This document shows positions 1-50,215 of a DNA stretch of 50,215 nt, piece by piece; positions within the stretch are counted from its first letter, which is position 1, and every line of letters begins with the position of its first letter. Location: NCBI GenBank assembly GCA_023264615.1, contig JAHFLU010000001.1, positions 1 to 50,215 on the forward strand, read 5' to 3'. Position numbers and translations under genes: made by a program. The stretch is from a bacterium. Its GTDB lineage: Bacteria; Patescibacteriota; Minisyncoccia; Phycocordibacterales; VMGT01. The notes beneath the pieces were generated by a model, which made no database searches, had not been told where the DNA came from, and saw only the letters and a list, made by a program, of their open reading frames with translations.

Positions 1-838
1 GCGATTCTCTCGGAAAATGATTTGCCCAGTTTCGGCGCGTCAGTATATCTATCGTGCCAAGAAGCTCTTCCATGTAGTCAATAATATACGAAGGGGTGCT
101 CGTCTCCTGTTCAAAGAATCTCCTTGTTTCCATGATAATTCGTGGAGAAAGGACGGGTGTCAGAAGCCCCTGTTCACGAATACGCCTCCAATGTTGTTGC
201 GGCTGTAAAAGCTGGCGCAAATTTTCGCGCGGAACATCAAAGATACTACCAGCGATCAGTCGATCAACGAGAAAGTCTGAAGCCCGTTTTGTTCCGGCTG
301 AACCGAGAGGGTTTGACGTAGCGACGATGATAAGCGGTTCATCCGGTGGGGCGATATCGAATACCCGCCCCTCGATCATAATTTTGCCTTCCGCAAAAAT
401 AGGACCAAGATCGTTGAGACGGCTCACCGCGCCCCGCACAAGTTCATCACAAATGAACATGTTATACGAACCGGGTGTAAGCGCGCCGGGATGATACATG
501 GGCTCATTGTTTTCGTCGAGAATATTGTAATCCAGAAAACCATAGAGCTGGCCGCTTGTCAGTTCCGGACCCCACACAACAAACGCTGTACGGCAGCCAA
601 GAAGCATGCTGTACGCCTTCGCTGCTGTTGTCTTACCGCTCGCAGGAGGACCAAAACAGGTCCAGGTTGAAACATTCTTTGCCCACTCTTCTGCCTGTGT
701 CGGTACAACAAGCGTGTTTGAAAATACGCGATGGCCGAATATCTGTGATGGTCCAAAGACAATCTTAGACATAGCCTGCCGAAATTTGAGGACCGGTGCA
801 CGAAGCGCGGAAACCATTGTTTGTATTTCTTCTGTCAT
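1..838 (-). CDS. MoxR-like AAA+ ATPase (partial; C-terminal part runs off the window start)
   Basis: Reverse-strand translation from ATG at 838-836 gives MTEEIQTMVSALRAPVLKF... with Walker A GPPASGKT. It also has the MoxR-type block NMFICDELVRG...LIIVATSNP. The ORF is open to position 1. The next genes encode VWA proteins, the usual MoxR partners. Confidence 0.8.
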   Translation of the reverse strand, partial: MTEEIQTMVSALRAPVLKFRQAMSKIVFGPSQIFGHRVFSNTLVVPTQAEEWAKNVSTWTCFGPPASGKTTAAKAYSMLLGCRTAFVVWGPELTSGQLYGFLDYNILDENNEPMYHPGALTPGSYNMFICDELVRGAVSRLNDLGPIFAEGKIMIEGRVFDIAPPDEPLIIVATSNPLGSAGTKRASDFLVDRLIAGSIFDVPRENLRQLLQPQQHWRRIREQGLLTPVLSPRIIMETRRFFEQETSTPSYIIDYMEELLGTIDILTRRNWANHFPRES

Positions 839-980
839 ACAGGTCTCTCTTTTTATGTTTGTACAAAGAGCACAAAAATGCAGTTCTGTCTGTATCCTAA
901 CAAGAATGCGTGTACCCCGAAAGTACGTGCATATTAGGAAATGTTTAATATGGTTTGTCAAAAAAATTGCGGTACCTTTA

Positions 981-1020
981 ACCGCCCTTCCGTATACATG
1001 GGAGGGCGGTGTTATTTTTC
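981..1020 (+). terminator. Terminator-like stem-loop (accgcccttcc/gtatacat/gggagggcggt) followed by a T-run, in a hairpin-rich 500-bp intergenic region
   Basis: An 11-bp stem with one mismatch and an 8-nt palindromic loop, then gttatttttc. No plus-strand gene lies upstream, so its function is unclear. Confidence 0.35.
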
Positions 1021-1335
1021 TGGAGAAAATTTATTGCGTCGAGCGAGGCTGACACATGAAAGGTACTCCTTTCATGTGGGCCGAGCGACGACGCAATATA
1101 GGTGAATACCGCTTGGCTTGCCACGCTCGTGATGAGCAAAGTAAGTACCGCTATTACCCTGCGATCTTGCCGCAGGGTCTCACCTCTATTTCCTTCGAAA
1201 TCTTTTAAGAGCCTATCTACGATCTCGCTTTCCAGACGAATTTTTCAAATTTTGAGATAAAAAATGGGCAATTTGATGAGGTGAATCGAGATTCATCAAA
1301 GAGAATTGTACATTTTTTAGCCAAAATTTGGAAAA

Positions 1336-2423
1336 TTATAGTCGAAATGGAGATCGTAGACAGGCTCTAAGGAATGAAAAATTTCCTGCCGTAATTCCAA
1401 AGAACAAAAGACTTGCGAGAATAAGTGGTACAGATACGTCCTCCGGATTGAGCACTTTTACATTGCGGTTTTTTCGCAGGCCGCTTAAAATCGCTCCCCG
1501 AAGAAGCTCGCGGCCGGAGTTAAGCCCGTGCGCATGCGTATAGCCACCACCCGATACATCTGCAATCTCACGCAGAGCAACCGGGTCATATTCAGTAAAG
1601 GCATTGTCACCCGTCGGAGTACTCCGTAAAAAACCGCTCACACTACCATCAGGAGCAAAGAGTGGTATCGGTGCCGGCGCTCCTTCTGTACCAGCTCCCA
1701 GTGTGTAGATGGGAATCGCATATTCACCTTTTTCACCGTGTGAGAAAGTTTCCACTTTTGTACGGGTAATCTTTGGATCAGTCGCGCTCCCCGCCTTGCC
1801 GCCATCTGAACAAAGGATGAAAAAACTCGGTTCATTCCCTAGAATGTGCCGCGCCTCTTCAAAAACACGCGATATATCAGTTCCCGCACCACTCCACAGT
1901 GCCGGTTCTATTTGATGCAAAAGACTTTCAAAAGAACGGTGTGTAGTGGTGTTTATTGCGAGCCAGTCCCCGGTTCTCAAGTCTGTCGATCCCGTAAAAG
2001 TAAAAAGTACAACTTCAATACCTTCCATACCTTTGAAAGCGCGGCTCAAATTTGCAACACACAAACTCAATCGTGTCGGAGTGAGCCCAAGAGTGCGTAG
2101 CGCAGTAGCATCGCCTTGAGTGATGTCATTCGCTCCCATAGAAGGAGACTGGTCAAGACCGATAGCAACTTTCGCACCAAGTTTTTCTTTGAGAATATCT
2201 CCTTTGATACGGTAGGGACCTGCGCATGCTGCAAGTATACATACAACCGCGAGCGGCCCGCAGACGGTAAAGCGTACATGTGTACGCAAGGGTTTTTGTA
2301 CACCTAGAATTTTTTCCATGCGAAGAATGCGAAGCGCAATCAAGGCAAATACTAAGAGCGACAGTATATACACACCAGGCAGTACAAACGCAATCGCTTC
2401 ATTGTGAAAACGTATATCCATGA
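1336..2423 (-). CDS. VWA-domain membrane protein (BatA-like)
   Basis: N-terminal TM helices (AIAFVLPGVYILSLLVFALIALRIL) and MIDAS motif IGLDQSPSM. AAGGAGG lies 6 nt upstream of GTG at 2423. The ORF track places a more upstream start at 2505. Confidence 0.7.
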
Positions 2424-2467
2424 AACCCACGATATACCTCCTTGTGTTATGACAACAACGAGTACAA

Positions 2468-2493
2468 CGCCGGAGAAAGTTTTTTCTCCGGCG
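2468..2493. terminator. Perfect 11-bp stem-loop (cgccggagaaa gttt tttctccggcg) between two minus-strand genes; the T-run follows on the plus side
   Basis: Seen directly in the sequence. The orientation fits a plus-strand terminator better than a minus-strand one, so it may act as an attenuator or weak terminator. Confidence 0.4.
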
Positions 2494-2508
2494 TTTTGAT
2501 AACAAAAT

Positions 2509-3549
2509 CTAGTGTACTCCAACAGGAGTGCCGGGCGAATAATGTCGGTCAGGGTCGCCTTCACGTTGCGGAATCGGGATCATCACTGTTTGTGTACCCC
2601 TTTTCCTCTTGGCCTCATCTCCCAGAATAGCGCGCATCATATTGTCTTCTGCTTTCGAATCAACACGGGCTTCGGCTGTCTTTTTTTGAGACTCTTTCTG
2701 TTGTTCTTGGATGATTGGAAAATTCTTTTTGATGATTTCCCGAGCGCGAGCGGCTTCTTCGACACCTACAACACCAATACTCTCCGGAAGTGAATACATA
2801 CCGAGTGCACACTCATATGCGGCTATGATCGCCGCAATATGATCCTTAATGGCCGCATTGCGCTCTCCTACGATTACCTCTTCTTCCTCTACCCGAAGCG
2901 TTGCGACCATCTTATACGTTACCGTATTGCCTTGCATCCAGCATGCAGCTGCAATAAGATCCGGAGGATACGGAAATTCTTTGATCAGCACATCTTCAGA
3001 TAACCAACCTTCTTTCTCTTGCGAAAAACGAATGAGCCAGAAGGTTTTATCCTCATAGAGGCGGGGACCGCCTACAACTTCACCTTGTCCGGAAATCGGA
3101 GATGGTATGCGCAAAGAAAAATTATCTGTATAGAGCATAGACGCAACAGCCTGACGAACACGGTCTCCATGACCGAGACCCATATAGCGCAGGGTACTTA
3201 CTCCATGAGGCGGCAAAAACGGTGCGAGAAGCAATTCGATTTCAGATGCTTTAACAGCAGCGGCACGAAGTTTTTTCCGCCCAAGCGGTTCCCACACAGT
3301 CCCCTGTAGGATAAGTGTTGTACCAGTACGCACAAGTATCTCCAGCCCATTATTCGTATTCCCGATCATATCCCGTGCGCTCATAAGTATGGTCTGCACA
3401 TCTTGTACTGTTTGTGCTGTTTCTGCAGTTTTTTCAGCCGAAGAAGAAACTGCGTAAAAGAAGACAAGAAACAACAAGGTCAAAATACATACCCATGTAA
3501 CCATTTTTTTCATAGAACAGATCCTTTTGCGAAACCTCGCCTTGTACAC
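2509..3549 (-). CDS. Hypothetical secreted protein (signal peptide MKKMVTWVCILTLLFLVFFYAVSSSA)
   Basis: Long ORF sitting between the two VWA genes. No recognisable catalytic motif. The real start is probably at MKKMV, around 3513. Confidence 0.5.
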   Translation of the reverse strand: MYKARFRKRICSMKKMVTWVCILTLLFLVFFYAVSSSAEKTAETAQTVQDVQTILMSARDMIGNTNNGLEILVRTGTTLILQGTVWEPLGRKKLRAAAVKASEIELLLAPFLPPHGVSTLRYMGLGHGDRVRQAVASMLYTDNFSLRIPSPISGQGEVVGGPRLYEDKTFWLIRFSQEKEGWLSEDVLIKEFPYPPDLIAAACWMQGNTVTYKMVATLRVEEEEVIVGERNAAIKDHIAAIIAAYECALGMYSLPESIGVVGVEEAARAREIIKKNFPIIQEQQKESQKKTAEARVDSKAEDNMMRAILGDEAKRKRGTQTVMIPIPQREGDPDRHYSPGTPVGVH

Positions 3550-3616
3550 GAAGTCTAAGAGAGAATATATCTTCCCTATTTTTAAAATGGATTGAAAGTT
3601 ATGTCAAATTTTTAGA

Positions 3617-3645
3617 AAAACCGCAGACTTTTAGTCTGCGGTTTT
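3617..3645. terminator. Bidirectional Rho-independent terminator (aaaaccgcagact ttt agtctgcggtttt)
   Basis: A 13-bp stem with an A-tract on one side and a T-tract on the other. It lies just downstream of the stop of the VWA gene at 3664. Confidence 0.6.
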
Positions 3646-3663
3646 CAAAAACATACGGCATCA

Positions 3664-4878
3664 CTACCATCCCATAATTGGGCGAAAGAGGCGCAACAAC
3701 ATCCATAGAACAAAAAGAACAAAAGCAAGGGCGAGGAGAAAACGCTGCGGTACCGTATCGATGATTGCATACATTCTGTGCTGATTGGCAATATCACTTG
3801 ATGCCAGAGTGCCAAGTATCGCCTGCACCGCAACATCAATTCGCGCGTATTCTTCCTTTGAAAGCTCACTGTCATTACTGCCCGACATAGTAGAAGGACT
3901 AAGTATGTACAGTTTTCCACCGGTATTCGCAATGAGCGGCGGCAAGTCTTTTTCATTCTGCCACACAATAGCACCCGTTGAAACCACGTCGATAGGCAAT
4001 CCTATAGCAGCCGCAAAGCGGAATAAACGCCAAGGACAAAGATCCCCATAACTGGTGAGATCAAACTCCGTATCGGTTCCGAGAACCATACGCTTGCCAA
4101 TCGTTGCTTTTCGCAACGCTTCAAATGCAGCAATCCCGTGTCGGGCAATAAATTGGCGAGTAAAATCGGGAGCCGTCTCACCACTCCCACGCACCGTACA
4201 AGAAAAAAGCATATCCTTGCGCGATTGCTGCAATGGCTCTACGAGCGATGCGTTGCCCATGCGTACCATATCGAGAACAGAGAGCCACATTGATGGTGCA
4301 GGTTCCGTACCGGAACCTGCACCATAACTTTTGGTACTGAATCGCCTGACAACATTGCGCAGCATCCGATAGGAGGGAGTTGGTGAAACATTGAGGAGAG
4401 GGGCTGATGAGAAATAGTAGAGACCAACACCGATGCGCTTCTCATCGAGAAGACGATCGGCAGCTTTGGTAAATTCTTGCAAAAAACCCGTCAGACGTTT
4501 CCACAGAATTCCATCCATCGATCCGGAAACATCAACGACATACGCAAGGGCAGGGCGGTTTTCCTTCGGCTCATGTTTCTGTGTATGAATCGCAGGACCG
4601 GCAAGCGCCATGATAAGAAGAGCCGTGATGGCGCTCACCGTTACAAGAGAGCCGTGTCGAAGTATTCCTTCAATGATCCGGTACCGTGAAGCACCCGCAA
4701 AAAGCCATGGTGCCCCATGATCAATTGCATGGCGAGAATACAGCGGCCGCAGCGCAAAAACAGGCGCAAGGATAAGAAGAAAAAGCATTTTCGGGCGAAG
4801 CCATATCCATGTGCCCACTGTATCCACACTTGCCATGAGCACAGAAAGAGCAGTGACAAAATCCCCTACGACCTGCAT
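3664..4878 (-). CDS. VWA-domain membrane protein (BatB-like)
   Basis: MIDAS motif YVVDVSGSMDG, TM helices at the N-terminus and at the C-terminus (LLALAFVLFVLWMLLRL). Confidence 0.7.
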   Translation of the reverse strand: MQVVGDFVTALSVLMASVDTVGTWIWLRPKMLFLLILAPVFALRPLYSRHAIDHGAPWLFAGASRYRIIEGILRHGSLVTVSAITALLIMALAGPAIHTQKHEPKENRPALAYVVDVSGSMDGILWKRLTGFLQEFTKAADRLLDEKRIGVGLYYFSSAPLLNVSPTPSYRMLRNVVRRFSTKSYGAGSGTEPAPSMWLSVLDMVRMGNASLVEPLQQSRKDMLFSCTVRGSGETAPDFTRQFIARHGIAAFEALRKATIGKRMVLGTDTEFDLTSYGDLCPWRLFRFAAAIGLPIDVVSTGAIVWQNEKDLPPLIANTGGKLYILSPSTMSGSNDSELSKEEYARIDVAVQAILGTLASSDIANQHRMYAIIDTVPQRFLLALAFVLFVLWMLLRLFRPIMGW

Positions 4879-6824
4879 ACAAATCCTCCTCGTTCTGCAT
4901 ACTCCAGAGTAGCTCTGTGAAGATACCCGGGCAGTGTAAGAAAGTTCGAAAAACAGAACGGAGAAATAAGTAACGCTATCTGTGGTTCAACAACGAGGAT
5001 ATCAACTTTCCATCTCTCCTTGTGTTCTTCAATCCAGAGAGCTGCGAAACAGCGTTCCAGATCCGTGCAAGAATGTGTTGCAATCCACGCAAGAAATACA
5101 TCCCGATCGGTATCAAGATGAATACCACTGCGGAGTGCAAGCGATTCAATGCTTAAATGTACTATATCTTCTCCTCGATGAATAATCGTAATAACTTTTC
5201 GTAACCCACCTATTCTGTCATATTTCATCATGATCGGAACCGATGCGTAACGCACCAGGCTTAACACGAAGTCTGTGCTCTTTTTCATGGTGGACAGTAT
5301 GGATGGAATAAAACCCCACCCCCAAAAGTAGCTTCTGATGAAAGCCGTGAGCAGAAAAACAATGACAAGCACAGGGATAATTGTTCCTTCGCGTGCGCGC
5401 AGGAAACTTTTCGGATCAAGAACAAACTCTGCATACGTTCCTCGCAACAGCGCGATCGAACTACTCGTCCACGCTCCTATCGTGCGACGCATCTGCTCCA
5501 CAACAAGGAGATCATCTGTTTTTTCTTTTGCAGATACTACCGGCTCGGTTTGTGTGGGAACGCTTGGTCGCCGCAACTCCCCGATATAGGAAACAATGCC
5601 TTCCTGGTCGGGGTGGCGAAGTTCCACGGTATTGAGTACGAAGTTACGCTCTGTCGTGATCGTGAAAGCTGTCCCTCCTCGCCAAAACTCGAGTCGCAGG
5701 GGAATATTCACAATCTCGAAGCGACCCGGAGCGGCAGGGACGAAGCGGCAGACAAACTGCGTGCGAACATACCTTTGATCAGGCGAGAATGTGCGATTTT
5801 CAAAACACGTCGATGGATCGATGCGCAGAACACCTTCGGTCTTCGGTCGCACCGCATCTTCAATACTTTTCACAAACTCGGAAATATTTGTGAGAAGTTT
5901 GAAATAAGCGTCGCCATTTTCATTTCGGAGAACGTCAATATGTACGGTAAGCTGCAGAGCGTTTTCAAACGACATCTGCTCGCTGTAGATAGTTTCGCCC
6001 TCGACAAAACGTGTGCGGATTCCGCCGCTGCTTATACGCTCCATGGTGCTTTCTGTGCGCACCGTTGATACCAATGGCACAAAAATCGCAGACGCAGAAG
6101 AAACAAAGCGATGCTTTCCGGAAAGTATTCGTGCTGTGCGCAAGGCAAAGCTCGTCTCTTTAACCCGTAGAGCTACTTTCCAGACACCATTCTTTGAATC
6201 AACGAGAGGCGTTGTCGCGTAAAATTCTATATTTTCCTTTTGGAGCGGGAGAATAACCTCTTTGTTGAACGCATCGAAATCCACACCGGGAACAAGACGC
6301 ACTTCCAGATAGTCTCGTAAGATTTTGCGTTCATTGCCCTGCAAAAAAACAAGTTGGGCTTCCTTAAGCGATTGCGTTGTGTCTTCTTTTTGCTTCTCCA
6401 TCCACTCCTGCCAACCGAGAAGCATGTTGCACACACCGATAGGCTCCGCAAAAGTGAGAACAAGGAACGATTCCATTTCTACCTTCAGCTTTTGCGACTG
6501 ATACGTTTCATTCCTAATACGCATCATCGAAAACGAAACACCTGCCTCTTCTGCTGCCCATACGGCAGGAAGCTTGTTTGGCATTGGCATTTGTGGAAAA
6601 TCAGAAACAGAACGGATAAGTACGATCGACGTGTCAAGAGAAAGACTCCTTGCATCCGCAAGATTCATTCCCATATCAACAAAATCTTGTGTGTCAACGT
6701 ATTTCAAACCGCACGCGGCAGGTACCGCATCAAGTGCAGTAACGTATGTCGGACTCATTCCCATCAACGAAAAGAGTACGAGCAGAAAAAGTGTAGATCC
6801 CCCAATAGAACGGAAGGTATCCAT
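4866..6824 (-). CDS. Hypothetical membrane protein with BatD-like architecture (signal peptide, about 450-aa ectodomain, TM, cytoplasmic tail)
   Basis: Signal peptide MDTFRSIGGSTLFLLVLFSLMG and TM segment IIPVLVIVFLLTAFIRSYFWGWGF. It overlaps the downstream VWA gene by 13 bp, which suggests they are co-transcribed. Confidence 0.45.
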   Translation of the reverse strand: MDTFRSIGGSTLFLLVLFSLMGMSPTYVTALDAVPAACGLKYVDTQDFVDMGMNLADARSLSLDTSIVLIRSVSDFPQMPMPNKLPAVWAAEEAGVSFSMMRIRNETYQSQKLKVEMESFLVLTFAEPIGVCNMLLGWQEWMEKQKEDTTQSLKEAQLVFLQGNERKILRDYLEVRLVPGVDFDAFNKEVILPLQKENIEFYATTPLVDSKNGVWKVALRVKETSFALRTARILSGKHRFVSSASAIFVPLVSTVRTESTMERISSGGIRTRFVEGETIYSEQMSFENALQLTVHIDVLRNENGDAYFKLLTNISEFVKSIEDAVRPKTEGVLRIDPSTCFENRTFSPDQRYVRTQFVCRFVPAAPGRFEIVNIPLRLEFWRGGTAFTITTERNFVLNTVELRHPDQEGIVSYIGELRRPSVPTQTEPVVSAKEKTDDLLVVEQMRRTIGAWTSSSIALLRGTYAEFVLDPKSFLRAREGTIIPVLVIVFLLTAFIRSYFWGWGFIPSILSTMKKSTDFVLSLVRYASVPIMMKYDRIGGLRKVITIIHRGEDIVHLSIESLALRSGIHLDTDRDVFLAWIATHSCTDLERCFAALWIEEHKERWKVDILVVEPQIALLISPFCFSNFLTLPGYLHRATLEYAERGGFVCRS

Positions 6825-6998
6825 ACATACACTCCTATCTCAACGAACCTATGAATGTAAAAGGAAGCAAGAAGGGTGCGTGAGGCGCTTCCCTTCCAAT
6901 CATGTTTCTTTCTTTAGATTGCCCGCTCTATCGCAATTGTCAAGGAACGGCTTTCCTTCCCATAAACCCCTAGAAAAAAGCTCTCCTGCGGAAGTCTC

Positions 6999-7694
6999 TT
7001 ACACACACCCCGCCTCTTCTATATCATGGAGAATACGCTGTGCCGCCTCAACAGGATTGGGAGAGGCGGTAATCGGACGCCCAATGACAACATAATGCGC
7101 TCCTCTCCTAAGAGCAGCTTCGGGCGTCATCGCACGATCTGCGTTCTGGTCACTCGCAACGTGTACCCATGAAGATCGTACATTGGGCGTAATGCGTACG
7201 AAATCTCGTGATAGTGCATCTTTATCAAGGTATCGAAGGTCGTCCGGTGCGCAAACAATACCGGCAGCACGATTCTTTGATGCACTGTGAGCAAAATAAC
7301 GTACGCGATTTGCCAGATCGCTTCCAAAGATTTTCTCTACATGTATTTCGTCGAGAGACGTAAGAACCGTGACAGCAATCGTCTGAAGCGGAGCAACAAT
7401 GGCACAAGCAAGAATCATTGCTTCTCCACCAGAACTATGCACCGTAATAAAGCGCGCACCTGCATCTGCATGTATTTTTACGCGGCGGGCAGCCTGGCTT
7501 GGAATGTCGTGGATTTTAAGATCAGACATCACGAACCCGAACTCTTTCATCGCAGATATCGCCCTCACTCCATAGCGATCAATCAGGGACGAGATTTTGA
7601 ACCCACCAACCCAAGGCGAGAGTTTTTCCGCCAAAAATAGTGCCTCATCGAGCGTCACGACATCATCAAGTGCCGCAATGATGTGATTTTTCAC
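6999..7694 (-). CDS. pyrF: Orotidine 5'-phosphate decarboxylase
   Basis: IIAALDD...GFKISSLI...DLKIHDIPSQ...GARFITVHSSGG matches the OMPdecase signature blocks. GGAGG lies 5 nt upstream of GTG at 7694. The ORF track extends to 7832, but that extension is not conserved-looking. Confidence 0.75.
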   Translation of the reverse strand: MKNHIIAALDDVVTLDEALFLAEKLSPWVGGFKISSLIDRYGVRAISAMKEFGFVMSDLKIHDIPSQAARRVKIHADAGARFITVHSSGGEAMILACAIVAPLQTIAVTVLTSLDEIHVEKIFGSDLANRVRYFAHSASKNRAAGIVCAPDDLRYLDKDALSRDFVRITPNVRSSWVHVASDQNADRAMTPEAALRRGAHYVVIGRPITASPNPVEAAQRILHDIEEAGCV

Positions 7695-7866
7695 GATACC
7701 TCCAGGGTTTTTGAGAACATAAACTCCATCAATTTTAGGCAGCGAACGCACGCCTTGACAGATTGACAAAATAAACAAGTTGTATAGTAATACAAGCTGC
7801 CACAAAATCTCATGGTGATTCTGATTGCGCAAAGTAAATGCGCCAAGTGCGTACGTCCTATTTCAA

Positions 7867-8853
7867 TTATTTTACTGAAGACTGTGGCGAAGGCAGATAT
7901 ATGGAAAAAACTGTACCAAGATCCTTTTCTGATGAAAATGTTATCCGTCCTTGCATGAGAGTCATAAGCTGTTTAACGATAAAAAGGCCAAGACCCGAGC
8001 CCTCGATTGCATGCGTATCGACAGAACGCCAAAACTTTTCAAAGATATGCGGTTGATCATCAACCGATATTCCTTTCCCTTCGTCGCGAATATGGAGGGA
8101 TATACCGCCCGTCTGCGGCTCTGCAGTCAGGATGACAGAACCATCTTCTTTATTATATTTGATGGCGTTTGTGATTAAATTGTCGAAAACTTCCTTCAAC
8201 CGTGCCTTATCTGCAAATACCATAGGTAAATCTTCCGGTACATTGTTTTGTATTTGTATCTTTGATTTTTCTGCATGCGTAACAAGCGACTCCAAAGATT
8301 CTTTGAGCACCGCACCAATAGAAAGCGGCTGTAAGTGCATCGAGACTGCGCCCGTTTCAATACGTGCAACTTCGAGCAAATCTTTCACGAGATCAAGAAG
8401 CCTGGTGCTGCTTATTTGCAGTGCACTTACAACCTCTTTTTCTTGCTCGAGCATTGGTGATTTTCGCGCTTCAAGGGTTTCCAGTGCCCAGCGTATTGCA
8501 TTTGCAGGCGTACGCAATTCATGTGCTGCGACAAAAACAAACTGGTCTTTCATTGCAAGAAGTTCCCGGTGACGGAGCACTTCCTGTTGTCGTGCCATAA
8601 CAACCTGCTCAAATGCACTAATGATGATAAAAGAAACTATAAAAAGAAAAGTACTAAGGCCAACGACAACAAATATGACCAGTTCCGGGGCGGCGTAGGT
8701 TTGTGCAATATTGTACACAGCAAGAATCGCCACAATATTGATGATGCCCATCACCATGAAAAGAAACTGCGGGCACGACCAAAGGGGCACACCGAGCCTC
8801 TTGCACTGTGCAAAAACATTAAGATGAAAGGCGAGAGTTTTCATCCATGCCAT
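7867..8853 (-). CDS. Sensor histidine kinase (2 TM, HisKA, HATPase_c)
   Basis: H-box FVAAHELRTPANAIRWALE, N-box FDNLITNAIKYN and G2 box GSGLGLFIVKQL. Confidence 0.85.
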   Translation of the reverse strand: MAWMKTLAFHLNVFAQCKRLGVPLWSCPQFLFMVMGIINIVAILAVYNIAQTYAAPELVIFVVVGLSTFLFIVSFIIISAFEQVVMARQQEVLRHRELLAMKDQFVFVAAHELRTPANAIRWALETLEARKSPMLEQEKEVVSALQISSTRLLDLVKDLLEVARIETGAVSMHLQPLSIGAVLKESLESLVTHAEKSKIQIQNNVPEDLPMVFADKARLKEVFDNLITNAIKYNKEDGSVILTAEPQTGGISLHIRDEGKGISVDDQPHIFEKFWRSVDTHAIEGSGLGLFIVKQLMTLMQGRITFSSEKDLGTVFSIYLPSPQSSVK

Positions 8854-8958
8854 GTGTTCTTTATTGTATCATGAAGTTTTGAGATACGTACTATCAAGCT
8901 GTGTAAAATGCCACTTCCTGGCTAAGAACCTGTGTACGATCTCGCTAAAACAATGCCA

Positions 8959-9690
8959 TTACTTCCACGCTGCACGCAGTTCCTCGACTGCATTTTCGAC
9001 TGCATTTTTCCTTGCATCCCGTGCTTCTGTGAGAGCGTTCTTTCGTGTTTCGATCGCCCCGTGGTGGCTTGTACGTGCAGCAGTTTCTATCTGCTTCAGT
9101 TCAGCTCTAAACGATTCCCGCACATTCCGCAGCTCCGTTTTCAGTGTATTTTGTACTTCTTCTGACACATTGCCTTCTGTACACGATTTTTTTGCAGCAA
9201 CCATTGCTCCGTCAAATCCTGCCCGTCGTGTTGTTTCCGCTTTTGTAAAAGCTTCTCTGCGTATTTTAATCAGCATCCTCACACTTTCTCGAAAGGTGTC
9301 AATAATATCCACTGCTGCCGACCGGAACACTCTGCGCGACTCAATGATCGCACTTTCAAACGCCTCAACCGCAGCAAGCTTTGTATCTTTCTTGTTTGCC
9401 TTTTGCCGCAATGCAGCGATATGTGAAGAGAATTGTGTGTCGGTATCAAGACGAGCATTTGCAAATTCCTCATCTTGTTTCTGCCGGCTGATAGCCAGCT
9501 CTTCGTCCTGCTGTTTTTCGAGGGTTGCGCGTGATGCGATCGCGACATCAAAATCCGCGTGTACCGCCTCTTCGTGATTTGTAATACGCTCACAGAAAGT
9601 ACCGTCAACCGGCTCCTGTGCATATACTGTTCCCTGTGCATATACCGCAAGCGCAAGCAGGAGACCTATTTTTGAAAATCGGTGCTTCAT
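8959..9690 (-). CDS. Secreted alpha-helical, apolipoprotein-like coiled-coil protein
   Basis: Signal peptide MKHRFSKIGLLLALAVYAQG, then a low-complexity, highly charged A/E/K/R-rich helical sequence. Confidence 0.5.
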   Translation of the reverse strand: MKHRFSKIGLLLALAVYAQGTVYAQEPVDGTFCERITNHEEAVHADFDVAIASRATLEKQQDEELAISRQKQDEEFANARLDTDTQFSSHIAALRQKANKKDTKLAAVEAFESAIIESRRVFRSAAVDIIDTFRESVRMLIKIRREAFTKAETTRRAGFDGAMVAAKKSCTEGNVSEEVQNTLKTELRNVRESFRAELKQIETAARTSHHGAIETRKNALTEARDARKNAVENAVEELRAAWK

Positions 9691-9704
9691 AGTAGATATG
9701 TTAC

Positions 9705-10502
9705 CTAATAATTATCAATTGGCATATCCGTTAATGTTTTGAGATAGATAGAGAAGTCATCTTCAGGAAATACTCCATAGGCATCCTGCGTCTCATTTTT
9801 TGTAAGCGGTACAATTGTCGCTTCAAATGGATTCGCATAGAGAGTTCCGGAACGGGAAATGTTGAGGGGTACGGGAGCCTGTATATTCTCTGTCGCCGCT
9901 CGCCCTGCATCCTCTGCCGGGGCAGTCGCCGATACAACCGATCCTGTTGTATCCTCTGTAAGCATATCAAAGTGCTGTTCTGTAACAGGTACAGAAAGGA
10001 CGTCCGATTTATCCGTTATTTGTATAACTTGATCATCTGGGAAAATTTCTGAGAGATTTTCTGTTCCTAGTTCATACAAAACTGCATCCGTACCAATAGG
10101 CGACACTATAAAAGAGCGGCCTGCAACAACGAGCAACACAGCGATTGCCCCAACCGAAACAGGAAAAAAGTAATGACGCAACGGAAACAGGGGAAAAATT
10201 CTGTACTTTGGCGTGTGTGTGTTTTTCTCTAATCGAGAATCTCTCGCTTCCTCATCTATGGATTTTTCAAAAGGAGCATTCAGTCGTACAAGAATCTGTT
10301 GTAAATGCTCGCGCGGAGGCACAATGACTTCCCGCACCTCGTCAAGAAGCCTAATGGTCTCGAGCAGCTCCCTTGCTTCATCGCGATTTTCTTCCGACAG
10401 CTCGAGAAGAACCTCTTCAGTGGTCATGCCCCGATCAAGCCGCTCGAGAATGCGGATCATATCAACATCCCCTATTGGATTATGCTTATTCAAATAATTC
10501 AT
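9705..10502 (-). CDS. Putative anti-sigma factor (cytoplasmic N-domain, single TM, extracytoplasmic C-domain)
   Basis: Start codon overlaps the sigma gene stop (ATGA). One TM helix (AIAVLLVVAGRSFIV). Position directly downstream of the ECF sigma gene. Confidence 0.55.
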   Translation of the reverse strand: MNYLNKHNPIGDVDMIRILERLDRGMTTEEVLLELSEENRDEARELLETIRLLDEVREVIVPPREHLQQILVRLNAPFEKSIDEEARDSRLEKNTHTPKYRIFPLFPLRHYFFPVSVGAIAVLLVVAGRSFIVSPIGTDAVLYELGTENLSEIFPDDQVIQITDKSDVLSVPVTEQHFDMLTEDTTGSVVSATAPAEDAGRAATENIQAPVPLNISRSGTLYANPFEATIVPLTKNETQDAYGVFPEDDFSIYLKTLTDMPIDNY

Positions 10503-11053
10503 GATGCTTTGTTTGAGGTATCGTCAGTTCGCCCTATTTTTTTGCGAAGTTCCCGAAGTCCGCGTGATGCAATCGCCCGCACGGCATCCTCCGACTTTTC
10601 GATCAGGCTTGCAATCTCGCGGTAAGAGCGTCCTTCAATAAACCGAAGTACGATAACATCCTGCTGGTCCTCTGAAAGGTCAAGAAGTGCTTTGCGTACC
10701 GCAAGTAATTGTTCGTTATACAGTTCTTTTTCCTCGTCCCGCGGTGCAAGTGCGACAGATTCGTCACGTATCGGCGTATCATCGAGAAATACTTCGCGCT
10801 TCTTTTTTCTATAGTCAAAGACAGAGTTCCGAGCAATCGTAAAAAGCCATGCCAAAAAAGGTCTACCCTGGTTTTCGTAGCGTGATACGGCTTGCCAAGC
10901 TTTAAGAAAAACGGTCTGTGTGATGTCATCAACGTCATGTTTGACACTAATACGGACATATATGTATCGATATATCGGGGCGAAATACAATGCATACAGT
11001 TCGCCAAAGGCCTGACTATCGCCATCGACTGCTTTACGTACTAATTCAGCCAT
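10499..11053 (-). CDS. ECF-family RNA polymerase sigma-70 factor
   Basis: Region 2 DVDDITQTVFLKAWQAVSRYE and region 4 LSEDQQDVIVLRFIEGRSYREIA. AGAGGA-aaat-ATG start at 11053. The ORF track's upstream start at 11074 is less likely. Confidence 0.85.
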   Translation of the reverse strand: MAELVRKAVDGDSQAFGELYALYFAPIYRYIYVRISVKHDVDDITQTVFLKAWQAVSRYENQGRPFLAWLFTIARNSVFDYRKKKREVFLDDTPIRDESVALAPRDEEKELYNEQLLAVRKALLDLSEDQQDVIVLRFIEGRSYREIASLIEKSEDAVRAIASRGLRELRKKIGRTDDTSNKAS

Positions 11054-11179
11054 ATTTTCCTCTTCTCGCGTCATACAATCTAACGATTATAGAATGATTT
11101 TATGACAACTCCAACCTTTCGCCTTACACAGATGAAGAGGTACGTTTGTTCCCAATAATTTGTCAAAGGATCGACAATA

Positions 11180-12484
11180 TTGTACAGTTTGGGCGGATTA
11201 GTGTCGCCCATAAACAATTTCCGTCAAGGACTAAAAAAAGTGCAAGAAGAAATCCTCCACCGTCTACGACCAGAATCTATTGCTATACATTATGGATACC
11301 TTCCACAGCTCTCCGAAGGTTCGGCTATTCCACCCGTTTTCGATAGTACCACCTACATCGCGAAAAGTGCGCAGGAACTTGAGCGTAAATTCATTCATCT
11401 GCGCAGCGGCAGAAAGGGCGAGCTCGTCTATAGTCGCCTTGGACAGCCAAATACACAAATACTGGAAGAACGCTACGCTGCAACATTTTATGGAAGCACT
11501 CTCTCTGAACCCGAAAGTTTGCTGACGTGCAGCGGTATGGAAGCCCTGGCACTTACGTTCGATGCATACCTTCGGCCCGGCGACCTTGTCCTCTATAACG
11601 AACCTCTCTATGGGGGTACGTTCGGCCATCTTAAGTGGCTTGAAAAACGATATGGGATTTGTTTACAGTCATTCAAAAACGCAGACGACCTGGCTGAAAT
11701 GAATCCTTCGGACGCACTGAAACTCATTTTTCTCGAGTCGCCGACAAATCCAACGCTTGAAGAAGTAGATATCGAGGCGTGCGCTGCTTTTGCTGCAAGA
11801 CATACCTCTATGCGTAGCGATAACCTCCAAACACTTCTCGTTGTGGATAATACGTTCATGACACCCTATCTCCAACAACCGCTCTCCTGCGGCGCTCATA
11901 TTGAAGTGCATTCTGCAACAAAATATCTCGGCGGGCATGGAGACCTCGTCGCCGGCGTCATATTCGGGAACAAGAAATATATTGCACCCATCCGCGCATT
12001 GCGCAGCCAGCGCGGCGGTACCATAGACGCTCGGCGCGTTGTTCGTCTTGCAAAGAGCCTTGAAACGCTCGCCATGCGTATGCAGCGGCATTGTGCAAAT
12101 GCAACACAGGTAGCACTCTTTCTTTCAAAACACCCGAACGTTGTCAACCTCCGATTCCTCGGCATGCTTCCAGAGCACAGTGAACAATTCCGCATTCACC
12201 ACAAGCAATCATGTGGTACAAGCGGTATGATATCCTTTGAGGTAAAAGGCGGTCTCAAGGCCACACGAAAATTCCTCAACAAACTGCGTATGATCATGCT
12301 TGCGGTGAGTCTCGGTGCCACGCACTCACTCGCCTGCCATCCCGCTGTGACAACGCATTCAGGTATCCCCGCCGCAGAGCGCAAGCGGATGGGAATTCCA
12401 AACAATCTCATTCGGCTTTCCGTCGGCACCGAGCATTACGCCGACATTATTGCAGATATTGAGCAGGCACTCGATAGTGCATGA
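11180..12484 (+). CDS. Cys/Met-metabolism PLP-dependent enzyme (methionine gamma-lyase / cystathionine gamma-synthase / O-acylhomoserine sulfhydrylase family)
   Basis: PLP-lysine motif HSATKYLGGHGDLVAGV. TTG start with AAAGGA 9 nt upstream. Confidence 0.85.
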   Translation: MYSLGGLVSPINNFRQGLKKVQEEILHRLRPESIAIHYGYLPQLSEGSAIPPVFDSTTYIAKSAQELERKFIHLRSGRKGELVYSRLGQPNTQILEERYAATFYGSTLSEPESLLTCSGMEALALTFDAYLRPGDLVLYNEPLYGGTFGHLKWLEKRYGICLQSFKNADDLAEMNPSDALKLIFLESPTNPTLEEVDIEACAAFAARHTSMRSDNLQTLLVVDNTFMTPYLQQPLSCGAHIEVHSATKYLGGHGDLVAGVIFGNKKYIAPIRALRSQRGGTIDARRVVRLAKSLETLAMRMQRHCANATQVALFLSKHPNVVNLRFLGMLPEHSEQFRIHHKQSCGTSGMISFEVKGGLKATRKFLNKLRMIMLAVSLGATHSLACHPAVTTHSGIPAAERKRMGIPNNLIRLSVGTEHYADIIADIEQALDSA

Positions 12485-12492
12485 AACACAAA

Positions 12493-12529
12493 TGCCCGTC
12501 AGTCAATCGACTGACGGGCACATTTTTTC
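12493..12529. terminator. Rho-independent terminator (tgcccgtcagtc aatc gactgacgggca + tttttt)
   Basis: Begins 9 nt after the TGA of the PLP gene. It lies between convergent genes. Confidence 0.7.
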
Positions 12530-13160
12530 AAGACGGTAAATCTTCGGGACCAACGCCAATCGTACGCATAATCTTTTCAAGCCGTTCATACGGACTTAGA
12601 CGTTTCTTCTTGTCATCTTTTCTCGGCATCTGTCCTTGTGTATCTGGCGGATTCACCCTCAAAAATTCTCCGGTGTAGGTATTGCGCAGTGTAAATCCCT
12701 TAGACCAGCTGATAACATCGTAGAGTTCACCGTGCCAGAAAACGCGCACCTTCTTTTCGACGGAAGCAATGACCGCTTCCAAAAGATCAATATATTCCGG
12801 CTCAAAGTCCAGATGTTTGAGAAAACGTTTGTTCACCTGCCAAATGAGCGTGGCAACAAGCGCATTTGCTTTCTCCGAAAAAAGCGAGTTCGCCTTTTTT
12901 TCGTTGCAATGCCTGCAGCTCGTTACAAGGTTGTTGAGTTGGAAGCCGCCCCCTTTGCTCGATGGTATGATGTGATCAAGAGAAAGAGTGTCGCTTTTGT
13001 TGGCACAATCCTCTTTACAATAGACACAGCGCAATTCATCGCGAAAGTATACAAGATACCGTATGATCAACTCAATTTTAGGACTCCCATGTATGCTTGC
13101 CCTCAACAACTTCACTATTTCTCTTTTTAATTCGCCGACATTTCTAAACGGCCGTGCCAT
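12528..13160 (-). CDS. HNH endonuclease domain protein
   Basis: CVYCKEDCANKSDTLSLDHIIPSSKGGGFQLNNLVTSCRHCNEKK is an HNH zinc-finger nuclease motif. GGAGA RBS 6 nt upstream of the ATG. Confidence 0.8.
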   Translation of the reverse strand: MARPFRNVGELKREIVKLLRASIHGSPKIELIIRYLVYFRDELRCVYCKEDCANKSDTLSLDHIIPSSKGGGFQLNNLVTSCRHCNEKKANSLFSEKANALVATLIWQVNKRFLKHLDFEPEYIDLLEAVIASVEKKVRVFWHGELYDVISWSKGFTLRNTYTGEFLRVNPPDTQGQMPRKDDKKKRLSPYERLEKIMRTIGVGPEDLPS

Positions 13161-13275
13161 GCAGAATCTCCATGCGACACACAGGCTCTAAGGGTTGTGG
13201 ATACAAAAAAAGCGTAAAGAACAGTCTTATTTTTCTATACAGTACAATGACATCTCCTGTCAAATATGCCGATTG

Positions 13276-13398
13276 GAGCTTGATGAATATTGCGATCTGC
13301 TTCGTTGTCTTCGTCGCTTAAACCCTCACCGTATCTAGTAGTACGCCTCGGGTTTTCGCTCCTTGACGCCTTGCATCTCATCAATATTCACCAAGCTC
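13276..13398 (+). mobile_element. 123-bp MITE-like element, copy A. TIR GAGCTTGATGAATATTG ... CAATATTCACCAAGCTC
   Basis: About 93% identical to the reverse complement of 39610-39732. It has 17-bp terminal inverted repeats. Flanks are cgattg / cgactg, a degenerate duplication. Confidence 0.75.
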
Positions 13399-13439
13399 CG
13401 ACTGTTATTCTTTCTGCAAACTTTCACGTAGACAGGCTC

Positions 13440-14258
13440 TTACTCTGCAGAAACAAATTTTTCAATACGGGAAGCAACATCGCTAATACGCGTATTTGCC
13501 TTGATGATGTAGTCAGTAATACCCAATTTCGTTGCCCGGGCAACATCTTGCGGTTGTCCAAGATTACTCAAAATAATAACCTTAACATCTTTCCACACGG
13601 GATGTTTTCGTATTGCCGCAAGAACTTCAAATCCTGATTTGCCCGGCAGCATAAGATCGAGAAGTATAAGGTCGGGAGGCTGTTTCGTAAGATAGCTTAA
13701 CGCCTGATCTCCATCCTGCGCTATCCACACACGAATCGATTGATTCTCTTCCAAAATATCTTGATACGCGTGTACAAGGAACAAATCATCTTCCACGAAC
13801 AAAACCACCTTTCTCTTTATACCTGAAATAACCTTCCGCTCCCGCATAGACGAACGAGCGGTGGTAGTCCCGTCAATCGGCTCTTTCTGTAAAACTTCTT
13901 CACCAAGCACTTTAGAAACCTTCGCAACCACTGCGTTAATAGATTCCATTCCTTTGATGATGTAGTCTACGGCTCCTTCCTGTTTCGCCCGATCGATGTC
14001 TTCTTCGCTGCCGATCGCCGAGAGAATAACGACTGGAATATTTTTCGTAGCAGCTGTTTGTTTGAGATCGTGTAAAATATCAAACCCGCTGCGCTCCGGC
14101 AGCATAAGATCGAGAAGTATGAGATCCGGTTTTTCTTCCGTCGCTTTCGCAACACTCTCCGCAGGGTGTATTGCCGTCGAAAACTCTGCATTTTTCATAT
14201 GCTGCTGCAAGATGCGTACAATAATAGCATTATCTTCAATTGCAAGAATTTTTTTCAT
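13440..14258 (-). CDS. Response regulator with two tandem receiver (REC) domains and no output domain
   Basis: The motif LILLDLMLP (phospho-acceptor Asp) occurs twice. Conserved Lys near the end of each REC. Start overlaps the HK stop (ATGA). Confidence 0.85.
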   Translation of the reverse strand: MKKILAIEDNAIIVRILQQHMKNAEFSTAIHPAESVAKATEEKPDLILLDLMLPERSGFDILHDLKQTAATKNIPVVILSAIGSEEDIDRAKQEGAVDYIIKGMESINAVVAKVSKVLGEEVLQKEPIDGTTTARSSMRERKVISGIKRKVVLFVEDDLFLVHAYQDILEENQSIRVWIAQDGDQALSYLTKQPPDLILLDLMLPGKSGFEVLAAIRKHPVWKDVKVIILSNLGQPQDVARATKLGITDYIIKANTRISDVASRIEKFVSAE

Positions 14259-15466
14259 ACATTCTGCGAGTGATCAGAGGGTATGGGCAATACAACGTAA
14301 AATGTCGTACCAACATTCTCTTTCGAAGTAAAAAAAATCCTGCCGCCTGAAGTTTCAATGATGTTTTTAATAATGAAAAGACCAAGACCAGTACCCGTGA
14401 TACCTTTTTGTTCGACATTCCTCCCGCGGAAAAAGTTATTAAACATGTCGGCCTGTTGATCCTCGGGAATGCCGAGACCAGTATCAACAACAGAAATAAG
14501 CAGGTGTTTGTCCTGTACCTCACTATTCTGTAGAAAATCTTCAATACCGAGGCTGTGTTCTGTCTTTTTTGCGAGATTACGAATCTCGGCACCGAGTGCA
14601 TAGCGTGCATCGATCTCCACAGAACCACGCGGATTATTATACCGAATCGCATTCACGAGCAGGTTCTGAAAAACATCATGAAAACGGGCGCTGTCCCCTA
14701 AAATTTTCATGGAGACTTCCGTGGGCGTGTTTTCAAAAACAGCAACAGATATATTCTGGCTCACGGCGAGACCTTTGACTTCGTTCCCAACCTCACGTGC
14801 GATCTCCCGCAGATCAATCTCCTCTTGTTTGAGCTTGAGTCTTCCCTCTTCAAAGCGTGCCACATCGACAAGCTCATTCACAAAATTCGTAAATCTGATC
14901 GACAGTTTAAGCAGATCTTCAAGCATTTCCTGGTGCTCGAGCGAAAGTCGGTTTTTTTCCGTCTGGATAAGCTCTATTCCCCATCGTATCGTACCAAACG
15001 GCTGGCGAAGCTGATGGGACACAAACGAGAGAAATTCATACTGACGCTTCCGTACTTTGATTTCGCTGCGTATATCACGAATCACAAGTACCATACCAAT
15101 CCACTCCCCCGTTTCATCATAAAGCGGCGTTGTCGTCGCATCGACAGGAAGAAGACCACCACGGAGCTGTACAAGTGACGTTCCTTCCGGAAGCTTAATT
15201 GAGCGATCACCTGTGAGAGATTCTCTGAAGTACCAGCTTAAATCGGTACTTTGGTTTTTGCCGACAAAACGAATAGATTCTTCAATGTGTTTCGACACAA
15301 GTTCGTCAGGCATATAGCCTGTGATCAGTTCAATCGCCGCATTTGCAAGGAGAACAACACCTGCCGTATTTGTCACAATAACCGCTTCGTGAATACTCGC
15401 AAGCACAGGCACGAGGTGCGTAAGATTTTCAAGGATCTGATATGTTTTGTGCTCCGCTGTCTCCAT
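14255..15466 (-). CDS. Cytoplasmic PAS-domain histidine kinase
   Basis: H-box FVSHQLRQPFGTIRWGIE, N-box LVNAIRYN, G2 box GTGLGLFIIKNIIE. No TM segment. Confidence 0.85.
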   Translation of the reverse strand: METAEHKTYQILENLTHLVPVLASIHEAVIVTNTAGVVLLANAAIELITGYMPDELVSKHIEESIRFVGKNQSTDLSWYFRESLTGDRSIKLPEGTSLVQLRGGLLPVDATTTPLYDETGEWIGMVLVIRDIRSEIKVRKRQYEFLSFVSHQLRQPFGTIRWGIELIQTEKNRLSLEHQEMLEDLLKLSIRFTNFVNELVDVARFEEGRLKLKQEEIDLREIAREVGNEVKGLAVSQNISVAVFENTPTEVSMKILGDSARFHDVFQNLLVNAIRYNNPRGSVEIDARYALGAEIRNLAKKTEHSLGIEDFLQNSEVQDKHLLISVVDTGLGIPEDQQADMFNNFFRGRNVEQKGITGTGLGLFIIKNIIETSGGRIFFTSKENVGTTFYVVLPIPSDHSQNV

Positions 15467-15572
15467 AAAAATGCTCGTATATTAACTATAACAAAAAATC
15501 ACACCCTCCCTCAATAGAAATGTGCATAAAACATTCGTATTCACGTGCTTAATTTTATAAAATAGAGCGTAC

Positions 15573-18500
15573 ATGCAGCGATTTGTCGTCGTGGTGCTTA
15601 TTGTTGCCATTGTGGTGTCACTTTTGCCGCCACCGCATTTTGCGTACGCCGCCACATTCATTGAAGATACACAAAGCGAATTCAATGCAGGAACGCACAG
15701 CAGCACTGTATGGGATACCAATCGTGTACAGCTCTCTCTCGGTAGTACATCGGGCACTTTTACATCACAGGTTCTTGATGGCGGGACGACAAACATTCCC
15801 CGATGGGACTCTCTCGCATGGACCGAAGGTATTACAACTACAGAAATTCTTGGCATTGATACAGCTTCTGATGTTTGGGCAAGTATCGGAACATCAACGG
15901 TGTGGCAACTTGCAAAAGACGACTACAATAGCACAAACGGCAATGGCGCAACTGACATGGCAATCGACGGAAGCGAGTCTGTCTATATCCTTCAGGCGCA
16001 AGATCTCTGGAAATCCACCAATCATGGATACTCATGGACATTTATAAATACCGACTACAATGGTGCAGGCAGCAGCGCGAATGGGATTAACATCGTAACT
16101 GACAACAGCAACAACGTATTTATTGTTGCCGGAAATGAAGACGTGTACAAATCCACAAATGGCGGTACATCATTTTCAAGTGTTGCTTCCAATTTCAACG
16201 GAGGGACGGGAAATGTTCAGGGAATGGTTGCTGTAGGAGCTAATCTCTTCGCTGTTGATGTCGGTGCCGATGTTTGGCAATCCACTGACAGCGGTGCCAC
16301 ATGGACCGCCCTCAATACGGATTACAATAGCACCGCCGCTAACGGCAATTCCGACGAAATGACGGCGGACAACAGTGGCAACCTCTATATCCTCGAAAGT
16401 CAGGATGTGTGGAAATCAACCGACAGCGGGACAAATTGGACAAAAGTCAACGACGACTACAATGGCAGCGAGTCGCAAAACGGCATAGAAATTGCAGGTG
16501 ACGCGAGCGGCAATCTCTACATCGTCGAAGGCGATGAAGACATCTGGAAATCCACTGATGGCGGGACAAACTGGACAAAAACTGCAACAAATATAAATGG
16601 TGCAGGTGGCAACTTCGCAGGCCTTGTGACCTTTACTGTTTCAGGCGATGTGACCATGCAAGTCCGCTCGGGGAGTGCAAATCCTCCGACCGGAAGTTTT
16701 CTTGGGCCTGATGGCAGCACAGGAACCAATTTTACAACACCCGGAGGGGAAACGGTCAGCGTTTCAAATAATCGCTATTTCCAGTATCGCATCACCTTTT
16801 CCTCCGACAGTGAAACATATTCTCCTACGCTGACTTCGGCCACCGTCACCTATACGCTTGTTGAGCCAATAACAGCAACCGCGTCCGTTGATACCACATG
16901 GATAAAGGGAGCCGAAACAAGTAAAAATATTATTTTTACGCTCAATAATAGCAGCGGCTCATCGGCAGCAATACAGTGGGTACGATTCACACGCCCCTCG
17001 GGCAGCTATACGATCACGGGCGGTTCCGCAAGCGGCTGGAGTTCCTCTGCAAGCGCTTCCGCCGTAACGTTTACCGGCGGTAGTATTTCTGCGGGAAGTA
17101 GTAAATCTTTTACCGTCATTCTTGATGCAGCGTCTACTGATGACGCATCGACAGCGTGGACAATCGCTGCGGACGACCAGTCTGACGGCGCAAGCACCGT
17201 CGGCATAACAGCCGCTTCAGGTAGCTCTATCAGCACCGGCATTGACGCAACGGCGCCGACAAATGTTTCTATTGCGTCAGTCAGCACTGATTCGCCAACG
17301 CAAGTAACAGCAACTGCCGCAAGTTCAACCGATTCCGCTTCGGGTGTACATTCCGCAACATATTGGTTCGATGAGACGACCGCAGCAGCAGGAGCCACCG
17401 ATTCCACCGCATGGCAAGGAAGCAAGGTCTACACTGATGCCGGTCTTACGACAGGAACACAATATTGCTATCGTGTCAAAGCACGCGATGCAGTCGGCAA
17501 CGAGTCCGCATACTCTTCGGCCTCGTGCGCCACACCTTCCGCTTCGGCAGATACAACGGCACCTTCCACAGTTACCAATCTCGCTGCCGGCTCACCCGCA
17601 GCTACGCAGATCACACTGACCTGGACCGCTCCGGGAGACGATGGCACTTCGGGTACTGCAACACGATACGATCTGCGGTACGCGACGTCCGCACTTACTG
17701 ACGGAACGTGGAGCAGCGCAACAGAGGCTACCGGCGAGCCAACACCTTCTGTTGCAGGATCATCCGAGTCGCTTACGATTACTGGCCTTTCAAACAGTAC
17801 CGGCTATTATTTCGCACTGAAAACGGAAGACGATAATGCCAATATTTCGGCGATCTCTAATATCACTGGAGCGACCACAACAGCACCATCCTCTGATACA
17901 ACAGCACCAACAATCTCAAACGTTATTGCAGGAAGTATCACTTCGACGACTGCTACTATTTCCTGGACAACAAACGAAGCTGCGGACAGCGAGGTTGAAT
18001 TTGGCTCGACTGCAGGATATGGCCAATCTGCTACGGAGGGTTCCTATGGCACCTCCCATACCATCAGACTCTCGAACCTCGCACCGAACGCCACGTACCA
18101 TTACCGTGTTCGTTCAAAAGACTCTTCAAATAATCTCGCATCCACAGCAGATTTTACATTTACAACAAATACTCTTTCTGAAAGCAGCAGCACGAGTGGT
18201 GGTTCCTCCGACAAAAGCGGGCCTATCATTTCTGATATCATCGCATCAACGACGTATAAAACAGCAATTGTCAGCTGGAAAACGCAAGAGAGCGCAACCG
18301 CACGTATTGAATTTGGCAAAACTTCGAGCTACGGAACATCTACAAAAGAAACAAAATTCTATGCAAACGAACACTCTGTTTTCCTCGATAGTCTTGAAGC
18401 AGACACAGAATATAACTTTCGCGTCATCTCGGCTGATCTCCTCGATAATGCTTCATTTTCAGACAATCAGAAGTTTAAGACCACGAAACTCCCTGCCCCC

Positions 18501-20759
18501 GCACTTGCTCCCGCACCTCCCCCTCCAAAAATCAGCGAGGTCTCTGTTGTCGCCGTCCGGCCTACATCCGCAAAAATCACCTGGAAAACTGACCTTCCTG
18601 CAACGTCACAGATCGTCTTTGGAACAACACCCAAACAATATAAAATATTTTCACAGGAATTTTCCTCTTTAGAGATAGCACACGACAGAACAATCTCCGA
18701 TCTTATTCCGGGAACAACATATTATTTTCAAATCGTAACCAGAAACGAGCGCGGAATCGAGAGCCGTTCAGACGAAGGCATATTTACGACCGAGAGTATT
18801 GAAATTCAGACGGTCGTGCAGATTCAAAAACCAAATGCGCTTCCTCCCGGATCACCAGGGACACTTACGCCATTTATTGTCGCGGGAGAAACAACTGTTG
18901 CGGTACCGATCATTGCAACCCAAGGAGACACTAGTGCACCGGAGGTCACTCTTTTTGATTTCGATGAGAATCCCACACAAAATACCGCGCCTGTCATCCA
19001 CGGCCGCGCACGCGACAGTGCCGGTGTTATTGAGAGCGTTGCATATTCCTCTGACACTGGTACGACATGGCATCCGGTTTCCGAAGTTGCAGGAATTGGC
19101 TCTTCCGCAGCAACATTTAACGCAAAGATACCCAACCTGCGCGATGGCAACTACACAATTCTTTTCCGATCTCGTGATAATTCAGAAAATATCGGTACAT
19201 CAAACTCGCGCATTCTTATCATCGATATCAAACCACCAGTAACAGGAGCAAATATTATGCTCATGGGTTCACAATCCATTATTCCCTCCAAGTTCGGCAC
19301 AATCGAAACACTTTCCGGCATCACGCAACGTTTCGTTACCACAGCCATCGGCGGAGCAACATCGGTGACCCTCATTGCAAAAAAAATCGATCCAAACAAA
19401 ACAGGTGAGGAACCAGCCACAACAACACAATCAGAGCAACAACACCAGAGCACCCGCATCGAGGGCACTATCCGTCTTAAAAATAGAGGCGGGCAAAGTA
19501 TTAAACTCGTCAATAAAACCAGGCTGCAAGGAGCAAACGGCAAAATATACCGGATTTCTTCTGGTGAACTCACTGTTCCGCAAGCAAACGGCGACAAAGC
19601 AGGTACAGCCGAAGCAGTGATTGTTGCGGATGGCAATGGTGCAGAATTTAACCTGGAAGTCGGGAATATGACCCTCCCCGGCCTTGTCGGAACAGAATAT
19701 TTTAACCTTGTGCAGGGCGAGATAACCTCACCAATCAAGCTCCTTGAAGCTGTTTCTCCCGAGACAAACAAAGATCAGATCGAATTCCCTTTGGTTTATT
19801 CAAAAGCACAAGATGTCTGGTTTGGGGACATAATGCTCCCTGATCCAGGAACATATCAAACCTTTATTTTTGCAGTTGATGGGGCAGAGCGCCAATCAAT
19901 CCGACTAATGAATGAGATCCATGTAGGAGCCTCCGGCATCATACAAGATGAGAACACCAAACAACCAGTGCGTGGATCACGCGTAACCGTATATCAATAT
20001 TCTGATCAAGTTGAAAATTATCAAGTATGGCCTGGAGAGATTTTTAATCAGGCAAACCCACAGATTACTGCTAACACGGGTGAATATCGCTTTATTCTTC
20101 CGCCAGGAAAATATTATCTTAAAATTGAGCACGACGATTATGCCACACTCTACAGCAACATTTTCACTCTCACGGAACATAAAACGGTTAATGCTTCGTT
20201 CTCTCTTCATAAAAAAAATCAATTGCTATCATTTACCATACCGTTTATACACAAAAAAATTTCTTTACCGGCAGTACCTAATTTTCTCAATAATGCCGTA
20301 AATCATGCGGACGAAGCTGTTGTCAACCCACCTCAAGCAATCAGTCAGCTTATTGGTAAAACTGCTCCTCTTTTTTCTCTCCCCCTCGCTTCAACAAACG
20401 AGCCGATCGATATACGATATCTGCGCGGAAAAAAAACAATACTCTCCACCTGGTCGACGTGGTCACCCCACTCTCAAGTACAGATTCCGATCCTCGACGC
20501 AATTGTCCGAAGCGATCCGAGTAATGTGCGGGTGCTTCTCGTCTCACTTCAGCAAAGTGCAGGTGTCGTTGAAACATACTTACGACGCGGCAATTACACA
20601 ATACCAAGCGTCGTAGACACTGAAGGCAAGATCACGGAAATATATCCTATTTTTTCTCTCCCGCAGCATTTTTTTATTGACCGTAAGGGAATTGTTCGCG
20701 AAGTACATATCGGGTTTCTTAATGAAGCAGATGTGCGAAAAAAACTCGAACAGTTATAG
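15573..20759 (+). CDS. Giant secreted, cell-surface multidomain protein: BNR beta-propeller, FN3-like domains, carboxypeptidase-regulatory-like domain, and a C-terminal TlpA/redoxin-like domain with CxxC replaced by SxxS
   Basis: Signal peptide MQRFVVVVLIVAIVVSLLPPPHFAYA. Six SxDxGxxW BNR blades. Three ISWTT...EFG...Y.YRV FN3 units. The C-terminus GKKTILSTWSTWSPHSQVQIPIL...FFIDRKGIV aligns with the TlpA/ResA fold, but both catalytic Cys are Ser. Confidence 0.8.
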   Translation: MQRFVVVVLIVAIVVSLLPPPHFAYAATFIEDTQSEFNAGTHSSTVWDTNRVQLSLGSTSGTFTSQVLDGGTTNIPRWDSLAWTEGITTTEILGIDTASDVWASIGTSTVWQLAKDDYNSTNGNGATDMAIDGSESVYILQAQDLWKSTNHGYSWTFINTDYNGAGSSANGINIVTDNSNNVFIVAGNEDVYKSTNGGTSFSSVASNFNGGTGNVQGMVAVGANLFAVDVGADVWQSTDSGATWTALNTDYNSTAANGNSDEMTADNSGNLYILESQDVWKSTDSGTNWTKVNDDYNGSESQNGIEIAGDASGNLYIVEGDEDIWKSTDGGTNWTKTATNINGAGGNFAGLVTFTVSGDVTMQVRSGSANPPTGSFLGPDGSTGTNFTTPGGETVSVSNNRYFQYRITFSSDSETYSPTLTSATVTYTLVEPITATASVDTTWIKGAETSKNIIFTLNNSSGSSAAIQWVRFTRPSGSYTITGGSASGWSSSASASAVTFTGGSISAGSSKSFTVILDAASTDDASTAWTIAADDQSDGASTVGITAASGSSISTGIDATAPTNVSIASVSTDSPTQVTATAASSTDSASGVHSATYWFDETTAAAGATDSTAWQGSKVYTDAGLTTGTQYCYRVKARDAVGNESAYSSASCATPSASADTTAPSTVTNLAAGSPAATQITLTWTAPGDDGTSGTATRYDLRYATSALTDGTWSSATEATGEPTPSVAGSSESLTITGLSNSTGYYFALKTEDDNANISAISNITGATTTAPSSDTTAPTISNVIAGSITSTTATISWTTNEAADSEVEFGSTAGYGQSATEGSYGTSHTIRLSNLAPNATYHYRVRSKDSSNNLASTADFTFTTNTLSESSSTSGGSSDKSGPIISDIIASTTYKTAIVSWKTQESATARIEFGKTSSYGTSTKETKFYANEHSVFLDSLEADTEYNFRVISADLLDNASFSDNQKFKTTKLPAPALAPAPPPPKISEVSVVAVRPTSAKITWKTDLPATSQIVFGTTPKQYKIFSQEFSSLEIAHDRTISDLIPGTTYYFQIVTRNERGIESRSDEGIFTTESIEIQTVVQIQKPNALPPGSPGTLTPFIVAGETTVAVPIIATQGDTSAPEVTLFDFDENPTQNTAPVIHGRARDSAGVIESVAYSSDTGTTWHPVSEVAGIGSSAATFNAKIPNLRDGNYTILFRSRDNSENIGTSNSRILIIDIKPPVTGANIMLMGSQSIIPSKFGTIETLSGITQRFVTTAIGGATSVTLIAKKIDPNKTGEEPATTTQSEQQHQSTRIEGTIRLKNRGGQSIKLVNKTRLQGANGKIYRISSGELTVPQANGDKAGTAEAVIVADGNGAEFNLEVGNMTLPGLVGTEYFNLVQGEITSPIKLLEAVSPETNKDQIEFPLVYSKAQDVWFGDIMLPDPGTYQTFIFAVDGAERQSIRLMNEIHVGASGIIQDENTKQPVRGSRVTVYQYSDQVENYQVWPGEIFNQANPQITANTGEYRFILPPGKYYLKIEHDDYATLYSNIFTLTEHKTVNASFSLHKKNQLLSFTIPFIHKKISLPAVPNFLNNAVNHADEAVVNPPQAISQLIGKTAPLFSLPLASTNEPIDIRYLRGKKTILSTWSTWSPHSQVQIPILDAIVRSDPSNVRVLLVSLQQSAGVVETYLRRGNYTIPSVVDTEGKITEIYPIFSLPQHFFIDRKGIVREVHIGFLNEADVRKKLEQL
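15885..16630 (+). repeat. Six tandem intragenic repeats of about 141 bp (47 aa) encoding BNR/Asp-box blades: DVWKSTDSGTNWTKVNDDYNG...
   Basis: Repeated peptide blocks in the translation: WQSTDSGATWTALNTDYNS, WKSTDSGTNWTKVNDDYNG, WKSTDGGTNWTK and three more. Confidence 0.6.
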
Positions 20760-20787
20760 CGTGTACTATATAATATATTAATCTACA

Positions 20788-22467
20788 ATGTGGGAGTTAT
20801 TCTGGGTACAAAATAGCCACTACGTTCTTGAGATTTTCATCGCGTTCCTCATGGTAACGGCAGGTTGGATATATCTTGACGGCTGGATGATTGAACGAAA
20901 AGCAAGAACGCTTACGCGTTCTATTGGTTTTTTTGTGTTAACCTTTTGGGGATTTTTAAGTGCTGCACCGAATGGCCTCATCGGCCTTGGGAATATCAAT
21001 CAGGAAATGCTCGTTGATCTCGTCGGACTCGTCGGATTTGGTCTCATTCTGGCAAGTCTTCTTGTGGATCCTATTCCGGTGCGGCCTGGCAAAAGAGCGC
21101 CATTTTTCTTCGCCTGGCTCCTTGAAAAGCCAACTGATCTTGCCCTTATTCCCCCTGCCATTTTCGCACCGCTCAAAACAGGGTTTGCATTTGTTGCACC
21201 CATATTTGCCGTCGTCGGTTTTTTGTTTACGCAACCGAAAATCTGGCTTCTTGTTTTCTCGAGTATCACAGCAATACTCCTCTATCTTCACTATTCGTAC
21301 GGAATACAGAGCGAGTGGAAATATTTCTACCGCGGTTTTCTTTTTATTTCCATAGGGCTTGCTGTCGCTCTTCTTGGCTTGTTTCAAAACTCTTCGAATG
21401 TCCTTCTTGCAAAACTTGCCGCACCAAACGGGCTTTTTTGGATTATTGAATATATTTTCAAACTCATCGGCGCTGTTTCACTCGGTGTTTGGGCATGGGG
21501 TTTTATCCGTTTTCGCATATTTCCCCAAATTTTTTCAAGTTTTGTGGCGCTTTCATTTCTCATTTTTGTCTTAACGACTATCTTTTACACCGGTTTTCTT
21601 CTCAATAGAACACAAGATCGCGCTATGGAAGACCTTGAGACTAATGTAAAAACACTTGAATTCGCACTCTCCAAAATAAAGGAGTCCGCGATTCTCGCAG
21701 CACGTATTGCCTCAACCAACCCCCAAGCACGCGAGGCTGTCCGTACAAACGACAAAGAAGCTATTTTTAATAACCTAAATGCGCTCATGTTTGAGAACGA
21801 AACAGACTTCATGCTCGCAGTTAATAAGGGTGGCGAAGTTATGATGCGTGCCGAGGATCGTGAGCGTTATGGCGATAGCATTGCGCAGGATCCGGTGGTC
21901 TGGCGTGCGCTCGATGGTAAAGCCGTCGTCACCATCCAATCTGAAGAAGGCGTTACTGTGCCAACAATCGCAATTAGGGCAGCGTCCCCCATCGTTGACA
22001 CACGCGAAGACGGCAAGCCAGAGATCATCGGGGCTGTCGTCACAGGATACCTCATGGATATCGCATTTGTTGACGGTGTCAAAAAGATCACGGGTCTTGA
22101 TATCACTGTTTTTGCAAATGATGTTGCGGCAGCGACAACATTTACCCTTCCCAACTCAACCACGCGTCTCATCGGAACACGCGAAATCGACGAGAATATT
22201 ATCGGTTCCGTTCTTACAAAGGGTGAGCGGCATACAGGCACCGCGTCTGTTCTCAATCAGCCTTATCTCGCATCGTATATCCCCATATTTGACGTTGAAG
22301 AAACCCCGATCGGCATGCTCTTTACTGGCCGTTCCCAGGCATCCATCCTCGCCGTAGCAAGCGATACACTGCGCCTCACATTCTCTCTCTCAATTCTCTT
22401 CATGATCCTTTCCATTCTTCCTCTCGCATGGTTAGCACGTTTCATTACCCACAACCAACAGGTTTAA
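20788..22467 (+). CDS. Polytopic membrane protein with a C-terminal periplasmic Cache-like sensor domain, a final TM and no cytoplasmic output domain
   Basis: About eight N-terminal TM helices. Then an extracytoplasmic segment of roughly 255 aa, then TM helix LSILFMILSILPLAWLARFI and a stop 10 aa later. Confidence 0.6.
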   Translation: MWELFWVQNSHYVLEIFIAFLMVTAGWIYLDGWMIERKARTLTRSIGFFVLTFWGFLSAAPNGLIGLGNINQEMLVDLVGLVGFGLILASLLVDPIPVRPGKRAPFFFAWLLEKPTDLALIPPAIFAPLKTGFAFVAPIFAVVGFLFTQPKIWLLVFSSITAILLYLHYSYGIQSEWKYFYRGFLFISIGLAVALLGLFQNSSNVLLAKLAAPNGLFWIIEYIFKLIGAVSLGVWAWGFIRFRIFPQIFSSFVALSFLIFVLTTIFYTGFLLNRTQDRAMEDLETNVKTLEFALSKIKESAILAARIASTNPQAREAVRTNDKEAIFNNLNALMFENETDFMLAVNKGGEVMMRAEDRERYGDSIAQDPVVWRALDGKAVVTIQSEEGVTVPTIAIRAASPIVDTREDGKPEIIGAVVTGYLMDIAFVDGVKKITGLDITVFANDVAAATTFTLPNSTTRLIGTREIDENIIGSVLTKGERHTGTASVLNQPYLASYIPIFDVEETPIGMLFTGRSQASILAVASDTLRLTFSLSILFMILSILPLAWLARFITHNQQV

Positions 22468-22498
22468 TGACAATCATCCAAAGCCGTGTGCTGTATTT

Positions 22499-22530
22499 AA
22501 AAATACCACTTCGTCTGAAGTGGTATTTTT
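22499..22530. terminator. Bidirectional Rho-independent terminator (aaaaataccacttc gtct gaagtggtattttt)
   Basis: Perfect 14-bp stem including A/T tracts. It lies between the convergent sensor gene and the REC gene. Confidence 0.75.
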
Positions 22531-22987
22531 AATCTTTATTTTTGTGTGAAGTTTCTTCGATAACTTTTTTGCTTGCTAACGAACTTGCAGCATCCGGTAC
22601 CTCTTTCGATTTTGTGTATCCCGCAAGCACTTCTTTCACCTTTGCCACAACTTCGTCAGGACGATATGCGGACTTCACCAAATAGGCTACTGCGCCCAAT
22701 TCGAGGCCGCGTTCAATATCCTCTTGTGACCCCCCTAAATTGGTAAGAATGATAATAGGTATTTTGCTAATAGATGGGTCAGATTTTACACGCTCAAGTA
22801 CCTGCAGACCATTCACTTTTGGCATCATCACATCGAGAAGGACAAGATCGGGAGAAAATGAACGTATCTTCACAAGACCGTCCTCTCCGTTCACCGCAAC
22901 TTCAACTTCATAACCATCATTAATGAGCTTGCGCTGATACATGCGCACCATGAGCGGGTCGTCTTCTACAAGTAAAAGCTTGGCCAT
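22529..22987 (-). CDS. Single-domain (CheY-like) response regulator
   Basis: MAKLLLVEDDPLMV...DLVLLDVMMPKVNG...KIPIIILT. REC domain only. Confidence 0.85.
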   Translation of the reverse strand: MAKLLLVEDDPLMVRMYQRKLINDGYEVEVAVNGEDGLVKIRSFSPDLVLLDVMMPKVNGLQVLERVKSDPSISKIPIIILTNLGGSQEDIERGLELGAVAYLVKSAYRPDEVVAKVKEVLAGYTKSKEVPDAASSLASKKVIEETSHKNKD

Positions 22988-23070
22988 GCGTTAGAAATAT
23001 TGTTCTATTCCAGTAATTTTATCATTCACAGCAAACATCATGCAAGTAATCATTTCACAAGGCCTGCTTT

Positions 23071-23922
23071 TCACTCCTTCACCTTGCCCCCGCGTGATTT
23101 GAGATATATCTCATGATAATCATGCAGTTGCATAGCACGTTCAGTTCCCGCAATGGGTAATCTGAAACTAAACGTAGTCCCTTTCCCGAATCCTTCCGAC
23201 GTAACCGATATTTCCCCACCGAGAGCTTTCAAAATATGCCACACAAGATTGAGTCCCAAACCTGTTCCCTTTTCTACTGGCAAAACATGCTTTTCAATAT
23301 CAGGAAATTGTTTAAAAAGCTTTGAGAGATCTTCTGTTTTAATGCCCCCGCCCGTATCGGTGACGGTAACGAGAACTGTATCCGAAACGCTGCCATGCCG
23401 ATCATCTTTAATATTTACCGCGATAGAGCCTCCGCGGGGGGTAAATTTGAAAGCATTGCCGATTAAGTTGTCAAAAATTTGAAATAACCGTGAGCGATCG
23501 CTATATACAAACGGTGTATCTTTTAAACAAGTCATATAGAGAACAAGTCTTTTTTCTCTTGCAATCGGGGAAAATTCCTTCTCGACCGTCTCGAGCAATT
23601 CGCAGATATTGATTTCTTCCAGATCAAAACGCATTTGTCCCGTCGTTATCCGGGCAATATCGAGCATATCATCAACAAGCCCAGTGAGCCGGTCTGCCCC
23701 AAAAAGTGCGTCAACGAGATACTCGCGCGTAGCAGCCGGTATCTCGCCCGATTCCCCCTTGAGAACCATGTCCAAGTTTCCGCGAATGATATCGAGCGGT
23801 GTTCGCAGCTCATGGTTCGTCATCCGGATAAATTCATCTTTGACACGTGCCTGTTCATTCAGGTTTTTAATTTCCTGCTCAAGCATTTCTATCGAGCGAT
23901 CTGTACTCTCTCCTTCAACCAT
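23071..23922 (-). CDS. Soluble histidine kinase (coiled-coil, HisKA, HATPase_c)
   Basis: H-box MTNHELRTPLDIIRGNLD, N-box FDNLIGNAFKFT, G1 box DTGGGI, G2 box GTGLGLNLV. No TM segment. Confidence 0.85.
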   Translation of the reverse strand: MVEGESTDRSIEMLEQEIKNLNEQARVKDEFIRMTNHELRTPLDIIRGNLDMVLKGESGEIPAATREYLVDALFGADRLTGLVDDMLDIARITTGQMRFDLEEINICELLETVEKEFSPIAREKRLVLYMTCLKDTPFVYSDRSRLFQIFDNLIGNAFKFTPRGGSIAVNIKDDRHGSVSDTVLVTVTDTGGGIKTEDLSKLFKQFPDIEKHVLPVEKGTGLGLNLVWHILKALGGEISVTSEGFGKGTTFSFRLPIAGTERAMQLHDYHEIYLKSRGGKVKE

Positions 23923-23988
23923 ATTCTAGATACTACCACACACCTCGTGCGCTAATCCATCAACATAAATACTCTAGTCTAAGAGCCT

Positions 23989-24909
23989 CTAAGCCGGTTT
24001 TTGGAGTTCTTCTGTTCCAGTCCACGTCTGCGGAAGCGTAAAATAAAGGACGGATCCCGTGGCGCATGAAAAAATTCCCGCAGAACCTCCATGCGCCTCT
24101 GCCCATCGCGAGACAACCGTAAGACCCACGTGGTGCGAATGCAATAGTTGTCCTGCAGTAAACTCTTTCGTATCAATAGTTCGCAAATCGTCAATTGCAT
24201 CGCTGTATATTGTTTTGACCTCTCCCTCATCAAATATTTTGCGTGATGTTGCAACAGCAAGTGCAACCATCTCTCGTGAAAATTTTTCAGTCTTATTCCC
24301 GAATGTACATTTTTGGCCTGTGCTTTCTCCTGCCTCTTCTATTGTCTGCCCTTCTCGTACTCCAAACACATGCACATCAATAGTATCACCCGCCCTCGAA
24401 CGTTCGATTGTCGTTGAAAGCATATTGTCGATCATGTGGCTCACTGCACGCGCATCAAAAGCAGTTTTAGCGGACACATTTTTTGCCACATCCATCGAAA
24501 GAATAACAGAAGCTTTCATTGCTCGTGAACCGTAAAAATGCAGCCGCTCTTCAACAATCATCGCAAAAGAATAATCTCGAATGAAAATATCAAACGTGTT
24601 ATTTTCAAGACGCGACACATCAATATAATACCGGAGCGTTTCAAGCATCCGCACAACGTTTTCGTCAATAATATCGGTGTATTCCGCCATTCGTTCCTTA
24701 TCGTTTTGCATCTTTTCAGAACCCAAAAGCTCTGTAAAATTACGGATGGAGCCAAGCGGCGTATACAGGCTGTGTGCCATCGCATGGAGTCGCTTTTCAT
24801 ACTGTTCCATTTGGTGGCGCACCATTTTTCTTGTGCGACGCAATACCCCCAGTCCATATACGGCGTGAATAACGAGCGTGATGAAGAGCAAAAAGATAAA
24901 ACTGTCCAT
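23989..24909 (-). CDS. Histidine-kinase-like membrane protein with divergent ATP-binding motifs (possible pseudokinase)
   Basis: TM helix FIFLLFITLVIHAVYGL and H-box-like AMAHSLYTPLGSIRNF. An N-box-like stretch MIDNMLSTTIERS is present, but I see no clear DxGxG. The G2 box is degenerate (HHVGLTVV). Confidence 0.55.
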   Translation of the reverse strand: MDSFIFLLFITLVIHAVYGLGVLRRTRKMVRHQMEQYEKRLHAMAHSLYTPLGSIRNFTELLGSEKMQNDKERMAEYTDIIDENVVRMLETLRYYIDVSRLENNTFDIFIRDYSFAMIVEERLHFYGSRAMKASVILSMDVAKNVSAKTAFDARAVSHMIDNMLSTTIERSRAGDTIDVHVFGVREGQTIEEAGESTGQKCTFGNKTEKFSREMVALAVATSRKIFDEGEVKTIYSDAIDDLRTIDTKEFTAGQLLHSHHVGLTVVSRWAEAHGGSAGIFSCATGSVLYFTLPQTWTGTEELQKPA

Positions 24910-24969
24910 CTTCTATATAATACAACACGCGACATATGTTTTCTATCCAAAGACTACTTTTCACCGTGT

Positions 24970-26301
24970 ATGGGATATAATGGACGAATGGAAGTCTTCA
25001 GTAAAAAAGCATATCTTCTCATTGTCATCATCACGTGTTCTCTCGCTTTTCTTCTTGGCACGATAAAGACAATACAAAATACACATGTCCGTCTGGCATC
25101 TCCTCCTCCATACCTGCCGCCCCCTCCCCCGTTGCCACCAAGTCGCAAGCTACCGCCTCCCGTATCGCCACTTGATACCTATAAAAAAACGGCAGTCCTC
25201 GAGAAACCCCTCATCCTTAAAGGAGATGAGCAACTTATCATAGAAAACACACAATATCTTGCGCAAGATAATATCACGCTCCGCGACAATGCAACGCTTA
25301 TCATCAGAAATAGCTTTTTTGAACATCGAGGACTCGGGAAAAGCGTTTCCTTGCGGGCAGAAGGAAACAGTAAAGTCATTCTTGAAAACTCCCTCCTCAC
25401 CGCTCCGTGCGACGAGATGGCATATTGGCAGTTCAGCGGCTCTGCATCCTTTGAAACAAATACTGTCCGCCCGGCAGCCAATGGTTGCTTTCCACAACAA
25501 CGGTTCGAGGAGAAAGCATCTGGGGAAATCAACTCCTGGAGCAATGTCTCTGTCACCCTCTGTGATGCATCGAGCCTCAACCTTAAAAATTCCCGCAATA
25601 CAATCATCGACCTCTGTTTCAGTCCGCTTGCAATCGTCCGCGAGTCATTCCCGATAACACCTACATCTGTATACGCATTCCCCGGCTCAGACGATTTCAG
25701 AGTAGATTTCAAAGTTACGCTTACGAATGTAACAGTACAACACTGGGGAATCCATACTGCTCCAAAAACAGATATTGCTCTCAATGATATGCATAATCTC
25801 AACGTGCATGTTATCGCAGGCAAACCATGGGAAAAGAAATCTATTATACTTTCTGATCTTCGAAAAAAACTATACGCGCAGGAGACAATTCTTTTCTCTG
25901 ATGCCAAGCTGCGCCTCCAAAATGTAACGGTTAATAACTGGGATTTAACCGCAACATATAACAACAAAATTGATGTACAAAACAGCGAGATCAGAAATAT
26001 TTTTGCAAAAGAAGAGGGCGTTGTTGCGATCGAAAACAACAGTATTGTGAATAACATCGAGACAACAGACAGTTCAGAGATCACGGTGACAAATGCAACA
26101 GTCCTCAACAGTATAAGTTCTAATCAACTCAGTAAAATCACACTCACGAATTCTGTCTTTAAGGCAGCCTCGACAACAGATTTTTTTCATGTTCCATCAC
26201 AGACAATTCGAGCACGAGATCGATCCACCATAACACTTACCGATACACCGCTTAAAGGCACAGTCATCCAAGAACATGGCGGACGCGTTGTTGTGCAATA
26301 G
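24970..26301 (+). CDS. Membrane-anchored parallel beta-helix repeat protein with a polyproline linker
   Basis: TM helix AYLLIVIITCSLAFLLGTI, then PPPYLPPPPPLPPSRKLPPPVSP, then repetitive N/T-rich motifs (NVTVNNWDLTATYNNKIDVQNSEIRN...) typical of right-handed beta-helices. The upstream part of the track ORF (24538-24969) is antisense to the HK-like gene and is rejected. Confidence 0.55.
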   Translation: MGYNGRMEVFSKKAYLLIVIITCSLAFLLGTIKTIQNTHVRLASPPPYLPPPPPLPPSRKLPPPVSPLDTYKKTAVLEKPLILKGDEQLIIENTQYLAQDNITLRDNATLIIRNSFFEHRGLGKSVSLRAEGNSKVILENSLLTAPCDEMAYWQFSGSASFETNTVRPAANGCFPQQRFEEKASGEINSWSNVSVTLCDASSLNLKNSRNTIIDLCFSPLAIVRESFPITPTSVYAFPGSDDFRVDFKVTLTNVTVQHWGIHTAPKTDIALNDMHNLNVHVIAGKPWEKKSIILSDLRKKLYAQETILFSDAKLRLQNVTVNNWDLTATYNNKIDVQNSEIRNIFAKEEGVVAIENNSIVNNIETTDSSEITVTNATVLNSISSNQLSKITLTNSVFKAASTTDFFHVPSQTIRARDRSTITLTDTPLKGTVIQEHGGRVVVQ

Positions 26302-26306
26302 TTCAT

Positions 26307-26828
26307 TCACTTTTTTTGATACACGTAAACACCGCGCGCGATGACATCCGGCTTCCATGTGGGAAAAGAAAAATAATTGGAAACAACACGCGCTCCCGGC
26401 TGCAATTCCCGCAACAGTTTCTTCTCCAGTTCGGGCATAATGTACGTAACACCAAAAATCGTCACGACATCAAATGGGGAAAAATCTGCACGCCAGAAAT
26501 TCTTGCGATATATACGTGCCACGTTTTGAAGACCGGATCGACGAATACGAAAACTTGAAACAGCCCACAAAACGGGGTTCACTTCATATCCGAAAGCGTG
26601 CGCACCCGCTTTTGCGAGCTCAATCACCACACGCCCATCTCCCGATCCGATGTCAAGCGCTTTTTCTCCTTTCTGTATCCGTGCCAGAGTCACCATTCGC
26701 CGAATCTTTCCTTCATCACTCGGAGCATAGGGCGCTCCCCACCATATTGGCCGCCCAAAAAAATAGACAATCCCAAACAGGAAAATAGGAAGAAGAATTC
26801 TCATAAGCATAATCACTCCTTCAGTCAT
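26307..26828 (-). CDS. Class I SAM-dependent methyltransferase (N-terminal TM)
   Basis: Motif I ALDIGSGDGRVVIELA, then an acidic residue after beta-2 (FGYEVNP). Confidence 0.7.
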   Translation of the reverse strand: MTEGVIMLMRILLPIFLFGIVYFFGRPIWWGAPYAPSDEGKIRRMVTLARIQKGEKALDIGSGDGRVVIELAKAGAHAFGYEVNPVLWAVSSFRIRRSGLQNVARIYRKNFWRADFSPFDVVTIFGVTYIMPELEKKLLRELQPGARVVSNYFSFPTWKPDVIARGVYVYQKK

Positions 26829-26876
26829 ATACAGAAAGTATATCTCATAACGCTGGATTTTTGATATAGTGGAAAC

Positions 26877-27578
26877 GTGGCAAACAATAAACCAAGAAAG
26901 GTAGCAATATTCGATATTGATGGAACCATATTCCGCTCAAGTCTTCTCATTGAGATTGTTGAAGAACTTATAACAAATAACATTTTCCCCGTCAGCGCAC
27001 GCGAAGAGTACGAAGAATTACAGGTACGCTGGATCGACCGAAAAGGTGAATATGAACCGTATATCAATGCAATGGTGGAAACATTTCACAAATACATCAA
27101 GGGTGTTCCGTATACACAACTCATCGAAGCAGGCAAACATGTCGTCGAAAAACAGAAAAATCGCGTGTATCGATACACGCGAGATTTAATTGCCGACCTC
27201 AAGAAAAAAGATTATTTTCTTCTCGCGATCTCGCAGTCCCCCAAAGATATTCTCGACAAATTCTGTACACACCTCGGATTTGACAAGGTGTACGGACGTA
27301 TCTATGAGATCGGCCCCACAAATTTGCTCACGGGAAATGTGAACGACCTCCACCTCATTGCGAATAAAGCAAATATCGTCAAACGCGCTGTTGAAAAAGA
27401 AAATCTGACACTTAGGGGGTCCCTCGGCGTCGGAGATACCGAGGGGGACTATGCATTTCTTGAGCTCGTGGATAAACCGATTTGCTTCAATCCAAACATA
27501 ACCCTCTACCGGCATGCAAAGAGAAACAAATGGAAAATTGTCGTCGAGCGGAAGAATGTGATCTACGACATCAAATAA
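26877..27578 (+). CDS. HAD-superfamily hydrolase (HAD-IB / phosphoserine-phosphatase-like)
   Basis: Motif I VAIFDIDGTIF and motif IV GVGDTEGDYAFLE. Confidence 0.8.
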   Translation: MANNKPRKVAIFDIDGTIFRSSLLIEIVEELITNNIFPVSAREEYEELQVRWIDRKGEYEPYINAMVETFHKYIKGVPYTQLIEAGKHVVEKQKNRVYRYTRDLIADLKKKDYFLLAISQSPKDILDKFCTHLGFDKVYGRIYEIGPTNLLTGNVNDLHLIANKANIVKRAVEKENLTLRGSLGVGDTEGDYAFLELVDKPICFNPNITLYRHAKRNKWKIVVERKNVIYDIK

Positions 27579-28530
27579 AGCTCGAGATATTCTCAAATGC
27601 CCGGATGACTGACGTGGGGAGCCAGCTTCCCCAGACCGTTCCATTTTCTTGAAGTAAACTCAGTATAAAAAAACCAGATCCAAGAATAATAACAATAAGT
27701 CCTGTAAGGCCAACGATCATAAATATTTTTGCCCTTTTTTCAATCTTCTGCCGTTCCTCATCCAAAGGAGCAGCCAGACGCATTGCTCTTAATGCCCTAT
27801 AAAGAAACGAGGTGTAGATAATCCCGATCGGCGATACGACAAACACGCTCCATACCGCCTGCAGTGCCGTAACAATCGGAGAAACTTCGAGCATTGGGAC
27901 ACCATCGGCATGTGGTGCCTCTGTCAGTATCCGACTGAAACTTGGACCCACCTGCAGAATAACCAAAATGAGTCCGATCGCCGCAAAGATCCCCCAGAGT
28001 ACAACCATTCGCCAAAAGACGCCCCCCCATTTCCCCTTCACGTAATACCAGCTTTCAACCACCGCAGGCATTCCCTGCTTGTCTTCTGCAAGCATCACAT
28101 ACATAACAAACGTCACCGCCACCGCTGCATAAATTCCTGGAATCAACAGCAGAAAAAATCCGCCCAGAACAACAAGCACCGCATACGCCTGGGTATGCAC
28201 GAGCGGCCAAAACCATTTGAGACTCCTTTTGTAAAGTTCCGTAATGCTTAAAGTAACATCCCATTTCCCAACAATGAGACCCAGAAGTATGATCGTAGAA
28301 AACAGGCTTACAATCACAGACGCGGGCGCTGTAACGAGCGCAAGCGGCGGGACAAATGCACCAATAAGCGACAAAATCAGTGGAACAGAAAGAATATTCG
28401 CAATCATTACAAAATGCTCCTTGTAGTATGCAATTGAGAGTTTAAGAAGAAAAATCGGCCCAGGTAGAGACGGGGTATCCGAAACCGGTAACATCTGTTC
28501 CACGCTGTTTTCTTGAGAAGTATTTTCCAT
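27571..28530 (-). CDS. Hypothetical polytopic membrane protein
   Basis: Six or more predicted TM helices. No recognisable motif. Confidence 0.45.
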   Translation of the reverse strand: MENTSQENSVEQMLPVSDTPSLPGPIFLLKLSIAYYKEHFVMIANILSVPLILSLIGAFVPPLALVTAPASVIVSLFSTIILLGLIVGKWDVTLSITELYKRSLKWFWPLVHTQAYAVLVVLGGFFLLLIPGIYAAVAVTFVMYVMLAEDKQGMPAVVESWYYVKGKWGGVFWRMVVLWGIFAAIGLILVILQVGPSFSRILTEAPHADGVPMLEVSPIVTALQAVWSVFVVSPIGIIYTSFLYRALRAMRLAAPLDEERQKIEKRAKIFMIVGLTGLIVIILGSGFFILSLLQENGTVWGSWLPTSVIRAFENISSFI

Positions 28531-28606
28531 GAAAGTGTGTTATAAAACTATACGTTTAGTATACCACCTTAAACGGCAGACAAAACGCTGCAGTCGAGTT
28601 CCAGAT

Positions 28607-29344
28607 TCACTGCAGTATCCGAACAGTACCAACAATGGCTTTATGATCGCTTATTCCGATTTCTGCGCGCACATCACCGACAGAGTATTTCTCTGAAGTA
28701 AAGAGTCCGTCCACAACATACTGCAAATCCGGAGCACGATGCAGAATCGGGTCAATTGTCGTCGTAATTTCAGATGGAATGTTATCTTTGTATTTTTTAG
28801 CCAACCTATCGAAAATTTCACGTCCTCGCGGAGCGTTGAAATCTCCACACAGAACAACATCGGGAAGTTTTTTAAGTTCTCGCAGCATTGAGGCGAGATT
28901 CTTGCGCTGTACCGCATCGGGCTGTCCTCCTTTGGTCCAGGTAAAGTGCGTCGTTGCGATCGTCCATATTCCTCCGTCTTTTTCTATATCACATGAAAGT
29001 AAAACATGATTATACGTTTTTGGGTCCCTATTGACATAAAATGGAATCCGATTTTTGTATCCGGCATACAACAAAGTCTGGATACGCAAAACTCGGTGTC
29101 TGCTGAAAATAGCAACGCCTTGGACATGAAACGCACCAACAATATAATTGCTCGGTTCAAGCGTCATCGGGGCAAAAACACCCTGCATTGCGAGTTCATA
29201 CTGATACCGTTCCGCATCGCTTGAATTAATTTCCTGCATACACACAATATCCGGCTGCTCATGGAGGAGAAACGGCAACACCTTGTCGTGATGCTTATCT
29301 TTTTCGATATTGACCGAAATTATCTTGCAGGAACTTTCTGACAT
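28607..29344 (-). CDS. Endonuclease/exonuclease/phosphatase (EEP) family protein
   Basis: DIVCMQEINS near the N-terminus, GDFNAP, and C-terminal SDHKAIVGTV. These are the EEP catalytic blocks. Confidence 0.8.
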   Translation of the reverse strand: MSESSCKIISVNIEKDKHHDKVLPFLLHEQPDIVCMQEINSSDAERYQYELAMQGVFAPMTLEPSNYIVGAFHVQGVAIFSRHRVLRIQTLLYAGYKNRIPFYVNRDPKTYNHVLLSCDIEKDGGIWTIATTHFTWTKGGQPDAVQRKNLASMLRELKKLPDVVLCGDFNAPRGREIFDRLAKKYKDNIPSEITTTIDPILHRAPDLQYVVDGLFTSEKYSVGDVRAEIGISDHKAIVGTVRILQ

Positions 29345-29383
29345 TATATTTATTTTACTCTATCAACAGCATGGTCTGTAACA

Positions 29384-30661
29384 TTGACTTACGTACTAAT
29401 TAATGGTATAATGTCGCCAGAAAGTTGGTTCAATCAATTTTTTGAAAGAGGAGACACGATGCCTTTCCGTTTACGTTCACATTTCCTTCGTCTTGCCTGT
29501 CTCATTGTCCTTGCCGCAGTCTGTATTTCGACCCTCATGCGACTCGCAGAAAGCAGGGGTGACCGTGCACTTCAGACTGCACGGCAGCAAATCACCCTTC
29601 CTGTTTTCCCGAACCCGAATACTGCCTGCCAAGAAAATCTTCAACAGAAGATGTACAACGAGTACGGGCTCGTTGGGTGCCTTGCGGCAGAGCAATATGG
29701 CACGCACGCAGACCTTGTGTTTCAGACATTTTGGGAAACAGAAGAATTCCAAAATGTTATAAAAACACAGGGTCCCACAAAGGTAGTACCTGTCCTGCTC
29801 GCAGCATTACGCAACCAAAATGCATTCCGCCTCATCGAGGTGGAACAGCAGATGCGGGGTGCACTTCATGCAGCGCTCGGAAGCGTTACCAGTGGGGTTA
29901 AGGCAGGCAAAAAGGCCTTCGATCAAGGGGAGAAAGCGAACGAAGTTTTGCTTACAGCAATTCGCGAGCTCATCCAAAAGAGTGCAGACATCCATAAGGC
30001 TGCGCGACCCCTTGAGCCGCAAGAATTTGCGTTTGTGCTGCTGTACGGTATGCACAAAGGTGGAGGAAGTTTTCTCGACCAGTTCCAGATCCAGAGTAGA
30101 GACGAAGTTGAAACCATCTATACCCAACACGCGGTACACCTGCTCTCGTCGCTTTTTACGAGCGGCATTAAAACGGCAGAAACAAAGTACCGCTTTGATC
30201 GGGAGAACTTCAGTTGGGCACGGGATGGCGGAAACGCTGCGCTCGACGTCGCGCTTCTTGCAGGGCCCAGTCTTGGCAGATGGGTTCTAAAGGGCTCTGG
30301 AACGGCAAAAGCAACCAAAGTTGCCCAAGGTGGTAAAATACGTAAAATCGCTAAAGTTGCAGGGGTCAGTCTTGGCATTACAGCCGTAGGCTATGGAGTA
30401 ACACACCCCTTCACATCGCTTTGGGCGATAAATTCGGCAGGTCAAAAACTTGCCGAATATCTGGGAATTCCACTGCCGGGGTTATTTGGTCCGATCCTCG
30501 GTTGGTTCGTCTGTCTTGCTGCCCTTGCTCTTTTGTTCTGGCCAATTGCCGTTCCTCTCTATCTTGTCTATAGATCGGGTGGCATCGTGACCCGATCTAT
30601 CATCTGGGTGGGAGGACTAGTCGCCTCAATCCTACTCTGGCTTTTCCCAAAGACAGAGTAG
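29384..30661 (+). CDS. Hypothetical membrane protein (N-terminal TM, helical ectodomain, C-terminal TM cluster)
   Basis: Long ORF with hydrophobic segments LACLIVLAAVCISTL and FGPILGWFVCLAALALLFWPIAVPLYLV. Start may be at MPFRL, around 29459. Confidence 0.45.
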   Translation: MTYVLINGIMSPESWFNQFFERGDTMPFRLRSHFLRLACLIVLAAVCISTLMRLAESRGDRALQTARQQITLPVFPNPNTACQENLQQKMYNEYGLVGCLAAEQYGTHADLVFQTFWETEEFQNVIKTQGPTKVVPVLLAALRNQNAFRLIEVEQQMRGALHAALGSVTSGVKAGKKAFDQGEKANEVLLTAIRELIQKSADIHKAARPLEPQEFAFVLLYGMHKGGGSFLDQFQIQSRDEVETIYTQHAVHLLSSLFTSGIKTAETKYRFDRENFSWARDGGNAALDVALLAGPSLGRWVLKGSGTAKATKVAQGGKIRKIAKVAGVSLGITAVGYGVTHPFTSLWAINSAGQKLAEYLGIPLPGLFGPILGWFVCLAALALLFWPIAVPLYLVYRSGGIVTRSIIWVGGLVASILLWLFPKTE

Positions 30662-30706
30662 ACAGCAATCCAGCCCGCGAACACATGTTCGCGGGCCGTA
30701 CTCTTT

Positions 30707-31780
30707 TCATGGAACGATTCCAGCATGCGCTGCAAAAGGCAGCTCAAAAGGAAATTCTGTTTTACATATTGAACGTATATCGAGCGCAATACGGACAGCG
30801 CTCGGAACGACCTCGCTCTCACGCCGATACAGTGGCATACCGACATTAGCACCTGCTATCCGTATCGACGGAGCGCGGATATGCTCTGGGATACGCTCCC
30901 AAATCTGCGCGGTAATTTCACTCGCAACAGAGCAAAAACTGGGTGCTTCCTGCACAACAGCAAATCGTCCTGTCTTTTTGACCGATGTCACGATCGTATC
31001 GATGTCGAGCGGCGATATCGTCTGCACATCGATAATCTCAACAGATATATTTTTTGCTGCAACAAGCGCTGCCGCATCAATACATTCATAGAGCATGGAG
31101 CCCCACGTAATGAGTGTAATATCTCTCCCCTCCTCATGCACTCTGCATTTTCCGATTTGAGTCGACGTACCGTCGTCGACAATCGTTCCTCGAACACTCC
31201 GATACAGCACGGATGGCTCAAACACCACAACAGGGTCAGGATCGTTGATCGCTGCAAGCATAAGGCCATACGCATTTTCTGCTGTAGAGAGGATCACCGT
31301 CTTGAGGGCCGGAATGTGCGCGAAAAAAGATTCGTTCGCTTCAGAATGGTGTTCTGGAGCATGGATACGGTTGCCGTAGGGCATCCGTACCACAAGAGGA
31401 CAAGTTAGCGTAGAAAGTGTTCGGGCACGCATACGCGCCATGTGGCTCACGAACTGCTCGAACGCACTGTAGCAGAAACCGCTGAACTGCATTTCCGCTA
31501 CAGACTTAATGCCGCCCATACTCGCACCAATTGCCATTGCAATAATTGCGAGCTCGGAAAGCGGTGTGTCCTTCACCCGGTCGTCACCGAATCTCTCCCA
31601 AAGGCCCTCTGTTACGCGAAAAACGCCGCCGTTTTTTCCGATATCCTCTCCCATGAGTATGACATTTTGATCAAGCTCCATAGCTTTCGCGAGTGCCGCA
31701 GTAATAGCTTTCTGCAGGGTATGTGTACCCTCTCCGCGCATGCGGTGGACAGGAACGTTGATAACACCACCGTCACTCAT
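30707..31780 (-). CDS. 2-oxoacid (pyruvate / acetoin / branched-chain) dehydrogenase E1 component beta subunit
   Basis: ILMGEDIGKNGGVFRVTEGLWERFGDDRVKDTPLSE, characteristic of transketolase-like E1 beta. Start overlaps the E1 alpha stop by 4 bp. Confidence 0.85.
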   Translation of the reverse strand: MSDGGVINVPVHRMRGEGTHTLQKAITAALAKAMELDQNVILMGEDIGKNGGVFRVTEGLWERFGDDRVKDTPLSELAIIAMAIGASMGGIKSVAEMQFSGFCYSAFEQFVSHMARMRARTLSTLTCPLVVRMPYGNRIHAPEHHSEANESFFAHIPALKTVILSTAENAYGLMLAAINDPDPVVVFEPSVLYRSVRGTIVDDGTSTQIGKCRVHEEGRDITLITWGSMLYECIDAAALVAAKNISVEIIDVQTISPLDIDTIVTSVKKTGRFAVVQEAPSFCSVASEITAQIWERIPEHIRAPSIRIAGANVGMPLYRRESEVVPSAVRIALDIRSICKTEFPFELPFAAHAGIVP

Positions 31781-32922
31781 TCTTTTGTCTCCACCTGTAC
31801 AAGTGCCTTTTGGTACGCCAGTGCAAGCTCGCGCTCGCGCTTCAGTGTGTAATGAGGCACCGCCACCTGATGTTCATATACTTGTGCAAGCGTCAAAGGA
31901 TTTCGCAGCACATGATCTTCATAGCGCTTCACGGCTGCTTCAATACGCGCTTCAGCCCATGCGCAATATACAGCTTCTTTTTCGTCGTCCCATATTTTGA
32001 GTCGGTCGAGAAAACGGCGCATACGAAGAAGTGGGTCGATTTCGCGGGCAGCTGCCACTTCTGTATCATCGCGGTATTTCGTAGGATCGTCCGCAGTCGT
32101 ATGCGCGCCAAGCCGATACGTGATCGCTTCAATGACGCTCGGTAAAGATTCATCCACTGCACGTTTGAGAGCTTGATATACTGCATAGTGCACCGCAAGC
32201 ACATCATTCCCATCCACCTGTTCGCAATGAACTCCGGCTGCGATCCCTTTTTGAGCAAAGGTCTGCGCGGCACTCTGCCGTTCACGCGGAACAGAAATAG
32301 CATACTGATTATTCGTAACAATAACGACAAGCGGTACTTTAAGAACACCGGCAAAATTAATGCCTGCGTTGAAATCTCCCGTCGAAGTCGCGCCATCTCC
32401 GCAGATGCAAACAACAGCACGTCTTTCTTTTCGCACCTTCAAGGCAAAGGCGCGTCCTTGCGCAAGTCCAACCTGTGTACCGATCGGAACACTCATTGGG
32501 TGGTCGTCCGGATGACTTTCTGGAGCAAGATTCCCGAGTTCAGACCCGCCCCAATAAAGAAGAATTCTCATGAGCGCGGCTTCTTTGTCTTTGTCAAACC
32601 AGAGCATTGCGGCATTTTGTCGATAGTGCGGCACATGGATATGTGTCGCTCCGATAACTGCTTCGTGATCTGTCATCGCAGAGGCATACCCAACTGCATA
32701 TCCCTCTTCTCCTTCAGTCGATGCATTTGTTCCCGCTCTTCCTTGCCGCTGCAGAGACAATGACTTTGCATCAAAGAGGCGGATCATACGCATATGGCGG
32801 TACATGCAGAGCAGGCGTTCTGTTTTCGTCACATATTCTTCAGGCATGTCCTTATGCGGAATGCCGCTTTTCATCAGAAACTGTGTATACAGTATTTTAA
32901 AACGCGTTACCACTGTTTTCAT
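31777..32922 (-). CDS. 2-oxoacid dehydrogenase E1 component alpha subunit (TPP-binding)
   Basis: TPP motif CICGDGATSTGDFNAGINFAGVLKVPLVVIVTNNQYAIS. GGAGG lies 6 nt upstream of ATG at 32922. No E2 or E3 gene is adjacent. Confidence 0.85.
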   Translation of the reverse strand: MKTVVTRFKILYTQFLMKSGIPHKDMPEEYVTKTERLLCMYRHMRMIRLFDAKSLSLQRQGRAGTNASTEGEEGYAVGYASAMTDHEAVIGATHIHVPHYRQNAAMLWFDKDKEAALMRILLYWGGSELGNLAPESHPDDHPMSVPIGTQVGLAQGRAFALKVRKERRAVVCICGDGATSTGDFNAGINFAGVLKVPLVVIVTNNQYAISVPRERQSAAQTFAQKGIAAGVHCEQVDGNDVLAVHYAVYQALKRAVDESLPSVIEAITYRLGAHTTADDPTKYRDDTEVAAAREIDPLLRMRRFLDRLKIWDDEKEAVYCAWAEARIEAAVKRYEDHVLRNPLTLAQVYEHQVAVPHYTLKRERELALAYQKALVQVETKE

Positions 32923-33133
32923 AGGTAACCTCCACATCTATATGTAATATACTATGTTGTAGAACGAGTATGTCCGATTGCATGGTAAAATACAATTTCA
33001 AGTATGTCAAAAAGCTAGTGTTCAAGCTATTGAACCATTACCGCCATTTTCTTGACATTTTTATAATTTAATGGTACATCTGGGACCAGTTGGGGCGCAT
33101 GATATGCCTCCGTAACAACAGTTCTCCATCAGA

Positions 33134-34957
33134 GTGAGAAACTACATGGACACATTGCTCGGATTGTCTGTTTTTCCTTCACCTATAGAATCGCTCCTAT
33201 CCACAGAACAAGTTGCTTCACCATGGCCACAAAAACTCTTCAGTGAGAGCTCTCTTGGCAAAGAGACATTTCTTCGGCAAACTGCCATCCAATATCTTGA
33301 GAAAATCTATCAAAGCATGCCGAACAATGCGGATATAAAAACAGCCGTTGATGGCACTCTTGTATCAATATCGAATGCGGTGCTGCTCTATGACTCTTTC
33401 TGTACCCTGCTCAATGACCCCATAAACGACCGCCTGATACTCTATCTGCCGTTTGAGCTGCTTCCGGATGCATTGTGGCATAGCACAAGTAGTCTCCTCA
33501 ATTTCACTAAAGAACGATTCGTCGAGGCATACAGAGCAAGCTGGCATCGCTTGCTTTCTGTAGAGGATGTCCGAGCAAACTTCGTCGATGGTGATGTCCC
33601 TGAAATGGAAATCTGCCGGCAGCTGCCACGCGTCGTCAAAGCGACACATCTTTTGCCCGCACTCATAGAGAAAGGTTTGGTGACAAAAGAAACCGCCCTG
33701 CAGCTCGTCACAGACTATCCTTCAAGTGTTCTTGCAGAGAGTATCACTGCTGCGCTTGTATCCATACAAGAGAACGAGTCGTCCAAATATCTGCCTCCGG
33801 ATGTGGTCATGAATTACGAAACACTCGCTCATTTAGATAATGTCTTTTTGCGTCAGATTACTTCCTTTGTTCTCCCGATGGGAATATCTGCCGCACGAAA
33901 ACACTGGCTCTCCCAAAAACACGAGGAGTCTATCGTTCATACGTACGGACAACAAATGGCACGCGGGATCCTTATGGAGATACTCTCGCCAAGAAATCTT
34001 CTAGAGTTTCTGCGCCACACGATGAGCGAAGATATCGCACATCGCACCGTTATTCGCGCCATGCGAATCGCTGTTGAGACTACGGCCCGAAGCGATATTG
34101 AGAAAGCGCGAGAACTTTACCGCTCTCTTACTGACATCGTGCAGTGGAAAACGACACGAAAAGGACTCCGCGATGAACGTGAGAGCATGATCTACCGTTT
34201 CGTATCTCTCAGCGTTATCGAGATAGATCTCCTCTATCGTTATGGCCTAACGCAACCGAGACTTGACGCATCTTTTTCTGATCTACGTGATGCACTTCAG
34301 CCGGACATAGCGAGCATACACAAAAGCATCGAAGACATCATGGCGTCCAAAGAGCTCGCGGCATATCTCTATCCGGTCGTTATTCTATACGGCTCCAGAG
34401 TGAAGGGGTACGGGACATCAACGGCAGACCTTGACATTGCGGTATTTGTACGGCCAGACACTCTAATCGAGGATCGTCCAAAGCTTGAGCAGATGCTGCG
34501 TCAACTTTTTGGAAGAGAAAAAATGGACGGCAAAGCTCTTCAATTCTGGCTCAAGCACGACCATAGTTGCCTCTGCGTTCAGGATTTTCCAAATCCAGAT
34601 ACGTTCCTCGGAGATAGTAGTCTCGTTCACGTTCTTTTTGAAGGCATCTGGTGTGGGCACAGACAAGCCATCGAACAGCTCCATGAAAAACTCCTCTCTC
34701 CGTATCTTTTCGCAACGGACGAGAGGAAAAGAAAGCTCTGGCTTGAAGAGCTTGAGCGCGACACATTGTTGTATCGCCTGGTGCACCGAGGCTATGCTCG
34801 CTTTTACGCGGAGCAAGGAACCTTCGCTTCCCATTATGGACACCTGCTCGATACCCCAGATGCTCCAAGTACGTTTTGGGACTCGGGATATCGTCGGCTT
34901 GCAACAAAGTTGTTCATAAAAAAAGTGTTCTTGCCGCACCTATGGCACTCCTACTAA
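33134..34957 (+). CDS. Large protein of unknown function with a minimal nucleotidyltransferase (Pol-beta superfamily) core motif in its C-terminal third
   Basis: VVILYGSRVKGYGTSTADLDIAVFV fits the hG[GS]x9-13DhDh NTase signature. About 400 aa of uncharacterised helical sequence precede it and about 170 aa follow. Confidence 0.6.
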   Translation: MRNYMDTLLGLSVFPSPIESLLSTEQVASPWPQKLFSESSLGKETFLRQTAIQYLEKIYQSMPNNADIKTAVDGTLVSISNAVLLYDSFCTLLNDPINDRLILYLPFELLPDALWHSTSSLLNFTKERFVEAYRASWHRLLSVEDVRANFVDGDVPEMEICRQLPRVVKATHLLPALIEKGLVTKETALQLVTDYPSSVLAESITAALVSIQENESSKYLPPDVVMNYETLAHLDNVFLRQITSFVLPMGISAARKHWLSQKHEESIVHTYGQQMARGILMEILSPRNLLEFLRHTMSEDIAHRTVIRAMRIAVETTARSDIEKARELYRSLTDIVQWKTTRKGLRDERESMIYRFVSLSVIEIDLLYRYGLTQPRLDASFSDLRDALQPDIASIHKSIEDIMASKELAAYLYPVVILYGSRVKGYGTSTADLDIAVFVRPDTLIEDRPKLEQMLRQLFGREKMDGKALQFWLKHDHSCLCVQDFPNPDTFLGDSSLVHVLFEGIWCGHRQAIEQLHEKLLSPYLFATDERKRKLWLEELERDTLLYRLVHRGYARFYAEQGTFASHYGHLLDTPDAPSTFWDSGYRRLATKLFIKKVFLPHLWHSY

Positions 34958-35025
34958 TACAAAAACAAATATCAGGCAATCCACCATCTGGCGGATTGCC
35001 TGATTTGCTCTTGGCCTATCTTTTT

Positions 35026-38000
35026 TTATATGGATTCATAGGGAAAGCGGCTTCCTCGGTATTGTTTTTCCGCAACGGTAAAATACGACGATAGTTGCTC
35101 TTCGAGATCCTTAAGATCAAGGGAGCGAATTTCTGTATAGTATCCTTTCGTCACCCGCATCATGTACTCACGGAAAAAATATCGATATACTTCATAATCC
35201 TCGTTTTCAGGCACCACTTCAGAACCAAAATCTTTTTTAAGAAACTCTTCCGCAACATCTTCCGGTAATTTGCTTCTCACGCGCTCTATAACACGCTCTG
35301 CGAATTCTTCATCACTAAGCGCACGCGGGTTAAGATCTTGCTCGTGCAAACGGTCACTGAAAAGAGCTGCAACATCTGCAAACCTTCCTGTTCCACGCAC
35401 AAGAAAAAGTTTAAAATCATTGTCAATCGAAGCATTTACTTCAAAAATGGTATAGAGACCTCCGTTGCCAACAACCATGAGCCGATCATCTTTATCGCTT
35501 ACCCTGCGATACAGCGCTTCCATGTACGCGACATGTTGGCGGTAGGGTGATTCAAAACGCTCTCTGCCGGTGAGTTCCCAACCTGCTTTAAAAGGCGTCA
35601 CTATTGATGGAATAGGCGTAATCGCAAATATTTCGTTATGCGGTGTACCCTCGAGAAATGGATTTCCTGGATAAAACGTGTTTCCCCCTGGATTCACCGA
35701 AAAATAATGGGCTTTCTCTTTGTCGGGCAAGTGTTCTGTCTCTGCAAGGTATTGCAGATATTCTTTGCCAAACATCTCTCCAATACCAGACTGCGTCCCC
35801 GGAACACCTACATTTGCGCGGTGCCCATGTGCTGCATGAAAAACTGAACGTGCAAATACATCATTTGCATTTTTCTCGTCAGTCTCCATGCTTCGTGCAC
35901 CGCCTATGATATTGATAAGCGGACGTTTATCACGAGGAATACCTAAACGGTCAACAGCAGATGCTTCAAGATAAAATGGGATCGTCTCGCTCGGATCACC
36001 TGTCTGGTAACTGATTTCGACAACACGCGATCGAGCTCCTGACGAGCATAGCTCCTCGTTCCAGCCATCCTTCGCACAGCGCTCTTCTGCTTCTTTAACA
36101 AATTTTTCTCCGAAATCAACATTTTTTTTCTCAAGATTCGGAACGAATGTTTCGGTAAAATTCCTTTGTGTGCCAATGGTATTGTAGAGAAATTCTGCAT
36201 ATGTTCGATCTGCTTCATCAAATATCGCGATGGTTTTTTGTAATTCTAGTTCCGCACTCGGCACGGGTAGTCGAGCCATCACATCCTCATACCGTTGCGC
36301 AGATAGTGCGTTCCGATATCTGCTCAAAGAATTCTCTCCTTCACTATGAAATTTCGTTACATGATTCAGTAAAAATTGGAGTCCTGATTCAATCTCGCGG
36401 TATATCATTTGATAATCGGGATGTCCCTGCGTATCGTGTGCCACCGCCAAAAGTCGTAATGTAGCAATACAACGCTTGAAGGACATATACGACTGAAGCA
36501 TTCCTTCAAGCTGCGTATATCGGTCGCGGTTAAACACCGGGAGACGATCGTATTCGCGATGCAGGCCATTAATACCGGAAAGATGCTTATCCTCATTGAT
36601 AAGCACACGCGCAGCAACTCCTTTGTACACCGTCTCAACAAACGAATGCTGGTCCCCGCCGCGCACTTTTTTGTACTCACCCCGAAAAGCCAAAAATTCT
36701 TGCTCCGGATCGGACGCTGGAAAATTACGCAGTATCTGACGCACGATTTTTGTAACATTGTAATAGCCCGGGTGATTAAGAACACGCGCGCGGGCAATAT
36801 AACTTTGTTCTGTTCTTTGGAGCAGGTCGTAAGACTTGAAGTTTTCTTTGTGTTCTATCGCAAGCTGTTCATTCGTAATCACCGCTCCGATCGATTCAGC
36901 AACACGCATGAGCGCAGAAATCCCTTCCGATCCATACTGCTCTACTCTCGAGATCAAAACATCCGGCATCAAAAGATTGTTGTTTGCAAGCATTTTGCCA
37001 AACTCCTCCGGACCCTCAAGGACTTCCCGTGCAAAACGCTCTTTTAATTCTTCTGACGTTCCCGTTGTGTTCAGTTTTTGCCCAAATGAGAGCATCTGGT
37101 TTTCTACTATGCGAACACGTCCGCGCAAATCAGTATTCTGCTCTGCAGTACGAAGGGCTGTTTCCTCGTACTCTATATTGCTCATCCAGTCTCCCTCCCG
37201 AAGTGTTTCGAGCATTTCAGGCGATACGAGACCATAGGGAATATGAGAAGAAAAACCGCGAAGCTGGATAAAGAGCCCGTTTGTATCCAGAGTGACATTT
37301 TGTACACCTTTCCGACGCAGTTGCTCTACATTCTTTCCAACAAAAAAATAGTTCAGCATTTTCGCACGTTCGTGACGCGCCATCTCCATCATCCCGCGTG
37401 CATACCCCGCTTCCTCGAGTGCTAAACGGCGACCCCGTACATTTCCCGCTGCTTCATGTAACGCACTCTTCATATCTTTTTCTTCACTACTCTCAATACG
37501 AGCAAGTGACCCGAGAGCGAGGGCAACGCGTGTCCCCCGTATACCGCGAAAACGCCGTTTGTTCATAAGCTCTGCAGGAATTGTGCCCACATTTGAAAGA
37601 AGCAAACGCATGTTTCGGTCAGCACTTTCCTCCGAAAATGCGACGTCGATCATATCAGTCCATCGCACACCCTCTCCCTGAATACCCAGTGTCGCTGCAA
37701 CTTTTTTTGCCTGTTCTTCTTCAAAACGAGAGCGGTCAGTATCTTGATATTTTTCATAAAATTGAAGGCGTTCGTACAATTGCTCCGTTGTCAGTTCACC
37801 GTTCAAGTATTCTGGTGCACTTTCCGCACAAAAACCTGTAAGATCAATTGAATTCCGTTCTGCTGCTTCCTTTGACCAAGAGAGCAGAGAGGAAAGAAAT
37901 TGTGCTTCGGGAGATGCGCCATTAACAGCGACCGTACGTATATCCCGTCCGACGTGTCCATTGAGAAGACGTAAAAGCGCAGCATTTTTTTCCGCGCGCA

Positions 38001-38211
38001 TTCGTTCATTTTTTGTCAAATGTGTACGCTCGTCAGGATCTATTTCCGCCAAAAGAATAGGTATGCGAGGATCTTCCGCCTGATAACGGTCGGCAATACT
38101 CTCCCGCAGTGCCTCTTCGAGCGCTAACGGCTCTGGTTCTTGCTGCTCGTGTTTTTCTGTGCGCTGCACAGGAGGACCTTCAACCATAATTTTAGAGTAC
38201 CATACAACCAT
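35026..38211 (-). CDS. Large protein of unknown function (1061 aa) with a C-terminal LOG/SLOG-like Rossmann domain
   Basis: C-terminal region NIIGGARS...GVPGTQSGIGEMFGKEYL...RLMVVGNGGLYTIFEV resembles LOG-family blocks (GGG..G.MG ... PGGxGTxxE). A possible HD-like dyad sits at LLAVAHDTQGH. No TM segments. Confidence 0.5.
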   Translation of the reverse strand: MVVWYSKIMVEGPPVQRTEKHEQQEPEPLALEEALRESIADRYQAEDPRIPILLAEIDPDERTHLTKNERMRAEKNAALLRLLNGHVGRDIRTVAVNGASPEAQFLSSLLSWSKEAAERNSIDLTGFCAESAPEYLNGELTTEQLYERLQFYEKYQDTDRSRFEEEQAKKVAATLGIQGEGVRWTDMIDVAFSEESADRNMRLLLSNVGTIPAELMNKRRFRGIRGTRVALALGSLARIESSEEKDMKSALHEAAGNVRGRRLALEEAGYARGMMEMARHERAKMLNYFFVGKNVEQLRRKGVQNVTLDTNGLFIQLRGFSSHIPYGLVSPEMLETLREGDWMSNIEYEETALRTAEQNTDLRGRVRIVENQMLSFGQKLNTTGTSEELKERFAREVLEGPEEFGKMLANNNLLMPDVLISRVEQYGSEGISALMRVAESIGAVITNEQLAIEHKENFKSYDLLQRTEQSYIARARVLNHPGYYNVTKIVRQILRNFPASDPEQEFLAFRGEYKKVRGGDQHSFVETVYKGVAARVLINEDKHLSGINGLHREYDRLPVFNRDRYTQLEGMLQSYMSFKRCIATLRLLAVAHDTQGHPDYQMIYREIESGLQFLLNHVTKFHSEGENSLSRYRNALSAQRYEDVMARLPVPSAELELQKTIAIFDEADRTYAEFLYNTIGTQRNFTETFVPNLEKKNVDFGEKFVKEAEERCAKDGWNEELCSSGARSRVVEISYQTGDPSETIPFYLEASAVDRLGIPRDKRPLINIIGGARSMETDEKNANDVFARSVFHAAHGHRANVGVPGTQSGIGEMFGKEYLQYLAETEHLPDKEKAHYFSVNPGGNTFYPGNPFLEGTPHNEIFAITPIPSIVTPFKAGWELTGRERFESPYRQHVAYMEALYRRVSDKDDRLMVVGNGGLYTIFEVNASIDNDFKLFLVRGTGRFADVAALFSDRLHEQDLNPRALSDEEFAERVIERVRSKLPEDVAEEFLKKDFGSEVVPENEDYEVYRYFFREYMMRVTKGYYTEIRSLDLKDLEEQLSSYFTVAEKQYRGSRFPYESI

Positions 38212-38278
38212 GTCGATCGGCGGCCAGTTTTCAACAACAATTCGCGTCTACCTTGCATGGGCAAGGTAGACGCTTTTG

Positions 38279-39519
38279 TTAGTTGCGCGGTATCCATGAT
38301 GAAACATACTTCTTGAGTTCAACATCGATCGACTCGCGCGTCGGTATGAGCGGAATACGTGATTCGAACATCACTGCTCTTTGTAAGCTCCAGTCGTTGT
38401 CTTTTGGATCCGCATGTACCTGCGACACACGCAACGCATTCGGCTGTGGCCCATGGCAAAATCCCTGCGGATGAAATGTCATGTCTCCCACTCCAACACT
38501 TCCGGCCCGTGGTGCATACGTGTCAACGAGGAACATACACTCATCATAGGTATTATCGTGATAATACGGAATCGAGTGCACCCGACGGGGGCGAAAAACA
38601 GAGACTGCAACTTTCTCCTCGGCAGATGTAAATACAACAAATTGCGTCGGATCCGTATGCAACGTATCGACCACGGGAACATTGATATCCTTTTCGTTGA
38701 TGATAAAAGGATAGGGGGTTCCCGCCCAGCCGACACTTGCAAGAGGACTTCCTGCATACTCGACAAATGACCACGCCTGTAGGCGCTTCACTGCAAGTAT
38801 GTATGGATTTTTGCAGTCATACGAGACGACAGGAAAATGCTCTAGCTGTTTGTATTCCGGCACACGTACAGCGCGTATGCTGTACGGAACATCATCCATG
38901 CCGGTTTTCGAGCGTAGAAGCGGCTCTGTGCTCTCGATCCCGACAAAAATCGTCTTGTTCGTATCAGCCTGACGTTCCGGGGCACTATCTGCGTGCAGTT
39001 CATATATAAACCCCTTTGGTATATAGAGATAGTCACCCGTTCCATACCGCAAGATGCCAAGTTCGGTCACACAGATACCGTTGCCACGATACACGTACCA
39101 TATTTCGTCACCATCTATATTCTGATATCCCCGCATTGCCCCCATACGGCATATAAACGGAGTACTCGATGGATCGATCACGAATACTTGAACAGAAACA
39201 GACTTGTCCCGCGTTTCAAGCAGCTGGTGCGGAAAATACCACGGCAGTACGGAATCAATATGATACGCCCGCGGTGTTGGCGTCAGTCGTTCCGAAATAT
39301 TGCCAATCCGCAATTCTCTCGGCATATGCGGCGATACTGCGATATATGCAAGGGGATGAGAGAAAACATACGGCGGCGGATAGGGCACAGCAATTTGCTG
39401 ATGAAAACCTTTTTTGCGGATCACATAGCCAACATCCGGCCGTGATGCTCCATCAAATTTGACACGTTCCTGCCAGCCCTCGAGTACATCCCATTCATGC
39501 GGATACTCTAGAGTACTCA
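38279..39519 (-). CDS. hmgA: Homogentisate 1,2-dioxygenase-like cupin
   Basis: YHDNTYDECMFLVDTYAPRAGSVGVGDMTFHPQGFCHGPQPNAL parallels the HGO block YHRNCMSEFMGLI...GG.SLH...PHGPD. Start MSTLEY at 39519 has GAGAAAGGA upstream. The longer track ORF (to 39718) runs into the MITE and is rejected. Confidence 0.7.
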
Positions 39520-39609
39520 TTATAAATCCTTTCTCACGTGCATGTGCAAAACATTTTTCCTTGAACAAATATGTCACATGCTTGCATCTTCGTAAAGAAC
39601 CTATTTCAC

Positions 39610-39732
39610 GAGCTTGGTGAATATTGATGAGATGCGAAGCGTCGAGGAGCGAAAACCCGAGGCGTACTAGGAGATACGGTAAGGGTTTAAGCGACGAAGA
39701 CAACGACGCAGATCGCAATATTCACCAAGCTC
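39610..39732 (-). mobile_element. 123-bp MITE-like element, copy B, inverted relative to copy A, with a 7-bp target-site duplication ATTTCAC
   Basis: TIR GAGCTTGGTGAATATTG / CAATATTCACCAAGCTC. Direct repeat atttcac at 39603-39609 and 39733-39739. It sits in the divergent promoter region between hmgA-like and the ALDH gene. Confidence 0.8.
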
Positions 39733-39811
39733 ATTTCACAGAAACAATATTTTGTGTTTACATATCCCTGGAAACACAGTGTTCATCACAATTCATTGAG
39801 GAAAAAGCGGT

Positions 39812-41407
39812 ATGAACCTAACCTGGAAAACAGTAGATCCAGAAGACGGGATAGCGGAGCTACCAAAAAAGATCTGGCTGGCACAAAATCTATCAGAGGG
39901 GGAATTTTGGACACCAAACATAACGCATATGCGCACGATCCCCGATCCCTTGCGTGGCAACGACATGCTTCTGGTGCCGAACACGCCACCCGAACAATTT
40001 GGAACCTTTATCAAAGGACTCCAAAAAACACCGACCTATGGACTACATAATCCGTATTTGAATAGCACTCGTTATATCAGTCTTGGCAGAGTATCGGCGC
40101 GGGCAGCACAAGCGCTGGAGCAGGAAAAAATTGCCCATTTTTTCGCCTGTCTCATACAGCGCGTCATGCCAAAATCATACGCACAGTGCATGGGCGAAGT
40201 TACCGTCACGCGAGACTTTCTCTATAACTTTTCTGCCGACAACGTACGCTTTCATTTCGGGCGAAGCTTTTCAACAACCGGAAATCACGACGGACAAACG
40301 AGCAATGGTTACCGTTATCCACACGGTCCCGTTGTTATCATCACGCCTTTCAATTTTCCCCTTGAAATTCCAGCACTCCAGATCATGGCCGCACTTTTTA
40401 CGGGAAATAGACCTCTCGTAAAATCAGACTCGAAAGTATCCATCGTAACGGAGCAATTCATACGGCTCCTCATTAAGTGCGGGCTTCCCGCGGGCGACCT
40501 TGACCTTATCCACTGTAGCGGCGAAAACATGGGGTTATTTTTGCAACAAGCCGCAAAACACATCGCATTCTCTCAGTTCACCGGCTCGACAGAGGTCGGC
40601 GAGTATGTGATGAAAACACTCAATGGCAAAGCAAAGCTCGAGGATGCCGGCTTTAACTGGAAAATCATCGGAAAAGATATTCCGCCCGAGTCACTTCCCT
40701 ACATCGCATGGCAGTGCGATCAGGATGCGTATGCCGCATCAGGACAGAAATGTTCTGCACAATCGCTCCTCTTTGTGCATACGAAACATGCCATAAAACT
40801 TGAGCATCATCTTAGAACACTCGCACGGCGGCGGCGGCTTGATAACCTCACCGTTGGACCACTCCTTTCGATAACGAATGTGGACATACAAAAACACATC
40901 ACGGCAATTTTAGGGCTGCCATATCCGTATCTCCTCTGGGGAGGAATGTCGCTTACCAATCACTCGATTCCGCCTTGCTATGGAGCATTTCAGCCAACCG
41001 CCTTCTCTCTGCCAATTGGACTTCTCTGTATCGAACAACAGTTCGACCTCCTTACAAAAGAGATTTTTGGACCGTTTCAAGTCATTGTTGAGTATAGTGA
41101 TAATCAGGTGAATACCATGCTCGCAATACTTGAGCGTGTGAAGCGCCGTCTCACCGCTGCAGTCGTTTCAAACGACCACATGTTCCTTTCAAAAATTCTC
41201 GGGTGCACAACAAACGGTACCACCTACGCCGGCATTCGGGCACGAACAACCGGCGCTCCGCAAAACCATTGGTTCGGCCCCTGCGGCCCAACTGCTGCGG
41301 GTATCGGTACGCCCGAATCCATTATCTCAACATGGACATCACATCGCGAAGTGGTTTTTGATACCTTTGCTCCTCCGATAGACTGGGTTCTTCCCGATCC
41401 ATCGTAA
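39812..41407 (+). CDS. Aldehyde dehydrogenase superfamily, ALDH4-type 1-pyrroline-5-carboxylate dehydrogenase-like
   Basis: ITPFNFPLEIPAL (ALDH NAD-binding start), FTGSTEVG, catalytic-Cys block ASGQKCSAQSLLFVH. The C-terminal IFGPFQVIV...GAPQNHWFGPCGPTAAG resembles ALDH4 / P5CDH. Confidence 0.8.
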   Translation: MNLTWKTVDPEDGIAELPKKIWLAQNLSEGEFWTPNITHMRTIPDPLRGNDMLLVPNTPPEQFGTFIKGLQKTPTYGLHNPYLNSTRYISLGRVSARAAQALEQEKIAHFFACLIQRVMPKSYAQCMGEVTVTRDFLYNFSADNVRFHFGRSFSTTGNHDGQTSNGYRYPHGPVVIITPFNFPLEIPALQIMAALFTGNRPLVKSDSKVSIVTEQFIRLLIKCGLPAGDLDLIHCSGENMGLFLQQAAKHIAFSQFTGSTEVGEYVMKTLNGKAKLEDAGFNWKIIGKDIPPESLPYIAWQCDQDAYAASGQKCSAQSLLFVHTKHAIKLEHHLRTLARRRRLDNLTVGPLLSITNVDIQKHITAILGLPYPYLLWGGMSLTNHSIPPCYGAFQPTAFSLPIGLLCIEQQFDLLTKEIFGPFQVIVEYSDNQVNTMLAILERVKRRLTAAVVSNDHMFLSKILGCTTNGTTYAGIRARTTGAPQNHWFGPCGPTAAGIGTPESIISTWTSHREVVFDTFAPPIDWVLPDPS

Positions 41408-41417
41408 ATGCCAATAC

Positions 41418-41460
41418 ACAGTCCTATTTTGCATCTGCAAAATAGGACTGTTTTCATTTT
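41418..41460 (+). terminator. Rho-independent terminator (acagtcctattttgca tc tgcaaaataggactgt + tttcatttt)
   Basis: A 14-16 bp perfect stem 11 nt after the TAA of the ALDH gene, followed by a T-run. Confidence 0.75.
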
Positions 41461-41518
41461 CAATCCGCTGCCATTGCAATTTATATAAAAGTGTGGTACA
41501 AGAGTCGCAGCGTTACAG

Positions 41519-41537
41519 TATTTGGATAATCCAAATA
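41519..41537. promoter_or_regulatory. Perfect 19-bp palindrome TATTTGGATAATCCAAATA upstream of the flotillin gene (candidate dimeric transcription-factor operator)
   Basis: Seen directly. It lies about 47 bp upstream of the AAGGAG RBS and the ATG at 41584. Confidence 0.4.
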
Positions 41538-41583
41538 CCCGGTTCTACACAACATCTACAAGATGTACAAGGAGTGACTGTTT

Positions 41584-43431
41584 ATGGAACACTCTATGGG
41601 TGCTCTTCAGAGTTTTATCGCGTCGTATGGGTGGGTAATTGGTTTGATGCTTGTTCTCGTCTGCTACAAATTGGTACTGCGGTTTTTCGGTGTCCTCGTT
41701 GTTCCCGACAATCACATCGGGATCGTGAATAAGAAGTTTAAAATTTTCGGCACCAACCGAAATCTCCCCGAGGGGAAAATCATCTCTCTCAATGGAGAAG
41801 CTGGCTGGCAAGCTGACACCTTGGCTCCCGGGCTACAATATTTTAAGTGGCCCTGGCAATACCAGATAAAGTTTGAAGCGTTCAAGGTTGTTGACAAGGC
41901 ATACATCGCCACCGTAGAGGCTACGGACGGCATATCGCTGACCAATAAGGAGTCAAACCCCACTGGCCGCGTCTTTGGCAAACATGTCGACTGCGACACA
42001 TTCCAAAATGCACGCATGTTTCTCAGTAATGGCGGCGAGCGCGGTACGCAGATATCAATCGTTCCACCGGGAACCTACCGAATCAATACCGCAATGTTTA
42101 AGGTAGCCGATGCCAAGATCCAGGAAGTTCCGGATAACATGATTGGAATTGTAACCACCAAAGACGGAAGACCTCTCGCAACAGGGGACATTGCAGGTGT
42201 TGAAGTTCCTAACCACAATATGTATCAGAACGGTCAGGGATTTATCGACAGTGGTGGCTTTAAGGGGCCGCAAGTACAGGTGCTGATGTCAGGCAAATAC
42301 CTCCTCAATCCGCTGTTTGCAACAGTAGAGTATGAGAAGCTTACGCCTGTACCTATTGCAGAGGCCGGTATTGTAATCAGTTACGTCGGCGAGGCAGGAC
42401 AAGACGTAACAGGTGCAGAGTTCCAGCATGCCAATATGGTCGTAAAAGGCCACAAAGGTGTGTGGGTCGAGCCTTTCGACCCGGGAAACTATCCTATAAA
42501 TCCCAGGACCCACAAACTTGAGCTTGTTTCCACAGCAAATATTGTCCTCAACTGGGCAACAGGCAAAACTGAAGCGCACTTGCTCGATGAACACCTCTCA
42601 ACCATCAAATTGCGCTCAAGCGATGGGTTTCCATTTCCTTTGGATGTGAGTCAGATCATCCACATTCCAAGAAACTTTGCTCCCATGGTGATCGCGCAAT
42701 TCGGAAGCGTGAGAGCACTCGTTACACAGGTCCTTGAACCGACGATCGGAAACTACTTCCGTAACGCAGCACAGTCTTCTACGGTAATCGACTTTGTGAA
42801 CAACCGGCAGCAAATTCAACAAAATGCACGCCAGTGCATTACGGAAGCGCTCGCAAAATATAACGTGATCGCCGTTGACACGCTCATAGGCGATCTCATT
42901 CCTCCCGACGAGCTCATGAAGCCCCTCAAGGACCGCAAAGTTGCAGAGCAAGAAAAACTCACCTACCAGACACAAGAGCTCGCTGAACAAACACGCAAGC
43001 AGTATCAGGAAGCGCGTGCGCTTGCTGATACCCAGGCAAGCGTTGTTGCGGCACAGCGCCAGGTTGAAATCGCAAAGCACACGGCTGATGCAGCAGTAAA
43101 CACTGCTCGTGGTCAAGCCGATGCAAAGACGCTTGTGTCCGTAGCAGATGCAGCAGTCATCGTCAACGTGGGAAATGCCGAAGCGGGCAGAACCCTCGCC
43201 ATCGGTAAGGCTGAAGCTGCAGTTATCGAGCTCAAAGTTCATTCGATGAGTTCTGAAAACTTTGCACGCGTCGAGGTAGCTCGAGCCCTTTCGACCAGTG
43301 GCCAAAAGCTTGTCCCCGATATCATTGCCGGCGGTAGTGAAAGCAATGGCGGTACAATGGTTGAGGTCCTGCTTGCCAATATTGTGCAAAAGCAGCTCGA
43401 TGCACACAAGAATGGCAACGCCACTTCTTAA
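41584..43431 (+). CDS. Flotillin-like SPFH/band-7 membrane protein (FloT/YqiK-like)
   Basis: N-terminal TM helix WVIGLMLVLVCYKLVLRFFGV and SPFH core (VVPDNHIGIVNKKF...). C-terminal A/E/Q-rich flotillin-type coiled-coil repeats. AAGGAG RBS. Confidence 0.8.
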   Translation: MEHSMGALQSFIASYGWVIGLMLVLVCYKLVLRFFGVLVVPDNHIGIVNKKFKIFGTNRNLPEGKIISLNGEAGWQADTLAPGLQYFKWPWQYQIKFEAFKVVDKAYIATVEATDGISLTNKESNPTGRVFGKHVDCDTFQNARMFLSNGGERGTQISIVPPGTYRINTAMFKVADAKIQEVPDNMIGIVTTKDGRPLATGDIAGVEVPNHNMYQNGQGFIDSGGFKGPQVQVLMSGKYLLNPLFATVEYEKLTPVPIAEAGIVISYVGEAGQDVTGAEFQHANMVVKGHKGVWVEPFDPGNYPINPRTHKLELVSTANIVLNWATGKTEAHLLDEHLSTIKLRSSDGFPFPLDVSQIIHIPRNFAPMVIAQFGSVRALVTQVLEPTIGNYFRNAAQSSTVIDFVNNRQQIQQNARQCITEALAKYNVIAVDTLIGDLIPPDELMKPLKDRKVAEQEKLTYQTQELAEQTRKQYQEARALADTQASVVAAQRQVEIAKHTADAAVNTARGQADAKTLVSVADAAVIVNVGNAEAGRTLAIGKAEAAVIELKVHSMSSENFARVEVARALSTSGQKLVPDIIAGGSESNGGTMVEVLLANIVQKQLDAHKNGNATS

Positions 43432-43468
43432 CCTTCCGCCAAACCTTGCTCGGGTATAAACCCAAGCA

Positions 43469-43504
43469 AATCCCGTACTCACGATTTTATGAGTACGGGA
43501 TTTT
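43469..43504. terminator. Bidirectional Rho-independent terminator (aatcccgtactca cgatttta tgagtacgggatt + tt)
   Basis: A 13-bp perfect stem between the flotillin gene and the convergent REC gene. Confidence 0.7.
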
Positions 43505-43553
43505 CATATCTGAAATACATGTGATACCACACCTCTCCTCTACAGAGCAGGAG

Positions 43554-43976
43554 TTATTCTTTCTTTTCCAGTGCGGATGTTTTGGTAATACCAGAATTTT
43601 TAAGCACCGTAGCAATCCGCTCGGTAAATTCATTGAGATCGATACTCTTGTGAATCACGTCTTGCACATAGAGTTCCTCAACCCATTTTTTTGCTTCAAT
43701 CGAAAAATCTTCATTTGACAGAAATACGATGGGAATACTTTTAGTTTCTTTCTCTTGCCGCATCGCTCGCGCTATTTTAAAACCATCATCCCCCGGCATA
43801 CGCACATCAAGAAGTATCAAATCGGGCTTATAATTGCGCGCCATTTCCCTCCCACTTTCCGCATTTGTCGCATAGAGCACCTCATAGTCATGCTGCGCAA
43901 GCTTCGTACCGAAAAGACGGCGGAAGTCCTCATCGTCATCAATAATTAAAATATGTATTTTTCTCTCTTTCGCCAT
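43554..43976 (-). CDS. Single-domain (CheY-like) response regulator
   Basis: MAKERKIHILIIDDDEDF...DLILLDVRMPGDDG...KSIPIVFLS. The likely start MAKERK lies 13 bp after the HK stop. The track ORF extends to 44048. Confidence 0.8.
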   Translation of the reverse strand: MAKERKIHILIIDDDEDFRRLFGTKLAQHDYEVLYATNAESGREMARNYKPDLILLDVRMPGDDGFKIARAMRQEKETKSIPIVFLSNEDFSIEAKKWVEELYVQDVIHKSIDLNEFTERIATVLKNSGITKTSALEKKE

Positions 43977-43989
43977 AGGACAAAATATA

Positions 43990-45780
43990 TCATGTGTGGA
44001 CAGGTAAAGAGAAGCTGAATGTGGAGCCTTTTCCTTCCTCGGAAACAAACCATATCTTTCCTCCCATCTTTTCGACGAGCTGTTTCACAATAAAGAGTCC
44101 GAGTCCTGTGCCGGTAACATCTTCGGTTCCTTTTGCTCTGACGCGGTAAAATTTTTCAAACAACTTCTTCTGTGCTACCTTGGAAATGCCAATACCACTA
44201 TCGCGCACATGTGTCACAAACATATCTTTGACCATCTCTTGCGAAATAACGATTGTTCCCGACCCAAGGGTGTATTTGATTGCATTGCTTATCAGATTCG
44301 TCATGATCTCTTTGAGTTTGCCTTCGTCCGCAAGTACATAGCTCGTCACCGGACGATATTCAATCGTTATCTCTTTCTTTTTTGCAAGTACAATAAGCGT
44401 TTTCACTACTTCATCTGTCGCGACCGAAATATCCACCGGATGCACGGAGATTTCAATCTTTCCTGCGTCAGAACGCGCCACCTCGAGCAAATCATTCACT
44501 AAATGAACCAAACCCTCGTTTGCACGGTCAATCCGGTCAAGGTACTCCACAGCTTCAAGCGTAATACCATTTTTCGCCCTGTCCTCAAGGAGTAAGGAAA
44601 TAAAGCCCTTGATCGCTGTCACGGGCGCACGCAGCTCATGTGCGGCAATATAGACAAATTCTCCTTTCAATTCTTCCAGTCGCTTAAGGCCTTTCGACAT
44701 TCTGTTGAATGCATGACCCAGTTCTTCCAGTTCATCGTTCGTTGTCACAACAACTTCTTTTTCAAAATGACCCTGTTCAATCTCTTCTGCCCTCTTTTTA
44801 AGCATATTAATCGGCCGTGTCAGTTTCGACGCAATGACCGGCGCAAGAAGAAGAACTGCAATGATGCTCGCGAGTGTCGTCACGAGCACCTGGTTTCGTA
44901 TAGTATTCATCACCGCGTCAGCATCCGAGAGCGGCCATTCCACAACAAACGCCCATCCTGTACTTTCCATACGCTTTCCCGCTGCAACAACCGGTTCTTT
45001 ATAAAAAATGCTCTGATACCGATCCTCCGGCTGCAGCGCATCTACAGATTTCCCCGTAAGAGCGCGTCGGATAGATACAACATCGTCCACACGTACCCCT
45101 TCTGCAATGCCCGATTCACGCTCTGCGATCAGACGCCCGTTATTATCCGCGAGAATAATTCCTCCCCGTTCTCCGATAACGCCGCTTTTGATAAACTCTT
45201 GCACTTCACGAAGCGACACTTCCGCAGTAAGCACATCTACGACAACACCGTTTCTGTTCACAACCGGAGCGGACATCGTTACAGAGGGTCCCTCGATGGT
45301 GTAATACACTTCGCCGACATATCTCCTGCCTTCTTTTGTTTCAGTAAATTTTGGCAACAATGAAACATTGAATAATTCGGGGACATCCGGCAGCCTATTC
45401 TTTTTTGCTGTTTCCACACCATACGTTGAAGTTGCCGAAAGCACAGAGATAAAACTCACCTCTTCAAACGCAGCATTTTGCGCAAGCAGGTTTTCCAGGA
45501 AAAAATTTTGCTGGGTAATATCAATCTCCGATTTTTGATCATAGCCGACCACCAGTTCAAGAAGTCCAAGCGTACGTTCAAAAAACTTTTCGGTTTCTTC
45601 AATTTTTTGGCCGATCAGTTGCAATTCAAGCGCAGACACATCACGACGATGTGATGTGTCTATCAGAAACAATGACGCTGCACCAAGGATAAGTACAGGC
45701 ACCGTTGTCAACACAATAAAATATAAAAGAAAACGCGTGCGCAAAGGCGAACCATGTATTTTTTGTAAAAATTTTTCCAT
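43990..45780 (-). CDS. Sensor histidine kinase (TM, periplasmic Cache-like domain, TM, HAMP, HisKA, HATPase_c)
   Basis: Two TM helices flank an extracytoplasmic domain of about 270 aa. H-box IAAHELRAPVTAIKG, N-box MTNLISNAIKYT, G1 box DSGIGI, G2 box GTGLGLFIVKQL. Confidence 0.85.
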   Translation of the reverse strand: MEKFLQKIHGSPLRTRFLLYFIVLTTVPVLILGAASLFLIDTSHRRDVSALELQLIGQKIEETEKFFERTLGLLELVVGYDQKSEIDITQQNFFLENLLAQNAAFEEVSFISVLSATSTYGVETAKKNRLPDVPELFNVSLLPKFTETKEGRRYVGEVYYTIEGPSVTMSAPVVNRNGVVVDVLTAEVSLREVQEFIKSGVIGERGGIILADNNGRLIAERESGIAEGVRVDDVVSIRRALTGKSVDALQPEDRYQSIFYKEPVVAAGKRMESTGWAFVVEWPLSDADAVMNTIRNQVLVTTLASIIAVLLLAPVIASKLTRPINMLKKRAEEIEQGHFEKEVVVTTNDELEELGHAFNRMSKGLKRLEELKGEFVYIAAHELRAPVTAIKGFISLLLEDRAKNGITLEAVEYLDRIDRANEGLVHLVNDLLEVARSDAGKIEISVHPVDISVATDEVVKTLIVLAKKKEITIEYRPVTSYVLADEGKLKEIMTNLISNAIKYTLGSGTIVISQEMVKDMFVTHVRDSGIGISKVAQKKLFEKFYRVRAKGTEDVTGTGLGLFIVKQLVEKMGGKIWFVSEEGKGSTFSFSLPVHT

Positions 45781-45785
45781 GAAAC

Positions 45786-46580
45786 TTATAAGCCAAGCTC
45801 CTGAAGCATTTTTTGAGATATGAAGGTCTGCCCGATCGGACGATACCTGCCAAGTCCCATGATGTCCGCAGACGTGGCGATACCTTCGGGTATCGTATAT
45901 GCATCAGGAAGACCAAGCGTGTGGTAAAACTCGTGTGCAAGGAGGCTTTCGCTTACCGCAGCATATTCAATGTCCGAAAGAAATATACGCGAAATAAGGG
46001 CAACGTTGTCGCCACCCGTCGAGCCAACCCCTTCATACATAATCACCAAAACATGGTATGCATCCGGGGGAACATGGTCGAAATCGGCACGATACAGATC
46101 CCCATCTTTTGCAAGAACGCGCGATTCTATCTCGGGAACAATACGCCGAAGCGCTGCCGGGTTCCCGTGCTGTGTTATAGACGTATCATAGGCAAGATTG
46201 TCCAAATTGCCGATGATCGGTTCCGGATATATTTCATACAAAATAGAAGATGCTCCCTGAAGCTGTACTGTGTGGAAACGAACAAGCGCATCAAGCTTTT
46301 TGTGCAATAGTTTCTGCCATTCGTTATGGATATTTTCCTCTTTGTTTTTTGGAATAAAATAAAATGCGCTGATATATATACGAGAGAGCGGCTGTTCCAA
46401 ATTTCCCATCCGATGTACAGAACGCACGGTCACATTTTTTTCTGAATATAAAACGGGAACGCCAACTGAAAAATACATCCAGATAACGGCACCAAATACC
46501 AAAACAAGAACAGCGACAAGATACTTGAACATACACAGTACAGTATACCTGTAAATGCAAAAAAAACGCGGAGTATTCAT
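45786..46580 (-). CDS. Putative membrane-anchored zinc metallopeptidase (HExxH)
   Basis: N-terminal TM helix YLVAVLVLVFGAVIWMYF. Motif LLAHEFYHTLGLPDAY (HExxHxxGxxD), with a downstream SADIMG that could be a Met-turn. Confidence 0.55.
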   Translation of the reverse strand: MNTPRFFCIYRYTVLCMFKYLVAVLVLVFGAVIWMYFSVGVPVLYSEKNVTVRSVHRMGNLEQPLSRIYISAFYFIPKNKEENIHNEWQKLLHKKLDALVRFHTVQLQGASSILYEIYPEPIIGNLDNLAYDTSITQHGNPAALRRIVPEIESRVLAKDGDLYRADFDHVPPDAYHVLVIMYEGVGSTGGDNVALISRIFLSDIEYAAVSESLLAHEFYHTLGLPDAYTIPEGIATSADIMGLGRYRPIGQTFISQKMLQELGL

Positions 46581-46983
46581 GCTCCAAACGAGAAAGCCCC
46601 AGTCAATGTTACTTGACTGGGGCCAAAGGGATCGGCATTCATGGAAAGCCGGACACCAAATGCGTACCCAATAGGGGTAAGTCGCCTTGTGCCGGGCCAG
46701 CTAACGAGCCGCGCACAAATACCGATCCATTGTTATAACCGTGTAAACACGTTTTTTTATGCGGTGGCTGTTTCCGCGACGTGTTTACACCTCGAAACAA
46801 CAGCCATATAAGATAAAGAGTGAGCGTGCCTTTTGCACCACACAAGGCTGCAGTCCCTATGTAAAGACCCACTCAACTGCAGAGGAGTATAGCATACTTG
46901 TATATAATGTCAAGTTTTTCGAAAATAACGCTTCTCTTGAGCCGTTATTTTTCTTATCGTTGCCTTATGCGAGAACAAGCGTG

Positions 46984-49851
46984 CTATAGGGCAAAAAGAC
47001 TATTCATTTTAGTCCGAGTTTTTACACCGACAACACCTGTCCCCCTCACAAGACCTGCGGGAGTAAGAACCTCCGACATGTATTTTTCCTGGAATCGTAT
47101 AACCGCTGCTTTTGTAAAGGCTCCAAAGTATCCGGTAATCTTACCTTCAGGATATACATTCTCCTGCACAAGCAACTTTTGAAGTGCTGTAACATCAGGA
47201 CCACGTGCACCCATTTTAAGCGTTCTTGAGAGCTTACCTGTCACTTTCCCTTCTGTTGGTGCGGTATTTTGCGATACTGCTACGGTTGTAGAGATTTTCG
47301 GAGTTGAGGAAAGAGAAACACTATTGCCGATCGCAACAGCACTTACTTGAGTCATATTGTTCGATTCATTACCTGCAGGATCAACGGCGCGCACCGTGTA
47401 GTGATACGCAAGTCCGCTTGAAAGTCCCGTACTGTCTGTGTATTCTGTCGCTCGCAATTCAGGAACAATGATCGCACCGAGTATTCCTTTCTTATCCGAA
47501 CGGTATATTTTTGTGTGATCAAAATCTTTTACGGGATTGCTCCATAAAATTTTAATTTTACCCGTTCCCAGCGCAAGCGCCGCCGATACAATAGGTGCTT
47601 GCGGCGGAGTAATATCAGCAGGAGCAAGAACTGCATAACGAGTAAAATGATTGACAGATGCTGTAACCGTATTTTGCGCGGCGTTAACAATCGAATTTTC
47701 AACATTCTTCCATGCACTGACTCCTTCGTCCCAGAAACTCAACACAAGAGTATTCTCATTAACACCCAGCGCAGTAATGTCGGCATCAGCATAGGGAATC
47801 GTAATAACAACTTCATGTGTAAACTTTGTAATATTCTCTCCTGAATCATTCGATGCGGTGAAATCATATGCCGTACCAACAACTTTTGTCTGTCCTTGAG
47901 AAGGAGCACGGGTATCAGGCACAACAGCAATCGCCACGGTTCCTGCGTCCGAAAAAGCCCCTGCCGGAGCAACGACCCTCGGTCCATCACCCGCGACAGT
48001 AACAACAGAAGGTAATGTGGCATCAGTCTTTACAATTGCTGCCTTTGGCAAAACTTTCGCTCTATGAAGTTCGACGTCATGCGTTACAAGTGTCGTCGCA
48101 ACATCAACCACTACTTCGTCAGCACGATATTCCGTGCCGAGAACATGTGCAGCCGCAACAACCACCCAGGAAGTATTGGGGGGTACACGCAATGAATATG
48201 CGCCGCTCTCATTGGAAAAAGTCTCCTGATATCCACCTGCCTTTGACCATGCCCAAACGAAAGCATTCGATACGGGAGCACCATTGCTATACACCAGTCC
48301 CGATATTGCGAGTTCAGGTCTCTGCAGTTCGAAATTGACCGTTACATGCGAACCCGTGGCATCAATGCGCCGTTCTTTCGCATTGATATAGCCACGATCC
48401 GCCCGCACAAATGTTTTAATATAATACGTACCGGGAGCAACCGTTGTCGAAAAATACCCTTTGGCATCAGTTGTTATTTTTCGCACAATCTCAAGACTGT
48501 TCGTACTCATTGCATCTGGAGAATACTGCCCCTTGCCGATCGCAATGTACACATCGCTCACACCGACATCATTTTCGTCCAAAACAGATCCATCTAAGAC
48601 AACCACAGCTCGTTCAAGCGAGAAATTTCTTTCGACTTTTAGATTAGCTGCAGAAATATCAACACTGAACTGTCGGCTACCGGAGTAGACAAAACCGCTC
48701 CCCGCCGGTACTTCAATACCTATAAGCCATGTTCCCGGTGCAACATGCATAGTGTATGAACCATCTGCCAAAATAGGGGTCTCCTGCCACGCACCTTCTT
48801 TGTTTGATCCAATAATCCGTCCCTTCACGTCGTTTGCCTGGATCACGCCTTCAAAGACCTGACCGGTGATCGTTATTGTGTTTGCAGTTGCAATAAATTT
48901 TACCGCTTTCGTGTCAGTGATTGTAATCTGTTGCGGGAGAGAAACCGTATATCCGCTTCCCGGAGAAAGAAACATGCGTACATAGTAGGTGCCTGGGAGT
49001 ACCTGTACTGAAAATGTTCCGTTTGAAAACGATACTCCGGCTGCTCGTCCCAGTTTTGTATCACTATAAAAAACTTCAGCAAAGCCAGCGAGCGCAAGCG
49101 GAGCTCCTTGTACATCCACCAGTGTACCTGTTATCGTCGCACTTCCCTGCGGCTGCTCGTTGATCAGCAATTTCTGTTCTTCTACGCTTTGAGCTTGTAT
49201 CACAACAGGTGGCGGCGCTGTCATAGAAGAAAGGCTGGTATTTTGTTCTGTGTTTGAAGTTTGAAGAGTCGTATTTGTTTCTGTGGCTGTAGGGGATGTC
49301 GTCATTACAGTACCAGAGACAACTTCAACGCCGATTGCGTTCGACTCTGGTGAACAGCCGGCATTGTTGCAAGCACGAATGCGAAAATAATTTTTTCCCG
49401 GCTCTACGGTCAATGTTGCCGTCATTTGATTTGCAGGAACGGAAAGAATTTCTTTATTCGGCACAAGAGATGTCTGTACATATATCTTGAATTGATCTTC
49501 GGTCGAAGAATTGTCCATCCATGAAAAAACAACTTCGGGACCATTTTGATGTGTCAGTACAAATTTCGTTGGTACCTCAGGAACATTTATGAGCGGCGTC
49601 TCGGTCACGCTTGAAGATGTCGTGGTACTTGTTGTGCCTATTGTTCCCATAAACCCAAGACACGCATCAGCATCGGTCACAATTCTTTCGGTAGACATGC
49701 AGTATGTCCTGCACTCCTCAAACGACGCACAGATCCTGCCCGAGGGGAGAGTATATGGAAAAGTTGTTACCGACTGTGCAAAAACCGTGCCGATAACAAA
49801 AGAGCTGAATGCGACAAACAGACCTCCAAAGACAATAAATATTTTTTTCAT
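46984..49851 (-). CDS. Large secreted cell-surface protein with FN3-like and carboxypeptidase-regulatory-like beta-sandwich repeats and a C-terminal peptidoglycan-binding domain
   Basis: Signal peptide MKKIFIVFGGLFVAFSSFVIGTVFAQS. C-terminal GARGPDVTALQKLLVQENVYPEGKITGYFGAFTKAAVIRFQEKY matches the PG_binding_1 pattern. Confidence 0.7.
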   Translation of the reverse strand: MKKIFIVFGGLFVAFSSFVIGTVFAQSVTTFPYTLPSGRICASFEECRTYCMSTERIVTDADACLGFMGTIGTTSTTTSSSVTETPLINVPEVPTKFVLTHQNGPEVVFSWMDNSSTEDQFKIYVQTSLVPNKEILSVPANQMTATLTVEPGKNYFRIRACNNAGCSPESNAIGVEVVSGTVMTTSPTATETNTTLQTSNTEQNTSLSSMTAPPPVVIQAQSVEEQKLLINEQPQGSATITGTLVDVQGAPLALAGFAEVFYSDTKLGRAAGVSFSNGTFSVQVLPGTYYVRMFLSPGSGYTVSLPQQITITDTKAVKFIATANTITITGQVFEGVIQANDVKGRIIGSNKEGAWQETPILADGSYTMHVAPGTWLIGIEVPAGSGFVYSGSRQFSVDISAANLKVERNFSLERAVVVLDGSVLDENDVGVSDVYIAIGKGQYSPDAMSTNSLEIVRKITTDAKGYFSTTVAPGTYYIKTFVRADRGYINAKERRIDATGSHVTVNFELQRPELAISGLVYSNGAPVSNAFVWAWSKAGGYQETFSNESGAYSLRVPPNTSWVVVAAAHVLGTEYRADEVVVDVATTLVTHDVELHRAKVLPKAAIVKTDATLPSVVTVAGDGPRVVAPAGAFSDAGTVAIAVVPDTRAPSQGQTKVVGTAYDFTASNDSGENITKFTHEVVITIPYADADITALGVNENTLVLSFWDEGVSAWKNVENSIVNAAQNTVTASVNHFTRYAVLAPADITPPQAPIVSAALALGTGKIKILWSNPVKDFDHTKIYRSDKKGILGAIIVPELRATEYTDSTGLSSGLAYHYTVRAVDPAGNESNNMTQVSAVAIGNSVSLSSTPKISTTVAVSQNTAPTEGKVTGKLSRTLKMGARGPDVTALQKLLVQENVYPEGKITGYFGAFTKAAVIRFQEKYMSEVLTPAGLVRGTGVVGVKTRTKMNSLFAL

Positions 49852-49940
49852 AAATCAAGCGAGAGGCCGTATTAGCCAGGCCTATGTTTTAAGCCTAGCA
49901 GAATTTACGATACTCTGCAGAACACTATCCACAACTCGTG

Positions 49941-50215
49941 CTACTTTTGATCTTGCTTTTCAAAATATTTTTGATGGTAGTCCTCTGCTTCGTAGAATGT
50001 TTCAGCCGGGATGATTTGTGTCACAATTGGATGTTTGTACTTTTTTGAATCTTCCAATTCATTTTTCATATGCAGAGCAGCTTCTTTTTGCGCCCCTCCA
50101 TGATAAAAAACAACAGAACGATATTGCTCTCCAATATCCGGCCCCTGCTCATTCATCGTCGTCGGATCATGATTTTCCCAGAAAAGTCGCAGGAGCGTTT
50201 CGTAAGAAATTTGCT
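49941..50215 (-). CDS. msrA: Peptide methionine sulfoxide reductase MsrA (C-terminal part; the N-terminus lies beyond the window end)
   Basis: GPDIGEQYRSVVFYHGGAQKEAA...IVTQIIPAETFYEAEDYHQKYFEKQ matches the conserved MsrA C-terminal blocks. Confidence 0.8.
   Translation of the reverse strand, partial: QISYETLLRLFWENHDPTTMNEQGPDIGEQYRSVVFYHGGAQKEAALHMKNELEDSKKYKHPIVTQIIPAETFYEAEDYHQKYFEKQDQK

Follow-up and report, generated by a model that had tools for sequence, protein, structure and literature searches.

The window, by which we mean the whole stretch of DNA analysed (50,215 nucleotides), carries two 123-bp copies of one sequence in opposite orientations, here called copies A and B. Their positions, with those of the genes on either side, are as follows.

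12528-13160, minus strand: gene with an HNH domain
13270-13275: left target-site duplication of copy A, CGATTG (6 bp, differing at one position from the right one)
13276-13398, minus strand (the G-rich, better-folding strand): copy A, candidate MITE of 123 bp; covariance model 147 bits, E 1.4e-31
13276-13292, plus strand: left terminal inverted repeat (TIR) of copy A, GAGCTTGATGAATATTG, differing from the family consensus at one base
13382-13398, minus strand: right TIR of copy A, GAGCTTGGTGAATATTG as read on the minus strand
13399-13404: right target-site duplication of copy A, CGACTG
13440-14258, minus strand: tandem-REC response regulator gene
about 39520 (start), minus strand: gene with an HgmA_C domain
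39603-39609: left target-site duplication of copy B, ATTTCAC
39610-39732, plus strand (the G-rich, better-folding strand): copy B, candidate MITE of 123 bp; covariance model 141 bits, E 3.5e-30
39610-39626, plus strand: left TIR of copy B, GAGCTTGGTGAATATTG
39716-39732, minus strand: right TIR of copy B, GAGCTTGGTGAATATTG as read on the minus strand
39733-39739: right target-site duplication of copy B, ATTTCAC
39812-41407, plus strand: ALDH gene, named 1-pyrroline-5-carboxylate dehydrogenase (P5CDH) by the sources

The first-pass annotation had described two copies about 93% identical with some 8 mismatches. Alignment of 13276-13398 with the reverse complement of 39610-39732 gives exactly this picture, with 8 mismatches in 123 bp, no indels and 93.5% identity. 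The two copies form the only long inverted repeat pair of the window, and when they are aligned together with 40 bp of flank, similarity collapses directly outside the TIRs. Each TIR is 17 bp long and reads GAGCTTG(G/A)TGAATATTG. The ends had been called perfect reverse complements of each other, which is true of copy B but not of copy A, whose left TIR has A instead of G at position 8, the sole TIR mismatch. The 17-mer occurs exactly four times in the window, against an expectation of 0.37 even when three mismatches are allowed, and a search with the family covariance model, filters off, detected no copies in the window beyond A and B. The flanking repeats are also as first described: copy B stands within a perfect 7-bp repeat, and the 6-bp flanks of copy A differ at one position.

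Both copies are intergenic, as had been noted. Copy A is bordered by two minus-strand genes, with the stop of the tandem-REC regulator (13440) on one side and the HNH start (13160) on the other; copy B lies inside the divergent HgmA_C/ALDH intergenic region and splits the control region shared by the HgmA-like and P5CDH-like genes. Judged by position in the sequence, it is possible that either copy alters the expression of adjacent genes. No transposase domain was detected in any of the window genes scanned, several of whose ORFs have no Pfam match of any kind, and the earlier statement that the window lacks a transposase gene holds among these genes. It had further been proposed that both copies seed spurious N-terminal extensions. 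At copy B this is the case: a mechanically called ORF (38279-39718, minus strand) prolongs the HgmA_C gene by 66 codons past its likely ATG and into the element, the gene call on ENA contig L001 being 413 aa. At copy A it is not; the 115-aa ORF found there (13290-13637, plus strand) is free-standing, spurious and antisense to the REC gene. Contigs in public databases that come from the organism of the window start inside or next to copy A, as is usual for assemblies at genomic repeats.

Upstream of the HNH gene is a promoter-like motif, TTGACAG-N17/18-TATA(G/C)A, common to the window (about 13200-13250, minus strand) and to the contigs of two relatives, L205 (about 6950-7000) and L210 (about 6810-6860); a simple promoter scan missed this conserved site. 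The MITE insertions of the window and of L205 each stop 12 nt upstream of the TTGACA box. Within the tandem-REC gene, a 34-nt direct repeat (13643-13676 and 14096-14129, 91% identity) corresponds to the equivalent motif of both receiver domains, which suggests an internal domain duplication. The window also holds a second, unrelated MITE-like palindrome of 161 bp at 1208-1368. Its 19-bp inverted ends read AGAGCCT(A/G)TCTACGATCTC, and if the end is taken as GAGCCT its flanks are TAA and TAA. The 19-mer end motif has three matches, where 0.01 would be expected, and solo end motifs stand at 13427-13439, directly after the REC stop and between the REC gene and copy A, and at 8925-8943, before the stop of the gene at 8959-9690. 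With its GAGCCT ends and TAA flanks, this palindrome fits the IS5-family type better than the 123-bp element does.

How widely is the 123-bp element distributed? The exact TIR was sought in one genome for each of 185,579 species (596 Gb). This complete scan returned 58 loci, most of them single matches, as chance predicts for a 17-mer in 596 Gb. Inverted pairs in which the second TIR is exact or near-exact were found only in MAGs titled Parcubacteria, Paceibacterota, Paceibacteria or Saccharibacteria, with the two TIRs 68-308 bp apart. A TIR scan of viral contigs yielded 15 single matches and no pairs, which is the chance level. Elements recovered from MAGs include the following.

L050, Parcubacteria group bacterium Greene1014_15: 123 bp, 92.7% identical to copy A, flanked by ATTGATT and ATTGATT
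L068, Parcubacteria Greene1014_15: 124 bp, 83% identical to copy A
L039, Parcubacteria Greene1014_15: 68 bp, consisting of the first 35 and last 28 bp, with an internal deletion
L066, Paceibacterota: 152 bp, TIR kept, interior unrelated
L074, Paceibacteria: 155 bp, TIR kept, interior unrelated
L036, Saccharibacteria: 308 bp, TIR kept, interior unrelated
L048, Saccharibacteria: 125 bp, TIR kept, interior unrelated
L045, a MAG titled 'uncultured bacterium': interior like that of L048, right TIR degenerate, perfect 7-bp target-site duplication CTTATCG

The TIR is thus the only part common to all subfamilies, the interiors of the 125-, 152-, 155- and 308-bp forms being unrelated. A metagenome scan (at least 120 loci) contributed at least about 25 more copies, 120-125 bp long and with 74-91% identity to copy A; contigs of the OBEQ01 metagenome assembly carry many of these. 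MAGs and metagenomes taken together contain at least about 30 further TIR-bounded elements, most of them 120-125 bp long and 74-93% identical to the window copies. The first-pass annotation had allowed that only two copies might exist; instead the family is multi-copy and dispersed among unrelated contexts. Four TIR-bounded elements lie on a single 9.5-kb contig (L128), where copies 78-86% identical to copy A stand beside a variant with AAACTTCGTGAATATTG at both ends, and therefore several sublineages coexist in one genome. No reading frame is open in all copies of 120-125 bp.

Two further observations concern these copies. The Saccharibacteria-type interior (L048:1968-2092 and L045, about 1600-1742) holds ATTCCCGC-N-GCGGGAAT palindromes, presumably reminiscent of the dRS3/REP-like repeats of Neisseria and other proteobacteria. 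At three loci (L128:623-1009, L128:4272-4988 and L139:7841-9739) the TGA stop of the adjacent ORF takes its GA from the start of the element (GAGC...). By crude ORF calls, an element inserted at the extreme 3' end of a gene may in these three copies supply the stop codon.

Flanking sequence was surveyed in 31 non-redundant copies for which both flanks were available. Perfect 6-bp duplications border six of them (GTAGAA, GTATTG, ACATTT, AGAGTA, TAAAAA and AATCTT) and perfect 7-bp duplications three (ATTGATT, CATTTTA and ATTTCAC); one copy has a 5-bp flanking repeat, and two, copy A among them, a 6-bp repeat with one mismatch. On the other side, 21 of the 31 show no recognisable duplication, and lengths are mixed, 6 or 7 bp. 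Nine perfect duplications of at least 6 bp compare with a mean of 0.29 and a maximum of 3 upon permutation of the flanks, in line with the original reading of the flanking repeats as a mark of real transposition. The repeats all differ in sequence and are therefore target duplications rather than a recombinase core. Moreover, the 6-bp and 7-bp classes differ in their register relative to the TIR ends, which makes both lengths real. The usual duplication of the family is 6 bp, and the 7 bp of copy B is a minority form, of which CTTATCG at L045 is an additional case.

Comparison with relatives places both insertions against a conserved background. The P5CDH-like protein of the window shares 74% identity with its counterpart in Parcubacteria group bacterium Greene1014_15, and the REC protein of the window 72% with a protein that bears the name of Parcubacteria group bacterium Gr01-1014_48; NCBI assigns both organisms to the Patescibacteria group. 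Gene order around copies A and B is kept in relatives. In three syntenic relatives the HgmA_C/ALDH spacer measures 111, 152 and 178 bp and contains no TIR even at four mismatches; that of the window measures 291 bp, or 161 + 123 + 7. A TGTGTTTAYATA motif just to the right of the insertion point of copy B is conserved between the window and two relatives. None of the relatives compared yielded an empty site exact to the nucleotide, because at 72-79% protein identity they are too diverged in their intergenic DNA.

The spacer between the REC and HNH genes lacks the element in L207-L210, being 67 bp long in L207-L209 and free of TIR-like sequence in L210. In L205, whose REC protein is 79% identical to that of the window, this spacer does contain a 123-bp copy (6821-6943), located one base past the REC stop in the orientation opposite to copy A. 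Its flanks are different and its insertion site is not that of copy A. It is 79% identical to copy A and up to 83% identical to copies from other contigs, and it carries a T-to-A change at TIR position 13 that is mirrored on both ends. A 363-bp TIR-bounded relative lies directly after the HNH stop in L210 (7561-7923). We read the insertions in this neighbourhood as repeated independent events in one lineage. A link between the HNH gene and the element was considered and rejected: the gene is syntenic in all these relatives and is never near the element elsewhere, so that its place beside copy A is incidental. The copy of Greene1014_15 matches copy A at 92.7% identity, and copy B matches it at 93.5%, while the P5CDH proteins of the two hosts share 74% identity and their intergenic DNA is unalignable. 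Such identity between copies in different hosts reflects either recent entry into these lineages or constraint on the whole 123 bp.

A further property of the family is its fold. Over its whole length, each of the two window copies forms a single imperfect hairpin, with energies of -40 to -58 kcal/mol and z-scores of -5.4 to -10 under RNA parameters, bearing out the hairpin that folding the element as RNA had been suggested to look for; DNA parameters give z-scores of -3.2 to -7.9. An alignment of 23 copies yields a consensus hairpin of 38 pairs in which 96.2% of cells are paired. Thirteen of the 38 pairs have changed on both sides, nine of these in two central helices away from the TIRs, and no column shuffle out of 500 attains the score of the real alignment on any measure. 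Sliding the hairpin partners by 1-3 columns cuts pairing to 28-37%. The G-rich strand folds better in 22 of the 23 copies (mean -49.8 versus -40.5 kcal/mol), although the copies share ancestry and the bias does not amount to 22 independent events. By crude ORF calls, the better-folding strand runs in the sense of the neighbouring gene in 13 cases and opposite to it in 28. Neither a promoter-like nor a terminator-like site was found within the element, and Rfam gave no match anywhere in the window at gathering thresholds, the best sub-threshold score being 15.6 bits to a plant miRNA model (E 2.3). The compensatory changes mean that the hairpin is under constraint or that its arms have been homogenised. 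Its conservation could be constraint beyond the TIRs, imposed by a requirement of transposition or by a structure of RNA or single-stranded DNA; covariation does not separate RNA from DNA structure here, because the element is palindromic.

What, then, are the 123-bp repeats? Very probably they are copies of a non-coding MITE family resident in Patescibacteria/CPR genomes. They are small, have TIRs at their very ends and varied target-site duplications, possess no coding capacity and occur as dispersed copies whose presence varies between related genomes. In the mechanism we propose, a transposase encoded elsewhere would bind both TIRs and excise or copy the element. Insertion would then take place at a staggered cut, its two strands offset by 6 bp or at times 7 bp, and repair would leave the flanking direct repeats. 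The mobilising enzyme is most likely of the DDE type, since only staggered-cut transposition gives copy-specific duplications.

That the two copies belong to a larger segmental duplication, or are conserved regulatory DNA of paralogous genes and immobile, can hardly be right. Such a reading would account for the presence of just two copies in a 50-kb window, both intergenic. Yet similarity stops exactly at the TIRs, which is not the behaviour of a segmental duplication, and the flanking genes are unrelated (REC/HNH for A, HgmA_C/ALDH for B), which removes a shared promoter of paralogues, so that neither escape route named in the first-pass annotation survives. Dozens of copies in other contexts, and relatives with the same gene order that lack the copies, argue against it as well. 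A more specific proposal is that the element is a structured RNA, a small RNA or a UTR hairpin for mRNA stability or termination, whose copies are kept for their function, with mobility secondary or extinct. The strongly conserved hairpin, with its 38 pairs and 13 two-sided changes, the strand bias, the low RNA z-scores and the tight placement of copies between genes all speak in its favour. We nevertheless consider it quite unlikely, as there is no Rfam match and no terminator-like or promoter-like site inside the element, different copies have unrelated genes as neighbours, and the better-folding strand is not preferentially sense by the crude ORF calls; copy-specific duplications and subfamilies that share only the TIR point instead to transposition as the source of the copies. 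Very unlikely, too, is a single-stranded DNA hairpin moved by an HUH enzyme of the IS200/IS605 or REP/RAYT type, in which case the repeats would be palindrome-associated elements and not TIR/DDE MITEs. The whole-element hairpin is stable with DNA parameters too, stem changes are compensatory (in L205 and in the fourth L128 element, for instance, the two TIRs carry matching changes), and a search of about 1.6 Mb revealed no DDE partner. Against this, the 6-7-bp copy-specific duplications abut the exact TIR ends, and no Y1/HUH transposase is near any copy among the ORFs scanned. To our knowledge, IS200/IS605 elements and REPs have no TIRs reaching the very ends and make no target duplication, and we rejected an IS200/IS605-type palindrome-associated element or a REP/BIME on the presence of both TIRs and target-site duplications.

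A plain MITE model requires neither hairpin covariation nor strand asymmetry of the fold. It is conceivable, if rather unlikely, that the family is more than a passive MITE, namely a structured nucleic acid, maintained by selection, that spreads horizontally among deeply divergent Patescibacteria lineages. The hairpin could then be the substrate of an unrecognised transposition mechanism, or a domesticated RNA or single-stranded DNA signal. This reading retains its place because of the compensatory hairpin changes and because copies about 93% identical, no less alike than those of a single genome, occur across hosts whose orthologous proteins are about 74% identical. If it were true, a domesticated signal would sit in genomes otherwise poor in regulatory DNA.

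Returning to the MITE interpretation, which enzyme might mobilise the family? No autonomous element with this TIR was detected in about 1.6 Mb searched with up to four mismatches allowed, and searching the same sequence with a core 10-mer plus target-site duplication also gave nothing. TIR pairs 0.4-4.5 kb apart with no more than four mismatches enclose ordinary genes (a PrmC-type methyltransferase, an aminotransferase, GMP synthase). All-versus-all comparison of the DNA interior to unpaired TIR matches returned orthologous genes that contain the 17-mer by chance. From the MITE-bearing loci, 126 ORFs were scanned against PHROGs and then against Pfam and NCBIfam; those on MITE-bearing contigs include IS481-like and IS256-type transposases. 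Ten ORFs picked on blastp clusters proved to be DUF4015 glycosidases, T2SS-F proteins, kinases and EF-Tu, and were discarded as partners. The transposase genes and elements found on these contigs are listed here.

L074:3990-4930: IS481-like element with rve/rve_3 domains and TGTACA...TGTACA ends, 17 bp from the 155-bp TIR-bounded element
L197:3475-4362: IS481-like gene similar to that of L074
L155: standard IS256-family transposase gene
L139:9971-10894, minus strand: 'IS256 family transposase, variant Zn-binding type' (NCBIfam NF048019, E 2.4e-92)

The ends of the IS481-like element are TGTACATTC, and those of the IS256 variant, which makes a 9-bp duplication, are GGAGTAAAGG...TAGGTGC; both were set aside as partners, their ends being unlike the TIR GAGCTTGGTGAATATTG. 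The IS481-like and IS256 elements share contigs with the MITE (L074, L197, L139 and L155) but not its ends, and are co-residents, not demonstrable partners. The IS256 variant is itself an IS of about 1.05 kb (L139:9940-10980) with ends GGAGTAAAGGAAGTTTTTAGGTGC and GGCTAAAGGTGATTTCTAGGTGCC and the 9-bp target-site duplication CGAAATTTG. It sits inside MITE copies in L109 (about 130-254) and L159 (4599-4667), and in L139 it lies 78 bp from a MITE, with a second IS copy starting near L139:11715; this IS may prefer the MITE as a target.

Known families differ in the duplications they make. IS630 duplicates TA, IS5 groups 2-4, 8 or 9 bp, and IS256 8-9 bp; IS481-family members often make roughly 6-bp duplications and have TGT ends, and repeats of 6-7 bp are given for the ISDol1 group of ISNCY. 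Judged on these traits, a 5'-GAG end combined with a 6-7-bp duplication does not fit IS630, the IS5 groups, IS256 or IS481. The first-pass annotation had suggested comparison with IS630/Tc1 and IS5, a direction that the 6-7-bp duplications contradict. Derivation from IS630/Tc1-mariner was rejected, the duplications being varied and not TA. An IS5-family MITE (IS5, IS1031, IS427) was rejected as well: the GAGC start fits GAG/GGA-type ends, but 6-7 bp does not agree with 2-4.

The element had been called previously unannotated, and this stands within the Rfam, literature and annotated phage and plasmid records searched. The literature search turned up no paper with the TIR sequence and none on MITEs in CPR/Patescibacteria, and the annotated phage and plasmid records contain no match to the element. 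What is new is a TIR-bounded MITE family for Patescibacteria that was not found described in these sources; the kind of element is known, and the family leaves our understanding of bacterial MITEs unchanged. Its use lies elsewhere. Patescibacteria/CPR bacteria are ultra-small and have small, streamlined genomes, in which the family can serve to trace the activity of mobile DNA as well as genetic exchange among lineages. It explains why contigs break at particular points in these MAGs, and it flags a recurrent annotation error in which ORFs are prolonged through the pyrimidine-rich strand of the element. The 17-bp TIR is also a bait for the transposase, an enzyme that could become a genetic tool for organisms that are hard to manipulate.

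How does the family compare with the short mobile repeats of other bacteria? Correia elements (NEMIS) of Neisseria are non-coding, about 100-155 bp long, with 26-bp TIRs and a duplicated TA dinucleotide; they are high-copy and intergenic and form a hairpin when transcribed. We know of no active autonomous partner for them. The present family resembles them in size, possession of TIRs, lack of coding capacity, intergenic location, hairpin and want of a partner, and differs in its 17-bp TIR of unrelated sequence, its arbitrary 6-7-bp duplications and its Patescibacteria host. ERIC/IRU sequences of enterobacteria are imperfect palindromes of about 127 bp that form one long hairpin, lie between genes and vary in size by indels; copies are mostly ancient and fixed. 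The long-hairpin palindrome, the intergenic location and the size variants produced by internal insertion or deletion are shared, whereas sequence and host range are not, and the present family has lineage-specific insertions and clear target-site duplications. RUP of Streptococcus pneumoniae and Nezha of Nostoc/Anabaena are MITEs of 107-134 bp with TIRs and target-site duplications, presumed to be mobilised in trans by a resident IS, the partner being IS630-Spn1 for RUP and an ISNpu3-like IS for Nezha. The family described here is likewise a small bacterial MITE with TIRs and target-site duplications; unlike them, it is without a found partner in the approximately 1.6 Mb searched, and the IS630 TA type is excluded by its 6-7-bp duplications. 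Although its TIR sequence, duplication length and host group set it apart from each of these, the family is in overall form a bacterial MITE of the usual sort, comparable to Correia, ERIC, RUP or Nezha.

Follow-up and report, generated by a model that had tools for sequence, protein, structure and literature searches.

Proteins of the ResA/StoA/CcmG(DsbE)/TlpA group (CDD cd02966) are membrane-anchored extracytoplasmic thiol-disulfide oxidoreductases. In thioredoxin-fold (Trx) proteins the cis-Pro loop binds the substrate backbone, and in ResA the residue Glu80 tunes both reactivity and substrate recognition. ResA of Bacillus subtilis is an active enzyme in the maturation of cytochrome c; the resABCDE cluster encodes this thioredoxin-like protein, the membrane proteins ResB and ResC, and the ResD-ResE two-component system. 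Redox-inactive Trx-fold domains used for non-covalent binding are also known, i.e. PDI b/b', ERp29 and calsequestrin, and the Cys-less folds of PDI b/b' and ERp29 act as peptide-binding chaperone domains.

In several signalling systems, i.e. LuxP-LuxQ, TorT-TorS, NlpE-CpxA and RcsF-IgaA-RcsCD, accessory extracytoplasmic proteins feed the sensor, and the interaction has been demonstrated. IgaA is a multi-pass membrane protein without kinase activity. Patescibacteria (CPR) have small genomes and, to our knowledge, the way in which they perceive hosts and surroundings is largely unknown. The TlpA-like family has been described as CXXC-containing periplasmic Trx domains (PMC8945050), and human NHLRC2 has a Trx-like domain and an NHL beta-propeller in one polypeptide (PMC6107167).

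In the window, i.e. the whole stretch of 50,215 nucleotides that was analysed, the ORF at 15573..20759 (+) is open for 1728 codons without a break, according to the ORF list and its translation. An identical protein (P0004) comes from an independent assembly, and four full-length orthologues of 1725-1732 aa, with 66-73% identity to this giant protein, lie on independent assemblies or contigs; the ORF is therefore a real gene and not a frameshift fusion. Cys-less Trx proteins form a large clade, essentially monophyletic, and the giant is its longest representative. Its features are as follows:

15573..20759, stop codon included (+): gene of the secreted giant protein, 1728 aa (ORF list, translation, full-length orthologues)
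15573..15650 (+): predicted Sec-type signal peptide, aa 1-26, ending ...HFAYA with A next (hydropathy scan; cleavage site from the AxA rule)
15837..16649 (+): six Asp-box (BNR-type) repeats of about 45 aa each, aa 89-359, probable six-bladed beta-propeller head (motifs, homologue matches)
17253..18827 (+): array of FN3 / Pur_ac_phosph_N-type modules, the putative stalk, about aa 561-1085 (Pfam)
18828..19397 (+): Ig-like (Big_13/Y_Y_Y-like) conserved region, start of the family-wide C-terminal core (weak Pfam matches, homology)
19398..19772 (+): hypervariable insert, aa 1276-1400 (identity among orthologues)
19932..20207 (+): CarboxypepD_reg-like (transthyretin-like) domain, aa 1454-1545 (Pfam)
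20343..20756 (+): Cys-less ResA/TlpA-type Trx domain, aa 1591-1728, extreme C-terminus (Pfam, PDB phmmer, AF2, Foldseek)
20463..20474 (+): former CxxC site, now S-P-H-S, codons TCA CCC CAC TCT (sequence, alignment)
20481..20483 (+): Gln1637 at the position of ResA Glu80, i.e. second Cys + 3 (alignment)
20661..20663 (+): retained cis-proline, Pro1697, in the LPQHFF loop (alignment to the cis-Pro loop of StoA, 3hdc and 3kcm)

In an earlier, sequence-only reading of this DNA the protein was described as secreted. The hydropathy scan agrees with this, since the sole hydrophobic segment of the giant is the signal-like one at aa 1-27. A similar N-terminal segment occurs in 35 of the 37 complete family members, and 36 of the 37 have no TM-like stretch beyond it.

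The same reading had listed a six-bladed BNR propeller, several FN3-like modules and a carboxypeptidase-regulatory-like domain. Five canonical Asp-boxes (SxDxGxxW; aa 148, 194, 237, 282 and 327) are spaced by 43-46 aa, and a degenerate first copy brings the number of repeats to six. Homologues of the giant match Sortilin-Vps10/BNR/PSII_BNR (PF15902, PF02012, PF14870), and its repeat region gave a weak PDB match to the GH74-like BNR protein 6p2l (E 1e-3). The propeller is thus supported by the repeats, from which the number of blades was taken, and by the homologues, but not by a Pfam BNR match above threshold on the giant itself (best: BNR_6, E 0.95). The FN3-like modules were confirmed by Pfam on the giant, with five stretches of fn3 (E 1.8e-20) and four of Pur_ac_phosph_N (E 1.9e-27). 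The third domain scores 31.3 bits for CarboxypepD_reg on the giant (E 2.7e-7), slightly less than the gathering cut-off of 32.3, which family members P0109, P0122 and P0133 pass.

Across the family the C-terminal core is constant, i.e. an Ig-like region, a CarboxypepD_reg-like domain and the dead Trx domain, and the N-terminal part is variable, with heads comprising Asp-box propellers, laminin-G, PQQ-type propellers and FN3 arrays. The matches of the Ig-like region to Big_13/Y_Y_Y are weak on the giant and significant in family members, and the region is kept in distant homologues (phmmer 1e-74 to 1e-89). The hypervariable insert, with 37% identity among close orthologues versus about 80% in its flanks, is missing from the distant homologues P0009 and P0012. 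The propeller region is among the least conserved in close orthologues (64% identity).

At the C-terminus, the sequence-only reading had recognised a TlpA/ResA-type fold from the strings GKKTILSTWSTWSPHSQVQIPIL and FFIDRKGIV, both of which are present in the domain, and this fold was confirmed. The profile search that it had suggested gave AhpC-TSA (residues 1594-1710, 49.4 bits versus a cut-off of 26, E 5.6e-13) and Redoxin (42 bits versus 26.6), both above the Pfam gathering cut-offs. phmmer against the PDB retrieved StoA (3.4e-14), followed by ResA and CcmG. The structure prediction, also suggested there, yielded a ResA-like fold: the domain-only AF2 model (60 sequences, pLDDT 94.5) has the expected order of elements, with SPHS at the N-terminus of helix alpha1, and its top Foldseek matches are ResA structures (TM 0.86/0.92, rmsd 1.2 A). 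A multi-domain AF2 model of the C-terminal 640 aa, built from nine sequences, had a mean pLDDT of 55, and of about 30 in the Trx part, and was unusable for packing. With NCBIfam models, the C-terminal 169 aa alone scored 61 bits for StoA (cut-off 210), 60.4 for ResA (170), 36.3 for DsbE (359) and 11.9 for TlpA (230); the full giant scored 55.6, 54.7 and 30.5 bits for StoA, ResA and DsbE, respectively, all below the curated cut-offs.

The claimed change of CxxC to SPHS is also real. The giant reads W-S-T-W-S-P-H-S where the family has WxxWCxxC, both former Cys codons now specify Ser (TCA and TCT), and in the PDB alignments SPHS sits under the CxxC of StoA, 3hdc and 3kcm, the latter two being Geobacter thioredoxins; all three carry Glu in the column of Gln1637. 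The domain has retained its fold, the Trp that precedes the active site, the cis-Pro loop and the central-insert residues, and alignment assigns Pro1697 to the cis-Pro position. The whole giant has two cysteines (residues 632 and 652), both within the FN3 array. No peroxidatic Cys in a PxxxT/SxxC context exists in the Trx domain, which is devoid of Cys, and the name 'peroxiredoxin' of P0011 and P0123 (JGI labels) is a fold-level annotation only. The domain was thus rightly called a dead redoxin, thiol chemistry being ruled out, and we classify it as a predicted pseudo-oxidoreductase, in which Cys-x-x-Cys and Glu have been replaced by Ser-x-x-Ser and Gln.

The alignment of homologues, likewise suggested by the earlier reading, showed that the absence of Cys is conserved. 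Both positions are Cys-less in 13/13 close homologues, in 86 of the best 150 representatives of 50% clusters, and in all 56 further metagenome loci with a visible motif, none of which has CxxC. One clade of the NJ tree holds 84 of the 88 Cys-less domains, with a purity of 84/85. In the Cys-less cluster representatives the domain lies essentially always at most 12 residues from the C-terminus. Overall identity among 148 Cys-less domains is 25-35%, and several positions are nearly invariant: Gln at the ResA-Glu80 position (146/148, 99%; Glu is found there in 63% of the CxxC-bearing relatives), cis-Pro (146/146, and every CxxC domain), Trp1630 (99%) and Asp (99%). Clade-specific residues, in domain numbering, are Gln79 (86%), Arg91-Gly92-x-Tyr94 and Phe120. 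On the other hand, the former Cys positions vary, the first being S in 87 of the 148 domains, N in 16, A in 15, D in 9 and L in 9, as well as H, V, E, W, G and F, and the second being S, A, T, M, G, V or F; the close relatives P0010 and P0011 have Ala at a former Cys site. Sequencing error or recoding was rejected, because the independent assemblies are concordant and the codons TCA and TCT are not both close to TGY, TCA being two base changes away from it. The loss of Cys is therefore ancient and maintained, with purifying selection acting around the old active site.

Close orthologues share 81% identity in the Trx domain, a level matched but not exceeded elsewhere in the giant. We rejected the idea that it is the single most conserved part family-wide: in the family of about 740-aa proteins its pairwise identity is 0.30-0.37 versus 0.38-0.43 for the Ig-like part, and the whole C-terminal core is about equally conserved.

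The genes flanking the giant are as follows:

13440..14258 (-): double-receiver protein, divergent from the giant (Pfam)
14255..15466 (-): PAS-HisKA-HATPase kinase, divergent from the giant (Pfam)
20788..22467 (+): partner membrane protein, 559 aa (Pfam, PDB matches, TM scan, alignment)
22497..22532 (+): terminator-like hairpin after the Cache gene, between convergent genes (consensus scan, pattern match only)
22529..22987 (-): receiver-only response regulator, 152 aa (Pfam Response_reg)
23071..23922 (-): soluble HisKA-HATPase histidine kinase, 283 aa, without sensor domain or TM (Pfam)
23989..24909 (-): HisKA-only protein, 306 aa (Pfam, HisKA only)

The giant gene and the partner gene are separated by 29 nt that contain no terminator; the terminator-like hairpin beyond the partner gene has a 16-pair stem followed by a T-run. 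The partner protein contains no Cys. Its N-terminal domain is multi-TM and is followed by a double PDC/Cache domain on the extracytoplasmic side, flanked by TM segments (TM scan and alignment); a tail of about 8 aa comes after the final TM. Pfam identified sCache_3_3 (78.5 bits versus 28.8, 5.8e-22) and dCache_3 (34.4 versus 25.7), and the PDB matches were chemoreceptor ligand-binding domains and DcuS/CitA. No cytoplasmic output module was found in the partner or in any of the 10 aligned homologues, all of which end about 8 residues past the last TM. Its TM domain was compared with known families, including CcdA/DsbD and ResB, and Pfam at E<=10 gave nothing meaningful. For the whole partner, NCBIfam returned only a weak DcuS/MalK sensor-kinase match over the Cache region, and the PDB profile search only Cache/PDC sensor ligand-binding domains. 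The locus as a degenerate res-type cytochrome-c maturation operon is unsupported, since the partner searches yielded only Cache-type matches.

The pair is not an isolated oddity of one adhesin; proteins of the Cys-less clade are almost always encoded directly upstream of a Cache gene. The Cache gene is next on the same strand in every Trx-side homologue locus with downstream sequence, i.e. L001/2/7, L003, L004, L009-L013, L022 (Woesebacteria) and L023. Viewed from the Cache side, 59 of 63 loci have an ORF ending in Trx as the immediately preceding gene in the same orientation; 4 lack it at this position, and one more locus has it adjacent but convergent. The order is kept in Parcubacteria, Woesebacteria and contigs labelled Saccharibacteria, with Cache identity down to 26-30%. 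In L024 three consecutive genes encode, in this order, a surface protein of 1414 aa with CarboxypepD_reg at its end, a Cys-less Trx protein of 190 aa anchored by a TM, and the Cache protein. About 30 cluster representatives are such single-TM proteins of about 190 aa, and all 22 N-termini inspected open with one hydrophobic segment; in L105, where the dead Trx is likewise a separate gene, the following gene encodes an FN3 protein and is truncated at the end of the contig.

Two-component genes recur around the pair. Counterparts of the receiver-only regulator (1e-74 to 1e-90) are present in L001, L003, L004, L007, L009, L011 and L013, and those of the HisKA-HATPase kinase adjoin the module in L001, L004, L007, L009 and L013; the HisKA-only protein is conserved solely in the closest relatives (L001/L007). 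Of 46 loci, 43 have a histidine kinase gene in the 5 kb downstream, and 29 have a REC gene within 3 kb. The divergent PAS-kinase is directly upstream also in L001-L007 and L013, but was rejected as a core part of the module, as an HK or REC gene is found upstream in only 2 of 30 loci family-wide. No CcdA/DsbD-like gene occurs in the neighbourhoods inspected (window and homologue loci), and no oxidoreductase gene is conserved nearby, so the suggested scaffold for another oxidoreductase was not borne out. The term 'adhesin-like scaffold' proved too narrow, as the genomic context points to the extracytoplasmic part of a signalling module.

The window encodes a second surface protein (46984..49851), composed of FN3, CarboxypepD_reg and a C-terminal peptidoglycan-binding anchor domain. 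It is followed on the same strand by a 264-aa ORF without a Pfam match, a dCache-HAMP kinase and a receiver. The placing of a C-terminal anchoring module beside a Cache sensor thus recurs.

We propose that the dead Trx is a non-catalytic docking domain, by which an extracellular antenna, variable in the family, is coupled to a Cache transducer; in our judgement this interpretation has an even chance of being correct. The domain would perform no chemistry, and its old substrate groove would be reused as a fixed site for binding a protein or peptide, by which the secreted protein docks at the membrane on the co-encoded Cache protein. The giant would then be a long FN3 stalk bearing an Asp-box propeller head, and the pair would form one extracytoplasmic sensor, whose variable head meets the environment, e.g. 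a glycan or a host-cell surface. The Cache/TM protein may transmit the sensor's state through the membrane, to be received by the soluble kinases and receivers encoded alongside. A role in binding and not catalysis would fit the strong conservation around the former active site. In favour of this interpretation are also the pairing with the Cache gene, the gene split in L024, the two-component genes nearby, the secretion of proteins that have no other anchor, and the analogous protein at 46984..49851. The combination of a constant base with variable heads suggests a receptor family with exchangeable specificity.

Gene adjacency proves functional linkage at most, not contact. Also counting against the docking interpretation are the four Cache loci that have no Trx ORF upstream and the family-wide conservation of the Trx domain, which does not stand out from the rest of the core. 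It is possible, though rather unlikely, that the dead Trx binds something other than the Cache protein, such as a component of the cell wall or membrane or a ligand that is external or from the host. Adjacency would then reflect co-regulation only, and the surface protein, instead of belonging to the sensor, would be controlled by the two-component system as its output or be co-expressed with it as cargo. Conservation of the groove and the extreme C-terminal position would suit any fixed ligand, and the protein at 46984..49851 ends in a peptidoglycan-binding domain, so similar proteins use wall anchoring. However, the immediate same-strand order is kept widely, which is tighter than usual for a regulator and its target, split genes retain the order surface protein, Trx, Cache, and the Cache protein, having no output domain, needs partners. 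The strict one-to-one pairing of the genes, which argues for a dedicated partner, also makes it improbable that the domain is a redox-independent chaperone or assembly factor similar to PDI b'. Such a factor would hold unfolded stretches of either the giant itself or the Cache protein while these are exported and fold, without entering a stable signalling complex. The 100% retention of the cis-Pro loop among Cys-less domains would agree with such a function, but a general holdase needs no near-invariant, clade-specific polar residues such as Gln at the Glu80 position (99%) and Gln79 (86%).

The two remaining explanations deny either the loss of catalysis or any function. An enzyme with non-Cys chemistry, e.g. 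with the first-position Ser as a nucleophile and the His after cis-Pro, could be imagined from the predicted location of this Ser at the N-terminus of helix alpha1 and from the frequency in the family of a His two residues past cis-Pro (LPxH). It is nevertheless highly improbable, as a nucleophile should be invariant and as many as eleven residues occupy the first position. Least credible of all, and refuted by the conservation, is a functionless, decaying remnant, or serines produced by sequencing or assembly errors: nothing beyond the absence of Cys favours it, and against it stand the agreement of independent assemblies, the two base changes needed, the retention of Trp, Gln, Asp and cis-Pro at 99-100% in 148 Cys-less domains, and the high conservation of the domain among close orthologues.

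The docking interpretation can be extended, more tentatively and with somewhat less than an even chance, to a three-part surface signalling system of Patescibacteria (CPR), consisting of an antenna with an exchangeable head, a pseudo-oxidoreductase coupler and an output-less transducer. The coupler would be either fused to the antenna or a separate membrane-anchored subunit, and the multi-TM/Cache transducer would hand the signal to soluble kinases and receiver-only regulators. In episymbiotic CPR bacteria such a system could sense contact with the surface of the host cell.

The pair of dead-Trx and Cache genes is widespread and apparently undescribed. Literature searches on redox-inactive TlpA, Patescibacteria Cache and CPR giant surface proteins, with most subscription-journal papers outside reach, found no description of the family, nor any prior account of the architecture, which the sequence-only reading had likewise considered undescribed. 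Public labels on family members, i.e. 'TlpA disulfide reductase family', 'redoxin domain-containing' and 'peroxiredoxin', call for a large-scale annotation correction, as a whole Cys-less clade lacks the chemistry its names imply; such mislabels matter where gene lists are used for deducing what redox chemistry CPR bacteria are capable of. The clade also constitutes a clear bacterial pseudoenzyme case, in which a ResA/TlpA lineage lost Cys, Cys and Glu (now S/A, S/A and Q) in almost invariant surroundings, and is a natural counterpart of the mutants used for inactivating ResA. Through its strict pairing with an output-less Cache protein, and with kinases nearby, the clade delineates a multi-protein sensory module that can be tested.

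Compared with ResA, StoA, CcmG and TlpA, to whose solved members it has 24-28% identity (E about 1e-14), the giant's domain is predicted to share the fold and topology, including the N-terminal beta-hairpin and the central insert, and the W-x-x-W framework, cis-Pro loop and extracytoplasmic location of the group are retained; the split relatives of about 190 aa also keep the single N-terminal TM anchor of ResA/TlpA. It differs by having S/A and Q in place of both Cys and Glu80, by scoring far below the NCBIfam cut-offs, by its fusion to the C-terminus of a secreted multi-domain protein, and by being encoded with Cache and two-component genes and not with CcdA/DsbD, cytochrome-c or copper-centre maturation genes. 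As in resABCDE, a ResA-type domain is clustered in the locus with a kinase/regulator pair and a membrane protein whose extracytoplasmic part is large. However, the Cache partner shows no similarity to ResB/ResC in Pfam and PDB profile searches, and an evolutionary link between the two is only a speculation.

The combination of a Trx-like domain with a beta-propeller recalls NHLRC2 (PMC6107167), which has an NHL instead of an Asp-box propeller, the opposite domain order, a cytosolic eukaryotic setting and no signalling gene context. PDI b/b', ERp29 and calsequestrin would be analogous as Trx folds kept under selection without CxxC, but they belong to the eukaryotic ER/SR and the PDI lineage and have no detectable sequence relation to the giant's domain, whose parent is the bacterial TlpA/ResA lineage and whose setting is the bacterial cell surface in a signalling context. 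LuxP, TorT, NlpE and RcsF are likewise unrelated in sequence and fold, none being a Trx fold or a giant FN3/propeller protein, and the giant-Cache contact is inferred. Even so, LuxP-LuxQ, TorT-TorS, NlpE-CpxA and especially RcsF-IgaA-RcsCD would be functional analogues, as each joins a secreted or surface protein to a membrane protein relaying its state to a phosphorelay. Usual Cache receptors carry a cytoplasmic output (kinase, MCP or cyclase), whereas the partner described here carries none and, like IgaA, is a multi-pass protein without kinase activity.

The ORF at 15573..20759 (+) in the window consists of 1728 uninterrupted codons, and its product, the giant protein, has one identical counterpart and four full-length orthologues (1725-1732 aa, 66-73% identity); one of this set is named 'Parcubacteria group bacterium Gr01-1014_48'. 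As these proteins come from independent assemblies, the ORF is a genuine gene. The sequence-only reading had described a giant surface protein with a C-terminal TlpA/ResA-type thioredoxin (Trx) fold, in which SPHS replaces the CxxC active site, and this observation is confirmed by Pfam, PDB alignments, an AF2 model and Foldseek, all of which agree. As anticipated there, aa 1594-1721 match two Pfam models, AhpC-TSA with 49.4 bits (E 5.6e-13) and Redoxin with 42 bits; the nearest NCBIfam families are StoA, ResA and DsbE, with scores far under their cut-offs. StoA is also the best PDB sequence match (3.4e-14), followed by two Geobacter thioredoxins, ResA and CcmG, and in these alignments W-S-P-H-S lies opposite WCxxC and LPQHFF opposite the cis-Pro loop. 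The domain-only AF2 model, built from 60 sequences, is a confident Trx fold (pLDDT 94.5, pTM 0.89) with SPHS at the N-terminus of helix alpha1, the exact location of CxxC, and ResA structures rank first in Foldseek (TM 0.86/0.92, rmsd 1.2 A, 134 columns). The whole giant protein contains only two cysteines, residues 632 and 652, both within the FN3 array, and the codons of the former active site read as follows.

20463-20474 (+), serine codons TCA and TCT (codon reading)

Both cysteines are missing in 13/13 close homologues, where the active-site stretch is W[AS]TW[SA]P[HLQ][AS]; the cysteine loss first noticed as SxxS is old and conserved throughout the clade. A dead-Trx profile searched against 1.84 billion cluster representatives found 35,864 relatives at E <= 0.001, with a steep fall in score past the top 11, and among the best 150 of these, 86 are Cys-less at both positions. 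The latter fall into size classes of about 190 aa, about 600-960 aa and more than 1200 aa. All 22 members of the shortest class with an inspected N-terminus have a lone N-terminal TM segment, and the two longer classes essentially always carry the dead domain <=12 residues from the C-terminus. When 192 domains were placed in a neighbour-joining tree, 84/88 Cys-less domains formed one clade (purity 84/85), and the nearest neighbour is of the same type for 84/88 Cys-less and 97/98 CxxC domains. Weak Meiothermus TlpA-like relatives (24-29% identity), reached through a PQHFF-type pattern, occur at loci L014-L021 on Meiothermus and Gemmatimonadales contigs.

Column statistics were obtained from 148 Cys-less and 104 CxxC domains. 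In the Cys-less set, the first Cys position is variable, with 87 S, 16 N, 15 A, 9 D and 9 L besides rarer residues, and S/A/T and others stand at the second; neither position holds a newly acquired catalytic residue. Conservation persists in the Trp just before the site (99%), in an Asp (99%), in the cis-Pro (100%) and in two Gly. In the giant protein, the face of the former active site comprises Trp1630, Ser1631, Ser1634, Gln1637, Pro1697 and the Arg-Gly-x-Tyr of the insert. Three residues after the second Cys position, Gln is found in 146/148 Cys-less domains, whereas 63% of the CxxC relatives have Glu; this column is the ResA Glu80 position, with Glu also in StoA, 3hdc and 3kcm (PDB alignments). 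The residues conserved specifically in the clade, i.e. Gln79, Arg91, Gly92, Tyr94 and Phe120 (domain numbering), are located in the central insert and beside the cis-Pro strand. Judging from these columns, the Cys-less ResA-type domain is shown to be under purifying selection. Among close orthologues of the giant protein, identity reaches 81% in the Trx domain, which shares first place in conservation within the protein, versus 64% in the propeller and 37% in an internal insert. Given the clade-wide column conservation and this 81% identity, the dead Trx is therefore a maintained pseudo-oxidoreductase. A decaying remnant was also considered and rejected, as the surrounding residues and the domain are conserved.

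Cys-less representatives share a C-terminal core, in which Pfam recognises a Big_13/Y_Y_Y-type Ig domain, then CarboxypepD_reg, then Redoxin, while the parts ahead of it differ (laminin-G, FN3 arrays, DUF2341). Pairwise identity of complete members of ~740 aa is 0.3-0.43 in the C-terminal two-thirds versus 0.22-0.30 in the N-terminal third. An N-terminal signal-like segment is present in 35/37 complete members, and 36/37 have no further TM-like segment. On its predicted domains, the giant protein is the large extreme of this family, where the shared base is extended by a long stalk of FN3 modules and a head formed by the Asp-box propeller. It carries four Pur_ac_phosph_N-type and five fn3 stretches (Pfam), and a CarboxypepD_reg-like domain at aa 1454-1545 scores slightly under the cut-off (31.3 versus 32.3 bits). 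The proposed six-bladed BNR propeller agrees with the N-terminal region, where a ~45-aa repeat occurs six times, in five copies with a canonical Asp-box and in one degenerate copy, although none of the curated BNR models reaches threshold on this sequence. The sole hydrophobic segment is the N-terminal signal peptide, ending AYA|A. An extra Asp-box-like SSDTGTTW at aa 1159 (aa 1158-1165, window 19044..19067) lies inside the Big_13/Y_Y_Y Ig-like region, distant from the propeller, and distant homologues show S-x-D-G-G-x-x-W in the same position. The internal insert was delimited by orthologue comparison.

19398..19772, hypervariable insert, aa 1276-1400 of the giant protein

Its 37% identity stands against ~80% in the flanks, and it is absent from the distant homologous proteins P0009 and P0012; the insert could represent a patch of the surface that diversifies.

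The giant gene is followed by a gene for a Cache protein, with two-component genes nearby (domains by Pfam):

20788..22467 (+), 559-aa Cache protein, ORF start 29 nt past the giant-gene stop
divergent, near the pair, PAS-HisKA-HATPase kinase and double-receiver protein
convergent, near the pair, receiver-only protein
near the pair, sensor-less HisKA-HATPase kinase
near the pair, HisKA-only protein

A scan for terminator-like sites between the giant and Cache genes found none, and a strong hairpin lies 3' of the Cache gene. The Cache protein begins with a multi-TM domain of ~270 aa, for which no Pfam, NCBIfam or PDB sequence match was obtained; it is strongly conserved despite matching no family, e.g. 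WAWGFIRFRIFPQIFSSF. A conserved loop of the Cache protein, SLLxDPVPVxPG, occupies columns ~95-107 of the homologue alignment. The middle part, about aa 275-525, is an extracytoplasmic double PDC/Cache region (sCache_3_3, 5.8e-22; dCache_3), with PDB matches to chemoreceptor LBDs and DcuS/CitA, and a final TM segment with ~8 residues after it closes the protein. It contains neither an output domain nor a cysteine, and its conservation exceeds that of the giant protein (phmmer 1e-125 to 1e-231).

Seen from the Trx side, the Cache gene comes next on the same strand in every homologue locus with downstream DNA, and this order is held in distant loci having different other neighbours:

L003, Trx-Cache pair alongside GH130 and ABC genes
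L004, pair adjoining dnaA and dnaN
L009-L013, Cache gene next after the Trx gene, same strand
L012 and L023, several receiver genes, Trx and Cache all on one strand, with a long kinase upstream
L022, pair in Woesebacteria

A search from the Cache side, with an alignment of 10 homologues as query, confirmed at least 113 relatives and gave 80 metagenome loci among the matches listed (27-61% identity). A Trx-ending ORF lies directly upstream on the same strand in 59/63 Cache loci with usable upstream sequence, and in one of the four exceptions it adjoins in convergent orientation. Where the motif is visible, both cysteines are missing (56/56, no CxxC) and the cis-Pro is kept in all. Where sequence continues for at least 2.5 kb past the Cache gene (46 loci), 43 loci have a histidine kinase no more than 5 kb downstream and 29 a receiver no more than 3 kb downstream. 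On the upstream side of the Trx protein a kinase is rarely encoded (2/30 loci), and the PAS-kinase is therefore specific to the close clade. The Trx-protein/Cache-protein gene pair is thus near-obligate, with two-component genes alongside. The named sources of the module belong without exception to the Patescibacteria (Parcubacteria, Woesebacteria and Saccharibacteria-labelled contigs), and the contigs were obtained from groundwater.

In L024 the three functions lie in consecutive genes, the first for a surface protein of 1414 aa with CarboxypepD_reg at its end, the second for a Cys-less Trx of 190 aa with a TM anchor and the third for the Cache protein; FIST, kinase and receiver genes come next. 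The first two of these genes are also seen in L105. The ~190-aa Cys-less TlpA-like class (representatives P0117-P0236) is large, and at the two loci inspected, L024 (5307..5879) and L105 (6001..6579), its gene is directly 3' of a surface-protein gene of ~1400 aa. These proteins appear to be the unfused form of the dead-Trx domain. Parts that are fused in one genome and split in another are a classical sign of working together, and since this is the case here, with the split form in L024, the parts are taken to act jointly.

A second surface-protein and sensor module occupies 43554..49851 (-), in the order given (Pfam):

46984..49851 (-), 955-aa surface protein with fn3, CarboxypepD_reg and C-terminal peptidoglycan-binding domains
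45786..46580 (-), 264-aa ORF, no Pfam match
43990..45780 (-), dCache_1-HAMP-HisKA-HATPase kinase
43554..44048 (-), receiver-only regulator

Its logic is that of the dead-Trx module, with a wall-binding anchor instead; as predicted from domain content, this shows that a surface protein with a C-terminal anchoring module beside a Cache sensor recurs in this genome. Three response regulators of the window were inspected (13440..14258, 22529..22987 and 43554..44048, all (-)); each is receiver-only, one with two REC domains, and a DNA-binding output is lacking in all of them. In a 306-aa ORF (23989..24909) HisKA is present and the ATPase domain is not recognisable. These features suggest phosphorelay or protein-protein output, not classical transcription control. 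The 1061-aa protein of 35026..38211 (-) has a single Pfam match, prokaryotic SLOG (LSDAT_prok), near its C-terminus. No Pfam match at E <= 1e-3 was found for four consecutive ORFs at 1336..6824 (-) (389, 346, 404 and 652 aa), nor any Pfam or NCBIfam match for the 587-aa ORF 24538..26301. A free-standing HNH endonuclease gene (12528..13160, (-)) separates the signalling cluster from the gene of a Cys/Met-metabolism PLP enzyme, and occupies the same position in the orthologous locus L001.

In ResA/TlpA proteins the groove takes up an unfolded segment of the partner, which lies against the cis-Pro loop. We suggest that in the dead Trx this old substrate groove would have become a fixed binding site, through which the Cache protein keeps the secreted protein at the membrane; the variable head would be the part in contact with the stimulus, and the Cache/TM protein would transmit it to soluble kinases and receiver-only proteins. 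As stand-alone versions carry a membrane anchor, the dead Trx is placed at the membrane-proximal end of the assembly, and the fused versions, being without another anchor, would need a docking site. We infer this chain as a whole, and consider it about evenly balanced between right and wrong.

An appreciable but smaller chance is left to the main rival, a binding role for another ligand, with the Trx/Cache adjacency reflecting co-regulation only, and a chaperone-like role of the dead Trx seems rather improbable. Residual enzymatic activity is disfavoured by the variability of the former Cys positions among Cys-less domains, as is a domain without function by the conservation of the columns and of the close orthologues. 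The sequence-only reading was correct on the dead fold, and the binding role that it proposed is plausible, but that interpretation was too narrow, as it missed the Cache/two-component module.

Judging from gene order and domain content, a large, essentially monophyletic pseudo-ResA family marks a conserved module of secreted protein, Cache transducer and two-component system. A full-text search, with subscription journals mostly outside it, returned no account of the Cys-less TlpA clade, the architecture or the Cache pairing. By fold and descent the dead Trx belongs to the TlpA/ResA/CcmG lineage, but the defining features, i.e. WxxWCxxC, the Glu and scores at the curated cut-offs, are missing. 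The labels thiol-disulfide oxidoreductase and peroxiredoxin, which public annotations use, are not appropriate for it. In function it would resemble the Trx-fold domains that PDI-type proteins use for binding and that lack redox activity, and the accessory-protein/sensor pairs RcsF-IgaA and LuxP-LuxQ may be compared in logic with the module, both by analogy and not by membership. A pseudoenzyme Trx fold and an accessory protein with its sensor are kinds already known, and the module would be a variant of both.
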